Shown: positions 1 through 64,000, numbered from the stretch's first letter. The stretch is 64,000 bases of DNA from Cyanobacteriota bacterium (GCA_046045965.1 JBJOKS010000006.1:32001-96000); one strand, 5' to 3'. Made by a program: numbers and translations. The notes: a model not told the origin generated them from the sequence alone.

Positions 1-66
1 AGGTAATAGGTAATAGGTAATAGGTAATAGTTAATTAATTTAACCCAATCCCCAGTCCCCAGTCCC
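1..66. repeat. Heptamer tandem repeats (STRR): (AGGTAAT)x4 and CCCCART-type
   Basis: Tandem 7-mers visible in sequence, typical of Nostocales intergenic DNA. Confidence 0.9.
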
Positions 67-180
67 TAATTTCCTGATTTTTCTTCACCTAAAATGATTA
101 CAATTAGTGTTGATGCTAGATAATGGGAAAGCCTTGACATTTATTCACCCCTCTAGCCCGAAAAAAAAGAACTAATCACT

Positions 181-1968
181 ATGCGAACTCACTATTGCGG
201 CGAACTCCGAAAAGAGCATATTGGAGAAACTGTTACCTTTTATGGATGGGTAGACCGTCGCCGCGATCATGGGGGCGTGATATTCTTAGATTTACGCGAT
301 CGCTCAGGCATAGTACAAATTGTCAGCGATCCGCAACGCACCCCAGACTCCTACGAACAGGCCAACGCCATACGCAATGAATACGTTGTTAAAATCACAG
401 GTAGAGTCACCCAACGCCCCGCAGAATCCCTGAATCCCCGCATTCCTACCGGTGCAGTAGAAATTTACGCGGATCAAATTGAACTCCTCAACGCTGTCCG
501 CAAACAGTTACCTTTCCAAGTTTCCACCGCAGACACAGAAAACGTGCGGGAAGACTTGCGGTTAAAATATCGTTATTTAGACTTGCGACGGGAACGCATG
601 GCGCAAAATATGCAACTGCGTCATCAAGTCATTAAAGCAATGCGTCGCTATTTGGAAGATACAGAAGGTTTCATCGAAATTGAAACCCCAGTGCTTACCC
701 GTTCCACTCCTGAAGGTGCGCGTGATTATATCCTTCCCAGTCGCGTTAATGAAGGTGAATGGTTCGCTTTACCTCAGTCACCCCAACTATTTAAGCAAAT
801 ATTGATGGTATCGGGTATGGATAGATACTATCAAATTGCGCGATGTTTCCGCGATGAAGATTTACGCGCAGACAGACAACCGGAGTTTACACAATTAGAT
901 ATGGAAATGAGTTTCATGTCTGAAAATGAAATTATTGAACTCAATGAAAAGTTAGTTTGTCACATTTTCAAAACCGTTAAAGGAATTGATTTACCTCGTC
1001 CTTTTCCGCGTCTCACCTACAAAGATGCGATGAATAAATATGGAAGTGATAAACCAGATACCCGCTACGGTTTGGAATTAGTTGATGTTTCTGATGTTTT
1101 AAAAGATTCGGGTTTCAAAGTTTTTAAAGATGCAATTTCCAAAGGTGGAATAGTTAAAATTCTCCCTATTCCTAACGGTAATGATGCAATTTCTAATGTT
1201 CGCATTAAACCAAATGGTGACATTTTCAGAGAAGCAGCAGAAGCTGGTGCGAAAGGTTTAGCTTATATCCGCGTGCGGGAAAATGGAGAAATTGACACCA
1301 TCGGCGCAATTAAAGATAATTTGACACCAGAACAAAAGCAGGAAATTCTCAACCGTACAGGTGCAAAAGCTGGTCATTTGTTATTATTTGCGGCTGCTGA
1401 TGCTGGTACTGTGAATAAAACTTTAGATAGAATTCGCCAATTTGTAGCTAGGGAATTTAATTTAATTCCAGCAGATAACATTAATTTCCTCTGGGTTACA
1501 GAATTCCCGATGTTTGAATGGAATGCTGATGAAAAACGTCTGGAAGCATTACACCACCCATTTACCGCACCCCATCCTGATGATTTGCATGATTTAAAAA
1601 CCGCCCGCGCTCAAGCCTATGATTTGGTGTTTAATGGGTTTGAAGTTGGTGGTGGAAGTCTGCGAATTTATAAGCGAGAAATTCAAGAACAGGTGTTTGA
1701 AGCTATTGGTTTATCACCAGAAGAAGCACAAAGTAAATTTGGCTTTTTGTTAGAAGCTTTTGAATATGGTACACCTCCTCATGGTGGTATTGCTTACGGT
1801 GTAGATCGTTTGGTAATGTTGTTAGCTGGAGAAGAATCAATTCGTGATGTGATTGCTTTTCCGAAGACTCAACAAGCGCGTTGTTTATTAACAGATGCAC
1901 CTTCAAATGTGGACGCGAAGCAGTTGAAAGAACTTCATGTTGCTTCGACTTTTAAACCGAAAGCGTAA
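181..1968 (+). CDS. aspS: Aspartate--tRNA ligase (probably non-discriminating Asp/Asn)
   Basis: MRTHYCG start, [25 protein letters not shown] motif 2, [12 protein letters not shown] motif 3. Confidence 0.98.
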
Positions 1969-1989
1969 GTGATTACAACTTTTGTTATT

Positions 1990-2025
1990 CCCTCTGCTAA
2001 GTTTTTAGTGGAGGGTTTATTTTTT
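1990..2025 (+). terminator. Intrinsic terminator of aspS
   Basis: CCCTCTGCTAA/TTAGTGGAGGG stem followed by a T-rich run. Confidence 0.7.
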
Positions 2026-2035
2026 ATGATTTATT

Positions 2036-2062
2036 TCACGCAGAGACGCAGAGGAGCAGAGA
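2036..2062 (+). repeat. Short dispersed repeat TCACGCAGAG(A/G)CGCAGAG..., left arm
   Basis: 25/27 inverted match to 3045-3071. Confidence 0.85.
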
Positions 2063-2113
2063 AGAGAAAAAGAGTATGGTATAAAAATATATTAGTTATA
2101 TTTGTGAGATAAG

Positions 2114-3025
2114 ATGTCAATTCCTGATTTTCAATCTATTATGCTTCCTTTGTTGCAATATGCAGGTGATGGTAAGGAGCATTCTTTAAGAGAAGCTATT
2201 ATATCTTTAGCTGATATTTTTAATTTAAGTGATGAGGAAAAAAAGGAATTATTACCCAGTGGACAGCAAGCTGTTTTTGATAATAGAGTAGGTTGGACTA
2301 GAACTCATTTGAAAAAAGCTGGTTTATTACAAGATCCAAAACGTGGTTTTTTTCAAATTACAGAACGAGGAAAGGAAGTATTAAGTCAAAATCCTGCGGA
2401 AATTAATCTCAAGTTTCTTAATCAATTTCCAGAGTTTATAGAATTTAAAACCAGTAAAAAAGATAATGATAAATCAGAATCAGAAATAATAGAAATATCT
2501 GAAACTACTCCGCAAGAATCTATAGAATTTGGTTATCAGAAAATTAGAAAAGAATTAGAGTTAGAAATATTGAACCGTGTTAAAAGCTGTTCACCTGATT
2601 TTTTTGAACGGTTGGTAGTCGATTTATTGGTAAAAATGGGTTACGGTGGTTCAAGACGTGATGCAGGGAGAGCGATTGGTAAAGGTGGAGATGGGGGAAT
2701 TGATGGGATAATTAAAGAAGATAAATTAGGTTTAGATATTGTTTATATTCAAGCAAAAAGATGGGATAACACGGTTGTGGGTAGACCGGAAATTCAAAAG
2801 TTTGTCGGTGCTTTACATGGACAAAGAGCGAGAAAAGGTGTTTTTATAACTACTTCTAAATTTTCCCAAGAAGCTAGAGAATATGTATCTATAATAGATA
2901 GTAAGATTGTTTTAATAGATGGACAAGAATTAGCGCAATTAATGATTGATAATCATGTGGGTGTATCAACTGTCTCTATTTACGAGATTAAAAAAATAGA
3001 TTCAGACTATTTTACAGATGAGTAA
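2114..3025 (+). CDS. mrr: Mrr-type (type IV) restriction endonuclease
   Basis: Mrr N-terminal domain (MSIPDFQSIMLPLL...NRVGWTRTHLKKAGLL) and catalytic DGGIDG...IQAKRW. Confidence 0.93.
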   Translation: MSIPDFQSIMLPLLQYAGDGKEHSLREAIISLADIFNLSDEEKKELLPSGQQAVFDNRVGWTRTHLKKAGLLQDPKRGFFQITERGKEVLSQNPAEINLKFLNQFPEFIEFKTSKKDNDKSESEIIEISETTPQESIEFGYQKIRKELELEILNRVKSCSPDFFERLVVDLLVKMGYGGSRRDAGRAIGKGGDGGIDGIIKEDKLGLDIVYIQAKRWDNTVVGRPEIQKFVGALHGQRARKGVFITTSKFSQEAREYVSIIDSKIVLIDGQELAQLMIDNHVGVSTVSIYEIKKIDSDYFTDE

Positions 3026-3044
3026 TCAAAAACCTCAATCTTCC

Positions 3045-3071
3045 TCTCTGCGCCTCTGCGCCTCTGCGTGA
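3045..3071 (-). repeat. Short dispersed repeat, right arm (inverted)
   Basis: Inverted copy of 2036-2062. Confidence 0.85.
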
Positions 3072-3085
3072 GATATTCTTATATT

Positions 3086-3116
3086 AAAAAACAGGGGAAA
3101 ATCAAAAATCCCCTGT
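3086..3116 (-). terminator. Intrinsic terminator downstream of aroA
   Basis: ACAGGGGA/TCCCCTGT stem with A-run on the + strand. Confidence 0.65.
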
Positions 3117-3121
3117 CAAAT

Positions 3122-4471
3122 TTATCGACAAACTTCCTCTAAAGTGCTGGTAAAATTAGGATAAGAAATAGCCGCAGCTTCCGCACGGTGAATAGTCGTA
3201 GTACCACTAGCATTGAGAGCAGCGATCGCTAAACTCATTCCTATTCTATGATCTGTATGGCTGTCTACCTCCGCACCCATTAAAGCAGTACCACCAGTAA
3301 TTTCCATCCCATCGGGTAATTCTGTCACTTTTGCACCCATTTTATTGAGTTGTTGCGCCATCACGGTAATGCGATCGCTCTCTTTAACCCGCAATTCTGC
3401 CGCATCTCTAATAATTGTTGTCCCTTGGGCAAACGTCGCAGCTACCGCTAAAATGGGAATTTCATCAATTAATCTCGGTATAATATCCCCAGCAATAGTA
3501 CAGCTTTTTAACTGACTAGAACGCACCCGTAAATCTGCGACCGGTTCCCCAGCCACTTCTCGCTGATTTTCTAGCTGGATATCTGCACCCATCATTGCTA
3601 AAGCTTCTAAAATTCCCGTGCGGGTAGGGTTCACACCTACATTTTCCACCACCAACTCAGAACCGGGAACAATAGAACCCGCAACTAACCAAAAAGCCGC
3701 AGAACTAATATCACCAGGAACAACAACTTTTTGACCGTATAACCTCGCATTTCCTGTTACAGTCACGCTGTTAGTCTCCGGGTCTATACTTAATTCTGCC
3801 CCAAAAGCCCTTAACATCCGTTCGCTGTGATCTCGTGATAAAGCAGGTTCACTGACAGTAGTTTTACCGTCAGTGTTTAAACCAGCCAGCAAAATACAGG
3901 ATTTTACCTGCGCCGAAGCGATGGGAGAATGATAATGAATCGGTTTAAGTGCTTGTCCTTGAATTGCTAAGGGTGCTAGGGTGTTACCTTTGCGTCCCCA
4001 AATTTCTGCGGCCATTTGTTGTAAAGGTTTGACAACACGGGACATGGGACGCGATCGCAAAGAATCATCACCTGTCACCGTAAAAAACCGCCCAGGATGG
4101 GAAGCTAACAAACCTAACATCAGTCTGATGGTTGTTCCAGAGTTACCCGCGTTCAACACATCCACAGGTTCTTGAAAGTTCCCTAAACCAATACCTTTAA
4201 CCCGCACCAACTCTGTATTTAATTCGGAAATTTCCGCACCCAGCGCCCGAAAACAGTGAGCAGTGCTGCGGGGATCTTCACCCAAAAGCAGTCCTTGAAT
4301 CTCAGTTTCACCTTCAGCGATCGCACCCAACATCAAAGCCCGATGGGAAATTGATTTATCCCCAGGAACTCGGATGCGACCCTGTAGAGACAGGCCAGCG
4401 GGGGGTCGCTGAATAATTAGGTTATGAGAAGCGTTTTCTTGAGTTTCTAAAGTTATAACAGCAGCCGACAT
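3122..4471 (-). CDS. aroA: 3-phosphoshikimate 1-carboxyvinyltransferase (EPSP synthase)
   Basis: [34 protein letters not shown] motifs. Confidence 0.98.
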
Positions 4472-4866
4472 TAGTATAAACTAGCTTTTGAATAGATTGG
4501 AAATTTCTCAGTGACTTCTGATGCTGCCACTCCCTAGTATCCTACCGCTTTTCGTCGTCCGCAACTTACTCAAATCTGCCCAAGTTTAATAGATAATACA
4601 GATGAATTATGGAGTGTGGAAAATTCTAAGTTTTGACAAAAATATTCACAACCTTGATTTACAGACTGACTATACCTAGAAAAAACATCATTTTCGCGGT
4701 TTAGCTTTCGATCCTATCTTTTTGCATCTTGATTTGTCTAGATTAACAAATTAGTAGATTCGGTTAATATTAAGCAGGTTTTACTATTTAGTTGCTTAAA
4801 CTCACTTTTTAGATCACCTAGTGTTCATTTGATTTTATTCTACAGCTTCTCACACTTATTGCTCTC

Positions 4867-5379
4867 ATGCTCACCCATCACCGCAAACCTGTTTGTTTAT
4901 CAATTATTTCCACAGACTTACCAGTTTGGTCTGTTATGGAAACTGCTGGAACACTGTATCAAAAAGATACAGATCAATTTCATTTACTATTGACAGCACC
5001 ACCTCTAATTAGTTGTGAAATAGGAAGTTTACTGAGTCCAGAAGATACCCTTCATCAGACTAGAAAAAATCTTGACACACCCACCAGTCCCAGAATTTTG
5101 TGGTTGGAAATATCCCCTTACCGAGTAACTATGACTATGCAAGGTAACACTCAAGTAAGTTATCGACATTTCTGGGAACAAGGCGTTTATGGTATTAGTC
5201 GCTATTGGTTGCCCAATGAATCTTTACAACCACAAAAGCCAATTCGCTTACGTAATTTTACTAATAGCTTGAACCTCAGCAGACAAGGTTTACCAGAACA
5301 TTTGCGAATTGAGTATGAATTGTGGTCAGACAAACTCCAATTGGGACGCTATATACTGAATTTGGAAATCGACAACTGA
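4867..5379 (+). CDS. Hypothetical protein, cyanobacterial type
   Basis: 170-aa ORF divergent from aroA, protein-like composition. Confidence 0.75.
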   Translation: MLTHHRKPVCLSIISTDLPVWSVMETAGTLYQKDTDQFHLLLTAPPLISCEIGSLLSPEDTLHQTRKNLDTPTSPRILWLEISPYRVTMTMQGNTQVSYRHFWEQGVYGISRYWLPNESLQPQKPIRLRNFTNSLNLSRQGLPEHLRIEYELWSDKLQLGRYILNLEIDN

Positions 5380-5408
5380 TAATTTTTAGTTGTTCAGTTA
5401 TCAGTTGT

Positions 5409-5440
5409 CCCTGTTCCCTGTTCCCTGTCACCTGTTCCCT
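5409..5440. repeat. STRR (CCTGTTC)n
   Basis: Tandem heptamers between convergent genes. Confidence 0.85.
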
Positions 5441-5445
5441 ATTTA

Positions 5446-6021
5446 CTAATAACCAGGTTCGTTTCCTGGTTTCCATTTAATATTGCACCCAATACTCGGC
5501 TGTTGTTCACTTGTAACTGCTTGATCAGCCAAAACAGCTTCAATTGCTGCTCGTAAATCTGCACCTGTGACCGGTTTATTATTACTAGGGCGGCTATCAT
5601 CTAATTGTCCGCGATACACTAGGTTTCTTTGGTGATCAAATAGGAAAAAATCAGGTGTGCAAGCTGCTGTGTAAGCTTTTGCTGTGGCTTGGGTTTCGTC
5701 GTAACACAAAGGAAATTTAAATCCTAACTCAGCTGCCATTTCTTTTAATGATTCAGGTGCATCATTGGGGTAGTTTTGAGCATCGTTAGCACTAATAGCA
5801 ACAATTCCTAAATCAGTATTGAAGTAATCTTTTCCTAATTGGGCTAATTCTGTTTGAATATGCTTGACAAATGGACAATGCCGACAAATAAACATCACTA
5901 GTAATGCTTTTTTGTCTGCAAAATTAGCCAGTGAAATATTCTCTCCAGATACCACTTCTGGTAGATGAAATTCTGGTGCTTTAGTACCTAGCGGTAACAT
6001 TGTTGAAGCAGTTAAAACCAT
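5446..6021 (-). CDS. Thioredoxin-fold AhpC/TSA family protein
   Basis: FICRHCPFV, ACTPDFF, YRGQLDDSRP, SIGCNIKW. Confidence 0.92.
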   Translation of the reverse strand: MVLTASTMLPLGTKAPEFHLPEVVSGENISLANFADKKALLVMFICRHCPFVKHIQTELAQLGKDYFNTDLGIVAISANDAQNYPNDAPESLKEMAAELGFKFPLCYDETQATAKAYTAACTPDFFLFDHQRNLVYRGQLDDSRPSNNKPVTGADLRAAIEAVLADQAVTSEQQPSIGCNIKWKPGNEPGY

Positions 6022-6085
6022 AGATTCCCCTTTGCTTAATGCTTACAACATACCATGAAATTTTTTCAAAAATTCCCAAAATTAA

Positions 6086-6105
6086 AGACGGGAATTTTCC
6101 CGTCT
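6086..6105 (-). terminator. Hairpin terminator after hli gene
   Basis: AGACGGGAA/TTCCCGTCT stem. Confidence 0.55.
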
Positions 6106-6149
6106 CTCTAATTTTTAAACTGTTTTTTAAGCAAATTTTTAATTATTTT

Positions 6150-6365
6150 TTACAGGCTGGACAAAATTCCGATCACACCGTGTCCTGTGAATACCTCTAA
6201 TGCTATCAGTGAAATGAAACCAATCATTGCTAAACGACCGTTGAGTAGTTCTGCGTAGGGTGTAAAGCCAGTGCGATCGCCTTGTTCGTCTATATATATC
6301 TTTGGCTCAACCGCGAAGTTATTCATTTTACCTTGGTCGTCAATCATAGAACCGCTTGCACGCAT
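6150..6365 (-). CDS. High-light-inducible protein (Hli, chlorophyll a/b-binding family)
   Basis: GFTPYAELLNGRLAMIGF motif. Confidence 0.95.
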   Translation of the reverse strand: MRASGSMIDDQGKMNNFAVEPKIYIDEQGDRTGFTPYAELLNGRLAMIGFISLIALEVFTGHGVIGILSSL

Positions 6366-6389
6366 TGGTTTATTTCCTTAATTTTTCGT

Positions 6390-6407
6390 TATGTAAAGAA
6401 CTGTAAC
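6390..6407 (-). promoter_or_regulatory. HLR1 (RpaB-binding) direct repeat upstream of hli
   Basis: Minus strand reads GTTACAGT-TC-TTTACATA, close to the (G/T)TTACA(T/A)(T/A)-N2 repeat consensus. Confidence 0.7.
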
Positions 6408-6564
6408 AATAAAATTAATATTTGTAAAGTATCTTGAGCATCTATAGCTATAAATCAAGGTAGAGATATGATCATCCATTGGGTGTAATTTCTCCCATCT
6501 TGCATAAATCAACTTTCTATCAAGTCAGTTGCTGTTTTTATAAAAATCCTTAGTCTTGAGTAAT

Positions 6565-7287
6565 ATGGATAAATTTAGAGTAGAAATTATTGCTAAAACG
6601 CCAAACCCCCAACAAGTCATTTATGCTGCAATGCACCAAGACTATACAGATGGGTTTGTTTATGATCAACGTGACTCCTGGCCTTCAGAGTCAAAATGTG
6701 GTGAAATTATTGTCAAGCAACTCCTAGCAGGAGAAAGAGGACATTACGGACCATTAGAACATCCGCAAATAATTTTTAACTGTGGTTACTTTCCTCATAG
6801 CGTGATGCAGCAAGCACGCACCCATAGGGTAGGTGTATCATTTGATGTGCAATCTTTCCGATACACTGGCAACCAGTTTATTGAAGTGGTAGAAGGTAAA
6901 AAAGATATAGAAGATGTTTTTTACTTACGTCCTGTTGGTTATTACACCGATAGACAAGGAAAAAAATATTATTATTCACCAGAAAAAAGAGCAGCAGACT
7001 TGCAATGGTGTTTAGAAGCTGCAAAACAATACAAAATAGACTTTGAAGCTGGAATGTCTGAGGAACATATCAGAGGTAAAATGCCCTTTGATTATCGTCA
7101 ACATTTTATTGTAAGTTTTAATGTTAGGTCATTTTTACATTTTTCTGATTTGAGAAATAAGAAAGATGCTCAACTAGAAATTCAAAAGTTATGTGAATTA
7201 ATGTGGCCTCATTTTGAAGAATGGATTCCTGCAATAGCTGAATGGTACAAAAAATACCGATTGGGTAAAGGAAGATTAGCACCTTAA
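6565..7287 (+). CDS. thyX: FAD-dependent thymidylate synthase
   Basis: GHYGPLEH and QQARTHRVGVSFDVQSFRY; ATG 6565 preferred over TTG 6556. Confidence 0.93.
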   Translation: MDKFRVEIIAKTPNPQQVIYAAMHQDYTDGFVYDQRDSWPSESKCGEIIVKQLLAGERGHYGPLEHPQIIFNCGYFPHSVMQQARTHRVGVSFDVQSFRYTGNQFIEVVEGKKDIEDVFYLRPVGYYTDRQGKKYYYSPEKRAADLQWCLEAAKQYKIDFEAGMSEEHIRGKMPFDYRQHFIVSFNVRSFLHFSDLRNKKDAQLEIQKLCELMWPHFEEWIPAIAEWYKKYRLGKGRLAP

Positions 7288-7291
7288 AATA

Positions 7292-7360
7292 AAATGGTAA
7301 TTCAAAGTATTTACTAAAGGTATAACTTTGACCAGGTTGAAGAATACGAGGACGACTCAT
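7292..7360 (-). pseudogene. N-terminal remnant (about 23 aa) of a cyanobacterial hypothetical protein
   Basis: MSRPRILQPGQSYTFSKYFELPF starts 4 nt after the upstream stop, then runs into the antisense of thyX. Confidence 0.55.
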
Positions 7361-7364
7361 AAAA

Positions 7365-7790
7365 TCATGTACATTGATTCTGATAGATTTTTAAATTTTC
7401 AACAGACTGTAAATATTCTAACAATAACAATCTCAAGTAATCCAACACCCTAATATAATCCTTCATCTGTTCATACTTGCCATTACTGTTAAAGTAAAAT
7501 TCCCCAATTTGGGTGATACTAAAAACTCGCATTGCTTGTAATTGAGAAATTACCTGCTCCTTATTAACTATTTGAGATGTAGCTGCAATTTGACTGGCAT
7601 AACCTCTTAAATTTACTGTTAAAAGTTCAATTTCTTCTAACAGTGAAAACTCTTCATTTTCTGGTGGAAACTGAGTAGCAATTTCTTTTCTTTCACTGCG
7701 GGTATTTTGATAAGCATTGGTTAATTGTGGTAATAATTGAGCAATATTTCTCTTAATTAATTCCTGCTCATTTAAAATTGCTTCAGTCAT
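7365..7790 (-). CDS. Hypothetical protein, possible immunity/antitoxin partner
   Basis: GGAG precedes ATG 7790; overlaps the stop of the upstream fragment. Confidence 0.75.
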   Translation of the reverse strand: MTEAILNEQELIKRNIAQLLPQLTNAYQNTRSERKEIATQFPPENEEFSLLEEIELLTVNLRGYASQIAATSQIVNKEQVISQLQAMRVFSITQIGEFYFNSNGKYEQMKDYIRVLDYLRLLLLEYLQSVENLKIYQNQCT

Positions 7791-7989
7791 CGTTAACTCC
7801 ATAAGTAACTATCTTTTCGCTACCATATTTGTCTGGTCTGACAATCAGATATTCATTACCTTTTCGATATACTGCTGAACTATCTCCACGATATCCAGTT
7901 TTTGGAACTCTGACTGCTCCTTTTTTATTAAAGTTATGAGCTTTGCGTAAATACTTTAACGGGTCAATATCACTTTTCTGCTTTTGAAA
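7783..7989 (-). pseudogene. 5'-truncated basic toxin/nuclease-like fragment
   Basis: Start-less open frame of 68 codons (..DPLKYLRKAHNFNKKGAVRV...KIVTYGVNDD*) translationally coupled to the next gene; not in the ORF track. Confidence 0.6.
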
Positions 7990-7990
7990 T

Positions 7991-8572
7991 TTAAACCCTA
8001 GCTAAAGTTACAACACCTAACTGGTCTTGGTACTTACCCTGGCGTGCTTCGTAATTCACAGCACAAGGCGCTCCTTCCAAAAACATTAATTGTACTATAC
8101 CTTCATTGGCATAAATACGACAGTCAGCACTAGAAGCATTAGATAACTCCAAGGTCAAATAACCGCGCCAAGCCGCTTCCGCAGGAGTTACGTTTGCTAT
8201 TATACCACATCTTGCGTAAGTGCTTTTACCTATACAGATTACTGTAATATTATCTGGTATTTCTAGTCTTTCCAGCGCCACCCCAAGTCCGTAGGAATGT
8301 GCTGGAAGGATAAAATAACTACCATTTTCATCGGTATGGAGTTTCGTTGCTTCCAAGTTTTCGGGATTAAAATTTTTAGGATCAACTACAGTTCCTGGAA
8401 TATGTCTAAAAATACGGAAATCATTAGCAGATAGCCTGATATCATAGCCAAAGCTACTAAGGCCAAATGAAATTACAGGTAGTTCTTCAAAATGACGGAT
8501 TAAACTCGGCTCAAAAGGCGAAATCATACCTTTTTGAGCCATTTCGGTAATCCAGATATCGTTCTTAATCAC
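7991..8572 (-). CDS. dcd: dCTP deaminase
   Basis: SFGLSSFGYDIRL, GKSTYARCG, TPAEAAWRG. Confidence 0.95.
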   Translation of the reverse strand: MIKNDIWITEMAQKGMISPFEPSLIRHFEELPVISFGLSSFGYDIRLSANDFRIFRHIPGTVVDPKNFNPENLEATKLHTDENGSYFILPAHSYGLGVALERLEIPDNITVICIGKSTYARCGIIANVTPAEAAWRGYLTLELSNASSADCRIYANEGIVQLMFLEGAPCAVNYEARQGKYQDQLGVVTLARV

Positions 8573-8788
8573 AAATTCACGGGTAATTCAAACCAAGTTA
8601 ATAGGATATCGTGAATTGGTATTTTCTTTAAGACCATTTATATAAAAATGTGGCTATATTGGCTAAAGCATAGACGAAAAATATTGCCATAGACTTCAGC
8701 ATCTACCTGATGTAGTGCAGCAGAACTAATTATTAAATTCTCAAAACCGTATATATTTACTTATACATTTGAGGACTTGTACTGATTT

Positions 8789-8817
8789 AAAACGAGCGCG
8801 GCAGGGTTCGAACCTGC
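8789..8817. repeat. att site: 29-bp direct repeat of the tRNA-Arg 3' end
   Basis: AAAACGAGCGCGGCAGGGTTCGAACCTGC is identical to 10379-10407. Confidence 0.95.
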
Positions 8818-8893
8818 CTCATAACCTTAAACCCTTATGATTACGTTACTCAAGGTTTACTCACATCAAACCAAGAAAACAAGTGAGTAAAAA

Positions 8894-9835
8894 GTGAGTA
8901 AAAAAATAGAAGTTGGTGGTGACGGTAATTTTGGCAATTTTGAAGACCTGCTTAAATACTATAAAACAGTGTCAACACAATTACCCAAAGGTATTAGCTT
9001 TAAAAAACAAGGTAAGTACCTGTATCTACAGTTTGTGCATCCAGGAACCACATCGAGATTACCAGGGAAAGTAGATTACGGTTTTAGCTACAAAGGTCTT
9101 ATCAAAGCAAAAGAGGACGCGTTTAGAGTTGCTGAAAAGTTAGATACCATAACCAGCGTTACTGACTTTTGGGAGTGGTACGAGAGAGAGATACAAGGCA
9201 AGAAGGAAGTAATTGACAATAGAATTACCTACCGCGAGATTTTTGAAAAGATACGAGATAATTATTTTTCCGGCAAACATAAAAATAATTCAAGACATAA
9301 ACGCAATAAAGCCGGAATAAGTGAAAATGCAAGCTTTAATAATGTTTACGGATATGTGTTTAAGCGGTTTACTGACTGGGATAAACAGCCTACTTGGGAA
9401 GATATCAAAGCTGTTTTATTTAGCTGGGAACAAGGAAGTAAATCTTTCAAGGATAGCTACACGGTAATCAAAAAAATTATCAGCTATTGTCCTAACAAAG
9501 ATAAGTTACTAGCTTTATTATCTGAAATTAACTACAAACAAACTGATTTTAAGGAAAAACAATCAATTAGCTTAGAGCAGTTTTTAATATGGCATGATAA
9601 AGCATTAAATGATGCTAACGATAGGTATAGAGATAACCGAGAATGCTGGTTATGGGTAGCGTCAATGTGTGTGGTTTACGGCTTACGTCCATCTGAAATA
9701 GCAGCAGCATTAAACCTCACAAAACCACCTTTTTCACCCCAAAGCATAACTCCTCTGAACTCGACGAAAAAAAGATTGGGAGTGCTGCTAATGAACTTAG
9801 TCAAGGGTGAGCTTGCGAGTTTACAAAGCCCTTGA
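8894..9835 (+). pseudogene. C-terminally truncated tyrosine recombinase/integrase
   Basis: Box I-like VYGLRPSEI near the end; no HxxR or catalytic Tyr region follows; sequence looks unrelated after about 9727. Confidence 0.75.
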
Positions 9836-10382
9836 CTTAGTGAATGCAGCACGTAAAATTTAGCCGCGAGTTCAAGAGATTGTCCCTTGTAAGTCATTTT
9901 TTATTTTATTAAATGATTTTATTTAATAAATTCACTCACAAACACTAAAATCATGAGTTTCTAATAGGTCAAATGTACTATTTGCCAGGGTTTTCTCAAT
10001 AGTGAATACTTATTGATAATAAAAATACTCTGATTTGCTGTTATTTTGACCTGTACCAAATGAATATGGAAAACCACACTAGGTTAGGTGGTTTCGTTTG
10101 TTGTAGAGGAAAATAGCTGTAACTCAGATAGGGTAAGTATTCTAGCTGCCAATATGTCTGTACTAAGGTAGTATGTTTGTCCTATTGCCACTAATTTGAT
10201 GACTTGCTACTGTGAAGCATCTACTAAGTGATTACTAATACATAAGTACCATAGTATGTATGTATTGGTTGTTTACTCAATTGACCTGGTGTATAGTTAG
10301 CTGTTGAGTAAATTTTGAGTAAATTTAGGTGCAGGTTTTGTGGGTTGGGTGTGAAAATCCCGTTCCATAAGCATTAAAAAAA

Positions 10383-10455
10383 CGAGCGCGGCAGGGTTCG
10401 AACCTGCGACCGATTGCTTAGAAGGCAATTGCTCTATCCACTGAGCTACGCGCCC
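10383..10455 (-). tRNA. trnR: tRNA-Arg (anticodon UCU)
   Basis: Reverse complement GGGCGCGTAGCTCAGTGGATAGAGCAATTGCCTTCTAAGCAATCGGTCGCAGGTTCGAACCCTGCCGCGCTCG folds as a cloverleaf; CCA not encoded. Confidence 0.97.
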
Positions 10456-10811
10456 AAGACTAACTATCTTGGCTTCTCAAAAAGTCATCATACACCATTA
10501 TATATGTTTTGCCCAGTAACAAGCAAGATAAAATTGGAAATTTCAGAATATCAAGACTAATTTCCTACTCATTAGTCACTCGATGTACACTAAAAACGAA
10601 ACAAAGGGTATATTTCCGATATATTGTGATCTCAAGGGGGAATTTACCCATGAACGCCGATGCTCTGTAAGGCTTATGCTGGTAAAGTATTTGGCAAATG
10701 CCTGATTTTACCCGAACATAATATAAATAATTATACTTTTGGCAATCTTGCCCAAGTCCATGACATACCCCTTATCAAAACAGCCCCTGTGAGGAGTTAG
10801 TTGCTAGTGCC

Positions 10812-11471
10812 ATGTTTATTCTTAAACGCCAGGATGTTGAAATATCAACTATTCAGCACCCAACGCGGGATCAGCAGGTGCCGATCCTCCATTATCAGGG
10901 GCAAACCTTTCGCCTGATAAGTGTTTTCAAAGCCAGTCAAGAGGTCGAAGCTAAAACTCTGTGGCGATCGCTGACTGACAACCGTGGTAAAGCCTGTGTC
11001 TTGCTAGAAGAACCTGAACGCTTTAGTGTTTGGGGAAAAATTCGCTTAGAACAGCTAGACAGTGATACAGGTAGCCATAGCAATACTGAGATTTTGACAT
11101 TAGCTAGTATTTTGCTGTTGCAAGCCGTTTATCTGGATATTGAAGATTTATTAGGTAATCGACAAGCTGCTTTATTTGAAAAAGATATAACAGGGATGTT
11201 ACAGCAAAAACAATTTCCCCAAGCTTCTTCCCCAGAGTCAGCCAAATCTTTGCTAACTGTTGAGCCTTCTCAAATGCCCAAACTGCCTACTTGGCAGGAA
11301 ACTCATGTGATTATTCTCCTGGAAGAACTGCATCGACTAGGAAAAACATATTTTGGTGATACGAACTTTGCACGTCAATCAGAGGATAGGCTACAAGATA
11401 TGGCAGAAGAAGAACTATTAATATTTATCAGTTGGTTAAATCAATCTCCACTCAGTAAACTTTGGCAGTAG
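10812..11471 (+). CDS. Conserved cyanobacterial protein (resembles Npun_F0813 family)
   Basis: MFILKRQDVEI N-terminus recognised from memory. Confidence 0.7.
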   Translation: MFILKRQDVEISTIQHPTRDQQVPILHYQGQTFRLISVFKASQEVEAKTLWRSLTDNRGKACVLLEEPERFSVWGKIRLEQLDSDTGSHSNTEILTLASILLLQAVYLDIEDLLGNRQAALFEKDITGMLQQKQFPQASSPESAKSLLTVEPSQMPKLPTWQETHVIILLEELHRLGKTYFGDTNFARQSEDRLQDMAEEELLIFISWLNQSPLSKLWQ

Positions 11472-11616
11472 CATGGATATTATTTGTTTACTCACAAATC
11501 GTTCAGTGTTACTAATGTTAGTTTTTACCCTGAGAGATTAAGAGTGGCTCAATGACTGGATACCCGATCAATTACGTCAAAAATAGTGCTACAGTGCATT
11601 TACTTAGTGAAAACCT

Positions 11617-12495
11617 ATGAGTAAATCCTACGACAATTCCTACAAATCAAAGACCATTTTCACCACTCAAAAGATAATTTTGATTAGTCTTGGCTGGGCG
11701 CTGTTAGCCTTGTTATACTTTTTGTTGTTCAGCGCCAAAATCCCCGGACCCAATGGCGAAGAAGTCCGTGAAGCTTGGTATTTGCTGGGAACCAATATCT
11801 TTGAAGCTTCAGCGTACTTGGGTGCAAGTGTTCTTTGCTGGCGAAATTGGCAGAGTACCCAAATTATCAGTAGTCGAAAAGTTTGGCTGTTTATCGGCTT
11901 AGGTATGCTTGCCTATTTGATAGGTGGGATAATTTTCGGCTATATAGAAATAGGTTTAGGCGAAGAACCGGATGTGTCCATCGCTGATGTGTTTTTTGTC
12001 ATAACTTATCTCTTCCTGGGTACGGGTATGTCTCTAGCTTTGTTCTCCCGACGCATCAACTTAGAAAAATGGCAGTGGCTAGTTGTGTTCGCAATTGGCG
12101 CATTAGGGAGTTTTGTGGCTTGGTTTATTTCTCAGCAAAATTCAGCCCCCTCAGCGGAATTAGATCCTCTTTTGCAACAAATAAAACTGGTTTTAGATTG
12201 GTTTTACGTAGTTAGTGATGTACTGTTGTTAATTATCGCTACAATCATGTTGTTAGCTTTCTGGGGAGGAAAAGTTTCCCTGTCCTGGAGAATGATTGCA
12301 GCCGCAGCATTTTCGCTTTACATTGCAGATATGTGGTTTAAATATGCCACTAATTATCTTCCAGATTATCAAAGTGGAGACATACTAGAAGTATTCTGGG
12401 TGTTTAGTGGAGTGTTATTTGGTATGGGCGCTGCTCTAGAATACGAAGCATCATTGAGCCTCAAGCGGCGTACCAGTGGACGCAAACGAAGTTAA
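11617..12495 (+). CDS. Polytopic membrane protein, hypothetical
   Basis: About 8 hydrophobic segments. Confidence 0.85.
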   Translation: MSKSYDNSYKSKTIFTTQKIILISLGWALLALLYFLLFSAKIPGPNGEEVREAWYLLGTNIFEASAYLGASVLCWRNWQSTQIISSRKVWLFIGLGMLAYLIGGIIFGYIEIGLGEEPDVSIADVFFVITYLFLGTGMSLALFSRRINLEKWQWLVVFAIGALGSFVAWFISQQNSAPSAELDPLLQQIKLVLDWFYVVSDVLLLIIATIMLLAFWGGKVSLSWRMIAAAAFSLYIADMWFKYATNYLPDYQSGDILEVFWVFSGVLFGMGAALEYEASLSLKRRTSGRKRS

Positions 12496-12513
12496 CAAAT
12501 TTTGGTGTCTACC

Positions 12514-13497
12514 GTGAGAAAATTAACAGATTCAGACAAACAAGAAATTCTCAAGTTATATAGAGAGACTGCCGAAACCACCTCGACTTTGGCAGAACGC
12601 TATGGAGTGAGCAACTCAACAATTAGCCGACTGCTCAAAAGTACCTTACCGGAAGAAGATTACGAATATCTTGTTTCCTTAAAACGCGCTGCTAGAACCC
12701 CTGAAGGCAGAGCGCAAGTAAGCTATGAACAGTTACCGCTGTTGAGTCAACCCACCACAATAGAAACAGCACCTGTAAGCAGCGATGAACCAAGCTTAGA
12801 GTTGCCAAAGGTAGAACCACAGAAACTGGTAATCAAAGAGGTTCTGCCCAAGTCCGAGCAGGTTCCACCCCCAATCCCAGCTATTAGAAGGGTGAAAACG
12901 CGCTCTTCTGCCACTGACAAACCACTATTGCCTGCAACCAAAGAAATAGAGATTGTCAGACACAAGCCCACAGAATTACCCAGCATCAAAAGAACAATTT
13001 TGGAGGATGAAACCCCAGAGGTAAATATCATTGCGACTATGTTCGATGATGATTTGCTGGACGAGTCTGATGATTTGGACGATTTAGACGATGATTTGTA
13101 TGAAGATGAGGAAGATTTTGAAGACGAGGATTTTGAGGAACCTACACCCCTAGTCACAAGACGTAGACCAGGAGAAGGAGCGGTTCAAGTGTTACCCTTG
13201 TCAGTCGCACCTTTGCCTAAAACTTGTTATTTGGTAATTGACCGGTCTGCGGAGTTAATTACTAGACCACTCAAGGATTTTGGCGATTTGGGAGCTATTC
13301 CTACTATTGAAACCCAACAGAGAACTCTACCTGTTTTTGATAACCATCGAGTTGCTAAACGCTTTTCTACCAAGCGCGATCGCGTAATTAAAGTCCCTGA
13401 CAGTAGAATGCTGCATAAGGCTAGTACCCATCTACAAGCCAAAGGCATCACCCGACTGTTAATTGATGGTCAGGTTTACTCTCTGTCTATGGTTTAG
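12514..13497 (+). CDS. Hypothetical protein with N-terminal HTH, acidic tract and conserved C-terminal domain
   Basis: TTSTLAERYGVSNSTISRLL HTH; Asp/Glu-rich linker; start uncertain (12502-12514). Confidence 0.8.
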   Translation: MRKLTDSDKQEILKLYRETAETTSTLAERYGVSNSTISRLLKSTLPEEDYEYLVSLKRAARTPEGRAQVSYEQLPLLSQPTTIETAPVSSDEPSLELPKVEPQKLVIKEVLPKSEQVPPPIPAIRRVKTRSSATDKPLLPATKEIEIVRHKPTELPSIKRTILEDETPEVNIIATMFDDDLLDESDDLDDLDDDLYEDEEDFEDEDFEEPTPLVTRRRPGEGAVQVLPLSVAPLPKTCYLVIDRSAELITRPLKDFGDLGAIPTIETQQRTLPVFDNHRVAKRFSTKRDRVIKVPDSRMLHKASTHLQAKGITRLLIDGQVYSLSMV

Positions 13498-13499
13498 CA

Positions 13500-13832
13500 A
13501 TGTTGCCGCAACCAACTGATGATGGTGTTGTATTGGTGACAACTGCTACTGAGGAAGAAGCCAAAACAATTGCACAAGCTGTTGTGGAAGCTAAACTCGC
13601 AGCTGCCGTCAGTCTGTCACCGGTCTACTCTATTTACAGATGGCAGGGAGAAATTCACAACAAGCATGAATGGCAGTTGATGATGAAAACTAATTTGGCA
13701 TTATTCCCTACATTAGAAGCCAAAATTAGAGAAATTCATTCCTATCAACTGCCAGAAATTATCGCTTTACCTATTTTTAACGCTAGTCCTGCCTACCAAC
13801 AATGGATCAATGAGCAGGTACAAACAGAATAA
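13500..13832 (+). CDS. cutA: Divalent-cation tolerance protein CutA
   Basis: SIYRWQG and HSYQLPEII motifs. Confidence 0.92.
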   Translation: MLPQPTDDGVVLVTTATEEEAKTIAQAVVEAKLAAAVSLSPVYSIYRWQGEIHNKHEWQLMMKTNLALFPTLEAKIREIHSYQLPEIIALPIFNASPAYQQWINEQVQTE

Positions 13833-14176
13833 ATACTTTCATGATTCTTCACTAAGTAAGACCATGTGCTTATTCTTACTGAATAATTGCTGTAAGGAAG
13901 TCAATTAACGTGATTTTTATATTTATTTACCTAACTTTTATATACAAACAGATACAATATTCCCAGTCTAAGTTTGATTTAACTAAATGTTAAGAATTGA
14001 TCACCTAAACCTTAATACACAGTAACAAAACGAAAATATACTATATATATAATATAAACTACATCAAATCTCTGGAACAATACAGGTGACAGGTGGCAGC
14101 TTTAAAACTAGAGTAAAACTTTTAAGAATGAATATCACTGATATTTATTTGTTATAGATAACAGGGAAATTAGTAA

Positions 14177-14794
14177 ATGCCTAGAAATTATAGTGTGAAA
14201 AGACTCGGTAATGGTTTAACCACTGGTACAACCACAACATCGGAGAAATTACTAGGTACTGTCAAATCATGGCAACAGCACTTAGTTGAATCCGTACCCT
14301 TTTTAATCGCTTGCGCTGTGTTTTTAAGCGTCATTAGTTTAAAAAGTCCTATTCTGCTTTTTTGTTTACTAATGGGCAGTTTAATTACAATAGTCTGCCA
14401 GCAAATTGGACAGCAGATAAATTTACCAAAAAAATGGCTAATAATATTACAAATATCGGCAGTATCCATCATTCTAAGTTTATTTTGGGTAGACTTTTTT
14501 GCTGCACCAGCATCTGCTCAATTTTTTGGTAAAGCTGAAAACTTCTTCAAAAATACATTGACACAAGGTACAGATAGCAGTAGTAATCCTCAAACAGCAG
14601 TCAGTTTAATATTCAACGTTTTACGAGCAATTTATTTACTTTATATTGCTGTTTCTCTAATTGGTGTCATTAATGCAGTTCGCAAAGATGAAGATTGGCA
14701 AAGTATTGCTAGAGTTCCGTTGATAGTAGTTGTTGCTGTTACTGTTGCGGATGTCCTCACAGGCTTTGTAATTGGTGATGGTGGCAGCAATTAA
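14177..14794 (+). CDS. VirB2/pilin-like membrane protein of MPF_C-like cluster
   Basis: APASA|QFF cleavage-like site followed by two hydrophobic helices; first gene of the cluster. Confidence 0.6.
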   Translation: MPRNYSVKRLGNGLTTGTTTTSEKLLGTVKSWQQHLVESVPFLIACAVFLSVISLKSPILLFCLLMGSLITIVCQQIGQQINLPKKWLIILQISAVSIILSLFWVDFFAAPASAQFFGKAENFFKNTLTQGTDSSSNPQTAVSLIFNVLRAIYLLYIAVSLIGVINAVRKDEDWQSIARVPLIVVVAVTVADVLTGFVIGDGGSN

Positions 14795-14839
14795 TTTGTC
14801 TGTGTGATCAGATTCAGAAAAGTTTAAGTTCTAGTTTTT

Positions 14840-15217
14840 ATGTCTCAAGAACGTGATCAAGAATTTCGCCCAGTTAATCAAATATTAGGATCACAACCAT
14901 CATTAGGCCCTATTCCCGCTGATCAAATTCTACCCTGGTTGATTATTGTTCTAGTCTCATACTTTGTAATTAATGGAGTTTTTGGAGGACTATTTACAGA
15001 TGATTTTCAACGATGGTTGTGGACAGCATTAATGACAGGTTGGGGAATAGCAACTTGGTGGATTTTAAGTGGTGGTAGGAGTTGGCGATTTTTAAGTAAA
15101 TTTATTGGCGTTCCCACTTGGACAAGAGGTTTTGCTCGTTATCAAAGCTTGTTAGCAATTAACCATGAAGCAAAAAATCGGAAAACAAAACATCGGTATC
15201 GCAGGTCAAGAAAGTAG
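14840..15217 (+). CDS. VirB3-like small membrane protein
   Basis: Two TM segments, overlaps the VirB4-like start, FRPVNQILG motif. Confidence 0.6.
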   Translation: MSQERDQEFRPVNQILGSQPSLGPIPADQILPWLIIVLVSYFVINGVFGGLFTDDFQRWLWTALMTGWGIATWWILSGGRSWRFLSKFIGVPTWTRGFARYQSLLAINHEAKNRKTKHRYRRSRK

Positions 15218-17912
15218 ATTAACACCATTTGAAGATGCTTTACATTTGGCGACAATGCTCCGTATTTCGCTAAATTCTAGAGATATTGGGGCTTATATTC
15301 TCAATAAAGAAAATCAAAAAGATAGGTTTTGCTTTGTCTTTGGGTTTGAATGTCGAGGCATTCATACCACTTTAAGGTCGGAACAAATAGAGACAATTTT
15401 TAATAATATTGAATCAGGTTTAAAAGATATTCCTGAAGGAGAAAAAATGACCTTGCATATAGGGTCATTTAGTTCAGATAAACAACGCCAAAAAGAATTA
15501 GGAGACTTAGTAAAGAAGACACCATCACGGGATATCAAATATTTATTGACGGCAGAAAGAGCGAGAATTCAAGAACTTACTAATTCTGGGATTCGCAAAC
15601 CGAAATTTCTGCGAATTTATGTGACTTATACGATAGAACCTAATGTAACACAAGCTAATGATTGGATTGAAAAATTTTTAGCCAAAACTGAAATTTGGTG
15701 GTTGAAATTTAAAGGAGAATTAGCAGAAGTTCAAAACCAGCGGATTGAAACTTTGATCATCAAAGCTTACCAAGAAGGTTTTTCTCGATGGGAACAATTG
15801 TTATCTAACAAAATGGGGTTAGATGTCAAACCTTTAAATGCTGATGAACTTTGGGAAGAAGCCTGGAGACGATTTAATGATACACCACCTATAGAAATTC
15901 CCCAATTACTTTATTTAGATGAAAATGGACTGCATGAACAAGTTAATTCAGAATTAGCTAGTAGCAAATTGTTGATAGAAAATGTCCACAGTACAACTTT
16001 GTTGATGGAATCTAGTGTACCCTGTGCGGATCGTCGTTGGGTGAATGTGAAAAATCGCTATATTGGAGCAATGACGTTTCTGGAAAAACCGGGAGGTTGG
16101 CCGAATAAATTTTCTCAGTTGCGTTATTTGTGGGATTTATTGGCTAGAGAAACGGTAGTAGATACAGAAATTTTTTGTCAGTTAACGGCTGCAAATCCCG
16201 CATTAGTAAAAACTACTTTACAACGAGTTTTAAAGCAGTCGAATATGACAGCAATGATGGCTCAAGAAAAAAGTAAAACTATTGATGTAAATGCTCAATT
16301 AAAGTTAAAGAAATCCGTAGCAGCACAAGAACAATTATATGAAGGTGCTGTTCCGATATATACGAGTGTAGTTATTTTTGTCCATCGTCCGACTATAGAA
16401 AAATTAGACGAAGCTACAAGATATATTGAAAACTGTTTTCAACGTCCTGCACAGGTAATTAGAGAAGTAGAATATGCCTGGAAAATTTGGTTACAATCTT
16501 TACCAATAGTTTGGGAAGGTTTGTTAGTTAAGCCATTTAACCGCAGACAATTATATTTAACCAGTGAAGTTCCGGGATTAATGCCTTTAATATTAACTAA
16601 AGCTGGAGATAAATATGGCTTTGAATTAATTGCTGAAGAAGGGGGAACACCAATACATTTAGATTTGTTTAATCAACATAAAAATTTAGCTTTGTTTGCG
16701 ACAACTCGTGCGGGTAAATCGGTTTTGGTGTCGGGAATTTTAACTCAAGCTTTAGCACATGGAATTCCTGTAATTGCGTTAGATTTTCCTAAACCTGATG
16801 GGACATCTACCTTTACTGACTATACAGAGTTTATGGAGGGAAATGGAGCGTATTTTGATATTTCCAAACAGTCAAATAATTTGTTTGAACAACCAGATTT
16901 GCGATCGCTCTCTCCAGAAGAACAACGCGATCGCCTTCTCGATTATACTGGATTCTTAGAATCAGCCTTAATGACAATGGTTTTAGGCTCATCCACTGAA
17001 AATCAACTCTTAACTCAAACCGTGCGTTCCTTACTCAATTTAGCCTTAACAGCGTTCTTTGCTGATGCCGGGATTAAGGAGCGATATAAACAAGCAATAG
17101 CTGACGGTTTTGGTAGTGCAGCTTGGCAAAAAACCCCTACTTTACAAGACTTTCTCTATTTTTGTTCTCCAGAACATCTGCAATTAGATTCTATTAGTGG
17201 CAGAGTCGATGATGCACTTAGTCAAATTCAATTGCGGTTACGTTTTTGGCTTTCTAGTCGTGTGGGAAAATCAATTTCTGCACCATCTAGCTTTCCTACA
17301 GATGCCCAACTTTTAGTTTTTGCACTGCGAAATTTATCAGATAATGAAGATGCAGCAGTTTTATCTTTAAGTGCTTATTCAGCCGCTTTGCGACGAGCAT
17401 TAAGCAGTCCAGCTTCGATATTTTTTATTGATGAAGCCCCAATTTTATTTGAATTTGATCAAATATCAGATTTAGTTGGCAGAATTTGTGCCAACGGTGC
17501 AAAAGCTGGAATCAGAGTTATTTTATCAGCACAAGATCCCGATACTATTGCTAAATCTAAAGCCTCATCAAAGATTTTACAAAACTTATCAACGAGATTA
17601 ATTGGTCGTATTCAGCCAGTAGCAGTAGATAGTTTTGTCAACATTTTAAAATACCCCCGTGATGTTATTTCTCGGAATGCGACAGAAAGCTTTTTTCCTC
17701 GGAAAGAAGGTATTTACAGTCAATGGTTGCTAGATGACAACGGCATTTATACATTCTGTCGTTATTATCCAGGTTATGAACAATTGGCTGCGGTTGCTAA
17801 CAACCCCAATGAACAAACTGCTCGTCAAGAAGCTATGTTACATTACAAGGATAAATATGAAGCAATTTCTGTATTTGCTCGGCAGTTAGTAGCTTCGCTG
17901 CGTGGTAGTTAA
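15165..17912 (+). CDS. virB4: VirB4-like ATPase
   Basis: 915 aa; C-terminal P-loop ATTRAGKS, Walker B FFIDEA, ILSAQD. Confidence 0.8.
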   Translation: MKQKIGKQNIGIAGQESRLTPFEDALHLATMLRISLNSRDIGAYILNKENQKDRFCFVFGFECRGIHTTLRSEQIETIFNNIESGLKDIPEGEKMTLHIGSFSSDKQRQKELGDLVKKTPSRDIKYLLTAERARIQELTNSGIRKPKFLRIYVTYTIEPNVTQANDWIEKFLAKTEIWWLKFKGELAEVQNQRIETLIIKAYQEGFSRWEQLLSNKMGLDVKPLNADELWEEAWRRFNDTPPIEIPQLLYLDENGLHEQVNSELASSKLLIENVHSTTLLMESSVPCADRRWVNVKNRYIGAMTFLEKPGGWPNKFSQLRYLWDLLARETVVDTEIFCQLTAANPALVKTTLQRVLKQSNMTAMMAQEKSKTIDVNAQLKLKKSVAAQEQLYEGAVPIYTSVVIFVHRPTIEKLDEATRYIENCFQRPAQVIREVEYAWKIWLQSLPIVWEGLLVKPFNRRQLYLTSEVPGLMPLILTKAGDKYGFELIAEEGGTPIHLDLFNQHKNLALFATTRAGKSVLVSGILTQALAHGIPVIALDFPKPDGTSTFTDYTEFMEGNGAYFDISKQSNNLFEQPDLRSLSPEEQRDRLLDYTGFLESALMTMVLGSSTENQLLTQTVRSLLNLALTAFFADAGIKERYKQAIADGFGSAAWQKTPTLQDFLYFCSPEHLQLDSISGRVDDALSQIQLRLRFWLSSRVGKSISAPSSFPTDAQLLVFALRNLSDNEDAAVLSLSAYSAALRRALSSPASIFFIDEAPILFEFDQISDLVGRICANGAKAGIRVILSAQDPDTIAKSKASSKILQNLSTRLIGRIQPVAVDSFVNILKYPRDVISRNATESFFPRKEGIYSQWLLDDNGIYTFCRYYPGYEQLAAVANNPNEQTARQEAMLHYKDKYEAISVFARQLVASLRGS

Positions 17913-17969
17913 TTAGGTGAGATGTCAAGATAAAAGAATGGTATAAATTCACATAGTAAAAGGGATTAT

Positions 17970-18821
<852 letters not shown>

Positions 18822-18871
18822 GTCTTACTACTGTAATTAATTGACTTTTATCAAAAACCTGTGAACCAAAA

Positions 18872-19921
18872 ATGCGACTTTATATTTTGCAAATTTTTCC
18901 AGAAATAGGTATCAATGAAACTCTGAATAGTGGTACAGAAACTGCCAGAAGTATGGCAGAAAGTTGGGATAATCAATGGTTAGATTTATTACAAAATAAC
19001 ACCAGCAATAATTTATATGGAGCGATCACAAATTTGGGTGTGTTTTTCGCTGTAGGAACTCTATTATTTTTTATGATGCAATGGTTGAAAGATGTTCTGT
19101 ACAGTGAATATTCCCGTCCTATATCGGGTTTGATTTGGCCTTTTATAGTAGTAGTTCTATTAAGTAATACGGGAAATGGTAGTATACTTTCTAGTTTGAC
19201 TTTGGGGGTAAGAAGTTTTATCAATACTGTCAATCAGCAAGTAGTGAATACAGCAGATGCTGATCAAACTTATCAACAAGCTTTAAATATGAGTTTAGCT
19301 GAAGAAGTTGCTGGTTCTTTAATTCGTCCTTGTCAGTCTTTAACAGGTGAACAACAAATCCAATGTTTTGCTAAAGCCAGTGATCAAATAGATGGACTAT
19401 GGCGAGAATATAGAAATTTATATGGTGATAAAGTTTGGATTCAAAGATTAGAAAATCAGGTAATTTCCCTAAAATTTGGCACATTGAATTTATCAGATAC
19501 TACTTTTAATTCCTTGTTGGGGAATACGGCACAGACTAGCATCAAAAACTTTTTAATTTCCTTGCAATATGCTTTTCAAAATTTGCTAGAAGCTACTATG
19601 TTACTGATAGCAGCTTTGGGTCCGATAGCTGTGGGTGCGTCTTTGTTACCTGTGGCTGGAAAGCCGATTTTTGCATGGATAACGGGGTTTCTAGCGGCGG
19701 GAATTGCCAAGATATCATTTAATATCATTGCTGCTGTCACCTCTGCTGTAGTGATTAATGGACCGGCGGAAAATCCTAATGCGAATCCTGATTTAATGTG
19801 GTTCATTATTTTTCTGGGAATTTTAGCACCTGTTTTATCCTTAGTTGTGGCTGGTGCGGGAGGATTTGCGGTTTTTAGTGCTATTAATAATACCGATGGT
19901 TTGGTAAAAGGTAGGATATAA
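18872..19921 (+). CDS. VirB6-like polytopic inner-membrane protein
   Basis: 2 N-terminal and 3-4 C-terminal TM segments around a periplasmic loop with a Cys pair. Confidence 0.6.
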   Translation: MRLYILQIFPEIGINETLNSGTETARSMAESWDNQWLDLLQNNTSNNLYGAITNLGVFFAVGTLLFFMMQWLKDVLYSEYSRPISGLIWPFIVVVLLSNTGNGSILSSLTLGVRSFINTVNQQVVNTADADQTYQQALNMSLAEEVAGSLIRPCQSLTGEQQIQCFAKASDQIDGLWREYRNLYGDKVWIQRLENQVISLKFGTLNLSDTTFNSLLGNTAQTSIKNFLISLQYAFQNLLEATMLLIAALGPIAVGASLLPVAGKPIFAWITGFLAAGIAKISFNIIAAVTSAVVINGPAENPNANPDLMWFIIFLGILAPVLSLVVAGAGGFAVFSAINNTDGLVKGRI

Positions 19922-19923
19922 AT

Positions 19924-20025
19924 CAAGACATTTAAGTTAATAATTTTCCCTTCTCTTTTCTCTGTGTTCTCTGCGTCCTCTGCGGTTAGTTTCCCAAAAA
20001 AATTAGGCTTAACTGAACCGTATTG
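19924..20025. mobile_element. Degenerate Nezha-like MITE
   Basis: Right TIR CTTAACTGAACCGTATTG intact, left TIR 13/18; flanks GGATATAAAT/GCATATAAAT (9/10). Confidence 0.7.
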
Positions 20026-20068
20026 GCATATAAATCTGAATAATATTCAATAGGATGAATATACAAAA

Positions 20069-20893
20069 ATGACAAATTTACTTAACAAGAAAAAACCCAA
20101 AGGGAATATTTTAAATACTTTTGCGATCGCTACTTTCAGTCTGCATTTATTAGTATTATTTTTATTCATTTTGCAAGGTTTAAACATTCGCCAACTCAGT
20201 TTGCGAAAACCGCCTAATTTTGTGCAAATGATTGATGGTCAAACTCCATCTGCTACTGATGACTTAGCCAGAGATCCCGAAGCAATACGCCAATTTATCA
20301 GTAAAACCATGACATCCATGTTTAATTGGTCGGGAACTTTACCAATAAACAATGTTGAAGCATCGACAAAACCACAACCAGATCCAGGAATTACAGTGAG
20401 AACATCACAGGGTGGAAATCAAAAAGTGACTACGAGTAGTTGGGTTGCTAGTTTTGCCATATCAGAAGATTTTCGTAAAGGTTTTTTAAGTGCGATCGCT
20501 CAAATGACTCCACCAGAAGTTTTCTCTAGCAACCTCAGTCAAGGAATGTCCGCAGAATTAGTCATTAAGCGAATTTATCCCCCAGAACAAATAGAAGCTG
20601 GTAAATGGAGAGTGGGAATGGTAGCAGATTTAATTCAAAAAAAACGCGCAAATGATATCAGAACAATAACCCCCTTTAATAAAGATTTATTAGTTCGTGC
20701 AGTAGATTATTATCCCTATCCCCTACCTAATATTAGCACCGATATTCAAAAAGCAATTTATAGCAATCGCGCTCAGAAATTAGAAATTTATGAAATTCGG
20801 AGTTTATGCTTAATAGATAACTATAGTAACCTGAGTGATGATAAATCAAATCCTTGCGGAAATAGCAGAACTTCTGATAGTTTTATCAGATAA
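20069..20893 (+). CDS. VirB8-like bitopic protein 1
   Basis: N-terminal TM, VQMIDG, AIRQFISKTMTSMFNWSG; paralogous to the next gene. Confidence 0.6.
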   Translation: MTNLLNKKKPKGNILNTFAIATFSLHLLVLFLFILQGLNIRQLSLRKPPNFVQMIDGQTPSATDDLARDPEAIRQFISKTMTSMFNWSGTLPINNVEASTKPQPDPGITVRTSQGGNQKVTTSSWVASFAISEDFRKGFLSAIAQMTPPEVFSSNLSQGMSAELVIKRIYPPEQIEAGKWRVGMVADLIQKKRANDIRTITPFNKDLLVRAVDYYPYPLPNISTDIQKAIYSNRAQKLEIYEIRSLCLIDNYSNLSDDKSNPCGNSRTSDSFIR

Positions 20894-20935
20894 ATAAATT
20901 TTAATTACCAATAACCAATCACCAATGACTTAATT

Positions 20936-21628
20936 ATGCAATTAGTAAAATCAGAAACTAAAAAAAGTAGCATCTTACCACTATTAGCTGTAGGAACATT
21001 TGGCTTACATCTCTTTACCCTGCTATTACTTGTATTCCACGGTTCTATGTTACAGGATTTAAAGCGACAATTAACACCCCAAAGTTTAGTACAACTTATT
21101 GATGGTCGTGCTATTAGTGTAGACCCCAAAGCAAATTATGAGCGACATCCAGAGACAATTCGCCGCTTTGTCGGTGAAACCATGACTCTCATGCTTACCT
21201 GGTCAAGACAACAGCCACCACTTACAGTATGGGACATTAGTTCACAACTCTTAGCCTCTGATTTGAAACCAAAATTTCAGTCAGAAATTACTAATTTAAA
21301 TTCTAATAATCAATTTGCCAATATTAATCAAGGAACTGAATATGTATTAGTAATAGAAAAGATTTCTCAACCTACACAGACAGCCAATGGTAAATGGGAA
21401 ATAGAGATGCTTGCCAATCAATTGACTTTTAGCGGTTATAATAATTTGGGAACATCAATTCCGTTTAATAAAAAAATCTTAATCAGAGCCATTGATCAAC
21501 CAAAAACTTCACTACCAACCAAACCACTACCGTGGCATTTAGCAGCTTACCGTCTTGGGGAAGCTAGGCTAGAAATTTACGATATATGTGACATCAAAGA
21601 TAACAAATGTTCTGTAAAATCTAACTAA
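20936..21628 (+). CDS. VirB8-like bitopic protein 2
   Basis: N-terminal TM, VQLIDG, TIRRFVGETMTLMLTW, LEIYDI. Confidence 0.6.
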   Translation: MQLVKSETKKSSILPLLAVGTFGLHLFTLLLLVFHGSMLQDLKRQLTPQSLVQLIDGRAISVDPKANYERHPETIRRFVGETMTLMLTWSRQQPPLTVWDISSQLLASDLKPKFQSEITNLNSNNQFANINQGTEYVLVIEKISQPTQTANGKWEIEMLANQLTFSGYNNLGTSIPFNKKILIRAIDQPKTSLPTKPLPWHLAAYRLGEARLEIYDICDIKDNKCSVKSN

Positions 21629-21695
21629 GCAATAAACTCTAAGATTCCTATCTGAGTTTGAACAGATTACTTACACATTTACACATCTATTCTCT

Positions 21696-21728
21696 TCCCT
21701 CCTGCCTTCTGCCTCCTGCCTCCTGCCT
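21696..21728. repeat. STRR (CCTCCTG)n upstream of the likely VirB10 start
   Basis: Visible in sequence. Confidence 0.8.
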
Positions 21729-21762
21729 TGCCATAACGACAATTTTTAACGCCTACCTACTT

Positions 21763-23349
21763 ATGACTTCCTATTCACTTGAACCACAATTTTCTACACA
21801 ACCTCTCATCGAACCCAATGCTAATAAATATCAATTGGAAGTAGATACTAGAGATTGGGAATCTCAAATGGCCAGATTGGTTGGTTTTGAAGAAGAATCC
21901 CCCCAAGTCAACATTGACGCACCAGAAGCAGAAATAGACATCTTACAACCGTCCCCATCTCAGCCGCAAGAAGTTCCAACAGAACAACATCTTTCAGCTA
22001 ATCCCTTTGCTAAGTTAACCTTAGTAGGTAGTGCTACCTTGACCGTAGTGCTATTAGCTGGTGGTTTTCTATCGCAGATTATGAGTACCAGCAATCAAAA
22101 GCCCAAAAATAATCCTGTTTCTTCAACAGCAGCATTAGCACCAAAAATTGAACCCAGCCAGCAAAATTTAGCGCAGGAAATAGAGACTTTAAAAACAAAA
22201 TTGGCGCTTGCTGAACAAGCACAGGCTGTAACAGCAGCACAACAAAATTTGAGAAATAGAGCAACTTCACCGGTGGAAACTCCACGGCTAAACAACAGAA
22301 CACCAATACCTGTGCAAACTGCTTCTGCACCCCGCGTAGTCACAGTTGAGCGCATCATTGAAAAACCCTATTCTCCATTACCATCTGTCCCACCAGTTGC
22401 TGTTGTCCCGACCGTTGCACCATCAAACGACCCTCCAGAGGCCAACCCAGACACCCAACCATCTCCACCAGCTCCACCTGACCCCCTCGAAGAATGGACA
22501 AAATTAGCCAAGTTAGGTAGCTACGGTCAGGTTTACACTACTGGTCAATCTGGTGTGAATATCGCTCAAGTAGCTCCTCTTAATAATACTAATGTCAGCA
22601 AACAGCCAACCAACTTCAACCCGGAACCACCACCATCAGAGCCAGAAATTCTAGTCAGTCAAGCACAACAGCAAAACTCGAAATCAGTCAAAGTAGGAAC
22701 TAGTGCCAAAGCTGTATTGCTAACAGCTATATTTGGGGAAACGACAAAAGGAAGGAATAATGATCGGAATAATCAAAAAGATGAAAATACTGATGTATTT
22801 GTAGTGCAGTTGAAAGAACCACTAAAATCTCTGGATGGTGCGATCGCTTTACCTGCTAAGACTGAATTATTAACTCAAATTCGTTCTATTTCCGAACGAG
22901 GACTATTGCAGTTGGATGTAGTCAAAGTGATATCACAAGACAACGGCCAGCTTCAAGAAAAAAGCTTACCCAACAATGCAATTACTATTCGCGCTTCCCA
23001 AGGTAGACCGCTAGTAGCAAACAAATTTCCTAATAATGGCTCATCCATAGCCGGAATGGATGCCGGACTATTTGTTTTAGGAGGTGTCAGTAGAGCCGCA
23101 GAGTTATTAAATCGTATTGACACCCAAGTTACAACCAATTCTGGCAGCACTGTTGTTACCAACTCTAACGGCCAACGTAATCTAGCAGCGGGAATTGTGG
23201 AAGGTGGTTTAAAATCTATAGTTCCGCAAATTACCCAACGTAATCAACAAGCAATTTCTCAACTTATCCAACAAAGTAATACTAATGTTTGGTTGCTACC
23301 CGCTGGTCAAGAAGTGGAAATATATATTAATCGCACCATGCAATTTTAG
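21763..23349 (+). CDS. TrbI/VirB10-like protein
   Basis: TM, coiled coil, Pro-rich linker, C-terminal beta domain ending LPAGQEVEIYIN; ATG 21763 preferred. Confidence 0.7.
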   Translation: MTSYSLEPQFSTQPLIEPNANKYQLEVDTRDWESQMARLVGFEEESPQVNIDAPEAEIDILQPSPSQPQEVPTEQHLSANPFAKLTLVGSATLTVVLLAGGFLSQIMSTSNQKPKNNPVSSTAALAPKIEPSQQNLAQEIETLKTKLALAEQAQAVTAAQQNLRNRATSPVETPRLNNRTPIPVQTASAPRVVTVERIIEKPYSPLPSVPPVAVVPTVAPSNDPPEANPDTQPSPPAPPDPLEEWTKLAKLGSYGQVYTTGQSGVNIAQVAPLNNTNVSKQPTNFNPEPPPSEPEILVSQAQQQNSKSVKVGTSAKAVLLTAIFGETTKGRNNDRNNQKDENTDVFVVQLKEPLKSLDGAIALPAKTELLTQIRSISERGLLQLDVVKVISQDNGQLQEKSLPNNAITIRASQGRPLVANKFPNNGSSIAGMDAGLFVLGGVSRAAELLNRIDTQVTTNSGSTVVTNSNGQRNLAAGIVEGGLKSIVPQITQRNQQAISQLIQQSNTNVWLLPAGQEVEIYINRTMQF

Positions 23350-23361
23350 CTGTAAACAACT

Positions 23362-24033
23362 ATGAAACATCTTCATTTGACAACAAAAACTTCAAATAAG
23401 ACCAATTTGAAAAATGATAGCGGCAAATGGATTTATAGACTCTATCTGCATAATTTTCTTCCCCATCGAGAATCTAAAATCCAAAATCCAAAATCGTATT
23501 ATCCTCATTTATTACCTCTGGCTTCCCTGGTGTTCTCAGTGGCCATGTTATTGTTGGCGGGTCGTGCTGTAGCTAATAATGCTGTTCTCCGTTCCCTGTT
23601 TTCCTGTCAAGCGCAGGGTTTATCAGGAATTGTACCAACTATTGAGGTTTCCTATCAACAAGGTACAAATTTAAGCTTTCTTCCTGCTGGTGAAACCATT
23701 AGAAAAGTTTGGTTAAATGACCCGTCACAGGTGACAATGGATTTTGATGGACCGATGTGTACGCAGTTCGGAGAAGAACCCAAACTGAGTGCAGGGGACT
23801 GTAAAAACTCAGCAGCAAATGTCATTCAACTGCGACGAATTGAAAGGCTAAAAATTCCGGGATTACCCAAAATGGACAACACACTTTTAACAGTAATTAC
23901 CGAAAGGCAAGGAAAAAACAAGCTCTATACTTTTAGAATACTATATAAAGATGTTGCGCCTGGGTATCACACGTTAGCTATTTATCAAGATTCATCTTCT
24001 AATGGGGCAAATTGTGCCAGAAGTGCATATTAA
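23362..24033 (+). CDS. VirB9-like periplasmic protein
   Basis: Signal-like helix, GTNLSF..GETIRKVWLNDPS, LLTVIT..KLYTFRI. Confidence 0.55.
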   Translation: MKHLHLTTKTSNKTNLKNDSGKWIYRLYLHNFLPHRESKIQNPKSYYPHLLPLASLVFSVAMLLLAGRAVANNAVLRSLFSCQAQGLSGIVPTIEVSYQQGTNLSFLPAGETIRKVWLNDPSQVTMDFDGPMCTQFGEEPKLSAGDCKNSAANVIQLRRIERLKIPGLPKMDNTLLTVITERQGKNKLYTFRILYKDVAPGYHTLAIYQDSSSNGANCARSAY

Positions 24034-24178
24034 TTCATATTACCTGAATCACAGAAAACTCAGTAGATGGCATCAATAGCAACCTGGACTTGAGCAGATG
24101 TTAAAATCATCTGGAACATTTCTACCCGCTATTCGACTTACAATTTAACAGTAGAACTTCTAATATGTGGTGAGAATT

Positions 24179-24715
24179 ATGAAACGCTTTCTTAAGTCTT
24201 TGGTAACAATTTCTGCTTTATCTTCCTTGGTAATTGCTCCCGCATTTCTGTCAGTTGGTAAAGCTGCTGCCGAAACCCAAAAAGGCACAGATGCCAGTTA
24301 TATTGGTGTTGGTGTAGCTGCTGGTGTTACTAATGGTGGACAAAACAACGATGCTGCTACCTTTGGTGGCAATGTCACAGGTCGTTTAAAATTGGGAAAT
24401 ACACCTTTTTCTGCACGGGGTAATGTCCTCTGGAGCGATGAAACCTCTGCTATCATTCCTGAACTTTCTGTAGATGTACCTATTGCTAATAAAACCAATG
24501 TCTTTGTTACTGGTGGCTATTCTTTTGTAGAGTCAGATGGTAGACCAACACCTTTGGGTAACAGAGATTCCGTAGTTGTAGGTGCTGGGGTAGAATCTGA
24601 AGTGACTAAAAACTTCCTCGTCTACACTAACGCTAAACTTGGACTGGGTGCATACCAAAATAGTGATGCTTCTGCTGTTAGCATCAATGGTGGTATCGGC
24701 TATCGCTTTAAGTAA
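24179..24715 (+). CDS. Outer-membrane beta-barrel protein
   Basis: Signal peptide, amphipathic beta strands, C-terminal GIGYRFK. Confidence 0.8.
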   Translation: MKRFLKSLVTISALSSLVIAPAFLSVGKAAAETQKGTDASYIGVGVAAGVTNGGQNNDAATFGGNVTGRLKLGNTPFSARGNVLWSDETSAIIPELSVDVPIANKTNVFVTGGYSFVESDGRPTPLGNRDSVVVGAGVESEVTKNFLVYTNAKLGLGAYQNSDASAVSINGGIGYRFK

Positions 24716-24718
24716 GTA

Positions 24719-24781
24719 GGTGATTGGTGATTGGTGATTGGTGACTGGGTAAAAATGACTAATAACTAATGACCAATGACA
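24719..24781. repeat. STRR (GGTGATT)n and (AATGACY)n
   Basis: Visible in sequence. Confidence 0.85.
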
Positions 24782-25052
24782 ACTGCTCAGGTACTTGTTG
24801 ACATAATACATATTTATAGCTATATGTCAACAGATAAAAACAAAAATATTTTGTGTTTATTTACATCTATCTACTGAACTTGCTGGTTTTGTTAAGTGTG
24901 AAATCACTAATGAAGCCGGCTTTTCACTGTGTTAAAATTAAGTTATTATTCATAATTCCAAGTGGATTTTTGGTGTTCTACCAGCAGAAAAGGTATAGCT
25001 AAATTCCTAATTAGACTTTAACTGCTGCATTATTGAGAAACATACTACTGTA

Positions 25053-26966
25053 ATGGTTAACTCTGCTCCTTCTTCCGTTAACAACCGTAAACCTTCCAAA
25101 GTCGAAGGTATCAAAGAAAATAGTAATTTTTTGCGTGAACCTGTAGCTACTGAAATTCTTGAGGATACAACCCATTTTAGTGAAGATGCGATCCAAATTC
25201 TCAAGTTTCACGGGTCTTATCAACAGGATAACCGTGATAATCGTGTCAAGGGACAGGAAAAAGATTACCAAATGATGCTGCGGACAAAAAACCCTGGTGG
25301 GTTAGTACCACCTCAGCTATATTTGGCTTTAGATACATTGGCGGATGAATATGGTAATCATACGTTAAGAGCTACTACCCGCCAAGGTTTTCAGCTACAT
25401 GGGATTTTGAAAAAGAATCTCAAAGCAGCGATCGCCACAATTGTCAAGAATTTGGGTTCTACTTTGGGTGCTTGTGGTGATATCAACCGCAACGTTATGG
25501 CTCCCCCCGCACCATTTAAAAATCGTCCAGAATATCAGTATGCTTGGGAATATGCCCAAAATATTGCTGATTTGCTTTCACCCCAAACCGGCGCTTATTA
25601 TGAAATTTGGTTGGATGGGGAAAAAGCCATTAGTGCTGAAGAACACCCAGATGTGAAAGCAGCACGACAGAAAAATGGGACTGGGACTATTATTCATGAT
25701 TCCGTAGAACCAATCTATGGTACTCATTATATGCCCCGCAAATTCAAAGTTTGCGTAACCGTTCCCGGTGATAATTCTGTAGATTTGTATTCCCAGGATT
25801 TAACATTGGTAGTAATGACCAATAAAAAAGGGGAATTACAAGGTTTTAACGTCTTTGCTGGTGGTGGTTTAGGAAGAACTCACAATAAGGAAGAAACCTT
25901 TGCGCGAGTCGCTGATCCAATTTGCTATGTGGCAAAGGATGATGTTTATGATATCGTCAAGGCGATTGTTGCTACTCAAAGAGATTATGGCGATCGCACC
26001 GACAGAAGACACGCCAGATTAAAATATTTAATCAATGATTGGGGTGTAGACAAATTCCGCACTCAAGTGGAAGAATACTTTGGTAAAGCTGTCGAACCGT
26101 TTAAACAATTACCGAAATTCAAATATCAAGATTATTTGGGATGGAATGAACAAGGGGACGGTAAACTGTTCTTGGGTATTTCCATTGATAATGGTCGGGT
26201 AAAAGATGAAGGTTCTTTTCAACTCAAAACCGCTTTACGGACAATAGTTGAACAGTTTAACCTGCCTATTCGTCTCACAGGCAACCAAAACCTGATTTTT
26301 TACGATATTTTACCAGAAAACAAAGAAGCGATTCAAGAAATTTTGGATAAATGTGGTGTTATTGCTGATCCTAGTCAAATCGCAGCCTTAACCCGCTATG
26401 CTATGGCTTGTCCCGCTTTACCTACCTGCGGTTTAGCAATTACCGAGTCAGAAAGGGCAATTCCTGGTATTTTAGAAAGAATCCGCGCTTTATTAGATAA
26501 AGTGGGTTTACAAAAAGACCATTTTGTGGTAAGGATGACAGGATGCCCTAATGGTTGCGCTCGTCCTTATATGGCAGAATTAGGTTTTGTAGGTAGCGCA
26601 CCAGAATCTTATCAAGTTTGGTTGGGTGGTTCACCAGATCAAACGCGGTTAGCTCAACCTATCATTGAAAAGCTGCACGACAATGACATCGAAAGCTTTT
26701 TAGAGCCGATTTTTGTCTATTTTAAAAAGTTCCGCAAGGGTAAAGAGAGTTTTGGTGATTTTTGCGATCGCATTGGTTTTGATGCTATCCGCGAATTTTC
26801 AGCCACTTACACACCTGGAGAACCTAGCAGCAGCGGAAAATCTCGTCATCGGGTGAGTTTACGGGATGATGTTTATGAGCAACTCAAGGAAACCGCAGAA
26901 AAGCTGAATAAACCTATGACTGAGTTGGTACACGAAGCTTTGGATAAGTATTTCCAAAGTCTGTAG
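25053..26966 (+). CDS. sir: Ferredoxin-dependent sulfite reductase
   Basis: [23 protein letters not shown] and [11 protein letters not shown] siroheme/4Fe-4S motifs. Confidence 0.96.
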
Positions 26967-26974
26967 AACGATAT

Positions 26975-27022
26975 TCTCACGCAAAGGCGCAAAGACGCAA
27001 AGTTTTTAGTTTTTGCGTGAGA
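26975..27022. repeat. Palindromic dispersed repeat TCTCACGCAAAGGCGCAAAG...TTTGCGTGAGA
   Basis: Same family as the mrr-flanking arms; another degenerate copy at 29484-29539. Confidence 0.75.
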
Positions 27023-27171
27023 TTTACAAGCAATATTAAATCTTTAGGACTTACAGCAAATATCTCCAAAACTCTGTGTTCTCTGTACCTCTGTGGTTCG
27101 TTACAATTAAGACATAAAAGACACAAAGAGAACAAAAGGGAAAAAATTTTTGATCAAATCATCGTTAAGAC

Positions 27172-27200
27172 TTGACAAGTCGCAAATATTATTTTATGCT
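27172..27200 (+). promoter_or_regulatory. Sigma70-type promoter
   Basis: TTGACA-N17-TATGCT. Confidence 0.55.
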
Positions 27201-27381
27201 ATATGTTATGAGTGGGAAAGTGTGCGCCCATATATAACGGGTTTTTAATTATCAACATTATTATTTGCGATCGCATCCTGTAAATCTTTTATTTTTGACT
27301 TTTGACTTTTGACTTCCCGAAGGGTGTCCTGATGCTGACAAAAAATGTTAAATTTGCTATATATTGCTTTAAGGTTCAGGT

Positions 27382-27861
27382 ATGACGATCAGAACAATAC
27401 CATCTCTTCAACCTAACCTGTATGAAGAAGATTATTATTTATGGATAGAAACTACTCTTCAACAAATACAAAATCAAGATATTGAAAATTTAGATTGGTC
27501 ACATTTAGCAGAAGAGATAGAAGCTTTGGGAATTGAACAAAGACGAAAAGTAGAAAGTTATCTCAAGCAACTATTAATTCATCTTCTGCTTTATTGTTAT
27601 TGGGAAAGTGAAAGAGAATTTTGTCAACGGGGTTGGAAAAATGAAATTGCTAATTTTCGTGATGAATTAGAATTTTCTTGTCGTTCTAAAACACTATATA
27701 ATTATTTTTTGAGTTGTTTAGATTCTGTTTATCTCAAAGCGAGAAAACAAGCGATTCAAAAAACAGGTTTACCGAGTGTAACTTTTCCTGAACAATGTCC
27801 TTTTACTCCTGAAGAAATTTTAAATAGTGATTATTTTCCTGATTCTGACAAAAGCGTATAA
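27382..27861 (+). CDS. DUF29 family protein
   Basis: LYEEDYYLW, LDWSHLAEEIEALG, FPEQCPFT motifs. Confidence 0.9.
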   Translation: MTIRTIPSLQPNLYEEDYYLWIETTLQQIQNQDIENLDWSHLAEEIEALGIEQRRKVESYLKQLLIHLLLYCYWESEREFCQRGWKNEIANFRDELEFSCRSKTLYNYFLSCLDSVYLKARKQAIQKTGLPSVTFPEQCPFTPEEILNSDYFPDSDKSV

Positions 27862-27865
27862 TAAT

Positions 27866-28684
27866 TTATTGTCCATGAAATTTAATCATTCTACTGTTTA
27901 CAGGTTGCACTGGACGAGCATTTACTTGATATAAACTTTGGAAAGCTGCAATTTGTTTTTCTGAAACTTGAATCGGTTCAATTAACAAATTCCATTTTAC
28001 ATTTTCACTGCATGGTGGTGTAGTTAGTGAACCACTATAACTGAAAAAAGCTTTATTTTTAGGCAATAAATTAGCAGCATTAATGGTAGAATTTTGAACT
28101 TCATTGTTTTTTTCCACTGTGGAAATATGCTGCCATATTTGAGCAATAAAGGGATTATTTGTACCTTTATTTATCATCACTCCCACAACTGCTAGTTGAT
28201 TTTTAGCATTGCGGTGAACCAAGTGCATTTCTAGAGCAGAGGCTTTATTATTAATAGTATGTTCGCTAGGTGTGTGAAAATGAAATTGGATAAGTTCATA
28301 TTCATCATCGTTAAGTTTCATGGTGCTACCTGGTTGATAATTTACTTGCACAGTATGACCATTATTCACAACTAATAAAGGTGTTGGTTGATAGTTAAAC
28401 TGTATTTTAATGGGAGTTCCTTCTACTGCATTATTGATATTAATAGGAGATTGATTTTTCCCCAGTTCACAAAGAGCAAAGTTAGGACTGATTTCTCCCC
28501 ATTGAGTAGGATTATTTGCACCTCCATAACTCCAATTTGGCTTATTTTCTTCAGCTATAACTTGTGTAGAAAACACAACCATCAAGCCTATTAAAAATGT
28601 TAAAATTATGAACAGATTGCTAGATAAAATATTTTTTACTTTCCCGCTTAATTTCATAATGCTATATCTATACTTGAAAAACAC
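27866..28684 (-). CDS. ecaA: Alpha-class carbonic anhydrase, periplasmic (EcaA-like)
   Basis: WSY..QSPINI, QFHFHTPSEH, LEMHLVH, GSLTTPPC; signal peptide; start uncertain. Confidence 0.92.
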   Translation of the reverse strand: MFFKYRYSIMKLSGKVKNILSSNLFIILTFLIGLMVVFSTQVIAEENKPNWSYGGANNPTQWGEISPNFALCELGKNQSPININNAVEGTPIKIQFNYQPTPLLVVNNGHTVQVNYQPGSTMKLNDDEYELIQFHFHTPSEHTINNKASALEMHLVHRNAKNQLAVVGVMINKGTNNPFIAQIWQHISTVEKNNEVQNSTINAANLLPKNKAFFSYSGSLTTPPCSENVKWNLLIEPIQVSEKQIAAFQSLYQVNARPVQPVNSRMIKFHGQ

Positions 28685-28716
28685 TATAATCTCTCAACGG
28701 AAACAATACAAGTAAA

Positions 28717-29415
28717 ATGCAACGGATTACAATTCAATCTTCTCAACTTCAAGAAAAACAACTTTTATTAACACCCCAACAACAACATTATTTATTGCGA
28801 GTGTTGCGTTTACAAGATGGGGATAAATTTATTGCGATGGATGGTATGGGTAAATGGTGGTTAACCCAATTAACAGGGGAAACAGGAGAAATTTTAGAAT
28901 TATTAGAAGTGAAAACAGAGTTACCTGTCTCTATCACTTTGATGGTAGCTTTACCCAAAGGAAATGGTTTTGATGATGTGGTTCGATGTTGTACAGAATT
29001 GGGTGTAACTTGTATTTTACCAGTTTTGAGCGATCGCACCCTATTAAATCCCAGTCCACAAAAATTAGAACGCTGGAGACGCATAGCTGCTGAAGCTGCG
29101 GAACAGTCAGAACGCGCTTTTGTCCCCACCATATTAGAACCTATAGCTTTTAGCACCGCATTAAGTGAATGTAAAGTAAATCACCGTTATATCTGTGAAG
29201 CGCGTGGAGATTATCTGCATTTGAAAAAAGTGCTAAATAACTGCTCTGATGAAATTATAATTGCGATCGGACCAGAAGGGGGATGGACAGAGAAAGAAGT
29301 TTCAATGGCCATAAACGCAGAATTTCAGCCTGTTTCCCTGGGTTGTCGTATTCTTCGCGCAGTCACCGCTCCAATTGTAGCATTATCCTTGATTGCCGCT
29401 GCTTGTGAAGCCTAA
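28717..29415 (+). CDS. rsmE: 16S rRNA m3U1498 methyltransferase
   Basis: HYLLRVLRL, EAAEQSER, IGPEGG, SLG.RILRA. Confidence 0.95.
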   Translation: MQRITIQSSQLQEKQLLLTPQQQHYLLRVLRLQDGDKFIAMDGMGKWWLTQLTGETGEILELLEVKTELPVSITLMVALPKGNGFDDVVRCCTELGVTCILPVLSDRTLLNPSPQKLERWRRIAAEAAEQSERAFVPTILEPIAFSTALSECKVNHRYICEARGDYLHLKKVLNNCSDEIIIAIGPEGGWTEKEVSMAINAEFQPVSLGCRILRAVTAPIVALSLIAAACEA

Positions 29416-29564
29416 ACCGCAATACTTTGTGATAATTATTCAAAAGTGAATGTAATCTGCGGAATGTGGGTATAAATTATATATCTCACGCTCCAAGATC
29501 AAAATAACGCTTTTTGCATCTTTGCTTCTAGGCGTGAGACATTCATTTAAGTTTATATAAAGTT

Positions 29565-30647
29565 ATGTTGGAAGAAGTTATCAACGCCTTTGAACGCCAA
29601 GACTACCAAACCGCAGCTAAATTAATTAAACCATTACTCAAACAATCACCGGAAGATCCTTGGGTGCAATTTTATCTGGCAAGGTTACAAGAAGTTTATG
29701 GAAAGCGACAAGAAGCAGAAAAAATTTATCGTCAACTGCTAAAAGTCACCATCAATAACAAAATATTATCACAAGCACGTCAAGGTTTGCAAAGAATCAA
29801 AGAATTTGAACAAGAAGAAAGACAAAAAGCTATTGTTCAAGCAACATCAGAACCAAGTAACATCGAACAGGGAATATTAGTTTTAGAACCAATTAACAGT
29901 GAACAAAAAACCATAGCTGCGCCAAAATTTGCCCAAATTATGCAAATAGATGCCTACTCAGCCCGAATGATGTTACCAAGTCGCAGTTGGAGAGTATACC
30001 GGACAGGAAAAATAGGTGAAATGCAATTTTATGGTACACAGCTACAACAAGCTGGAATTCCCTGCTTTTGGCTGAAAATATCCCAAATTCAACAAATTCA
30101 AGTATATCAAGTCAAACATTTCTCCAACTCGTCACCAAACCCCAATGTTGTATGTCTTAATTCAGAAAATAAACCTGGTTCTTTTAGTTTTGAATGGTCA
30201 GAAGTCACAGCGAGAGTTGTAGGACTATTACCTATTTTTGAACAGGTTGTAGATATCAATGTCCGTGGTAAATTAGAACGTAAAACCCAAACTCAAGACT
30301 ATGCCCAATTTTGTGATTTACACCTACCTGGAAAACGTACCATTTTGCGAATTTACGACAATGGCTATGAATTTCAACAAGGTTTAGAAATCACACCCCA
30401 AGCCACACAAAACACAATTAGAATAAACTGGAATGGTTTGATGAATTGGGTTGAGAAAAAATTACCTCTAGTTCAAGTTTGGTCAGAATTCCAGCCTTTT
30501 GGAGAAAAAGTTTTAGATCAAACAGAAGTCTTAAATCAAATTCCCTCTCATATTCAACTTTTTAGGAGAGAACAGACTAATTGGGATGCAGCATTTCAGT
30601 TATACAGTGGAATTGTATTTGTTAAAAATGCATCAACCAATTTATAG
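29565..30647 (+). CDS. TPR-containing protein
   Basis: N-terminal TPR-like helices. Confidence 0.8.
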   Translation: MLEEVINAFERQDYQTAAKLIKPLLKQSPEDPWVQFYLARLQEVYGKRQEAEKIYRQLLKVTINNKILSQARQGLQRIKEFEQEERQKAIVQATSEPSNIEQGILVLEPINSEQKTIAAPKFAQIMQIDAYSARMMLPSRSWRVYRTGKIGEMQFYGTQLQQAGIPCFWLKISQIQQIQVYQVKHFSNSSPNPNVVCLNSENKPGSFSFEWSEVTARVVGLLPIFEQVVDINVRGKLERKTQTQDYAQFCDLHLPGKRTILRIYDNGYEFQQGLEITPQATQNTIRINWNGLMNWVEKKLPLVQVWSEFQPFGEKVLDQTEVLNQIPSHIQLFRREQTNWDAAFQLYSGIVFVKNASTNL

Positions 30648-30692
30648 ATAAGGAAATTTGAGATTTTGGATTAAAAGTAGGACTTATTTTCT

Positions 30693-30717
30693 GTTTGAGG
30701 ACTAAAGTCCTCACTAC
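30693..30717. repeat. Palindromic dispersed repeat TGAGGACTAAAGTCCTCACTAC
   Basis: Hairpin in intergenic region next to (AAAATCY)n STRR at 30750-30781. Confidence 0.6.
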
Positions 30718-30785
30718 GAGCAATATACTCTATATTCAACAAGTTAATTAATCCAAAATCTAAAATCCAAAATCTAAAATTGAAT

Positions 30786-31127
30786 TTATCCAGGTACTTT
30801 CGCTTGACTTGCCATATCCAGAAAACTATTCATGTTCGCACCAGGACGACGACGACCAGAAGATGGAGTAATTAAATATTTAGTGGCAAAATTTGTTTCA
30901 GTTGCTACTGCTGGTTGTGCTGGTGCTGGTTTGGGTGCTTTAGCAGGTTCTGGTTTGGGGGTTGCTGCTTTAGCGGGTTCTGCTGTTACTGGTGCTGCTG
31001 GTGCTGCTGCTGGTTTGGTTTCTCCAGCTTCTTCTTTTAGTTCCAAGTAGTATTCATCTTTTTTGCCAAATAACCCACCGATGAAACTGAAAATACCACC
31101 GATTAAATTTTTGATAAATCCAAACAT
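30786..31127 (-). CDS. Small Pro/Ala-rich conserved protein
   Basis: MFGFIKNL amphipathic N-terminus, RRRPGANM C-terminal motif. Confidence 0.8.
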   Translation of the reverse strand: MFGFIKNLIGGIFSFIGGLFGKKDEYYLELKEEAGETKPAAAPAAPVTAEPAKAATPKPEPAKAPKPAPAQPAVATETNFATKYLITPSSGRRRPGANMNSFLDMASQAKVPG

Positions 31128-31480
31128 GACAATTTCTCCTGTCTTAATATTTTGCAAGATCACCGCAATTGTTAATTATTTCAACATAATTTTACATTTT
31201 GTTGCCATAATTGCCGACGGTAATAATTTTAAGGATTTTTACTTGATCGCCTTGTAGTCATTCCTTATGGCAATTGTTATGACTTCATTACAACCATTAC
31301 CAACTGATGAATACTAGCGAAATCATTATTAAATCTTACCGTATCTATAAGCAAGATTATGAGACTTTTCTTAACAAAAATTAACAATAACTGGTTAGCT
31401 GCAAAAACTGTCATATTCTCTTGGCGGCTAGGTGAGATACTCGGTTAGATTTTCTACAGAGTTAATGCAGAATAGTTGTA

Positions 31481-32089
31481 ATGGATACTAAAAAGCAACA
31501 GCGCCATCCTGTTTTATTAGTACACGGTATTAATGATACTGGGGCGGTTTTCAATAAAATGGCGTTTTACCTCAAACAACGGGGATGGTCTGTTTATACC
31601 CTCGATTTAGTACCTAATAATGGTTCTGCACTTTTAGATAAGTTAGCACAGCAGGTAGCTGAATATGTAACCGCTACCTTTGCACCAGAACAACCATTAG
31701 ACATAGTGGGTTTTAGTATGGGGGGAATAGTCAGCCGTTATTATATTCAAAGATTGGGAGGAATAGAGAGAGTTAAGAGGTTTATTACTATTTCTTCACC
31801 ACATAATGGAACAAATATTGCATATTTAGCTTGGTTAAAGGGTGCTTTACAAATGCAGCCTGATAGTGATTTTTTAAATGATTTAAATTCTGATGTTGAG
31901 ATGTTGAAAAAATTGAATTTCACATCTATTTGGACACCTTATGATTTAATGATTGTACCTGCGGAAAGTTCAAGAATACCTTTTGGTAAAGAAGTTATTT
32001 TACCCGTTGCTTTGCATCCTTGGATGTTAACAGATAAGAGGACTTTTGAAGTAGTAGCAGCAGCATTAGATGAACCAATCAGTTATTAG
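31481..32089 (+). CDS. Lipase/esterase (alpha/beta hydrolase)
   Basis: LVHG and GFSMGG nucleophile elbow. Confidence 0.9.
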   Translation: MDTKKQQRHPVLLVHGINDTGAVFNKMAFYLKQRGWSVYTLDLVPNNGSALLDKLAQQVAEYVTATFAPEQPLDIVGFSMGGIVSRYYIQRLGGIERVKRFITISSPHNGTNIAYLAWLKGALQMQPDSDFLNDLNSDVEMLKKLNFTSIWTPYDLMIVPAESSRIPFGKEVILPVALHPWMLTDKRTFEVVAAALDEPISY

Positions 32090-32108
32090 TTTTTTCCCCA
32101 ATTACCAA

Positions 32109-32537
32109 TTACATATCACCAATTTCTGTATATTCAGAACTGGCAAAAATTGCTTCTGGATAACGATAATATTTAAATTCCATTAAGTTGTAAAAAGGAT
32201 CTTCTAAAAAGAAAGTGCGATGTTCTAGGGGAGAACCAATAAAACGGTTTTTGGGTTCTTCTCTAAATTTTAAATCTTTGATTTTTGACCTTTCTAGTAA
32301 TTCTTGCCAGTCTTTTTCATGGGTAAAAATTAAACCAAAATGTCGGGGATAAATCGCCTTTTGAGGTGTTAAAGGTTCTTTGGTGATGTGTGCGACTAAT
32401 TGATGTCCGTAAAGGTTGAGAATTAACGCATGGGGGTTTTCTCGTCCGGGTATGCAGCCTAAACCATCAACGTAAAAGGCTTTGGTTTGGGGGATGTTGG
32501 TGACGGGGAAAGCGAGGTGAAATATGGCTTTGTTCAT
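32109..32537 (-). CDS. VOC/glyoxalase family protein
   Basis: FHLAFPV, RHFGLI, FLEDPFYNLMEFK. Confidence 0.9.
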   Translation of the reverse strand: MNKAIFHLAFPVTNIPQTKAFYVDGLGCIPGRENPHALILNLYGHQLVAHITKEPLTPQKAIYPRHFGLIFTHEKDWQELLERSKIKDLKFREEPKNRFIGSPLEHRTFFLEDPFYNLMEFKYYRYPEAIFASSEYTEIGDM

Positions 32538-32599
32538 GGTGGGAGTGGGTTAGAAGGTACAACTATTTTCAGGTAAATAAACTATATTTTAAATTTTTG

Positions 32600-32634
32600 G
32601 TTTACAATAAATATACTAACACAAATTTGTAAAC
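32600..32634. promoter_or_regulatory. Inverted repeat, putative operator of the XRE-ImmA gene
   Basis: GTTTACAA-N19-TTGTAAAC, 11 nt before the ATG. Confidence 0.45.
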
Positions 32635-32645
32635 TAACCACCGTA

Positions 32646-33743
32646 ATGATTGGCACTCGTATTAAACTAGCTCGAAAAAAAGCGGGTTACTCACTGCGTG
32701 GTTTAGCCGAAGCTATGGGTGGCAAAGTTTCCGCACAAGCTATAGGTAAATATGAACGCGGTGAAATGACTCCTAGTTCTGATGTTTTGATTGCTTTAAG
32801 CAAAGCATTGGGGGTGACATTGGCTTACTTAATGGATAGTCAAGGAATTGAATTAACTGCTGTTGATTTTCGTACCAAAGCAAGCACCACTGCAAAAGAT
32901 CGCGCCCGTGTGGAAACGGAAGTGATTGAATGGGTAGAAAGATACTTGCAAATTGAGCAGATTTTGGAACTGGAAGGTAATAATTGGAAACAACCTTTTG
33001 AGCAACTAAAAGTAATTCATTCTATTGAGGAATCAGAAGATTTAGCTAATAGTTTACGCAATCATTGGAAACTAGGTCTTGATCCGATTCCTAATATGAC
33101 GGAACTTTTAGAAGAGAAAGGCTTAAAAGTTCTGATTGTTGATTTACCAAATGCGGTTTCTGGTTTTACTTGTCTGGTAAAAAGACCAACAGGTTTATGT
33201 GATTTACCTGTAATTGTTGTTAATAAAAAATCTTCCTTGGAGCGTAGAAGACTAACTCTTGCTCATGAATTATGTCATCGGTTGATTGATCCTCAATATT
33301 TATCTGATAAAGATGAAGAAAAAGCAGCAACTAGATTTGCGGGAGCTTTTTTGATGCCTTGTTTTTATTTAGAAAAGGAAGTAGGTAAACATCGCCATTC
33401 TTTAGGGTATCAAGAATTGATTTACCTGAAAAGAATGTACCGGGTGAGTGGTGCAGCTTTACTTGTACGTTTACGGGACATTGGTATTATTGACTCTTCT
33501 GTTCTTACCTATATGTTTCAATCTGTGGCGAGAAATTGGCGTACTCAAGAACCAGAGGAATTAGAACCTGAAAATAAAAGAGGTGAGTATGAACAACCGA
33601 GACGTTTTGAGAGGTTGTGTTATCGTGCTTTAGCTGAAGATTTGATTTCATTATTTAAGGCTTCAGAACTGTTACGTACAAGGGTAGAAAATGTCGAAAT
33701 TGGTTTGAAGGGACCACAGTTATCAGATGCAAATTCTCGTTAG
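32646..33743 (+). CDS. XRE HTH fused to ImmA/IrrE metallopeptidase
   Basis: N-terminal HTH; RLTLAHELCH zinc motif; FAGAFLMP. Confidence 0.92.
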   Translation: MIGTRIKLARKKAGYSLRGLAEAMGGKVSAQAIGKYERGEMTPSSDVLIALSKALGVTLAYLMDSQGIELTAVDFRTKASTTAKDRARVETEVIEWVERYLQIEQILELEGNNWKQPFEQLKVIHSIEESEDLANSLRNHWKLGLDPIPNMTELLEEKGLKVLIVDLPNAVSGFTCLVKRPTGLCDLPVIVVNKKSSLERRRLTLAHELCHRLIDPQYLSDKDEEKAATRFAGAFLMPCFYLEKEVGKHRHSLGYQELIYLKRMYRVSGAALLVRLRDIGIIDSSVLTYMFQSVARNWRTQEPEELEPENKRGEYEQPRRFERLCYRALAEDLISLFKASELLRTRVENVEIGLKGPQLSDANSR

Positions 33744-33780
33744 TGATACATCCTGTTTAATTGATCTGCGTAAATTCTGA
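33727..33780 (+). pseudogene. Truncated PIN-domain gene (17 aa)
   Basis: MQILVSDTSCLIDLRKF* overlaps the ImmA stop and matches a PIN N-terminal motif. Confidence 0.7.
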
Positions 33781-33857
33781 TCCATAGTTGGTATCTGATA
33801 GAGAAAATATGTGTATACTAAATAATAGTTTTTATTCATCCCGATGGAGATAACAAA

Positions 33858-34058
33858 ATGAATATGCAGCCAGTAAGATCAAGAGCCATCAGTGCTGTTG
33901 GATATGATGAAACAACTAGGCGTATGAAAATTCAATTCACTAACAGAGGAACATACGACTTCTGTAATGTTCCAAAAGATATATATGAAGGTTTGTTATT
34001 AGCTGATTCTAAGGGAACGTATTACCATAACCATATAAGAGATAGATATCAGTGTTAG
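33858..34058 (+). CDS. KTSC domain protein
   Basis: SRAISAVGYD...YDFCNVP...SKGTYYHNHIR; GGAGA RBS. Confidence 0.9.
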   Translation: MNMQPVRSRAISAVGYDETTRRMKIQFTNRGTYDFCNVPKDIYEGLLLADSKGTYYHNHIRDRYQC

Positions 34059-34147
34059 TGATATCGCCATTTTTATGAGGACTGGGTAAATTGTCAAGCG
34101 ATCGCATTTTCCTAAAAAACCCACTTTATTACCTATAATAAATACAT

Positions 34148-34272
34148 AGGATGTAGCAGACATGGTTTAAACATGACATCCCGTTACCTTAAAGGTCGAG
34201 GAAATCCGGTAAAGACGTTCTGAATACCAAAATTTAATTTATTTTTTGGCGAGGACTCCTGAAGGAGTCTTT
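34148..34272 (+). ncRNA. Candidate structured RNA, possibly 5' remnant of a group II intron-like element
   Basis: Four consecutive hairpins downstream of TATAAT (34134-34139); identity unverified. Confidence 0.35.
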
Positions 34273-34387
34273 GTTATTGAAGGGGTTGATAATTTTTGAT
34301 TATGAAAATAGTTTTTGAAGTTTTTTACTATAACGCCATTCCAATATATTAAGATCAAATAGTGCTATATATTTAGAGACGATTATT

Positions 34388-34615
34388 ATGACGTTACATG
34401 AACTTCAAGATCAAGCACTAAAATTATCTGTTGAAGAACGTTTAAAATTAATCAATATCCTAACTCGCTCTCTCCTACCAAAAACACATTCAGCCACAAA
34501 ACCAAAAGGTTTAGCTGCAAGTTTAATTGGTATTGCCAAAACAGACACAGCACCACCTACAGATGAAGAGGTGAAAGCTTTACTAAATGAAAGGTTGGCG
34601 CAAAAATATTTATAA
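34388..34615 (+). CDS. Putative antitoxin
   Basis: 75 aa, TAATG overlap with the PIN gene. Confidence 0.75.
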   Translation: MTLHELQDQALKLSVEERLKLINILTRSLLPKTHSATKPKGLAASLIGIAKTDTAPPTDEEVKALLNERLAQKYL

Positions 34616-35028
34616 TGAAAGTTCTATTTGATACTAATGTTTTATTAGATGCTTTGTTAGCGCGTGAACCTTTTGTAACTGATGCTGCATTTTTACTAGA
34701 AGCAGTTGAATTAGGACAAATTGAAGGATTTATTTCAGCGACAACAGTAACAGATGTGCATTACTTGGTTGGACGACATACTAAAAGTTCTGAAATTGCA
34801 ATTACAGCAGTAACTCAATTGTTAGAATTAATGGAGGTTTGTGCAGTAGATCGCGGAGTGCTTGAGCAAGCTATAGAATTAAAATTAGCTGACTTTGAAG
34901 ATGCGGTACAAGTAGCATCTGCGATTAAATGGGGATTGGAAGCAATTGTTACTCGTGATGCGAGTGGATTTGAAGGTTCACCAATTTTAGTGATGTCACC
35001 TCAAGAACTAAAAAATCGGTTAATTTAA
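34615..35028 (+). CDS. PIN domain protein (toxin)
   Basis: MKVLFDTNVLLD, DFEDAVQ, IVTRD. Confidence 0.9.
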   Translation: MKVLFDTNVLLDALLAREPFVTDAAFLLEAVELGQIEGFISATTVTDVHYLVGRHTKSSEIAITAVTQLLELMEVCAVDRGVLEQAIELKLADFEDAVQVASAIKWGLEAIVTRDASGFEGSPILVMSPQELKNRLI

Positions 35029-35106
35029 CAATGGTTAGGTAGTGAGAAGTTTACGCAGTGAGTCATTGTAAACTTACAGAAGTTCATACTCTGCTTCTCA
35101 CCAAAA

Positions 35107-35891
35107 ATGAAGACAAACACCATATTTTACACCCTCCTACAAAACCTCCCCAGCGTCTTATTTGAACTGCTGGAAAAACCACCCCAACTAGCTACTATGA
35201 ATTTTCATCAGTGGAAATCAAAGAACTAGCACGTCGCATAGATGGTGTATTTCTACCCAAACCAGAATACCCAGAAGATCCCATTTATTTTGTCGAAGTT
35301 CAATTTCAAAATGATGATGATTTATACGGGCGATTAATTACTGAAGTATTTCTCTCTTTAAACCAGTATAAACCTGATAAAAAATAGCAAGCTGTAGTAT
35401 TGTGGGCTAAACGTAGTCTTGATCCAGGTATTCCCTTTGCTTATCAAACTTCACTGCAAGAGGGACAAATTCATGTAATTTATTTAGATGAATTAACAGA
35501 TACATCATCTTCTATTGGTTTAGGAATTATTAAATTAGTAGTTGCACCAGAAGAGGAAGCAGTACAAACAGCGAGAAGTTTAATAAGTTTGGTACAACAA
35601 GCAGATGCGGCCAAGAGTCGTTATCTTTTAGAATTAGTAGAAAGGATGCTAATTTACAAGTTTTCCACCTATACCCCTCATGAGTTAGAAGCAATGTTTG
35701 GATTAACAGAATGGCGACAAACCAGATTTTATCAAGAAGTTCAGGAAGAAACTCAGCTAAAAACTAAGTTAGAAGCAATTCCTCGTCTTTTGAAAATGGG
35801 GTTGAGTGTAGAACAAATTGCCGAAGCACTCGAATTAAACATTGAAGTAGTGCAACAAGCAATAAAACAGCAAAGTAAAAAAGAATCTTAA
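35107..35891 (+). pseudogene. Rpn family (DUF2887-like) nuclease/putative transposase pseudogene
   Basis: MKTNTIFY start, frameshift near 35195, RIDGVF/FVEVQFQ motifs, in-frame TAG at 35385. Confidence 0.85.
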
Positions 35892-36047
35892 ATAGCAATT
35901 TTCAGGATTTAGCAGTCAGATTTTTATTATGACACCAAAAATCAATCGTGGAGAATATACTGATTGATAAACAATTCTGACTCCTGACTTCTGAATTCTT
36001 ATATTCGAGTATCATAAAAAACTGAAAATACTCATACCTCATTAACA

Positions 36048-36806
36048 ATGTTATCTTTACTTGATTCCATAAATCCCTGGTTAGTAGGTGCAGGTTTAAA
36101 CGCGATTTTGTTGGGAATAGTCGCCATAATTCCCAAAAAATTGCTCACTCCTGCGGGAATATTCCATGCTTGGTTATTGGGTGTAATTATTTGGGGAACA
36201 CTAGGCTGGCCAGGATATTTAGTGGTAGTGTTTTATTTTATCGTCGGTTCTGGGGTGACGCGCATCGGGATGGCGCAAAAGGAAGCAGCAGGAATTGCGG
36301 AAAAACGCTCTGGTGCTAGGGGTCCTGAAAATGTTTGGGGTTCGGCGTTAATTGCGGCTTTGTGTGCTGTGGGAGTGTTGCTTGTACCTGATTTAAAGTT
36401 TTTACTCTGTTTGGGCTATGTAGCGAGTTTTAGCACCAAATTATCGGACACGACAGCGAGTGAAGTGGGTAAAGCTTATGGAAAGCGTACCTTTTTGATT
36501 ACGACGCTGCAACCTGTTGCTAGAGGTACAGAAGGGGCGGTAAGCTTAGAAGGGACTTTAGCGGGTGTAGTTGGATCAGTAGCGATCGCTCTTGTCGGTT
36601 GGGGTGTAAATTTCATAGATATCTTAGGAATTGTTTGGTGTGTAATTGCCGCATTTATCGCTACAAATTTAGAAAGTGTAATTGGTGCAACATTACAATC
36701 TAAATATACTTGGCTTACCAACGAACTTGTTAATATCTTAAATACCCTTATTGGGGCGGTTGCAGCAATTATTCTGGCTGTAACTTGGCAAATGATATTT
36801 GTTTAA
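36048..36806 (+). CDS. DUF92/TIGR00297 membrane protein
   Basis: DTTASEVG and GTEGAVSLEGT. Confidence 0.9.
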   Translation: MLSLLDSINPWLVGAGLNAILLGIVAIIPKKLLTPAGIFHAWLLGVIIWGTLGWPGYLVVVFYFIVGSGVTRIGMAQKEAAGIAEKRSGARGPENVWGSALIAALCAVGVLLVPDLKFLLCLGYVASFSTKLSDTTASEVGKAYGKRTFLITTLQPVARGTEGAVSLEGTLAGVVGSVAIALVGWGVNFIDILGIVWCVIAAFIATNLESVIGATLQSKYTWLTNELVNILNTLIGAVAAIILAVTWQMIFV

Positions 36807-37063
36807 AAAGCTACTAATAAACCAAATCTATTCAACAGCAAATCTGCTGTTTTTTTTGTATTTATTGCAACATAATATACGACTGTTCCCGTTGAAAACA
36901 ACACTCACTGTTAATGAGTTTTATGTAAATTTTATAATTATTTATTTTTCCCGTAACTTATTCATAGAATCTTTATCATTATGAACCGTATTTTTCTACG
37001 GTTTTATCTATTATTTAATGGAAAACTTGTATATATTTTTAGTGTTTTCCTCACATTTATTTC

Positions 37064-37822
37064 ATGGAATCTTCATCATTTTTCACAGTTAATGACGAAC
37101 AAATCGACCTTCATCAAGTAGTCAAGTATTTACAAGTGTCTGGTAAACTGAATCAGTTTATTAGTGATGTTCTGCGTCAATACATCTTAGAAAAAGAGCT
37201 AGAAAGCAGAAATGACATAGATATCAGTACAGCATTAATTGAACAAGCAATTATTGATTTTCGGTTAAAAAATCAACTCACAGATCCTGATCATTTCCAA
37301 GCTTGGTTAAAAAATAATGGTACTGACTATGCCACCTTTTATGAGTCAGTTACCTTTAGCTTCAAATTAGAAAAACTGAAAGCAGTAATTTCCGAACAAA
37401 ACCTACCAGAATACTTTATTGAAAGGAAGATTTATTTAGATAGAGTTGTACTTTCGCGAATAATGGTTGATAACCGAGAACTAGCGGAAGAATTACATAC
37501 TCAAATTGAAGAAGGAAGCAGTTTTGAACAACTAGCAAAAGAGTATTCATTGGCAGATGAAAAAACCTTTAATGGTATGATGGGTCCCATTAGTCGGGGT
37601 AGTTTACCGGATATTTTGCGTGCATCTGTGGATGCTGCTACTCCTGGACAATTGATTGGACCAATTGACCTAGAAGGACGTTTTAGTTTATTTAGATTAG
37701 AACAAATTCTACCTGCATCTTTAGAAAATACTCAACTAAAACAATCACTACAAAATGAGTTATTTGAGAAATGGCTAGGGGAGAAAATTCAAAACCTGAC
37801 AGTGAAATTACAAGTGAGCTAA
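37064..37822 (+). CDS. PpiC-type peptidyl-prolyl isomerase
   Basis: SFEQLAKEYS...GMMG rotamase motif. Confidence 0.88.
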   Translation: MESSSFFTVNDEQIDLHQVVKYLQVSGKLNQFISDVLRQYILEKELESRNDIDISTALIEQAIIDFRLKNQLTDPDHFQAWLKNNGTDYATFYESVTFSFKLEKLKAVISEQNLPEYFIERKIYLDRVVLSRIMVDNRELAEELHTQIEEGSSFEQLAKEYSLADEKTFNGMMGPISRGSLPDILRASVDAATPGQLIGPIDLEGRFSLFRLEQILPASLENTQLKQSLQNELFEKWLGEKIQNLTVKLQVS

Positions 37823-40434
37823 ATACTCTGAATTATCAATCTTTAAGAATAAATGTGCTAGATGCTTTACCTTGGGAAAAACCACCATTATCCTGGTTGA
37901 CTCCTGAACAACAAACGGAGTTAAAAAATCAATTAGAAATTCGTCAATATCAACTTGGCGAAAAAATTTGGTCACAGGAAACAGGAGGATATCAGTTTTT
38001 TATTGTTACTGGTAAAGTCCGTCTACGCCAAGAAGGTGAAAGCAAACCTGTAGCGACTTTACAGGATGGAGATTGGTTTGGCGATTTGCAACAGTTATTT
38101 ACTAATTGTAAGGCTGTAGCTGCTAGTAAGGAAGTGGTAATTGTGTGTTGGAATTCATCACTTTGGGCAAAGTTTTCTCATCCTCAAATTGATGAATTTT
38201 GGAATTTTAAAGATGACAAACAAGGTGACAGAGGAAAGATAAAAGAAGAAGAAACTTCTACTTCATCTACTTCATCTACTTCATCCTCTTCACTGTCACC
38301 TGTCACCTCTCACCTATTACCTTCATATCCTTTTGTAGCAAATGGAAATACTGCTGCTGCTTGTTTAACAATGGTGGCGCAACATTTAAACAATGCTGTG
38401 CAACTGGAATGGGTGCAACGTCAACTGCGGGGACAACACCCTAAAAATGTGACAGAAACAGCAGAAAAATTAGGGTTAGTTTTGCGGAAGTTGCAAGTAA
38501 GTTGGGGTGAATTACGACAGTTATCATTTCCAGCTTTATTAATGTGGAAATCTGAATCTATTAGCAGTTGGGTTGTAGCTTATGGGATGAAAGGTAATTG
38601 TTTAATTATTGCCAATCCTCTCAATTTTGAATGTGAATATTTAACCCAATCAGTAGTAGAATATTGCTGGGATGGTAAATTATGGCAAGCAGAATTAATT
38701 TCCAAACAAGAAAAATTTAATCTTTCTTGGTTTACTCCCGCAGTTTGGAAATATCGGGTATTATTAGGTGAAGTATTACTGGCTTCCTTCACTTTACAAT
38801 TGTTGGGTTTAACTTCACCATTAATTACCCAAGTTATCATTGATAAAGTGATGGTACAGGAGAGTTTAGCAACTCTCGATGTCATGGCGATCGCACTTTT
38901 GTTAGTCGCTATATTTGAATCTATTCTGGGTATTCTCCGACTCTTCATTTTTACCCACACAGCACGGCGTTTAGATTTGAGTTTATCAGCCCAACTTTTT
39001 CGCCATTTAATGCGTTTACCTTTGGCTTATTTTGAGTCGAGAAGAGTGGGAGATACGGTAGCTAGAGTCCAGGAATTAGAACAAATTCGCCAATTTCTCA
39101 CAGGTACAGCTTTAACAGTAATTCTCGATAGTATCTTTGCTGTGGTGTATTTGGGATTGATGTTTTATTACAACATTCCCTTGACCTTTGTAGCTTTAGC
39201 CGTATTACCATTATTCGCGACTTTAACAATTGTCGCTACACCAATTTTAAGAAATTGGTTAAATGAAACTTTTAACCGCAGTGCTGACAGTCAATCATTT
39301 TTAGTAGAGACTGTTACAGGTATTCATTCGGTTAAAGCTCATGCTGCTGAACCAGTAGCCAGAGAACGCTGGGAAGGCTTATTTGCTAGGTTTATCCGCA
39401 CTGGTTTTAAAGCTTCCACCACATCAAATATTAGCAGTAATATTGGTGATTTTCTCACTAATTTTTCGACATTGTTAATACTCTGGTTTGGTGCAAGACT
39501 AGTCATTGATCATCAACTCACAGTTGGTCAATTAATCGCTTTTCAAATGTTATCTGGGCGAGTGACAGGACCTTTATTGCGCCTAGTGCAGTTATGGCAA
39601 AGTCTCCAACAGGTACTATTATCAGTAGATCGTATTGGTGATATTCTTAACGCTGCACCAGAAGCAGAAGCTGGAACAGGTTTAGTATTACCACCCCTCA
39701 AAGGTGAAGTGAATTTTGATCAAGTTTTCTTCCGCTATAGTGCTAATACCGAACCTGTATTAAAAGGAATTTCCTTTGATATCAAACCAGGGCAATTTGT
39801 AGGAATTGTGGGACGTAGCGGTTCTGGTAAAAGTACACTTTCCAAACTTTTGCAACGCCTTTATCAAATTGAATCAGGACGCATTTTGATAGATGGTTTT
39901 GATCTCAAAAGTTGTGATTTAGCTTCTTTAAGGCAACAAATTGCTGTAGTTCTCCAAGAAGACTTTTTATTTAATGGTTCTATCTTGGAAAACATCAGTT
40001 TAGGAAATCCAGATATTACCGCTGAACAAGTTGTAGAAGCTGCGAGATTAGCAGTAGCACACGATTTTATTAGTCAACTAACTTATGGTTATGAAAGCAA
40101 TGTTGGGGAAAGAGGTACAGCTTTATCTGGTGGACAAAGACAAAGAATAGCTTTAGCAAGGTTGTTTCTTTCTTCTGCACCAATTTTGATTTTAGATGAA
40201 GCAACTAGCGCCTTAGATAGTGAAACTGAACAGCAAGTATTACAAAACTTACAAAAGGTTTCTGCTAACCGTACCGTGTTTTTAATTGCTCACCGTTTTG
40301 CACCTTTAAAACGCGCAGATTTAATATTAGTCATGGAAAAAGGTATCATTGCTGAACGGGGTACACACGCGGGTTTATTGCAACAAAAAGGTTTGTACTG
40401 GTCACTTTATCAAAGACAACAGGCGAATATTTAA
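37771..40434 (+). CDS. HlyB-family type I secretion ABC transporter with cNMP-binding and C39-like domains
   Basis: GRSGSGKST, LSGGQRQR, ILDEATS; N-terminal cNMP-like domain and AACL motif. Confidence 0.92.
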   Translation: MARGENSKPDSEITSELNTLNYQSLRINVLDALPWEKPPLSWLTPEQQTELKNQLEIRQYQLGEKIWSQETGGYQFFIVTGKVRLRQEGESKPVATLQDGDWFGDLQQLFTNCKAVAASKEVVIVCWNSSLWAKFSHPQIDEFWNFKDDKQGDRGKIKEEETSTSSTSSTSSSSLSPVTSHLLPSYPFVANGNTAAACLTMVAQHLNNAVQLEWVQRQLRGQHPKNVTETAEKLGLVLRKLQVSWGELRQLSFPALLMWKSESISSWVVAYGMKGNCLIIANPLNFECEYLTQSVVEYCWDGKLWQAELISKQEKFNLSWFTPAVWKYRVLLGEVLLASFTLQLLGLTSPLITQVIIDKVMVQESLATLDVMAIALLLVAIFESILGILRLFIFTHTARRLDLSLSAQLFRHLMRLPLAYFESRRVGDTVARVQELEQIRQFLTGTALTVILDSIFAVVYLGLMFYYNIPLTFVALAVLPLFATLTIVATPILRNWLNETFNRSADSQSFLVETVTGIHSVKAHAAEPVARERWEGLFARFIRTGFKASTTSNISSNIGDFLTNFSTLLILWFGARLVIDHQLTVGQLIAFQMLSGRVTGPLLRLVQLWQSLQQVLLSVDRIGDILNAAPEAEAGTGLVLPPLKGEVNFDQVFFRYSANTEPVLKGISFDIKPGQFVGIVGRSGSGKSTLSKLLQRLYQIESGRILIDGFDLKSCDLASLRQQIAVVLQEDFLFNGSILENISLGNPDITAEQVVEAARLAVAHDFISQLTYGYESNVGERGTALSGGQRQRIALARLFLSSAPILILDEATSALDSETEQQVLQNLQKVSANRTVFLIAHRFAPLKRADLILVMEKGIIAERGTHAGLLQQKGLYWSLYQRQQANI

Positions 40435-40451
40435 GTTGGAGATATTCGTCA

Positions 40452-40489
40452 TATCCCGATCCTTGGCTTCTTCAAGAAGTCGGGGATCT
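40452..40489. repeat. Palindromic dispersed repeat (..CTTCTTCAAGAAGTCGGGGAT)
   Basis: Imperfect hairpin after the ABC gene. Confidence 0.55.
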
Positions 40490-40645
40490 ATTTTCTATTT
40501 TCTATTTTCTGCATTGGGGAAAAAGTGACGTTGTATGAGAAAATAATAGAAACAACCTCACTCTTGGAATTTCATGTCTTCTTGGTAAAAATGTAAGCAT
40601 TCATCTGAGACATAAAGGTTGAATACTTACCAATATAAATAAATC

Positions 40646-40945
40646 TCAAAATGATGGATTATGTTGATCATCCCAACATTGATCATTTCGCCAAATTCTA
40701 CCTGTTGATTCACATTTTTCCTTGTCTTTAATACCAGGAATTGAGGTAGGGTGAATAGTGTTTAAGTTGGATGTAACAGAGGATATCATGAAAGAACCTG
40801 TATAAAAACCACAAAATATTAAAGTTCCAAAAAAAAAGGTAAAGCTGACACATTTAACAGCAAATAGAACAGAAAAGTTACCTTGTATACGAGATGGTGT
40901 AAAGCGCATATATTTCCTGAGTGTGGTGTTGATGGTAGATAACAC
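40646..40945 (-). CDS. Small membrane-anchored protein with C-terminal Cys pair
   Basis: C-terminus homologous to 46752-47312; start uncertain. Confidence 0.65.
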   Translation of the reverse strand: MLSTINTTLRKYMRFTPSRIQGNFSVLFAVKCVSFTFFFGTLIFCGFYTGSFMISSVTSNLNTIHPTSIPGIKDKEKCESTGRIWRNDQCWDDQHNPSF

Positions 40946-41121
40946 CTTGAGAATGTTTACGCGCTGATTAATTTGACTTGCAGAATTTATTTATCGCAGA
41001 AAACCTGAGTTATTTCTGTTGAATATTTATCATATTTGTGAGGGCAGGGAATAGGTAAATAATTCAAAATTCCAACTTAAAAAGTTTGACTCCTGACTCC
41101 TGACTCCTCAATTGTGAATTT

Positions 41122-41553
41122 CTATAAAGTGGAATTGAGGTTAAAAATTTCTAAAATTTGCCGACAAATTTCTTTGAGTTTTTCGCCAACAGCAGGGGAA
41201 GGTAAGGACTCACCCACAAAACTCCATTGGTCTACGGTGGAAAGTCGCCATGCTTGGCCACGATGATCAAATCCTGATACTTCAATGCCAATAGCTCGCC
41301 GAGATTTATTGATAGGATCTTGATAAAAACGGATTTGAATTAAAACACTGCGACTGCGCCAAGATCGGCTGATTCCGGGAAAGTGAAAACCGATGTCGAT
41401 GGAATCAGGATCTACGAGTTCCCTGGTTTCTGGGTCATTATGCCAAGGTTTAAGATCGGATTTGGCATCAGGAAACTCTAATTTGAACAAATTTACTACA
41501 GTAGCAATCTTGCTGGCTAGTTCAAGGTTTGTTGCCTGTTCAGCTGCATTCAC
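41122..41553 (-). CDS. Conserved cyanobacterial hypothetical protein
   Basis: 143-aa ORF with GGAG RBS and DPDSIDIGFHFPG motif. Confidence 0.8.
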   Translation of the reverse strand: MNAAEQATNLELASKIATVVNLFKLEFPDAKSDLKPWHNDPETRELVDPDSIDIGFHFPGISRSWRSRSVLIQIRFYQDPINKSRRAIGIEVSGFDHRGQAWRLSTVDQWSFVGESLPSPAVGEKLKEICRQILEIFNLNSTL

Positions 41554-41887
41554 GTGAAAACTCTCCTAATATTGCATCGCCCTGTGGGGGATGTGAAAAC
41601 AGAAAAACCGCCAGAAGGCTTATCTTATTAGTGTTTCAGCTTATCAAGAAGATTGGAAATTTAGCAACTGTGAATTATGATTTCCTCACATTTATTTGAG
41701 TAATTGTGCTTAAAAAATGCCCCGAAATACCAAAAACTCTGCCTTTTGGCTGGGTGTGCCAAAATTTCTTCCTGGTGGAAGTAGAAAATTTTCTGCAAAA
41801 ACTTTCACTGGCAGGAACGAGAAATTACACTAGCGATCTAAAATGACACTGTAAATCGGTAAACAAACAGCAAATTAATTTCCGTTT

Positions 41888-42343
41888 ATGGTGCGTCAAC
41901 GCTCTATTTTGTCACTGATTCTCGTACTACTGACTACATTCCTGATCAGCTGTGGCAGTCCTAGTGTCGCTACTGCACCTCCAACTTACACACCGGCTCA
42001 AGTGGTGAAAATTCAGGCATATATTCCTGATATTCAGGTGGTGCGCGATCGCTCACAAGAACTGAAAACGCTGATTCAACGCGGTGAATGGATCAATGTT
42101 GGTAATTTTATTCATGGACCAATGGCGGAAGCTAGGCTCAATATGACTTACGTCATCCCTAACCTACTACCCCAAGATCAATCTAAAGCCAGACAGATTA
42201 ACAAGGATTTATTGGCTCATCTGGTGAAAATTGACCAAGCTGCTAGTGCAGGTAACACCAGTCTGGCGTTAAGCAACTACAAAGAAGTTTTTGCAGATGT
42301 TGACAAGTTCCTACAACTGATTCCAGAACAAGGTGAAAGTTGA
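41888..42343 (+). CDS. psbQ: Photosystem II lipoprotein PsbQ (CyanoQ)
   Basis: Lipobox LISC, PPTYT, FIHGP. Confidence 0.92.
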   Translation: MVRQRSILSLILVLLTTFLISCGSPSVATAPPTYTPAQVVKIQAYIPDIQVVRDRSQELKTLIQRGEWINVGNFIHGPMAEARLNMTYVIPNLLPQDQSKARQINKDLLAHLVKIDQAASAGNTSLALSNYKEVFADVDKFLQLIPEQGES

Positions 42344-42446
42344 CAGGTGACAGGGAAGGGAACAGCGAGCAAGGGTGCAGGGAGCAGGGAGCAGGGAGCA
42401 GGGGAGAAGATTTGCCCCAGTACCCAGTACCCAGTCCCTAGTCCCC
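42343..42446. repeat. Mixed STRR arrays
   Basis: (GACAGGT), (CAGGGAG), (CCCAGTA) tandem units. Confidence 0.85.
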
Positions 42447-42547
42447 TCATTCTACTCTGAGTCATGAGTCACAAAACGTTAGGGTAATGGGGTGATAGGG
42501 TGAAGGGGAAACTCTTTACTCTTCACCCCTCACTGTTCACAAAAGTC

Positions 42548-43696
42548 ATGAATGTAGTAATTATCGGTTGTGGTGTAGTTGGGGCGGCGATCGCATATCA
42601 ACTCAGTCAAGTTAAAGGTTTAAATATCACTGTTTTTGACAAAAACCAACCCGCACAAGGTTCTACTGCTGCTGCTCTCGGTGTTTTGATGGGCGTAATT
42701 AGCCATAAAACTAAGGGCAAAGCTTGGAAGATGCGGGAAGAAAGTATTAAACGTTATGAAACTCTAATTCCTGAATTGGAAGCTATTACAGGGCGCAAAA
42801 TCCCTTGTAACCGTCAGGGCATTGTTATGCTATTGTCGGAAGACCCAGCACACCCTTTAGCCAGTGGTGTGGAAGTGATGACAGAATGGGAACAATTGCG
42901 GGAAGTTCGTAAATCTCAAGGTTGGCAATTAGCTGTTTGGGACAAAGAAAAACTTCAGAAATTCTGTCCACAAATTAATAATCCTACTGTTATTGGTGCT
43001 GTTTATTCTCCTCAAGACCGTCAACTTAACCCTACGGCTTTAACTTTAGCTTTAGTAGATGCAGCTCAACGCAATGGGGTAAAATTTAAATTTGGTGTGG
43101 CTGTACGCAATCACCAAGCACCATCTTCGGAAATAGTACAGATAACACCTCATGTTACTGAACAACTTAAATCTATTGAAACTTCAGAAGGTCCGGTGAG
43201 CGCAGATTGGTTTATTGTTGCTGCTGGTTTGGGTTCAACTTTACTGACTAGACAATTAAATCAAAAGGTGAATATTCGCCCGGTTTTAGGACAGGCTTTA
43301 TATTTAAGTTTAGGACGGGTTTTAGGAACTTCTGAGTTTCAACCGGTGATTACTGGTAATGATGTCCATCTCGTTCCTATGGGTAGTGGTGACTATTGGG
43401 TGGGTGCTACGGTAGAATTTCCCAATGATGCAGATGAGATACTTGCAAAGAAAGAATTATTAGAATCTGTGAAACAACAAGCGATCGCATTTTGTCCAGA
43501 TTTAGCTGAGGCGAAAATTCTCCGTACTTGGTCTGGTTTGCGTCCCCGTCCTGAAGGTAGACCAGCACCTGTGATTGATAAATTACCAGGTTTTAGTAAT
43601 GTTGTTTTAGCCACTGGTCACTATCGCAATGGTGTTTTACTCGCACCTGCTACAGCTTTAGCCGTACGGGATATGATTATTCCTCAAGGTTATTAA
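42548..43696 (+). CDS. FAD-dependent oxidoreductase (DAO/glycine oxidase-like)
   Basis: IIGCGVVG, WSGLRP, GHYRNGVLLAP. Confidence 0.9.
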   Translation: MNVVIIGCGVVGAAIAYQLSQVKGLNITVFDKNQPAQGSTAAALGVLMGVISHKTKGKAWKMREESIKRYETLIPELEAITGRKIPCNRQGIVMLLSEDPAHPLASGVEVMTEWEQLREVRKSQGWQLAVWDKEKLQKFCPQINNPTVIGAVYSPQDRQLNPTALTLALVDAAQRNGVKFKFGVAVRNHQAPSSEIVQITPHVTEQLKSIETSEGPVSADWFIVAAGLGSTLLTRQLNQKVNIRPVLGQALYLSLGRVLGTSEFQPVITGNDVHLVPMGSGDYWVGATVEFPNDADEILAKKELLESVKQQAIAFCPDLAEAKILRTWSGLRPRPEGRPAPVIDKLPGFSNVVLATGHYRNGVLLAPATALAVRDMIIPQGY

Positions 43697-43730
43697 TATT
43701 AGTTGACAGGTGACAGGATTAATTAATCAT

Positions 43731-43785
43731 ATCTTGATTTAATCCTGTAAATCCTATAATCCTGGATATCCTGATTCAGACAAAA
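43731..43785. repeat. Dispersed repeat AATCCTGTAAATCC...TCCTGATTCAGACAA
   Basis: Internal ATCCT repeats; 3' end matches 27327 and 27837. Confidence 0.6.
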
Positions 43786-43996
43786 ATATTTAATTATCTT
43801 GTTTAATTATTTTATCATAGTTCTTCCTTGTCGAAATCAATGATATCAGGTTTTGGGATGCAAGTCAATAGATTAATCTCTGCAAATGCGAGATTTTTTT
43901 GTAAAAATTCTCTTCCCTATTTATAGGATGATAAAAGAGAATACAGTATTTAGGCATCTGTGCGGTGCTGTTGCATTTTCAGGATAGGAAAATAGA

Positions 43997-44848
43997 GTGG
44001 CAATACAAGAACATAAAATCACAGTAAATTCATTAGAATGGTTTTATCGGGAAGCGGAACCCATTGGACAAAGTGACTTATTACCAGTGGTATTACTACA
44101 CGGTATAGTTTCCCAAAGTTATAGCTGGAGAAACATTATACCAGCTTTAGCGGCACAAGGAACAAGAGCGATCGCACCAGACTGGATTGGATACGGCTTT
44201 TCTGGTAAACCTGAAAAACAGGATTTTGCTTACACTCCCGACGCATTTATCAAAGCTTTAGATGAATTTATTCAAACAATAGAATTAGAACGTTTTTCCT
44301 TAGTTGTGCAAGGTTTTTTAGGATCAGTTGGTTTACAATATGCCTTACGTCATCCTGAAAAAATAGCCAACATAGCAATTTTAAATACTCCCATTTCCAC
44401 AGATGCCAAACTACCTTGGAAAATTCAACAAATGGGTTTACCATTAGCAGGTGAAGTCATGACCCAAGACCCATTATTAGTGGATAGAACCCTAGAAGGT
44501 GGTAGTTGTTACCGCATCGAAGATAAAGATTTAGATATTTATCGCAAACCGTACTTAAAAAGTTCTGCATCTGGTCGCAGTTTGCTGTCAACAATTAGAA
44601 ATTTGCAACTAGACAAAGCCATGACAGAAATAGCAACTGGTTTTAAAGAATGGCAAAAACCGATTTTATTACAATGGGGAATGATCGATCCTTGGTTATC
44701 TGTAGATATTGCCGAAAGTTTTTTGAAATCTGTACGTGATGTGGAAATAATCAAACTCAATAATGTGGGACATTATCCCCAAGAACATTATCATGAAGTG
44801 ATTTTACAAGACCTGTTACCCTTTGTGCGTCGTTCTCAGTCGAATTAG
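43997..44848 (+). CDS. Alpha/beta fold hydrolase
   Basis: LLHG, APDWIGYGFS, GHYPQE. Confidence 0.88.
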   Translation: MAIQEHKITVNSLEWFYREAEPIGQSDLLPVVLLHGIVSQSYSWRNIIPALAAQGTRAIAPDWIGYGFSGKPEKQDFAYTPDAFIKALDEFIQTIELERFSLVVQGFLGSVGLQYALRHPEKIANIAILNTPISTDAKLPWKIQQMGLPLAGEVMTQDPLLVDRTLEGGSCYRIEDKDLDIYRKPYLKSSASGRSLLSTIRNLQLDKAMTEIATGFKEWQKPILLQWGMIDPWLSVDIAESFLKSVRDVEIIKLNNVGHYPQEHYHEVILQDLLPFVRRSQSN

Positions 44849-44852
44849 CTAG

Positions 44853-44903
44853 TGTAGAGACGTTTCATGTAGCGGAAGCTTCCCCAAGAGTAACGTCTCT
44901 ACA
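44853..44903. repeat. Palindromic repeat TGTAGAGACGTT...AACGTCTCTACA
   Basis: 12-bp perfect arms. Confidence 0.8.
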
Positions 44904-45027
44904 TTTTTGAGAAAGTAATTATTGTTATACTTCTTAATATAATTTGTATCCTTGTCAACAATTGCCGTAACCTGATAATGAAAGTAAATGCAATCATCTG
45001 TAAATTGATTAAGGTAGGTTAGGATTC

Positions 45028-45621
45028 ATGGCTTATTCATGGTTTAAAGCCTTTCACATTATCGGCTTTGTCGTTTGGTTTGCAGGGTTATTCTACCTAG
45101 TGCGTTTGTTTATCTACCATGTAGAAGCTAACCAAGAACCAGAACCCGCAAAAACGATACTGAAAAACCAGTATCAAATTATGGAAAAGCGTCTCTACCA
45201 CATTATCACCATCCCCGGAATGATAGTCACAGTAGCGATGGCTATTGGTATTATTTCCACCAACCCAGACTTGTTAAAAGAAACCTGGTTACATTTTAAA
45301 TTAGGGTTTGTGGGTATTTTGCTGATCTATCATCATTATTGTGGTAGGTTGATGAAAAAGTTAGCCGCAGATGAATGTAAATGGAGTGGACAACAATTAA
45401 GGGCTTTAAATGAAGCACCAACTTTGTTATTAGTTGTGATTGTGATGTTGGCTATTTTCAAGAATAATCTACCCACAGATATCACCGCTTGGCTAATTTT
45501 TGGTTTAGTGATTTTCATGGCTGTGAGTATTCAGATGTACGCCAAAATCCGCAGACGCAATAAAGAAAAGATGATGGCAGAAATGAATCAAGTTAATCAA
45601 ATTCCCCAAGCACAAAGTTAG
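45028..45621 (+). CDS. hemJ: Protoporphyrinogen IX oxidase HemJ
   Basis: WFKAFH, WFAGLFYLVRLFIYH, MEKRLY, NEAPT. Confidence 0.95.
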   Translation: MAYSWFKAFHIIGFVVWFAGLFYLVRLFIYHVEANQEPEPAKTILKNQYQIMEKRLYHIITIPGMIVTVAMAIGIISTNPDLLKETWLHFKLGFVGILLIYHHYCGRLMKKLAADECKWSGQQLRALNEAPTLLLVVIVMLAIFKNNLPTDITAWLIFGLVIFMAVSIQMYAKIRRRNKEKMMAEMNQVNQIPQAQS

Positions 45622-45837
45622 ATTTTCAGGTGGGTTTTGCCCACCCTCAAATGATAATTGATTTAATAAAGCCCCCTCTTGAACGATTAATCACAAGAGA
45701 GGGTTTGGAGCTAAAGTCCGGTAGGGTAATCGGGCTATTTAATATTTAATAATTATTAGTTAATTATCAAGTCCTCCTGAAGATAGATCAATTTTCCTGA
45801 AAAATCATTTGTTGGTATAATTAAATCAAAAACTGAT

Positions 45838-45873
45838 AAAAAAAGCCCCCGCTGTCAGATATCAACGGGGAGC
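45838..45873 (-). terminator. Intrinsic terminator, possibly of a small RNA
   Basis: Minus strand GCTCCCCGTTG...CAGCGGGGGC followed by T7. Confidence 0.65.
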
Positions 45874-46107
45874 ATAAAGTATTAAAGTTCGTCAGGTGAT
45901 CGGAATATTTAATTATTTAGTATTTATTGCTTGTATCTTTATTCCTCCATTAGAGAGAGAAATATTGATAAATCAGTTTAAAATCGTATATTAAAACACT
46001 AAAGGTTAATTTTGCAGATATATATAATATAGCAAAATGCAAGAGTCAGCAAGGGGTTAGCAATGCTAAACCCTGACAGGAGTTAAGAGTACAACCCGCT
46101 TGATAAC

Positions 46108-46243
46108 CAATACTTTTCGGTTAAGCCCAAAAAATATAATGATGTAGGTTGGGTTGACGATAGGAAACCCAACATTTACAAGGGTTTGTTGGGTTTCACT
46201 TTGTTCAACCCAACCTACGAAAACTCTTAACCGAACAGTATTG
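46108..46243. mobile_element. Nezha-like MITE (136 bp)
   Basis: 18-bp TIRs CAATACTTTTCGGTTAAG/CTTAACCGAACAGTATTG (17/18); perfect 10-bp TSD GCTTGATAAC at 46098-46107 and 46244-46253. Confidence 0.92.
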
Positions 46244-46282
46244 GCTTGATAACTATCTCGATTTTGAGAAACGTAATAGTTA

Positions 46283-46702
46283 CTAAATTTGAAAATCCTC
46301 TTTTAAAGACTGTCTAAGCTGTTCAATTTGGCTATATGGAAAAGCATCTATTTTTAATTGTCTTTCTATTATGTAGAGACTTCCCAGTAGTATAGTGCTG
46401 ATCATCGCTAAAATATAGGTTGTCCCGACAAAACTATTGATGACCTTGAATTTTGAATTTTTTAATCGCTGTAGTGAACGTTTTTCTTTACCCATTAATA
46501 ATACTAGATAAAATCTGCGTTTAAAAAAGGGAATAGAAACCCTCATATCTACAGCAGATGAATTATTATTTTGTTGTTCAAATACCTTTTTTAACTCTGC
46601 TATTTGAGCATCAGTAAAAGTTGCAGAAATTTCAGCAGGAATACGAGCTAAAAGTCTTTGGATAGCAGGATCATTCTGATTTGAAAAATGTTGTTCTGGC
46701 AT
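46283..46702 (-). CDS. Hypothetical membrane protein, paralog of the upstream gene
   Basis: IPAEISATFTDAQI...FYLVLLMGKEKRS matches 46752-47312. Confidence 0.8.
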   Translation of the reverse strand: MPEQHFSNQNDPAIQRLLARIPAEISATFTDAQIAELKKVFEQQNNNSSAVDMRVSIPFFKRRFYLVLLMGKEKRSLQRLKNSKFKVINSFVGTTYILAMISTILLGSLYIIERQLKIDAFPYSQIEQLRQSLKEDFQI

Positions 46703-46751
46703 TGTACTTTTCTGCTTATTTGTAATGTTTTTTTCTTGATATCAATGTGTC

Positions 46752-47312
46752 TTAAAAAGAAAGACTATGTTGATTATCCCAGCATTTATTATCCTTCCAG
46801 GTTCTATCAAATCGTTCACAGTCTTCTTGATTTTCTACTCCAGGTATTGAGGTAGGAAAAGCCAAGTTCAGGTGAGTAGGAAGTAGAGATTTTACTAAAA
46901 ATAGTGTGGAAATACTACCAGTGACGATCATCAAAGCAAATATAAATAAAATAGAAATATTACCAGGAGTCCAAAAAGGATATAAGCTCTTTTCGTATTT
47001 CCACCTTTGTTTTGAGCGACGTTCTTCACCTGCCAATAACACCACATAAAAAGGTAGTATAGGAATTAAAATAGATATTCGTTTGTCTATAAAATGCTCG
47101 TGCCACTCACGTCCTTGAAACCCATTTTTTATAGCTGCAATTTGCTCATTTGTAAACGTTTCTGCTATTTCTGGGGAAATTTGATAGAAGAGTTCTTCAA
47201 AACTACTGGGATTAACTTTCTGGTTTTCTTGGTGTTCTGCTATTTTCATACTGGCGATAAATAGATATATTATTAAATGCAATTTATTAATCAAGTTATT
47301 TAAAACTAACAC
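46752..47312 (-). CDS. Hypothetical membrane protein with C-terminal Cys pair
   Basis: ISPEIAETFTNEQI...FYVVLLAGEERRS and PTSIPG..C..W...CWD; true start probably at MKIAEH. Confidence 0.8.
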   Translation of the reverse strand: MLVLNNLINKLHLIIYLFIASMKIAEHQENQKVNPSSFEELFYQISPEIAETFTNEQIAAIKNGFQGREWHEHFIDKRISILIPILPFYVVLLAGEERRSKQRWKYEKSLYPFWTPGNISILFIFALMIVTGSISTLFLVKSLLPTHLNLAFPTSIPGVENQEDCERFDRTWKDNKCWDNQHSLSF

Positions 47313-47737
47313 GATTTTTCTGTTAGCGTTACAGCAATTTTACAAGAAAATTTTTTAGTATATGTACTTAAATAATTCTCCAATGATTCCCTGGAAACTA
47401 CTTAATTTTTAGCATACTCATTTTTCTTCTTAGACGATTTGACCACAAGATAGCCAAATAAACAATACCGAAGTTCTGAGGCTGAACCCTTTCCTTTAAC
47501 CAAGTATGGCGGGAATAAAAGAATTTATTTGGTAGGATATAGGAACCCAGCACCCAATATTTGTCAGATGCCAATAGTGTTCGGATTCGCTGTACAGTAT
47601 TACTAGAGGTTTACACTTAAGTAATATTTTTAAAGTTTAGTGGTTTTACGTTCCCAATTTTATGACGAACCATATTCAACCATCCCGACCTAATCAATGG
47701 TAAATTGACAGTAATTTCTTGCCCCCGTTTCTAAAAT

Positions 47738-48292
47738 ATGTTACTAATTCCCATCAACTTAGAAACACCAAGGTTACTGCTGCGTAACTTTGAAGATAGG
47801 CATATAAACGCTTTTACTGCTTATCGCAATGATCCTGAAGTTGCTAAATATCAAAGTTGGGAAATTCCTTACCCAGCAACAACAGCTAGAGAATTTATAG
47901 AATATCTGCAACAGACAAAACCGGGGACTTTGGGGGAATGGTATCAGATAGCGATCGCACTCAAAACCACAGATGAAATAATTGGAGATTGTGCTTTTTG
48001 CATCTTAGCTGAAGATGGACAACAAGCGGAAATTGGTTTTACTTTGTCACGTCAACATCAAGGAAAAGGTTATGCAACGGAAGCTGTAAGCTGTTTATTG
48101 GCATATTTATTTACAGAGTATAAATTGCATCGTATCCGGGCAAATTGCGACTCGGAAAATATCGCATCTGTTCAACTCCTGGAACGTTTGGGGATGCGAC
48201 GGGAAGGACATTTTATTAAGAGTTTGTGGTTTAAGGGTGAGTGGGTTGATGAGTTGTGGTTTGCTGTTTTGCGTGAGGAGTGGGAAAGGTAA
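47738..48292 (+). CDS. RimJ/RimL-family GNAT N-acetyltransferase
   Basis: LETPRLLLR, QGKGYATEA, NIASVQLLERLG. Confidence 0.92.
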   Translation: MLLIPINLETPRLLLRNFEDRHINAFTAYRNDPEVAKYQSWEIPYPATTAREFIEYLQQTKPGTLGEWYQIAIALKTTDEIIGDCAFCILAEDGQQAEIGFTLSRQHQGKGYATEAVSCLLAYLFTEYKLHRIRANCDSENIASVQLLERLGMRREGHFIKSLWFKGEWVDELWFAVLREEWER

Positions 48293-48343
48293 AGTAGTTG
48301 CAAAAAGTGATATCATTAATTGGTTGCATTAAATGGTTATGTT

Positions 48344-48598
48344 ATGGAACGAGAAGCTTTAACAGTCCGTTTTCCCTCGGAACTACTAGCAAAAGCTAGG
48401 AAGATCAAAGAAAATAGCGAATCTTTTAATGATTTAATAGTTGAAGCTTTAGAACGTGAGGTCAGACGAAGAAGGGGATGGGCTGCACATCAAAGAATTA
48501 TTGCCAGGAGTGAAACCGTTAAAGCAAGAACTGGTACACAAGCAACTTCTACCGATATAATACGCAGTCTCAGAGAGGGTGAGGGAAGACGTGACTAG
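48344..48598 (+). CDS. RHH-type antitoxin
   Basis: LTVRFPSELL...FNDLIVEALEREV; overlaps the toxin gene. Confidence 0.8.
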   Translation: MEREALTVRFPSELLAKARKIKENSESFNDLIVEALEREVRRRRGWAAHQRIIARSETVKARTGTQATSTDIIRSLREGEGRRD

Positions 48599-49028
48599 AA
48601 TTTTGTGCATAGATACCAGTATTTGGATACCTTACCTTGTTCCAGAAGTGTATCAACCTCAAGCCAGAACCCTACTAACAGAAGCATTAAGTTTAAATAT
48701 ACGTTTAGTAGCTCCTGCTTTTGCTTGGGCAGAAATTGGATCTGTTTTACGGAAGAAAACACGAATGGGAGTCATAACAAAAGAGGAAGCACAAGATTTT
48801 TTTGAGGACTTCTGTGAATTGCCGATAGATTATATTGAAGATGAAGTAATCAGGGTAAAAAGTTGGGAAATTGCCGAAAAATACGGTTTATCTACCCTTT
48901 ATGATGCAGCTTTTCTGGCTTGTTCTGAGATGACATCTGCTGAGTTTTGGACTGCTGATGCTGCATTGGTGAAACAACTTACACCTAAACCTATTTATTT
49001 GCGAGAAATAGAAGAGATAGTCAATTAA
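48591..49028 (+). CDS. vapC: VapC-like PIN toxin
   Basis: LCIDTS, LYDAAFLA, FWTAD. Confidence 0.88.
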   Translation: MTRILCIDTSIWIPYLVPEVYQPQARTLLTEALSLNIRLVAPAFAWAEIGSVLRKKTRMGVITKEEAQDFFEDFCELPIDYIEDEVIRVKSWEIAEKYGLSTLYDAAFLACSEMTSAEFWTADAALVKQLTPKPIYLREIEEIVN

Positions 49029-49063
49029 AATTATGCCTATTTTGTAATTCGTGAATCTTTATT

Positions 49064-50063
49064 ATGCAAGAAATAACCGCCAATTATGATGAATCCTGGA
49101 AAGAAGCATTAACAGAGTATTTTGAAAGCTTCTTAACATTCTTTTTCCCGTAAGTTCATCAATTAATTGATTGGACAAAACCACCCCGTTCCCTAGATAA
49201 AGAATTACAGGAAATTACAGCTTCATCAGAGACAGAAAAACGAATTGCTGATCAACTTTATCAAGTTTGGTTGCTTGACAAACGAGAAGTTTGGATATTA
49301 ATTCATGTAGAAATTCAAAGTCAATATGAAGTAGATTTTGGTGAACGGATGTATATTTATAATTACCGTTCCTTTGATCTGTATCACAAACCTGTAGTTA
49401 GTCTCGCTGTTCTCGGTGATGAAAGGAATAATTGGCGACAAGCGTGCTTATGGTTATTCCCTTGGAGGGTGTGAAGTTAGTCTGAAATTTCCCATTGCTA
49501 AACTTTTAGACTATGAATCTCGCTGGCAAGAATTAGAAGCTAGTGATAATCCATTTGCTATCATAGTAATGGCACATTTAAAAACTAAAGCAACCACTGG
49601 TAATTTATCAGAACGGGAACAATGGAAATGGATATTAATTCGCGGACTTTATGATAGAGGTTTAACAAAAGAACAAATTGTTAAGCTATTTAAAATCATT
49701 GACAAAATGATGACATTACCTGAGCAATTACAGCGAAAGTTAGTGAATCAAATTAATAGTTTTGAGGAGGAAAGAAAAATGCCTTTTATCAGTCCTACAG
49801 AAGAAATGGCAATAGAACGCGGTAAGGAGATTGGGAAAGAAATTGGTAAGGAGATTGGTAAAGAACTTGGTGCTTTACAAAAGGCTCGTGATAATGTCAA
49901 AACTGTTTTGCAAACTCGACTGGGTGAGGTTTCTTTAGAGATTATTGTATCTTTAGCTCAAATTTCTAATCTATCTATTTTGGATGAAATGTTGAAGTTG
50001 GCAGTAACAGTTAATTCCTTTGATGATTTTAAACAGGCTTTGGAAGTAGTAACATCTAAATAA
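49064..50063 (+). pseudogene. Rpn-like PD-(D/E)XK protein pseudogene
   Basis: YDESWKEAL start, TAA at 49151, LIHVEIQSQ motif, frameshift near 49440, GKEI repeats. Confidence 0.85.
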
Positions 50064-50105
50064 TTCACAATGAATGGAATTTGCTAATAATAAATTCAGT
50101 TTTTT

Positions 50106-50143
50106 AAACCCACCTTTTACTTAGTTGTGAAATTGGTGGGTTT
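50106..50143. terminator. Hairpin between convergent genes
   Basis: AAACCCACC/GGTGGGTTT stem. Confidence 0.5.
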
Positions 50144-50182
50144 TGTCTATTGTTGCGTGTTTATAAATTGTTGCTTCATCAA

Positions 50183-50350
50183 TCATGGTGATTCTACTTG
50201 TTGAGATTTTTTATTTTGTGCGATCGCTCTCTTGACAATAACCTTAGCTAGTTGAGGAACACTGAGAAACTCTCTAGCAGCCCAATCTTCTAAGTATTTA
50301 TATTCGTCTTCTTCTATACGAATTGTCATTTGCGGTTTTTTGGAAGGCAT
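50183..50350 (-). CDS. 55-aa ribbon-helix-helix (CopG-like) protein
   Basis: MPSKKPQMTIRIEEDEYKYLEDWAAREFLSVPQLAKVIVKRAI...; below the ORF-track cutoff. Confidence 0.75.
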   Translation of the reverse strand: MPSKKPQMTIRIEEDEYKYLEDWAAREFLSVPQLAKVIVKRAIAQNKKSQQVESP

Positions 50351-50420
50351 ATCTCACCATGATTCACTACTCCTAAATTATCGTTCTTATTAGTCTGATT
50401 GACTAATAATGAATTAAAGT

Positions 50421-50445
50421 AGTTACAGGTGAGTCACTTGTAACT
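50421..50445. promoter_or_regulatory. Palindrome in the divergent promoter region
   Basis: AGTTACAGGTGA-G-TCACTTGTAACT (11/12), adjacent to TATAAT. Confidence 0.55.
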
Positions 50446-50545
50446 ATAATATTAACAGGTGATTTATTTGTCAAGCATCTAAAATTCTGACATTTTAACT
50501 AAAATAATAGTATTAATATCTAACATTGTCATAAATCAAACCATC

Positions 50546-51754
50546 ATGACTACCAACATCCTGGATAACATTGACCTGCGGACATTAGGTGAACTCCTGC
50601 AACAAGCCCGTAAAAAATGCGGCATGACTCAAGCGGATGCAGCCAAGATTATTGATGCTGCACGCACCACTATGATCGCTATTGAAAAAGGGGAACGTCG
50701 CCTCAAAGCCAATGAACTGATTAAACTTGCTCGTGCTTACGGACGTTCTGTAAGTGAATTTGTGCGATCGCGCCCTGTCGTACAACCTTTTGAAGTGCAG
50801 TTTCGTGCAGTTTATCAACGCAGTCAGGAACAACAAGCAGAAATTGAACCATTTATCTCCCAATTAGAGGAATTATGTCAGAATTACCTAGAACTTGAGA
50901 AAATCATGGATGCGCCAATAGCGCGAAACTATCCTCTTGAGTATCAAGTAACAGATATGCCCATTAAATCTGCTGCGGAAAGTATAGCAGTAGCAGAACG
51001 TCAACGCTTAGGTTTAGGTGATGCGCCTATTTCCCAACTGCGAGACATCCTAGAACAAGATGTGGGTTTACGGATCTTCTATTTGCAGATGCCGCAAAAA
51101 TACTCAGAAGTGTATAGCTATAACGAAGAAGTTGGTGGTTGTATGGCTATTAATGCCAATCATCCAGAAGAACGTCGGCGCTGGTCAATGGCGCATGGAT
51201 ATCTGCACTTTTTAGCGCATCGGCAAAAACCAGAGTTTCATTTTGAGGGACAATATCAACGATTTCCTGAAAGTGAACAACTAGCGGAAACTTTCCCCAA
51301 ATATTTCTTGATGCCTACCAGTGGATTGCTGAAGCGGTTTAATGATATGTACCGTACACACGGCAAATTCACACCGACTAATTTATTTACCCTAGCGCAT
51401 TACTATGGTGTGTCCGTAGAAGCCCTAGTTTATCGGTTAGAAGAAATGGAACTTCTACCTTCAGGAACTTGGGAGAAATTGCGAGATAGAGGTTTAAAAG
51501 TCAGAAAGGTACAGGAAGAACTAGGTTTAGAACAAATCCCGCAAAGGGTTGATATGATGCCACTGCACTATCAACACTTAGCAATTGAAGCTCTTGATCA
51601 AGGTTTAATTACAGAAGGGCGTTTTGCTGAATTTCTCCATGTTGACCGCTTAGAAGCCCGTCGCATAGCTGAAGCTTTACGGGAATATTCAAGCGGAATG
51701 ATGGAAAAAGATACGGATTTTGATTTGCGTCAAATCCAAACTGCTGGGAAGTGA
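50546..51754 (+). CDS. XRE HTH fused to ImmA/IrrE-like domain (HExxH altered to HGxxH)
   Basis: HTH; RRRWSMAHGYLH; YFLMP. Confidence 0.9.
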   Translation: MTTNILDNIDLRTLGELLQQARKKCGMTQADAAKIIDAARTTMIAIEKGERRLKANELIKLARAYGRSVSEFVRSRPVVQPFEVQFRAVYQRSQEQQAEIEPFISQLEELCQNYLELEKIMDAPIARNYPLEYQVTDMPIKSAAESIAVAERQRLGLGDAPISQLRDILEQDVGLRIFYLQMPQKYSEVYSYNEEVGGCMAINANHPEERRRWSMAHGYLHFLAHRQKPEFHFEGQYQRFPESEQLAETFPKYFLMPTSGLLKRFNDMYRTHGKFTPTNLFTLAHYYGVSVEALVYRLEEMELLPSGTWEKLRDRGLKVRKVQEELGLEQIPQRVDMMPLHYQHLAIEALDQGLITEGRFAEFLHVDRLEARRIAEALREYSSGMMEKDTDFDLRQIQTAGK

Positions 51755-51782
51755 GGAGTATATATAATATATCTAAATTATT

Positions 51783-52328
51783 ATGGAAATTACTCACTCC
51801 CATATTATTCTTGATGCTTGTTGTGTTCTCAATCTTTGTGCATCTGGTCAGTTTTTAGCAATTTTGAAATCTCTTCCTGCGGAAATTGTCGTGACTACAG
51901 TTGTCCAAGAACGGGAATTAAACACACTCCAAAAACTTCAAAAAGAAGAAAATGATGCCGTCTTAGAGTTTGAGGAAGCGATTCAAACAGGGTTATTAAA
52001 AGTTGTAGATTTTGAATCAGAAGAGGAGGAGGAATCTTTTGTTAACTATGCTGCTGTTCTTGATGATGGTGAGTCTGCAACTTTGGCAATAGCAGTTCAT
52101 AGAAAATGGGCGATCGCCACCGACGACAAAAAAGCAATCAAATTTATTCAACAAACTGCACCACACATTCAGGTTTTATCCACTCCAGAAATCATCAAAC
52201 ATTGGTCAGACGTAGAAAATATTAATTCCTCAACACTTCGTAATATACTTCAGGCAATTCAGTTAAAAGCAAAATATTCACCACCTAACAATCATCCTCT
52301 CAAAAATTGGTGGATAAATGCCTTTTAA
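51783..52328 (+). CDS. PIN-fold protein (DUF3368-like) partner
   Basis: IILDAC, LDDGESATLA, ATDDKKA. Confidence 0.8.
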   Translation: MEITHSHIILDACCVLNLCASGQFLAILKSLPAEIVVTTVVQERELNTLQKLQKEENDAVLEFEEAIQTGLLKVVDFESEEEEESFVNYAAVLDDGESATLAIAVHRKWAIATDDKKAIKFIQQTAPHIQVLSTPEIIKHWSDVENINSSTLRNILQAIQLKAKYSPPNNHPLKNWWINAF

Positions 52329-52354
52329 TTCGCATTTTTGCACCTTTACTTGAG

Positions 52355-52378
52355 AAAAAAAGGTGGGAAACACCCACC
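52355..52378 (-). terminator. Terminator of prolyl oligopeptidase
   Basis: GGTGGG/CCCACC stem with A7 on the + strand. Confidence 0.6.
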
Positions 52379-52384
52379 CAAAAC

Positions 52385-54454
52385 CTAAACCTCAACCCCC
52401 AAAACCCTCACCAAAAACCCCCACTTATCCGCCGCTTCTTCAATAATTTTCGTCGTCGGTTTACCCGCACCATGTCCCGCCTTCGTTTCAATTCTAATCA
52501 ACACTGGTGCATCCCCAACATGACATTCCTGCAAAGTTGCAGCAAACTTAAAACTATGGGCAGGAACTACCCTATCATCATGATCTGCGGTAGTAATTAA
52601 AGTAGCAGGATAAGCAGTACCCGGCTTTAAATTATGCAACGGAGAATAAGCATATAAAGTGTTAAACTCCTCCGCATTTTCCGAAGAACCATATTCAGCT
52701 ACCCAAGCCCAACCAATGGTAAATTGATGGAAACGCAACATATCCATCACACCCACTGCGGGTAAAGCTGCTGCAAATAATTCTGGCCGTTGTGTCATAC
52801 AAGCACCCACCAACAAACCGCCATTACTACCACCACCAATAGCTAATTTTTGCGGTTGGGTGTAATTATTAGCAATTAACCATTCCGCAGCAGCAATAAA
52901 ATCATCAAAAACATTCTGCTTTTTCTCTTTCATTCCGGCTTGATGCCATTCTTCACCATATTCACCACCACCGCGCAAATTAGGTACTGCATAAACTCCC
53001 CCCATTTCCATCCACACCAACAAACTAACAGAAAAATTGGGAGTTAATGAAGCATTAAAACCACCATATCCATAGAGATAAGTTGGGTTATTGCCATCTA
53101 ATTTAATACCTTTTTTATAGGTAATAAACATCGGTATTTGTGTACCGTCTTTACTTTGATAGAAGACTTGTTTTGTCTCATATTCATCAGCATTAAAATC
53201 TACCTTTGGCTGCCGGAAAATTTCACTTTTACCCGTTTTCATGTCGTAGCGGTAGATAGTTCCTGGTGTTGTAAAGCTGGTAAAACTATAAAATGTTTCT
53301 GTCTCATCTCGCTTTCCACCAAAACCACCTGCTGAACCAATTCCCGGTAATTCTACTTCTCTGATAAAATTACCTTGTAAGTCAAAGATTTTAATTTTGC
53401 TATAGGCATCTTGCAGATAATCAGCTATAAATTGATTATTTAAAATGCCCACATCATCTAATTTTTCATCTGCTTGAGAAATAATTTCTACCCAATTTTC
53501 TGAAGTCGGATGTTTCGTATCAATGGCAATAACTCTGCCCCGTGGAGCATTTAAATCTGTGCGAAAATAAAAAACATCATCATCATGATCAATAAAGCTG
53601 TAATTTGCCTCAAATTGGTTAATTAATTCAACAACTTCAGAATTTGGGTTAGTTAAATCTTTGTAAAAAACCAAGTTTCTGGAATCAGTTCCTAACCAAA
53701 CAGAAATTATCAAATATTTGCCATCTTCTGTTACATCACCACTAAAACCCCATTCTTTTTGATCAAGACGATGATAAATTAAGATGTCTTCTGATTGAGA
53801 TGTACCCAGTTTATGGTAATAAAGTTTTTGATAGTAATTAACATCCTCTAATTTAGTTTTTTCATTTGGTTGATCATAACGACTGTAGAAAAAACCTTGA
53901 TGATCATGAGTCCAAGAAGCACCAGAAAATTTAATCCATTGTAGATGATCTGATAAATCTGTACCTGTTTGAATATCTTTAACTTTCCATTCTTGCCAAT
54001 CTGAACCAGAGGTGGATAAACCATAAGCTAGAAGCTTACCACTTTCACTAATTTCTATTCCTGAAAGAGCAACAGTACCATCTTCCGAAAGTTGATTAGG
54101 GTCTAATAAAACTCTAGGTTCAGCATCTAAACTGGGAAGCGTATAAAGCACACTTTGGTTTTGTAGTCCATCATTTTTGAAATAAAAGTAGTTTTCACCT
54201 TCTTTAAAGGGAATGCCATATTTTTCATAATCCCACAGTTTAGTCAAACGTTGTTTAATTTTTTCTCTAGCAGGAATTTCGCTGAGGTACTTAAAAGTAA
54301 CTTGATTTTGTGCCTCAACCCAAACTTTTGTTTCTTCTGTATCAGGGTCTTCTAATGCACGGTAAGGGTCGGCAACCATAGTACCATGATAATTATCAAC
54401 TCGATTGCTTTTGCTAGTGGTAGGATAGTTGAAGGATTTTTTAGAGTTGGACAT
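52385..54454 (-). CDS. Prolyl oligopeptidase (S9A)
   Basis: GGSNGG, DHDDRV, AGHGAG catalytic triad motifs. Confidence 0.96.
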   Translation of the reverse strand: MSNSKKSFNYPTTSKSNRVDNYHGTMVADPYRALEDPDTEETKVWVEAQNQVTFKYLSEIPAREKIKQRLTKLWDYEKYGIPFKEGENYFYFKNDGLQNQSVLYTLPSLDAEPRVLLDPNQLSEDGTVALSGIEISESGKLLAYGLSTSGSDWQEWKVKDIQTGTDLSDHLQWIKFSGASWTHDHQGFFYSRYDQPNEKTKLEDVNYYQKLYYHKLGTSQSEDILIYHRLDQKEWGFSGDVTEDGKYLIISVWLGTDSRNLVFYKDLTNPNSEVVELINQFEANYSFIDHDDDVFYFRTDLNAPRGRVIAIDTKHPTSENWVEIISQADEKLDDVGILNNQFIADYLQDAYSKIKIFDLQGNFIREVELPGIGSAGGFGGKRDETETFYSFTSFTTPGTIYRYDMKTGKSEIFRQPKVDFNADEYETKQVFYQSKDGTQIPMFITYKKGIKLDGNNPTYLYGYGGFNASLTPNFSVSLLVWMEMGGVYAVPNLRGGGEYGEEWHQAGMKEKKQNVFDDFIAAAEWLIANNYTQPQKLAIGGGSNGGLLVGACMTQRPELFAAALPAVGVMDMLRFHQFTIGWAWVAEYGSSENAEEFNTLYAYSPLHNLKPGTAYPATLITTADHDDRVVPAHSFKFAATLQECHVGDAPVLIRIETKAGHGAGKPTTKIIEEAADKWGFLVRVLGVEV

Positions 54455-54457
54455 AAT

Positions 54458-54606
54458 TAAACAGTTAACAGTTATCAGTTAACAGTTAACAGTTGTCAGC
54501 GGGAAAAGGCAATAGGCAATAGGGAATGAATAATTGGTAATTGGTAATTGGTAATTGGTAATTGAGTTATTTACCTCCCCATCTCCCCATCTCCCCATCT
54601 CCCCTG
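54458..54606. repeat. STRR arrays (TTAACAG)n, (GGTAATT)n, (CTCCCCAT)n
   Basis: Visible in sequence. Confidence 0.9.
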
Positions 54607-54616
54607 CTCTCTACCC

Positions 54617-57600
54617 CTAAGCAGTCACAAGTTTTTCTCCTCTCAGCATCCGGGTAGCTGCTTCTAGTAGTGCTTCTTCTAGATAGGGTTTAGTGAAGTA
54701 ACCACTAGCACCTAGTTGAACCGCCATTTGTCTATGTTTGTCTGCACCTCGTGAGGTGAGCATGGCAATAGGTAAGTGATTTAAGCTACTATCTGTTTGG
54801 ATGAGTGAGAGAAATTTTAGTCCATCACACTCAGGCATTTCGATGTCACAGAAGACGATATCACAAGGTAGACCAGAACGGAGTTTATTTAAAGCTTCCT
54901 TGCCATGACGGGCTTGTTCAACGCGATAACCCGCTTTGGTAAAGGTGAGAGAAAGCAATTCCCGTACAGTAATGGAGTCATCGACAATTAGCACTGTCGG
55001 ATCAATCTTCTCCTCTGGAATTTCATGTACAGGAGGAAGGGTTCTTCTTTGCCAAGAACTACCACCAATTTGTTTAGACATCTTGCCTTGGAAGATGTCA
55101 ATAATTTCTAAAACGTCGGCAATAGGCATAATGCGACCATCACCAAGCACTGTAGCACCAGCAACACCACTGGGTTTGGGTGCTGGGCCTTCAAATTGCT
55201 TAATGACTATTTCCTGTTCGCTTAATACTTGGTCAATTTGGAGAGCGACCATTGTATTGCCTGAGCGCACGACGACGACAGAAATCATGTTATCATCTCG
55301 CGTGCTGCTATAGATGTTACCGCGACTAATCTGGCGATTGAAGGCCAAAATTTCCTGTAAAGGTCGGAATGCTAGGACTGTATCCCGCCACCAAATAAAT
55401 GATTGCCCATCAGCATCTTTCTGGATATCCGTGACCGCTATATCTAGTGTGTCTTCCACACCGTCCATTGGGAAGGCAATTCTCGACCTATTAGAGATAC
55501 AGCAGAGAGCTTTACAAATACTCAGGGTCAGTGGTAAGCGAATGGTGAAGGTGGTTCCTTTGCCTAGTACCGAATCTGTGCTAACTGTGCCACGAATTTC
55601 GTTAATATTGTTTTCAACCACGTTCATGCCCACGCCCCGGCCTTTGATATCATCAACTTCATCGGCTGTGCTGAAATTGGGCAGAAACAAAAGTTCATAA
55701 GCATCTTGGCGAGACATATTTTTTGCTTCTTCTGGTGTAATCACACCTTTTTGTATCGCCTTCTGTTTAACTCTATCGTGATCAATCCCAGCACCGTCAT
55801 CAGTGACAGCAATTACGGTTTGGTTGCCTTGGTGGAAAGCGCGGATAGAGATAGTCCCCACCGGTGATTTACCTGCTGCTGTGCGGACTTCTGGAGTTTC
55901 AATACCGTGAGCGATCGCATTATTGAGCATATGGGTAAGCGGGTCAGTCAGATGATCCAAAATCATCTTGTCAACTAATGTATCTGCTCCTTCCGCCACC
56001 AATTCTACTTGTTTTCCATACTTGATGCCGTTATCCCGCACACCTCGGCGTAAGCGGTCAATAGCTTGAGCAAAAGGCACCATTCGCGTTCTTGTCAGAC
56101 CCTCTTGTAGCTGGGTGGTGACTTGGCGAAACTGCCGCGCTACTCGCTCGGTTTCTTCGGTAACAAAATCAATGTCGCTGGCTGACTCCCGCACTCGCAC
56201 AATGTATTCTATTGTCTCTTGAGAGAGGGTATGAAAGAGGGTAAACTGATCCATCTCCAGTTCACTAAAACCTCTATCATGGGCGTGACCAGAACGACCT
56301 TGTTCTCTGGATCTACGGCTACTCAACAACGAAGCCTCTAGGAGCGATCGCTCATATAACTCCTGCATCCTCGCACCCACATCGGAAAGATGTTGAATTT
56401 GAATTAGCAAGTTATCTAGGGACTGTCGTAGACGCTCTTGATCCTGCTCTAAGGTATTGCGATTGACCACCAACTCCCCAACTAAGTTGCTCATCTCATC
56501 CAGTTGCTTAACTGGAATCTTCATGCTTTCTTCTCTAACACGACGAATAGCCGGACGTGGTGTTTTGCTGGTGTTAGATTTTATCCCTCTTGCTGGTGCG
56601 TTCATTGTTTGATCCGCTTCGGCCAGCAACTTCTCCAAGTCTCCAAATTCATCAGGTATTTTTGAGGACTCAGTAGAATTTTGAGCTTTTGCCACCACAG
56701 GTTGGCTCAGTTTTGGTGGCGCTTTCGGCATCTGTGCGGCCTCAGCATTATCTGTACTCAATAATGCTTCTAAAGCTGCAAAATCTGCTTCTGGTATGGA
56801 TACTGGATTGGTAATGGTTTCTAATTGTTCATTTAGTAATGTGTCTAAGATAGCAAATTCATCTAGCACAGAAGTTGGATTTTCTGAGGTCTCCGCTTCT
56901 GGTTGCTGAGAATTTGCCTCTATCAGCGTTAGTTCCAGTTGAGCAAATACATCTGCTGTAACTTCCCCTGCTTCTAGACCCAATTTCAGTAAATTAGCAT
57001 CTAAAGGCTGATCAATCTCTTCTACCAAGCTTTCGCTCACATCCTGGTTCAATAGCTCTGGTTGTGTTTGCTCGCTGAAACTCAGGTTTCCAGACTGCTC
57101 TGCAGCAATTTCTGTGGTTTCCTGAAGATCAATTGACTCTATTGCTGTTGTATTCTCCAAGGAGACTGATAAATGCTCATTGCTGTTGTCAGCAAAACTC
57201 GTAAACAGATCTACTGCTTGTGGTTCCTGGGAGAAGTTATCAATTCTCGGCAAAGACAACTCATCATTATGATCTACTGTTGGGGAAGTAGATTGAGAAT
57301 CTGTTAAATAAGCAAATAAGTCATCTCCACCATCTGGTGTCAACCAATGATCTTCTGTTTCTTGTTGCTGGTGTTCAGTAAAATCAAAGTCTCCCAAGTA
57401 CAAGTTTTGGTTAGAACCTAACTGCTGACTATCAGCTACAGTTTCCCCAGAGGCTGCAAATAAACTTTCTTCTAATTCTTTCGCCACATCTTGTCCCAAT
57501 TGAGTAGTAGGTGGCTGTGCTGATGCTGTTCCTATCTGATCCCAGAAGCTGTTGAAGTCGTATTCAGCGGCAGAAACTTCTGCTTCTGAGTTGAGAGGTA

Positions 57601-59506
57601 AAGCAAATAAATCACCAATTTCTGAATCGTCTGTTGCTGCTGTTGTATCCTCTTCGAGTTCGTCAAAAATATTATCTAAAGACAAGCTTTCTGTTTGAGG
57701 TTGGATCAGTTCTGATGTCGGTTCCTCAAAAGTCAGTTCTTCAAAAGTTAGTTCCTCTGAAGAATCAATATTTGTATCCGTTAATAAATCATCAGAACTG
57801 GTTACTGCTACAGTTGATTCTGGTTGAGTAACTTCCTCTTGAGACAATGGTAATGATTCATTATCTTCTATTGTAAATTCCAAAAGACTTTCTACTGCTT
57901 CAACAGTATTGATACTGCTTGGTGCAGTTTCTGGAAGAGATGGGAGTGCGTCTGTAGAAATTGCCGTCAATTCTTCGTTAAGATCAGATAGGAAGAATTC
58001 TGAATTGGGATTAGTCAGGGAAAGATCGCCATTTGCTGGAGTCTCAGGAATTGTTGTTTGATGTTGCGGTGCTAAATTCTCTGATTCTAAAAATATTTCG
58101 CCGAATAATAGGGTTAGGTCTTCCGTAGTATTATTGGCAGGGCTTTGTAGTTCCTCACTGCTGATCTCATGATCCAAGGAGAGTAAATCAGCTAAATCCT
58201 GATCAATATCCTCTACTTGACCATTACTAATTCCTAATTGATGGATACTAGTTTCTAGTATTTCTTCTTGGTGCCAGGTTTGATCTAGTTCCTCAGTCTC
58301 CCCTTTAAACAAATCCTCTAGGGTATTTAACTCAGCAATGCCTACTTCAGGACCATTTAGGTCAATAAAATCGGTACTGAGGTTGGGTATTTCATCTTGA
58401 TCAGTGAATAATGAATTGATACTAGCCGCAGTTGTATCTGTTTCAGTTAGTGATATTTCTGACGAGTTATTAAATTCATGATCGCTGGTATCTGTTGAAG
58501 ATAGGTTAAGTTCTTCTATTGGTTCAAATGTAAGTGTGTTGTTGTCTGGTGACAGCAAATTATCTGGATGTATCTCTAGTGTATCTGTAACTTCTGTGTT
58601 GGTTTGTGGTTGGTCATCACCCCAATCTAATTGTAGTTCTGGGAACTCAAGTTCTGGAATTAACTCAAGTGCTTCTAGTTCCTGACTAATAGTTATTTCT
58701 GCTTCTCTACCTTGAATAACTAATTCTTGACCTTGTTTAATTTCGGTAATAATAATTTTGGCTAAAGTCAGATAACTATTGTCGGGATTAGCGATCGCAT
58801 TTCTTGCTGATTCAGACAATTTACTCCAACTGGGCAAATTAAATTGCTCACCAAGTTTAACTAATTGCTGACAGCATGACTGTAAATTTTCCCTGGATGC
58901 AGGTGTGCTACTTTGTTTAAACAGTTGCAGCATTTCCCGCAAGCATTGCAGGACTTGACTTTGAAACTCTGACCAGTTGTTTTGGTTGGTTACTAGCGGT
59001 TTTTGTGGCTGTTCTTGAGGTATAACATCTTGTTTTGGCAGTTGTGAGGGTGCAGATGCAGTGATAGGGGTGTAACCGTCTGTTGATTGTAAAAGCAGTT
59101 CTAGATGCTGATTGAGTCCTGCAAAAATCGGTTCAGTTTCTGACATCAAAGTTTTTGCAGTTTCCTCTGACAGTCCAAATGGACTACTCAAATGGTCCAA
59201 CAAAGCTTTTAGGGTATCCGAGACACTAAGAAACAAAGACTCCAATTTTTGATCTACTTGAACGGGATGCTCCCTCAGCACTTTAAAACAATCTTCCAGC
59301 CTGTGAGACGTTTCCTGGATACTACTCAAGCTCAACATAGCCGCCCCTCCTTTAATGGAGTGAGCAGCCCGGAAGACTTCGTTGATCATTTCCGAGTCAT
59401 TGAGAGTATCTTGCAGGTTCAGTAACCCCTGTTCAATGGTATTCAGGTGGTCTCTGGCTTCTTCGATAAAGTAACCTAAAATCCGTTGTTGTTGTTCAGG
59501 CTGCAT
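54617..59506 (-). CDS. hmpE: CheA-like hybrid histidine kinase (HmpE/PilL)
   Basis: Hpt FRAAHSIKG, HATPase, CheW and receiver domains; long acidic linker. Confidence 0.9.
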   Translation of the reverse strand: MQPEQQQRILGYFIEEARDHLNTIEQGLLNLQDTLNDSEMINEVFRAAHSIKGGAAMLSLSSIQETSHRLEDCFKVLREHPVQVDQKLESLFLSVSDTLKALLDHLSSPFGLSEETAKTLMSETEPIFAGLNQHLELLLQSTDGYTPITASAPSQLPKQDVIPQEQPQKPLVTNQNNWSEFQSQVLQCLREMLQLFKQSSTPASRENLQSCCQQLVKLGEQFNLPSWSKLSESARNAIANPDNSYLTLAKIIITEIKQGQELVIQGREAEITISQELEALELIPELEFPELQLDWGDDQPQTNTEVTDTLEIHPDNLLSPDNNTLTFEPIEELNLSSTDTSDHEFNNSSEISLTETDTTAASINSLFTDQDEIPNLSTDFIDLNGPEVGIAELNTLEDLFKGETEELDQTWHQEEILETSIHQLGISNGQVEDIDQDLADLLSLDHEISSEELQSPANNTTEDLTLLFGEIFLESENLAPQHQTTIPETPANGDLSLTNPNSEFFLSDLNEELTAISTDALPSLPETAPSSINTVEAVESLLEFTIEDNESLPLSQEEVTQPESTVAVTSSDDLLTDTNIDSSEELTFEELTFEEPTSELIQPQTESLSLDNIFDELEEDTTAATDDSEIGDLFALPLNSEAEVSAAEYDFNSFWDQIGTASAQPPTTQLGQDVAKELEESLFAASGETVADSQQLGSNQNLYLGDFDFTEHQQQETEDHWLTPDGGDDLFAYLTDSQSTSPTVDHNDELSLPRIDNFSQEPQAVDLFTSFADNSNEHLSVSLENTTAIESIDLQETTEIAAEQSGNLSFSEQTQPELLNQDVSESLVEEIDQPLDANLLKLGLEAGEVTADVFAQLELTLIEANSQQPEAETSENPTSVLDEFAILDTLLNEQLETITNPVSIPEADFAALEALLSTDNAEAAQMPKAPPKLSQPVVAKAQNSTESSKIPDEFGDLEKLLAEADQTMNAPARGIKSNTSKTPRPAIRRVREESMKIPVKQLDEMSNLVGELVVNRNTLEQDQERLRQSLDNLLIQIQHLSDVGARMQELYERSLLEASLLSSRRSREQGRSGHAHDRGFSELEMDQFTLFHTLSQETIEYIVRVRESASDIDFVTEETERVARQFRQVTTQLQEGLTRTRMVPFAQAIDRLRRGVRDNGIKYGKQVELVAEGADTLVDKMILDHLTDPLTHMLNNAIAHGIETPEVRTAAGKSPVGTISIRAFHQGNQTVIAVTDDGAGIDHDRVKQKAIQKGVITPEEAKNMSRQDAYELLFLPNFSTADEVDDIKGRGVGMNVVENNINEIRGTVSTDSVLGKGTTFTIRLPLTLSICKALCCISNRSRIAFPMDGVEDTLDIAVTDIQKDADGQSFIWWRDTVLAFRPLQEILAFNRQISRGNIYSSTRDDNMISVVVVRSGNTMVALQIDQVLSEQEIVIKQFEGPAPKPSGVAGATVLGDGRIMPIADVLEIIDIFQGKMSKQIGGSSWQRRTLPPVHEIPEEKIDPTVLIVDDSITVRELLSLTFTKAGYRVEQARHGKEALNKLRSGLPCDIVFCDIEMPECDGLKFLSLIQTDSSLNHLPIAMLTSRGADKHRQMAVQLGASGYFTKPYLEEALLEAATRMLRGEKLVTA

Positions 59507-59593
59507 AAACAAGGATGAAGAATAAAGGATGAATGATTAATGCAGGATTAAGGCTGAAGCATGAATGATAGTTCATACTTCAAACTTCGTCCT

Positions 59594-62500
59594 TTACCTG
59601 GATTCAATGGTTTCCACTCGGAAGCGTTCCACAGAGGCGATCAAGTCGCGGGACACTCCCACCAAGTGTTGTAAGGCTCCGGAAACTCGCTGGGCTTCTT
59701 GGGAAGTTTCTTGGGCTGTGAGTTCCACTGATTGCATCACCTGAGCTACAGCGAGAGAAGTTTCCGTCTGTTCTACGGTATCAGTGGTAATTGAGCGTAC
59801 CAGACCGTCGATATGATCGGCTACCTGGATGATGTTTTCTAGCGATCGCTTGGCTTCTTCTGCTAGTTTTGTGCCTTTAATTACCTGTTGTGTACCTTCT
59901 TCCATCGCCGTCATGACAGAGCTAGTTTCGCTCTGAATTTGCATGACGATTTGTTCAATTTCTTTCAAAGATTTGGCAGATTTGTCTGCTAACTGCCGCA
60001 CTTCATCTGCTACAATCGCAAATCCCCTGCCAGCTTCTCCGGCTCTTGCTGCCTCAATACTGGCGTTGAGTGCCAAGAGGTTGGTTCTAGAAGCAATCTG
60101 AGATACCAAGGCGACGATAGAGTTAATTTCTTGCGAAGATTCCGCCAACCGTTTCACTTTTCTGGTTGTTTCTGCCACTGTTTCCCGAATTTCCAAAATC
60201 CCCGCTACAGTATTTTCTACTGCTTCTCCTCCTTTGACTGCGATCACGCTGGCATCACGGGCTACAGTTTCTGCTTCTTTGGCTGCCACTGCTACCCGTT
60301 TAATAGATTCCGTCATCACTTGTACGGAATTGAGGGTGACAGCCAACTCTTCTGCTTGACGCAAAGCATCACCTGATAAGGCTCTAGCGAAGGTTTCTGA
60401 GTTGGTTGAACCTTTGGTAACATCCCTGGCCGCCACTTTCACCTGTTGGACAATATCCCGCAGGTTTTGAATTGTCAGGTTAAAGGCATCAGCTACTGCT
60501 CCCAGTACATCGGCTGTCACTTCAGCTTGCACTGTTAAATCTCCTCTAGCGGCTCCTTCCACATCGTCTAAGAGGCGAATCACTTGGCGTTGCAGGTTTT
60601 CTTTGGCTTCTTCTTGTTCTACTGCTTTCCGCTGGGCTTCATTAGTAGTCATGAAAATGACCCGTGCCATATCGTTAAAGCTGGTAGATAAGTACCCTAA
60701 TTCATCCTCTGAGTAAACTGTTGCCTGAACATTGAGATTTCCTTCTCGGACAGCATCAAACTGAGCTTGCAAATCTTTGGTAGTACGTCGAATTTGCTTG
60801 AGTGTCAGATTACCCATAAAGCCAGCTGTCATTCCCCCGGCCAGTCCTGCGGCTAAAGCCATTGCCCAACCTGTATTCTGCACTGACTTTCGTTGTGAGG
60901 CTGGAGAAAATGAAGTGGCTCCAAAACTGATTAAAGAGGCTACCACGACTGAGGTTACACCCACTGTAACCCCTATATACCATTGCTTTTTCTCTAGAGA
61001 GGCATTTTCAAAGAATCCAAATAAGCCCTGCTCAACACTGACGTTGGGTTCTAGTTTAGAAACTTCTGGTTGGGTAAATACAGGAACTGCTTCTTGTGCG
61101 CCTGTAATTGTGAATAATTCCTCATCACGGTCAACATCGTCATTATTAATGGAGAAATCTTCGTTAAAGCTATTGCTACCAGTAGCTGCCTTTTCCCTGG
61201 TTTCAGATAATAACCCCATATCGCTGTAGCTAGAATCTTCAGCTAGGTCAAAGCTGGGAATACTACCTAAATCATCAAATTCGTCAAAATCGCCTAAAAA
61301 CTCGATATTGTTGGGAGAATTTTCTTCCCGTGCTACAGGATTGGCATCTTCATCAGTGGTAAAGCTTTCTGAGCCAAAGGCGGACTCAAATGCCTCTAAA
61401 TCGAAACTATCATCATCATCATCAAAGTCATTGGAGTTATATCTGGTATCTAAATGCACCTGCTGTCCATTAGTAGCAAAATTGTTGTTCAAAGATGATG
61501 AAATTTGGGTACTTGAGTCAGGATCTGTTGCAGGTTCTAACTTCTCTGGAATTTGTTCTCTCCAATTATGATCTGGGCTACTCAAATATGTATTTACACT
61601 GTTGTCTCTTAAATCATTTCTATTTAAATCATGATTGATTTCCTGTTCAGCAATGACTGAATTAATATCTTCTTGGCTATGATTGGCAACGCTCAAATTC
61701 TCCAGCTTCATATCTTCAAAGTCTGGTGCATATTCTTCCATCATTAATTCAGGCGCACTTTGCCAGTTATTGTCAGCGGAAAGATTAATTTCTCCCAAAT
61801 ATAAATTAATCTGCTCCTCACTGGTTGCTGAAGCTTCCTCTTCTGAATTTACATCGAGGTCAGCAAAATGACTATTTTCTCCTGATTCACCAATATTTTC
61901 TGATGAAATGCCTTTTTGCCAGAAAGAAGGTAACTCTAAATCTCCTAGTGCTTGAGCATCATCGTTAGTTGCTTCTAACTCTAAGAATGGTTGATCTAAA
62001 GTTAGTGGTAACTCTAAATCTCCTAGTGCTTGAGCATCATCGTCAGTTGCTTCTAACTCTGAGAATGGTTGATCTAAAGTTAGTGGTAACTCTAAATCTC
62101 CTAGTGCTTGAGCATCATTGTTAGTTGCTTCTAACTCTGAGAATGGTTGATCTAAAGCGAAAGGATCATGACCAAAATCTATTGAGTGATCCTGTAGTTG
62201 ATCCAATTCAACCTGATCAAATTCAACACTATTGAAACTATCTAAATCACTTGCAAACGGATTACTCAAAGATATATCTTCAATAGCATCTTTAGATGGT
62301 TCATATTCACCAAAGGCTTTCAGATCAAAGTTGGTGTTGTCCAAGTCTCTACTAACTCCTAAATCTAGTAAATCTGCTGCATCAGTTACCAGACCATTAG
62401 ACACTTCTACAGAATTTATAGGTGAATGAGGCTCGACTGAGAATTGATCCTCACCAAAAGCCTCAAAGTATTGTTTAATACTTTCAAGATAGTTGGTAGC

Positions 62501-62740
62501 AGAGCCTAGAATTTCTTGATCATCTGTTAAATGGAACACGTTCTCATATTCTGCTTTGGCGATCTCGAATTGCTGTAAAACATAGTAGATGTGACCCCGC
62601 AACAGATGAGAATTGGGGTCATTTGGTAAGTTATGCACCGCTTGGTCTATTAAAGTAGCGGCGGCTTCATAATCCCCTTCTGTATAGGCTGTTAGTGCCT
62701 GCTGATATTTTGAATTGCGATCATCTATATTTACTACCAT
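59594..62740 (-). CDS. hmpD: Methyl-accepting chemotaxis protein (HmpD/PilJ)
   Basis: N-terminal TPR, acidic region, [42 protein letters not shown] before ATG 62740. Confidence 0.9.
61929..62157 (-). repeat. In-frame 78-bp tandem repeat, about 3 copies
   Basis: Units start at 61929, 62007 and 62085. Confidence 0.95.
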
Positions 62741-62756
62741 TTCCTCCCTCCCAACT

Positions 62757-63311
62757 TCAACCTGCCCACCTAGCACTCCGCAAAATTGCTGTTTGATCAA
62801 TCAGCCTTAGATACTTATTATTTTCAGGATCTAACCATTCTCCCCGGAGAAAAGGAGCCATCGTATCTGGTACATTATTTGGTGGCATTAGATACTGTAC
62901 ATCAAGCCAACCCATACCACAGATTTGGTCTACTCCTAAGCCTACTATGATGTCTTGATCTTCAATAGCAATGACTGGTATCTCAGACCTATCGGTGTTT
63001 AATGGTGTTACCTCCCCCAGAAATTGACCCAAATCTGCTACCCAAATTAATCGACCTCGTAAATTTAGAGTACCCAAAAGAAGTGGAGAAGCATTAGGAA
63101 TCGGAGTAATACGATCAGGACTTAGTTCTATGACTTCCCTAATACCAGTTGCTGGTAATGCAAACTCCTGATGGGAAGGAATATAAAATCTTAAATGTAA
63201 CTCGCCTTTTGGGTCTATGGCTTGTGCCACGCTATCAGGACTTTCTATTTGTAATTCTGGGCGAAATTGGTCTTGACCACTGCCACTTAAAAAGTCTGGT
63301 TTACTGACCAT
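62757..63311 (-). CDS. hmpC: CheW-like protein (HmpC/PilI)
   Basis: [17 protein letters not shown]. Confidence 0.9.
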
Positions 63312-63324
63312 GTTTTTATCATCC

Positions 63325-63690
63325 TTATCCTCGCAGTAGTTGTTTGACTGTTCCTACCAACTCGGTTGGTTGAAACGGTTTGGCTATATAAGCGTCGGCT
63401 CCCTGTTTCATCCCCCAGTAGCGATCAAATTCTTCTCCTTTAGAAGAACACATGACCACGGGGACATTTTGGGTTTTGGGATCGGATTTTAACCGCCGAC
63501 ATAGTTCGTAGCCGTTCATCCGAGGCATGACAATATCTAAAACTACTAAATCGGGTGGTGTGCTTTGAATGGTTTCTAAAGCTTCTACTCCGTCTCCAGC
63601 ATGGGTGACAGTCAAGCCACTAGCTTTGAGGAGATCTGTAATCATCTCCCTTTGGGCAATACTGTCTTCGACAATCAGAACTGTACTCAT
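63325..63690 (-). CDS. hmpB: CheY-like response regulator (HmpB/PilH)
   Basis: Single receiver domain LDIVMP...KPF. Confidence 0.92.
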   Translation of the reverse strand: MSTVLIVEDSIAQREMITDLLKASGLTVTHAGDGVEALETIQSTPPDLVVLDIVMPRMNGYELCRRLKSDPKTQNVPVVMCSSKGEEFDRYWGMKQGADAYIAKPFQPTELVGTVKQLLRG

Positions 63691-63882
63691 AAATACCTAT
63701 CTACCTCCTAATTCAAACTTTCTTTTCTGGAATGTTCACCAGTTCTCTTACCAGTTTTTTGTATAAATTAATTCTAGTCTTTAACTAATTTACTGAGTAT
63801 GGTTGTTTTACTGGAGTTAGCTGATTCTGTGATAACATTTTTTACCCTATCTTTGAGCAAATCCACAAGTCTTGTCTTGTGT

Positions 63883-64000
63883 TTATATTCCCACACTAAA
63901 ATCTAGGTTGATATATTTTTCTACTAGCATAAGTAATTCTGTATCTGTAAATGGTTTGGTTAAATAATCTGTAGCTCCAACCATCCTGGCTCTGACACGA
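63883..64000 (-). CDS. hmpA: 3' end of PatA-family response regulator (HmpA/PilG), partial
   Basis: RVRARMVGATDYLTKPF...VEKYINLDFSVGI*; runs off the window. Confidence 0.8.
   Translation of the reverse strand, partial: RVRARMVGATDYLTKPFTDTELLMLVEKYINLDFSVGI

Follow-up and report, generated by a model that had tools for sequence, protein, structure and literature searches.

The window, a stretch of 64,000 nucleotides from the genome of a member of the Cyanobacteriota (GCA_046045965.1, JBJOKS010000006.1:32001-96000), contains nine co-oriented open reading frames on the plus strand (14177-24033), none of them with an internal stop codon. The frames lie exactly where an earlier note had placed them, and Pfam matches agree with the bordering genes named there, i.e. 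cutA on one side and an OMP gene followed by sir on the other; outside the window's genus the OMP gene does not adjoin the cluster. The scan of 17 proteins at 10812-28684 turned up no member of an integrase, transposase, relaxase or T4CP family, and the 21 other window proteins that were scanned represent housekeeping or ordinary genes (e.g. aspS, aroA, thyX, dcd, and rsmE).

The gene identities are invisible to Pfam and NCBIfam at curated cut-offs and are based on BLAST homology to an MPF_C reference cluster on the Nostoc sp. PCC 7120 plasmid pCC7120alpha (NC_003276.1, 213098-225425), on topology, and on one fold match. The topologies are compatible with VirB2, B3, B5, B6, B8, and B10. VirB2, VirB5, VirB6, and VirB9 were assigned by gene position, topology and the profile comparison in that part of Guglielmini et al. 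2014 (PMC4027160) that models the MPF_C class and includes a VirB9/TraV homologue in it. The features are summarized in Table 1.

Table 1. Features of the cluster and of its borders, in window coordinates
Feature	Position	Strand	Basis
cutA, left border gene, outside the system	13500..13832	+	PF03091, E 2e-34
Non-coding leader, promoter candidate, travels with the cluster	13978..14176	+	conserved upstream block
g1, VirB2/TrbC-like pilin candidate, long leader, 205 aa	14177..14794	+	homology, topology
g2, VirB3-like small membrane protein, 125 aa	14840..15217	+	homology, topology
g3, VirB4-family ATPase, 915 aa	15165..17912	+	homology, profiles, Walker motifs
g4, exported protein, VirB5/TrbJ position, 283 aa	17970..18821	+	position, homology, signal-like segment
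g5, VirB6-like polytopic inner-membrane protein, 349 aa	18872..19921	+	homology, topology
g6, VirB8-like bitopic protein, paralogue 1, 274 aa	20069..20893	+	fold match
g7, VirB8-like bitopic protein, paralogue 2, 230 aa	20936..21628	+	paralogy to g6
g8, VirB10/TrbI-like protein, 563 aa	21658..23349	+	TrbI profile, topology
g9, exported protein at VirB9 position, 223 aa	23362..24033	+	homology, gene position
OMP beta-barrel gene, right border gene, outside the system	24167..24715	+	PF13505, E 8e-8
sir	25053-26966

Conservation of the leader block ahead of g1 was seen in G000, G001, G014, G022, G019, and G017, and a Shine-Dalgarno-like AGGGAAAT precedes the g1 start codon (ATG) in most of 20 loci. 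An extended -10-like motif of the 'CATGTTAAATTGTGAT' type is located upstream of g1 in many genera; it is degenerate in the window, for the leader of which a promoter scan scored no higher than shuffles. The g1 product (36% identity to a 201-aa protein of pCC7120alpha; dN/dS 0.12-0.30) has four hydrophobic segments and, after an AxA-type site (..APASAQ, residue 112), a stretch of about 90 aa that contains two TM helices; an Atlas search gave only weak leads (score 0.75), which pointed to small conjugation membrane families. The g2 product, with one or two TM segments, is 40% identical to a 99-aa plasmid protein and 71-92% identical across genera (dN/dS 0.09-0.19), and its gene overlaps the start of g3 by 53 nt.

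The g3 product is 53% identical to the pCC7120alpha VirB4 over 914/915 residues and matches the NCBIfam profiles TraC-F (TIGR02746, E 2.6e-15) and VirB4_CagE (TIGR00929, E 6e-12), both far under the curated equivalog cut-offs. The two ATPase motifs, Walker A (ATTRAGKS, 512-519) and Walker B (FFIDEA, 753-758), show no variation among the 20 orthologues compared (20 of 20), and the gene has a dN/dS of 0.05-0.07; by profile match and intact motifs, the protein is assigned to the VirB4 ATPase family. For g4, hydrophobicity indicates an N-terminal signal-like segment only; the protein (27% identity to a 238-aa plasmid protein) matched an Atlas cluster named TrbJ (score 0.88, a lead only), no relevant match was obtained in a profile search against PDB, and the gene, whose 3' end holds an STRR array, is fast-evolving (38-81% identity across genera; dN/dS 0.13-0.44). 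The g5 product (33% identity to a 383-aa plasmid protein; at least five hydrophobic segments; dN/dS 0.06-0.14) shows 70% mean column identity over 20 orthologues, with Cys154 and Cys165 invariant, and was without a match in a profile search against PDB.

The g6 product has one N-terminal TM segment and is 33% identical to the sole VirB8-like protein (264 aa) of pCC7120alpha. A sequence profile search with g6 against PDB gave no match. Structure prediction, which the earlier note had proposed for each frame, bore out VirB8 in this case: with the AF2 model (pLDDT 69), nine of the ten top Foldseek matches in PDB were VirB8-family periplasmic domains (4lso as the best, E 4.8e-4, and TraM, DotI, TrwG, CagV, and Brucella VirB8; TM-score 0.55-0.70, target-normalised), and the protein is accordingly modelled as a bitopic VirB8 with an NTF2-like periplasmic domain. 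The g7 product, also with one N-terminal TM segment, is 25% identical to the same 264-aa plasmid protein and about 30% identical to g6, the paralogy that suggests its VirB8-like assignment. For g9, in contrast to g6, the AF2 model was poor (pLDDT 51) and the best structural matches were generic Ig-like folds (Z 4.4); a profile search of g9 against PDB gave no relevant match. The protein is 39% identical to a 246-aa plasmid protein, has 69 invariant columns over 15 orthologues, and was recovered from 14 of the 19 related loci, one of the other five ending at a contig end. Its true start is probably downstream of the annotated one, because the orthologues measure 171-207 aa.

The g8 product covers the Pfam TrbI profile (PF03743) over positions 2-188 of 188 (E 1.4e-6) with 28.7 bits, under the cut-off of 35; its pCC7120alpha homologue scores 53.5 bits, above the cut-off. 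A single TM segment (around 117-141) and a stretch rich in proline both suit VirB10/TrbI. The true start of g8 is probably near 21763, since an STRR array occupies the annotated 5' end; the alignment to the G001 protein begins at residue 36.

Relation to conjugative MPF_C clusters

In BLAST searches each of the nine proteins has its counterpart in the pCC7120alpha cluster, in the same order (24-53% identity, E 1e-11 to 0), a one-to-one collinear match that supports the MPF_C-like gene set proposed earlier; the homologues of the eight non-VirB4 proteins (8 of 8) are ordered within the reference locus. In a 40-row tree the g3 VirB4 falls among plasmid-borne and chromosomal VirB4 of cyanobacteria; as the rows are all cyanobacterial, the tree tests nearness to the reference rather than the whole MPF_C boundary. 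The plasmid and the window cluster share the VirB4 lineage and the order pilin-like, VirB3-like, VirB4, exported, VirB6-like, VirB8-like, VirB10, and VirB9-like. They differ in that the plasmid has one VirB8-like gene and the window two, and in that the plasmid carries a 398-aa gene, VirD4, a MobV relaxase, a MobA-like gene, an AAA ATPase, and an integrase that the window is without. Furthermore, the window cluster is chromosomal, its VirB4 is only 53% identical to that of the plasmid, and it is conserved across genera in the manner of housekeeping genes.

Conjugative clusters contain one VirB8-like gene and the 398-aa gene, supplemented by VirD4 where the locus extends far enough; two VirB8-like genes are found in the chromosomal clade and in its sister clade. 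The chromosomal sub-clade is without the 398-aa gene, VirD4, and every relaxosome gene. In the VirB4 tree, 24 chromosomal rows form one branch (99*) with G126/G313 as sister, both apart from the conjugative rows, and the window's VirB4 is not nested among plasmid or ICE alleles; such nesting had been named earlier as an outcome that would count against a domesticated machine. Within the chromosomal clade VirB4 is 77-96% identical across genera, on par with Sir (77-96%) and AspRS (84-97%), whereas plasmid alleles of Nostocales reach 60% at most; in PLSDB, 131 of 134 plasmid records fall below 60% identity. The window cluster belongs to a distinct sub-clade and is not a decaying element.

Distribution, selection and residence at the site

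With g7 as the marker (E<=1e-50), 301 of the family's 360 genomes scored positive, in 51 of 67 genera. The 59 genomes without the marker include most of one genus (in which 1 of 19 has it), the congener G002, and the sister genus G018; the system is dispensable, being absent from part of the family, and its distribution is broad, not universal, and patchy in those genomes that are nearest to the window's. Hardly any member of the chromosomal clade lies outside the heterocyst-forming family; related rearranged copies were found there in G243 and on a plasmid of Gloeothece. The cluster is usually single-copy and chromosomal with housekeeping genes on its flanks, and none of 59 scanned flanking proteins was a mobile-element protein. 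The order of g1-g8 is the same, with intact frames, in 19 of 19 loci. All nine genes are under purifying selection (dN/dS 0.05-0.46; 7-8 pairs).

The earlier note had listed five HIP1 sites and STRR arrays and had taken them to suggest long residence at the locus. All five sites are present at the positions given (16901, 16927, 20123, 20492, and 22840) and are 5 of the window's 33 (density 0.51 per kb inside the cluster and 0.52 per kb window-wide; 0.13 expected by chance), and four STRR-like heptamer arrays were found in or near the cluster (18758-18795, 20903-20926, 21698-21728, and 23471-23495). Long residence is unsupported by these elements, because their density reflects residence in HIP1-bearing genomes, for which any Nostocaceae donor qualifies. 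Nor does the site itself support it: in G018, cutA and the OMP gene flank a clean empty site, and the gene that in G001 comes after g9 follows cutA at about 90 bp; in G002, cutA and the cluster are deleted; and in other genera the cluster is located at other sites.

The trees are in conflict as well. In the cluster tree G000 and G001 group with G014 and G022 (100/100), whereas a housekeeping tree places the window's genus with G006/G021/G007, and by AU tests the cluster placement is rejected for the housekeeping data and vice versa (p 4.6e-57, 6.7e-4, and 7.5e-3). The dS between G000 and G014 is 0.69 for the cluster versus 0.93-1.50 in three housekeeping genes. These data suggest, with moderate confidence, that the window's genus gained the operon from another genus of the same family; the confidence is limited because the AU-test groups were named after the trees were seen and the species tree comprises only three proteins. 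Its point of insertion would have been the interval from cutA to the OMP gene, with a later loss in one congener. Presence, absence and relocation in the window's genus would then show, in a clean example, how a large chromosomal operon passes between genera without integrase or transposase.

Transfer functions and possible roles

Neither of the two components that mark a conjugative system, a coupling ATPase and a relaxase, was found in the window's own genome (92.2% complete, 107 contigs), which encodes a single VirB4. There were no matches for the coupling ATPase (PF02534) or for the three relaxase families searched (PF03432, PF01076, and PF08751), and tblastn with the alpha MobV, VirD4, 398-aa protein, integrase, and MobA-like protein gave no match either. 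The lack of relaxase, coupling protein and integrase and the core-gene surroundings, as described in the earlier note, therefore hold for the window and for this genome as assembled; with its degree of completeness and its contig number, the assembly could have missed a gene for a relaxase or coupling protein. Four of five further genomes tested, all at least 98% complete (G021, in one contig, and G011, G024, and G009), have the cluster without alpha-type VirD4 or MobV, the two types searched for in them; the fifth, G001, has MobV-like and VirD4-like genes elsewhere in the genome.

The best explanation, to which we give a probability of roughly 0.6, is a host-retained (exapted) T4SS machine of the cyanobacterial MPF_C lineage that is neither conjugative nor a decaying element. 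A host job is probable because a machine without DNA-transfer parts stays intact in most heterocyst-former chromosomes. VirB4 would power the assembly of an inner-membrane platform of the VirB3-like, VirB6-like, and two VirB8-like proteins; the VirB10-like and VirB9-like proteins would represent the envelope-spanning core, and the VirB2-like pilin with the VirB5/TrbJ-like exported protein the surface filament. Without a coupling protein, cytoplasmic DNA or effectors would not be recruited, and work between periplasm and cell surface appears most likely, as a contact/adhesion pilus, a ComB-like DNA conduit across the outer membrane, or both. We favour a coupling-protein-independent pilus or channel, to which the gene content points. 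The domesticated machine of the earlier note fits the purifying selection, the wide conservation and the flanks devoid of mobile elements; the roles suggested with it are still proposals.

In favour of a relic without present function, left by a conjugative element or plasmid that had integrated and is now decaying, speak the missing relaxase, coupling protein and integrase, the absence from the close relatives G002 and G018, and a site that varies by genus. This explanation is very improbable and was rejected, as it is contradicted by the selection and conservation data: all frames are intact here and in the other loci compared, the ATPase motifs are invariant, and the marker is carried by most genera, in contrast to the paralogous conjugative-type copies in G013, which show stop codons. 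Distinctly unlikely is a helper mating apparatus, i.e. a chromosomal channel serving in trans those mobilisable plasmids or islands that themselves encode a relaxase and a coupling protein. The cluster is collinear with a plasmid typed as conjugative, it has probably itself moved between genera, and G001 combines it with MobV-like and VirD4-like genes; of 424 cyanobacterial plasmids surveyed in PMC8600333, 26 (24 from Nostocales) are predicted to be mobilisable, with a relaxase and no VirB4 or VirD4. However, occasional service to foreign plasmids hardly explains strong purifying selection across 301 genomes, many genomes with the cluster also hold complete conjugative MPF_C sets, and the intact cluster persists in the four nearly complete genomes, as in the window's own, without the partners searched for there.

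A machine of nitrogen starvation or heterocysts, exporting or transferring something across the envelope of differentiating filaments, is unlikely, even though the chromosomal clade follows the heterocyst-forming family so closely. The counterpart in Nostoc PCC 7120 is all0471-all0463, all nine genes being annotated as unknown; the g9 orthologue is BAB72421.1, presumably all0463, which Table 6 of PMC4365693 lists among unknown-function genes in orthologue groups restricted to heterocyst formers. Expression of all0471-all0463 is very low and partly induced after nitrogen step-down, and low overall levels are expected if few cells express the operon. Of the other operon genes, all0465 (-1.2-fold) and all0471 (1.4-1.9-fold) respond little, however, and read counts are small (1 to 11 reads for the all0463 fold changes). 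Furthermore, 16 of 67 heterocyst-forming genera are without the cluster, which is therefore not needed to make heterocysts, and the rearranged copies outside the family also argue against this role. As an extension of the host-retained machine, it is a tentative and rather doubtful possibility that one domestication near the family base (VirB8 duplication, coupling-protein loss) gave a system now serving filament biology, as a nitrogen-starvation-induced export or contact device or in ComB-like DNA uptake; if so, the latter would also explain chromosomal operons moving between genera without mobile-element genes.

Comparison with known relaxase-less systems

T4SSs of environmental bacteria, cyanobacteria among them, that have no relaxase nearby were noted before, and non-conjugative roles were suggested for them (Guglielmini et al. 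2011, PMC3158045); in the text on the 'MOBless T4SS' in that paper, the clade's gene content, VirB8 duplication, family-wide conservation, selection and expression are not described. According to a later survey (bioRxiv 10.1101/031039), T4SSs for protein secretion (non-conjugative) are known from no class other than MPF_I and MPF_T, and PMC3548315 states that MPF_C has not been characterized experimentally at all. The cluster would represent a third lineage of exapted T4SS, beside MPF_I and MPF_T, in about five of six sampled heterocyst-forming cyanobacterial species. Since these include the genetically tractable Nostoc sp. PCC 7120, the role of relaxase-less T4SSs in free-living bacteria, a long-open question, is directly testable by knock-out.

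Among T4SSs, Bartonella Trw and Bordetella Ptl do without VirD4 and act at the surface or from the periplasm, in adhesion or periplasmic export; they are MPF_T systems of proteobacteria, each has a VirB11 homologue, and their use is in host interaction. The amplified pilus genes of Trw are paralleled by the retained pilin-like gene and the fast-evolving VirB5-position gene of the window, whereas in the window cluster VirB8 is the duplicated part, and its hosts are free-living phototrophs. ComB of Helicobacter pylori is a chromosomal DNA-uptake T4SS without relaxase, coupling protein or VirB11; it comprises VirB2-, B3-, B4-, B6-, B8-, B9-, and B10-like parts, plus a VirB7-like part and no known VirB5-like gene, and probably belongs to another VirB4 lineage than the cyanobacterial system. 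The missing VirB11 is uninformative on a ComB-like role here, because the conjugative MPF_C relatives are also without VirB11 in the stretch seen. ComB is mentioned as a MOBless exaptation in PMC3548315. With the window cluster it shares the functional inventory and a chromosomal location, a likeness that concerns a possible mode of working rather than membership.

Structure and gene content of the cluster

The genes g1-g9 encode a VirB2-like, a VirB3-like, a VirB4, a VirB5-position, a VirB6-like, two VirB8-like, a VirB10-like and a VirB9-like protein. The nine forward-strand ORFs free of internal stops described in the earlier note were confirmed, and its core-chromosome setting is borne out by the remainder of the window (aspS, aroA, thyX, dcd, rsmE and a CheA/MCP pair). 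The five HIP1 sites that it listed were each found in place; their density (5 in 9.9 kb) equals the window average (33 in 64 kb; chance expectation 0.13 per kb). The STRR-like heptamer arrays that it reported are likewise present, four in number. The annotated 5' ends of g8 and g9 each contain one of these arrays; both longest-ORF starts are therefore probably wrong, with the true starts further downstream and both arrays probably intergenic. The perfect array in g4 codes for a repeated SQES/GVRSQES tail, which is absent from the orthologues (255-268 aa in many genera). Antisense ORFs in g1 and g5 recur across several genera, most simply as a by-product of sense-gene conservation. The chemotaxis-like pair elsewhere in the window comprises a hybrid CheA-like kinase of 1631 aa (Hpt, H-kinase_dim, HATPase_c, CheW, Response_reg) and an MCP of 1068 aa with a HAMP domain. 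Scans for promoters (22 sites, 35.9 expected) and terminators (8, 7.1 expected) were uninformative. A run labelled metatranscriptomic contains 0.79 of the cluster's sampled words, and a second run 0.28; since an RNA run may contain DNA, this is no proof of transcription.

Coordinates of features in the window and in related loci
Feature	Position	Strand	Remark
Mrr-type restriction endonuclease gene	2114-3025
cutA	end 13832		PF03091; left of cluster
Cluster g1-g9	14177-24033	+
Antisense ORF in g1	14188-14472	-
STRR-like array CAGGAGT x5.4	18758-18795		3' coding end of g4
Antisense ORF in g5	19576-19926	-
STRR-like array	20903-20926
STRR-like array CCTCCTG x4.4	21698-21728		annotated 5' end of g8
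STRR-like array AATCCAA x3.6	23471-23495		annotated 5' end of g9
Gap between g9 and OMP gene	24034-24166		133 bp
OMP beta-barrel gene	24167-24715		right of cluster
sir	25053-26966		right of cluster, beyond OMP gene
HTH_3 + Peptidase_M78 (ImmA/IrrE-like) gene	32646-33743
HTH_3 + Peptidase_M78 (ImmA/IrrE-like) gene	50546-51754
Chemotaxis-like gene pair	54617-62800	-
ADP-ribosylglycohydrolase gene, relative's locus	L013:14005-14958
ADP-ribosylglycohydrolase gene, relative's locus	L093:16130-17200
Junction lacking cutA and cluster, G002	L152:3440-3620
ORF with 398-aa homologue, G126	L098:13826-16405		859 aa
Gloeothece verrucosa PCC 7822 copy (L153)	plasmid Cy782201:148977-157561
Conjugative-type VirB4 copies, G013	C1:1910306-1912999, 2086430-2089120

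Seven of the nine proteins have no Pfam or NCBIfam match. The exceptions are g3, with a DUF87 trace in Pfam and NCBIfam matches far under the equivalog cut-offs (TraC-F, E 2.6e-15; VirB4_CagE, E 6e-12), and g8, with a sub-threshold match over the whole length of Pfam TrbI (28.7 bits; cut-off 35). In the literature, the MPF_C class is modelled on the plasmid pCC7120alpha of Nostoc sp. PCC 7120 (PMC4027160), whose VirB10 homologue exceeds that cut-off (53.5 bits). The assignment to an MPF_C-type gene set, proposed in the earlier note, was supported by one-to-one, collinear matches of all nine window proteins to the pCC7120alpha locus, and the hydropathy of the proteins fits the expected T4SS parts. 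Of the ten best PDB matches of a g6 AlphaFold model (pLDDT 69), nine are VirB8-family periplasmic domains. The g9 model was poor (pLDDT 51) and retrieved generic Ig-like and coiled-coil entries at Z 4.4 or less; profiles from ortholog alignments (g4, g6+g7, g9, g5) searched against all PDB sequences found nothing relevant, and for these two reasons the VirB2, B5, B6 and B9 labels are positional. Atlas searches gave weak leads alone. The Walker A and Walker B motifs of VirB4 are invariant in 20/20 orthologues. Eight orthologues stand in public records as 'hypothetical protein', apart from two UniRef entries that were automatically named for a TraD domain.

Properties of the cluster proteins (dN/dS by Nei-Gojobori, seven or eight pairs per gene)
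Gene	pCC7120alpha counterpart	Identity	dN/dS	Hydropathy
g1	201 aa protein	36%	0.12-0.30	four hydrophobic segments, AxA-type site before last two; pilin-like layout, long leader
g2	99 aa protein	40%	0.09-0.19	one or two TM segments
g3	VirB4	53%	0.05-0.07
g4	238 aa protein	27%	0.13-0.44	signal-like segment alone
g5	383 aa protein	33%	0.06-0.14	polytopic
g6	264 aa protein	33%	0.11-0.24	bitopic
g7	264 aa protein (same one as g6)	25%	0.08-0.23	bitopic
g8	TrbI/VirB10	24%	0.21-0.46	bitopic, proline-rich region
g9	246 aa protein	39%	0.17-0.27

The window's own genome (92.2% complete, 107 contigs) contains one VirB4. The lack of a relaxase and a coupling protein, noted earlier for the cluster, held in every search of this assembly: profiles PF02534, PF03432, PF01076 and PF08751 gave zero matches, as did tblastn with the MobV, VirD4, 398-aa protein, integrase and MobA-like protein of pCC7120alpha, the VirD4 of which is itself matched by PF10412, PF12696 and PF02534. 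When alpha-type VirD4 and MobV were sought in five further cluster-bearing genomes, both were absent from four (G021, on one contig, G011, G024 and G009; completeness 98% or higher in each). The fifth, the congener G001, has both genes, on other contigs and beside a distant second T4SS.

Distribution and selection of the chromosomal clade

With VirB4 as query against 41 relatives, the matches fall into tiers of 77-96%, 51-64% and 30-40% identity. The top tier is represented in 20 of 24 genomes of the heterocyst-forming Nostocaceae (one match, in G020, is partial) and was not found in G002, G005, G018 and G003, the last being merely 80% complete. In the same genomes, Sir (77-96%) and AspRS (84-97%) are conserved no better than VirB4. 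Among the plasmids of PLSDB, 131 of 134 records with a VirB4 match are below 60% identity (pCC7120alpha, 53%), and the best match (75.5%) is on an 879-kb Gloeothece replicon. With g7 as clade marker (E<=1e-50), the clade was detected in 301/360 family genomes, 294/352 high-quality genomes and 51/67 genera, nearly always in single copy; it is patchy in the apparent nearest genera of the window (1/19 and 2/7).

The order g1-g8 is constant in all 19 top-tier loci compared, one of which stops within g8 at the end of its contig, and g9 was found in 14. Gene content was also compared in 20 more loci, taken from the remaining tiers and from genomes beyond the initial sample. The conjugative tiers have a single VirB8-like gene followed by VirB10, VirB9, the 398-aa gene and VirD4 where the locus extends far enough; in the top tier the VirB8-like gene is present twice, and the 398-aa gene and VirD4 are both missing. 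The sister pair G126 and G313 (68%) has two VirB8-like genes and a divergent, upstream 398-aa homologue; in G126 this homologue is part of a longer ORF, divergent upstream of g1 and without a Pfam family. In a VirB4 tree built by a quick method, with long outgroup branches flagged, the 24 top-tier rows form one branch (99*) with G126/G313 as sister (99*); plasmid and ICE rows, pCC7120alpha included, fall elsewhere in the tree. The nesting among plasmid or ICE alleles that the earlier note had named as counter-evidence is thus not seen. Outside the family, the clade was seen only as rearranged copies without g9, split into two blocks, g1-g2-g3 and g4-g8: in G243 (L097; 80%, g4-g8 inverted, g9 undetected) and on the Gloeothece replicon, which is typed non-mobilisable and where the annotated neighbours of the blocks include none of g9's size. 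The genome G013 also has chromosomal, conjugative-type VirB4 copies (60-62% identical) with one to three stop codons each, which look like decaying integrated elements; its chromosomal-clade copy is intact.

The flanks of the cluster vary from genus to genus and include Mur ligase, gyrA, lnt, prs, ndhH, rsmH, leuA, ruvC and lgt genes. Of 88 flank ORFs listed, 59 were scanned, those left aside being chiefly short ones (100-135 aa), together with the G001 flanks that duplicate those of the window; integrase, transposase, relaxase and coupling families (E<=1e-5) were found in 0/59. An ICE remnant was rejected because of the selection on the nine genes and the conservation of the cluster.

History of the locus within the genus

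The cutA-OMP site of the cluster is common only to the window and G001. G018, of the sister genus (housekeeping identity 93-96%), lacks the cluster: ~90 bp after cutA comes an ADP-ribosylglycohydrolase gene, then the OMP gene and sir. This empty site is bordered no more than ~30 bp from the cutA stop on one side and ~25 bp past the g9 stop on the other. In the congener G002, a deletion has removed both cutA and the cluster: no more than ~25 bp separate the stop of an HTH gene from the 3' end of the glycohydrolase gene. In G002, ~15 kb of other DNA also lies between the OMP gene and sir. In G001 the glycohydrolase gene (PF03747, E 1e-77) separates g9 from the OMP gene; G018 and G002 have it in the equivalent position, and the window has lost it. 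Where other genera have the cluster beside Mur ligase, lnt or gyrA genes, the own genome has those genes on a different contig (C43, 15-27 kb).

With G000 standing for the own genome, a Sir+AspRS+RpoB tree gave (G018,(G000,(G001,G002))) with support 100/100, 100/99 and 99/96. These four genomes group with G006/G021/G007 (83/98) and separately from (G019,(G014,G022)). The eight-gene cluster tree placed G000+G001 with G014+G022 (100/100), next to G019+G017 (100/100). In AU tests, for which the groups were picked post hoc with the trees already seen, the species-like placement was rejected by the cluster data (p 4.6e-57) and the cluster-like placement by the housekeeping data (p 6.7e-4, 7.5e-3). 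Synonymous divergence agrees with this conflict: cluster and housekeeping or flank dS are 0.69 and 0.93-1.50 for G000-G014, 1.21 and 1.09-1.80 for G000-G006, and 0.41 and 0.18-0.43 for G000-G001. Furthermore, ~200 bp upstream of g1 are common to the window and the G014/G022/G019/G017 group. Vertical inheritance at a fixed site was rejected for this genus because of the empty site in G018, the deletion in G002 and the tree conflict. On balance, the common ancestor of G000 and G001 probably received the operon and its leader by transfer from another, related genus, and G002 later lost them. Alternatively, the cluster would have been present ancestrally and lost in places, and the three-gene species tree would mislead.

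Counterpart in PCC 7120, candidate functions and comparison with known systems

The VirB4 orthologue of Nostoc sp. PCC 7120 is all0469 (BAB72427.1; 87% identity), on the 6,413,771-base chromosome, and the g9 orthologue is BAB72421.1, six accession numbers below. In Flaherty et al. 2011 (PMC3141674), the genes all0463 to all0471 are adjacent, every one an 'unknown protein'; their lengths (640, 1621, 793, 922, 1153, 898, 2758, 478 and 718 bases) run parallel to those of g9 to g1, and from numbering and gene lengths we infer that all0471-all0463 is the counterpart of the cluster. In the nitrogen step-down comparison of that study, RPKM was 0.09-6.8 throughout; all0469 changed from 0.70 to 4.09 and 3.88, all0468 from 0.58 to 3.89 and 3.99, and all0463 from 1 read to 8 and 11 reads, with a ~2-fold rise for all0464 and no change for all0465. 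In the literature as seen on all0461-all0472, mention was found only of all0465, with a predicted FurC box upstream (PMC10406281), and of all0463, among genes of unknown function whose orthologue groups are limited to heterocyst formers (Simm et al. 2015, PMC4365693).

The cluster is a complete T4SS structural set with an active-looking VirB4, host-level conservation and low expression, and with no substrate-recruiting parts. It may form a channel that spans the envelope and bears a surface filament, and may work without a coupling protein; because that protein is lacking, the machine would act between periplasm and outside. The favoured reading is a pilus or contact device, or a ComB-like DNA conduit, the latter by analogy with the ComB inventory. 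An exporter linked to nitrogen starvation or heterocysts, on which the step-down figures (including the unchanged all0465) and the heterocyst-former-specific all0463 bear, is unlikely. Slightly less likely still is a helper channel serving mobilisable plasmids: G001 does carry alpha-type VirD4 and MobV, beside its other T4SS, and four cluster-bearing genomes carry neither of these. A decaying remnant is very improbable next to dN/dS values of 0.05-0.46 over the nine genes and the wide conservation of the cluster.

In the literature searched on cyanobacterial and Nostoc T4SSs, MPF_C and heterocysts, no description of the chromosomal clade was found; chromosomal VirB4 hits may be listed in the supplements of PMC8600333 and PMC3548315. 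New here are the VirB8 duplication as its mark, its prevalence, the gene-by-gene selection figures, the PCC 7120 locus tags with their expression, and the history of gain, loss and relocation within the window's genus. MPF_C is described in PMC3548315 as a class of which nothing is known experimentally. Among known systems, secretion systems are reported in MPF_I and MPF_T only (bioRxiv 10.1101/031039), and MOBless T4SSs in cyanobacteria were remarked upon by Guglielmini et al. 2011 (PMC3158045).
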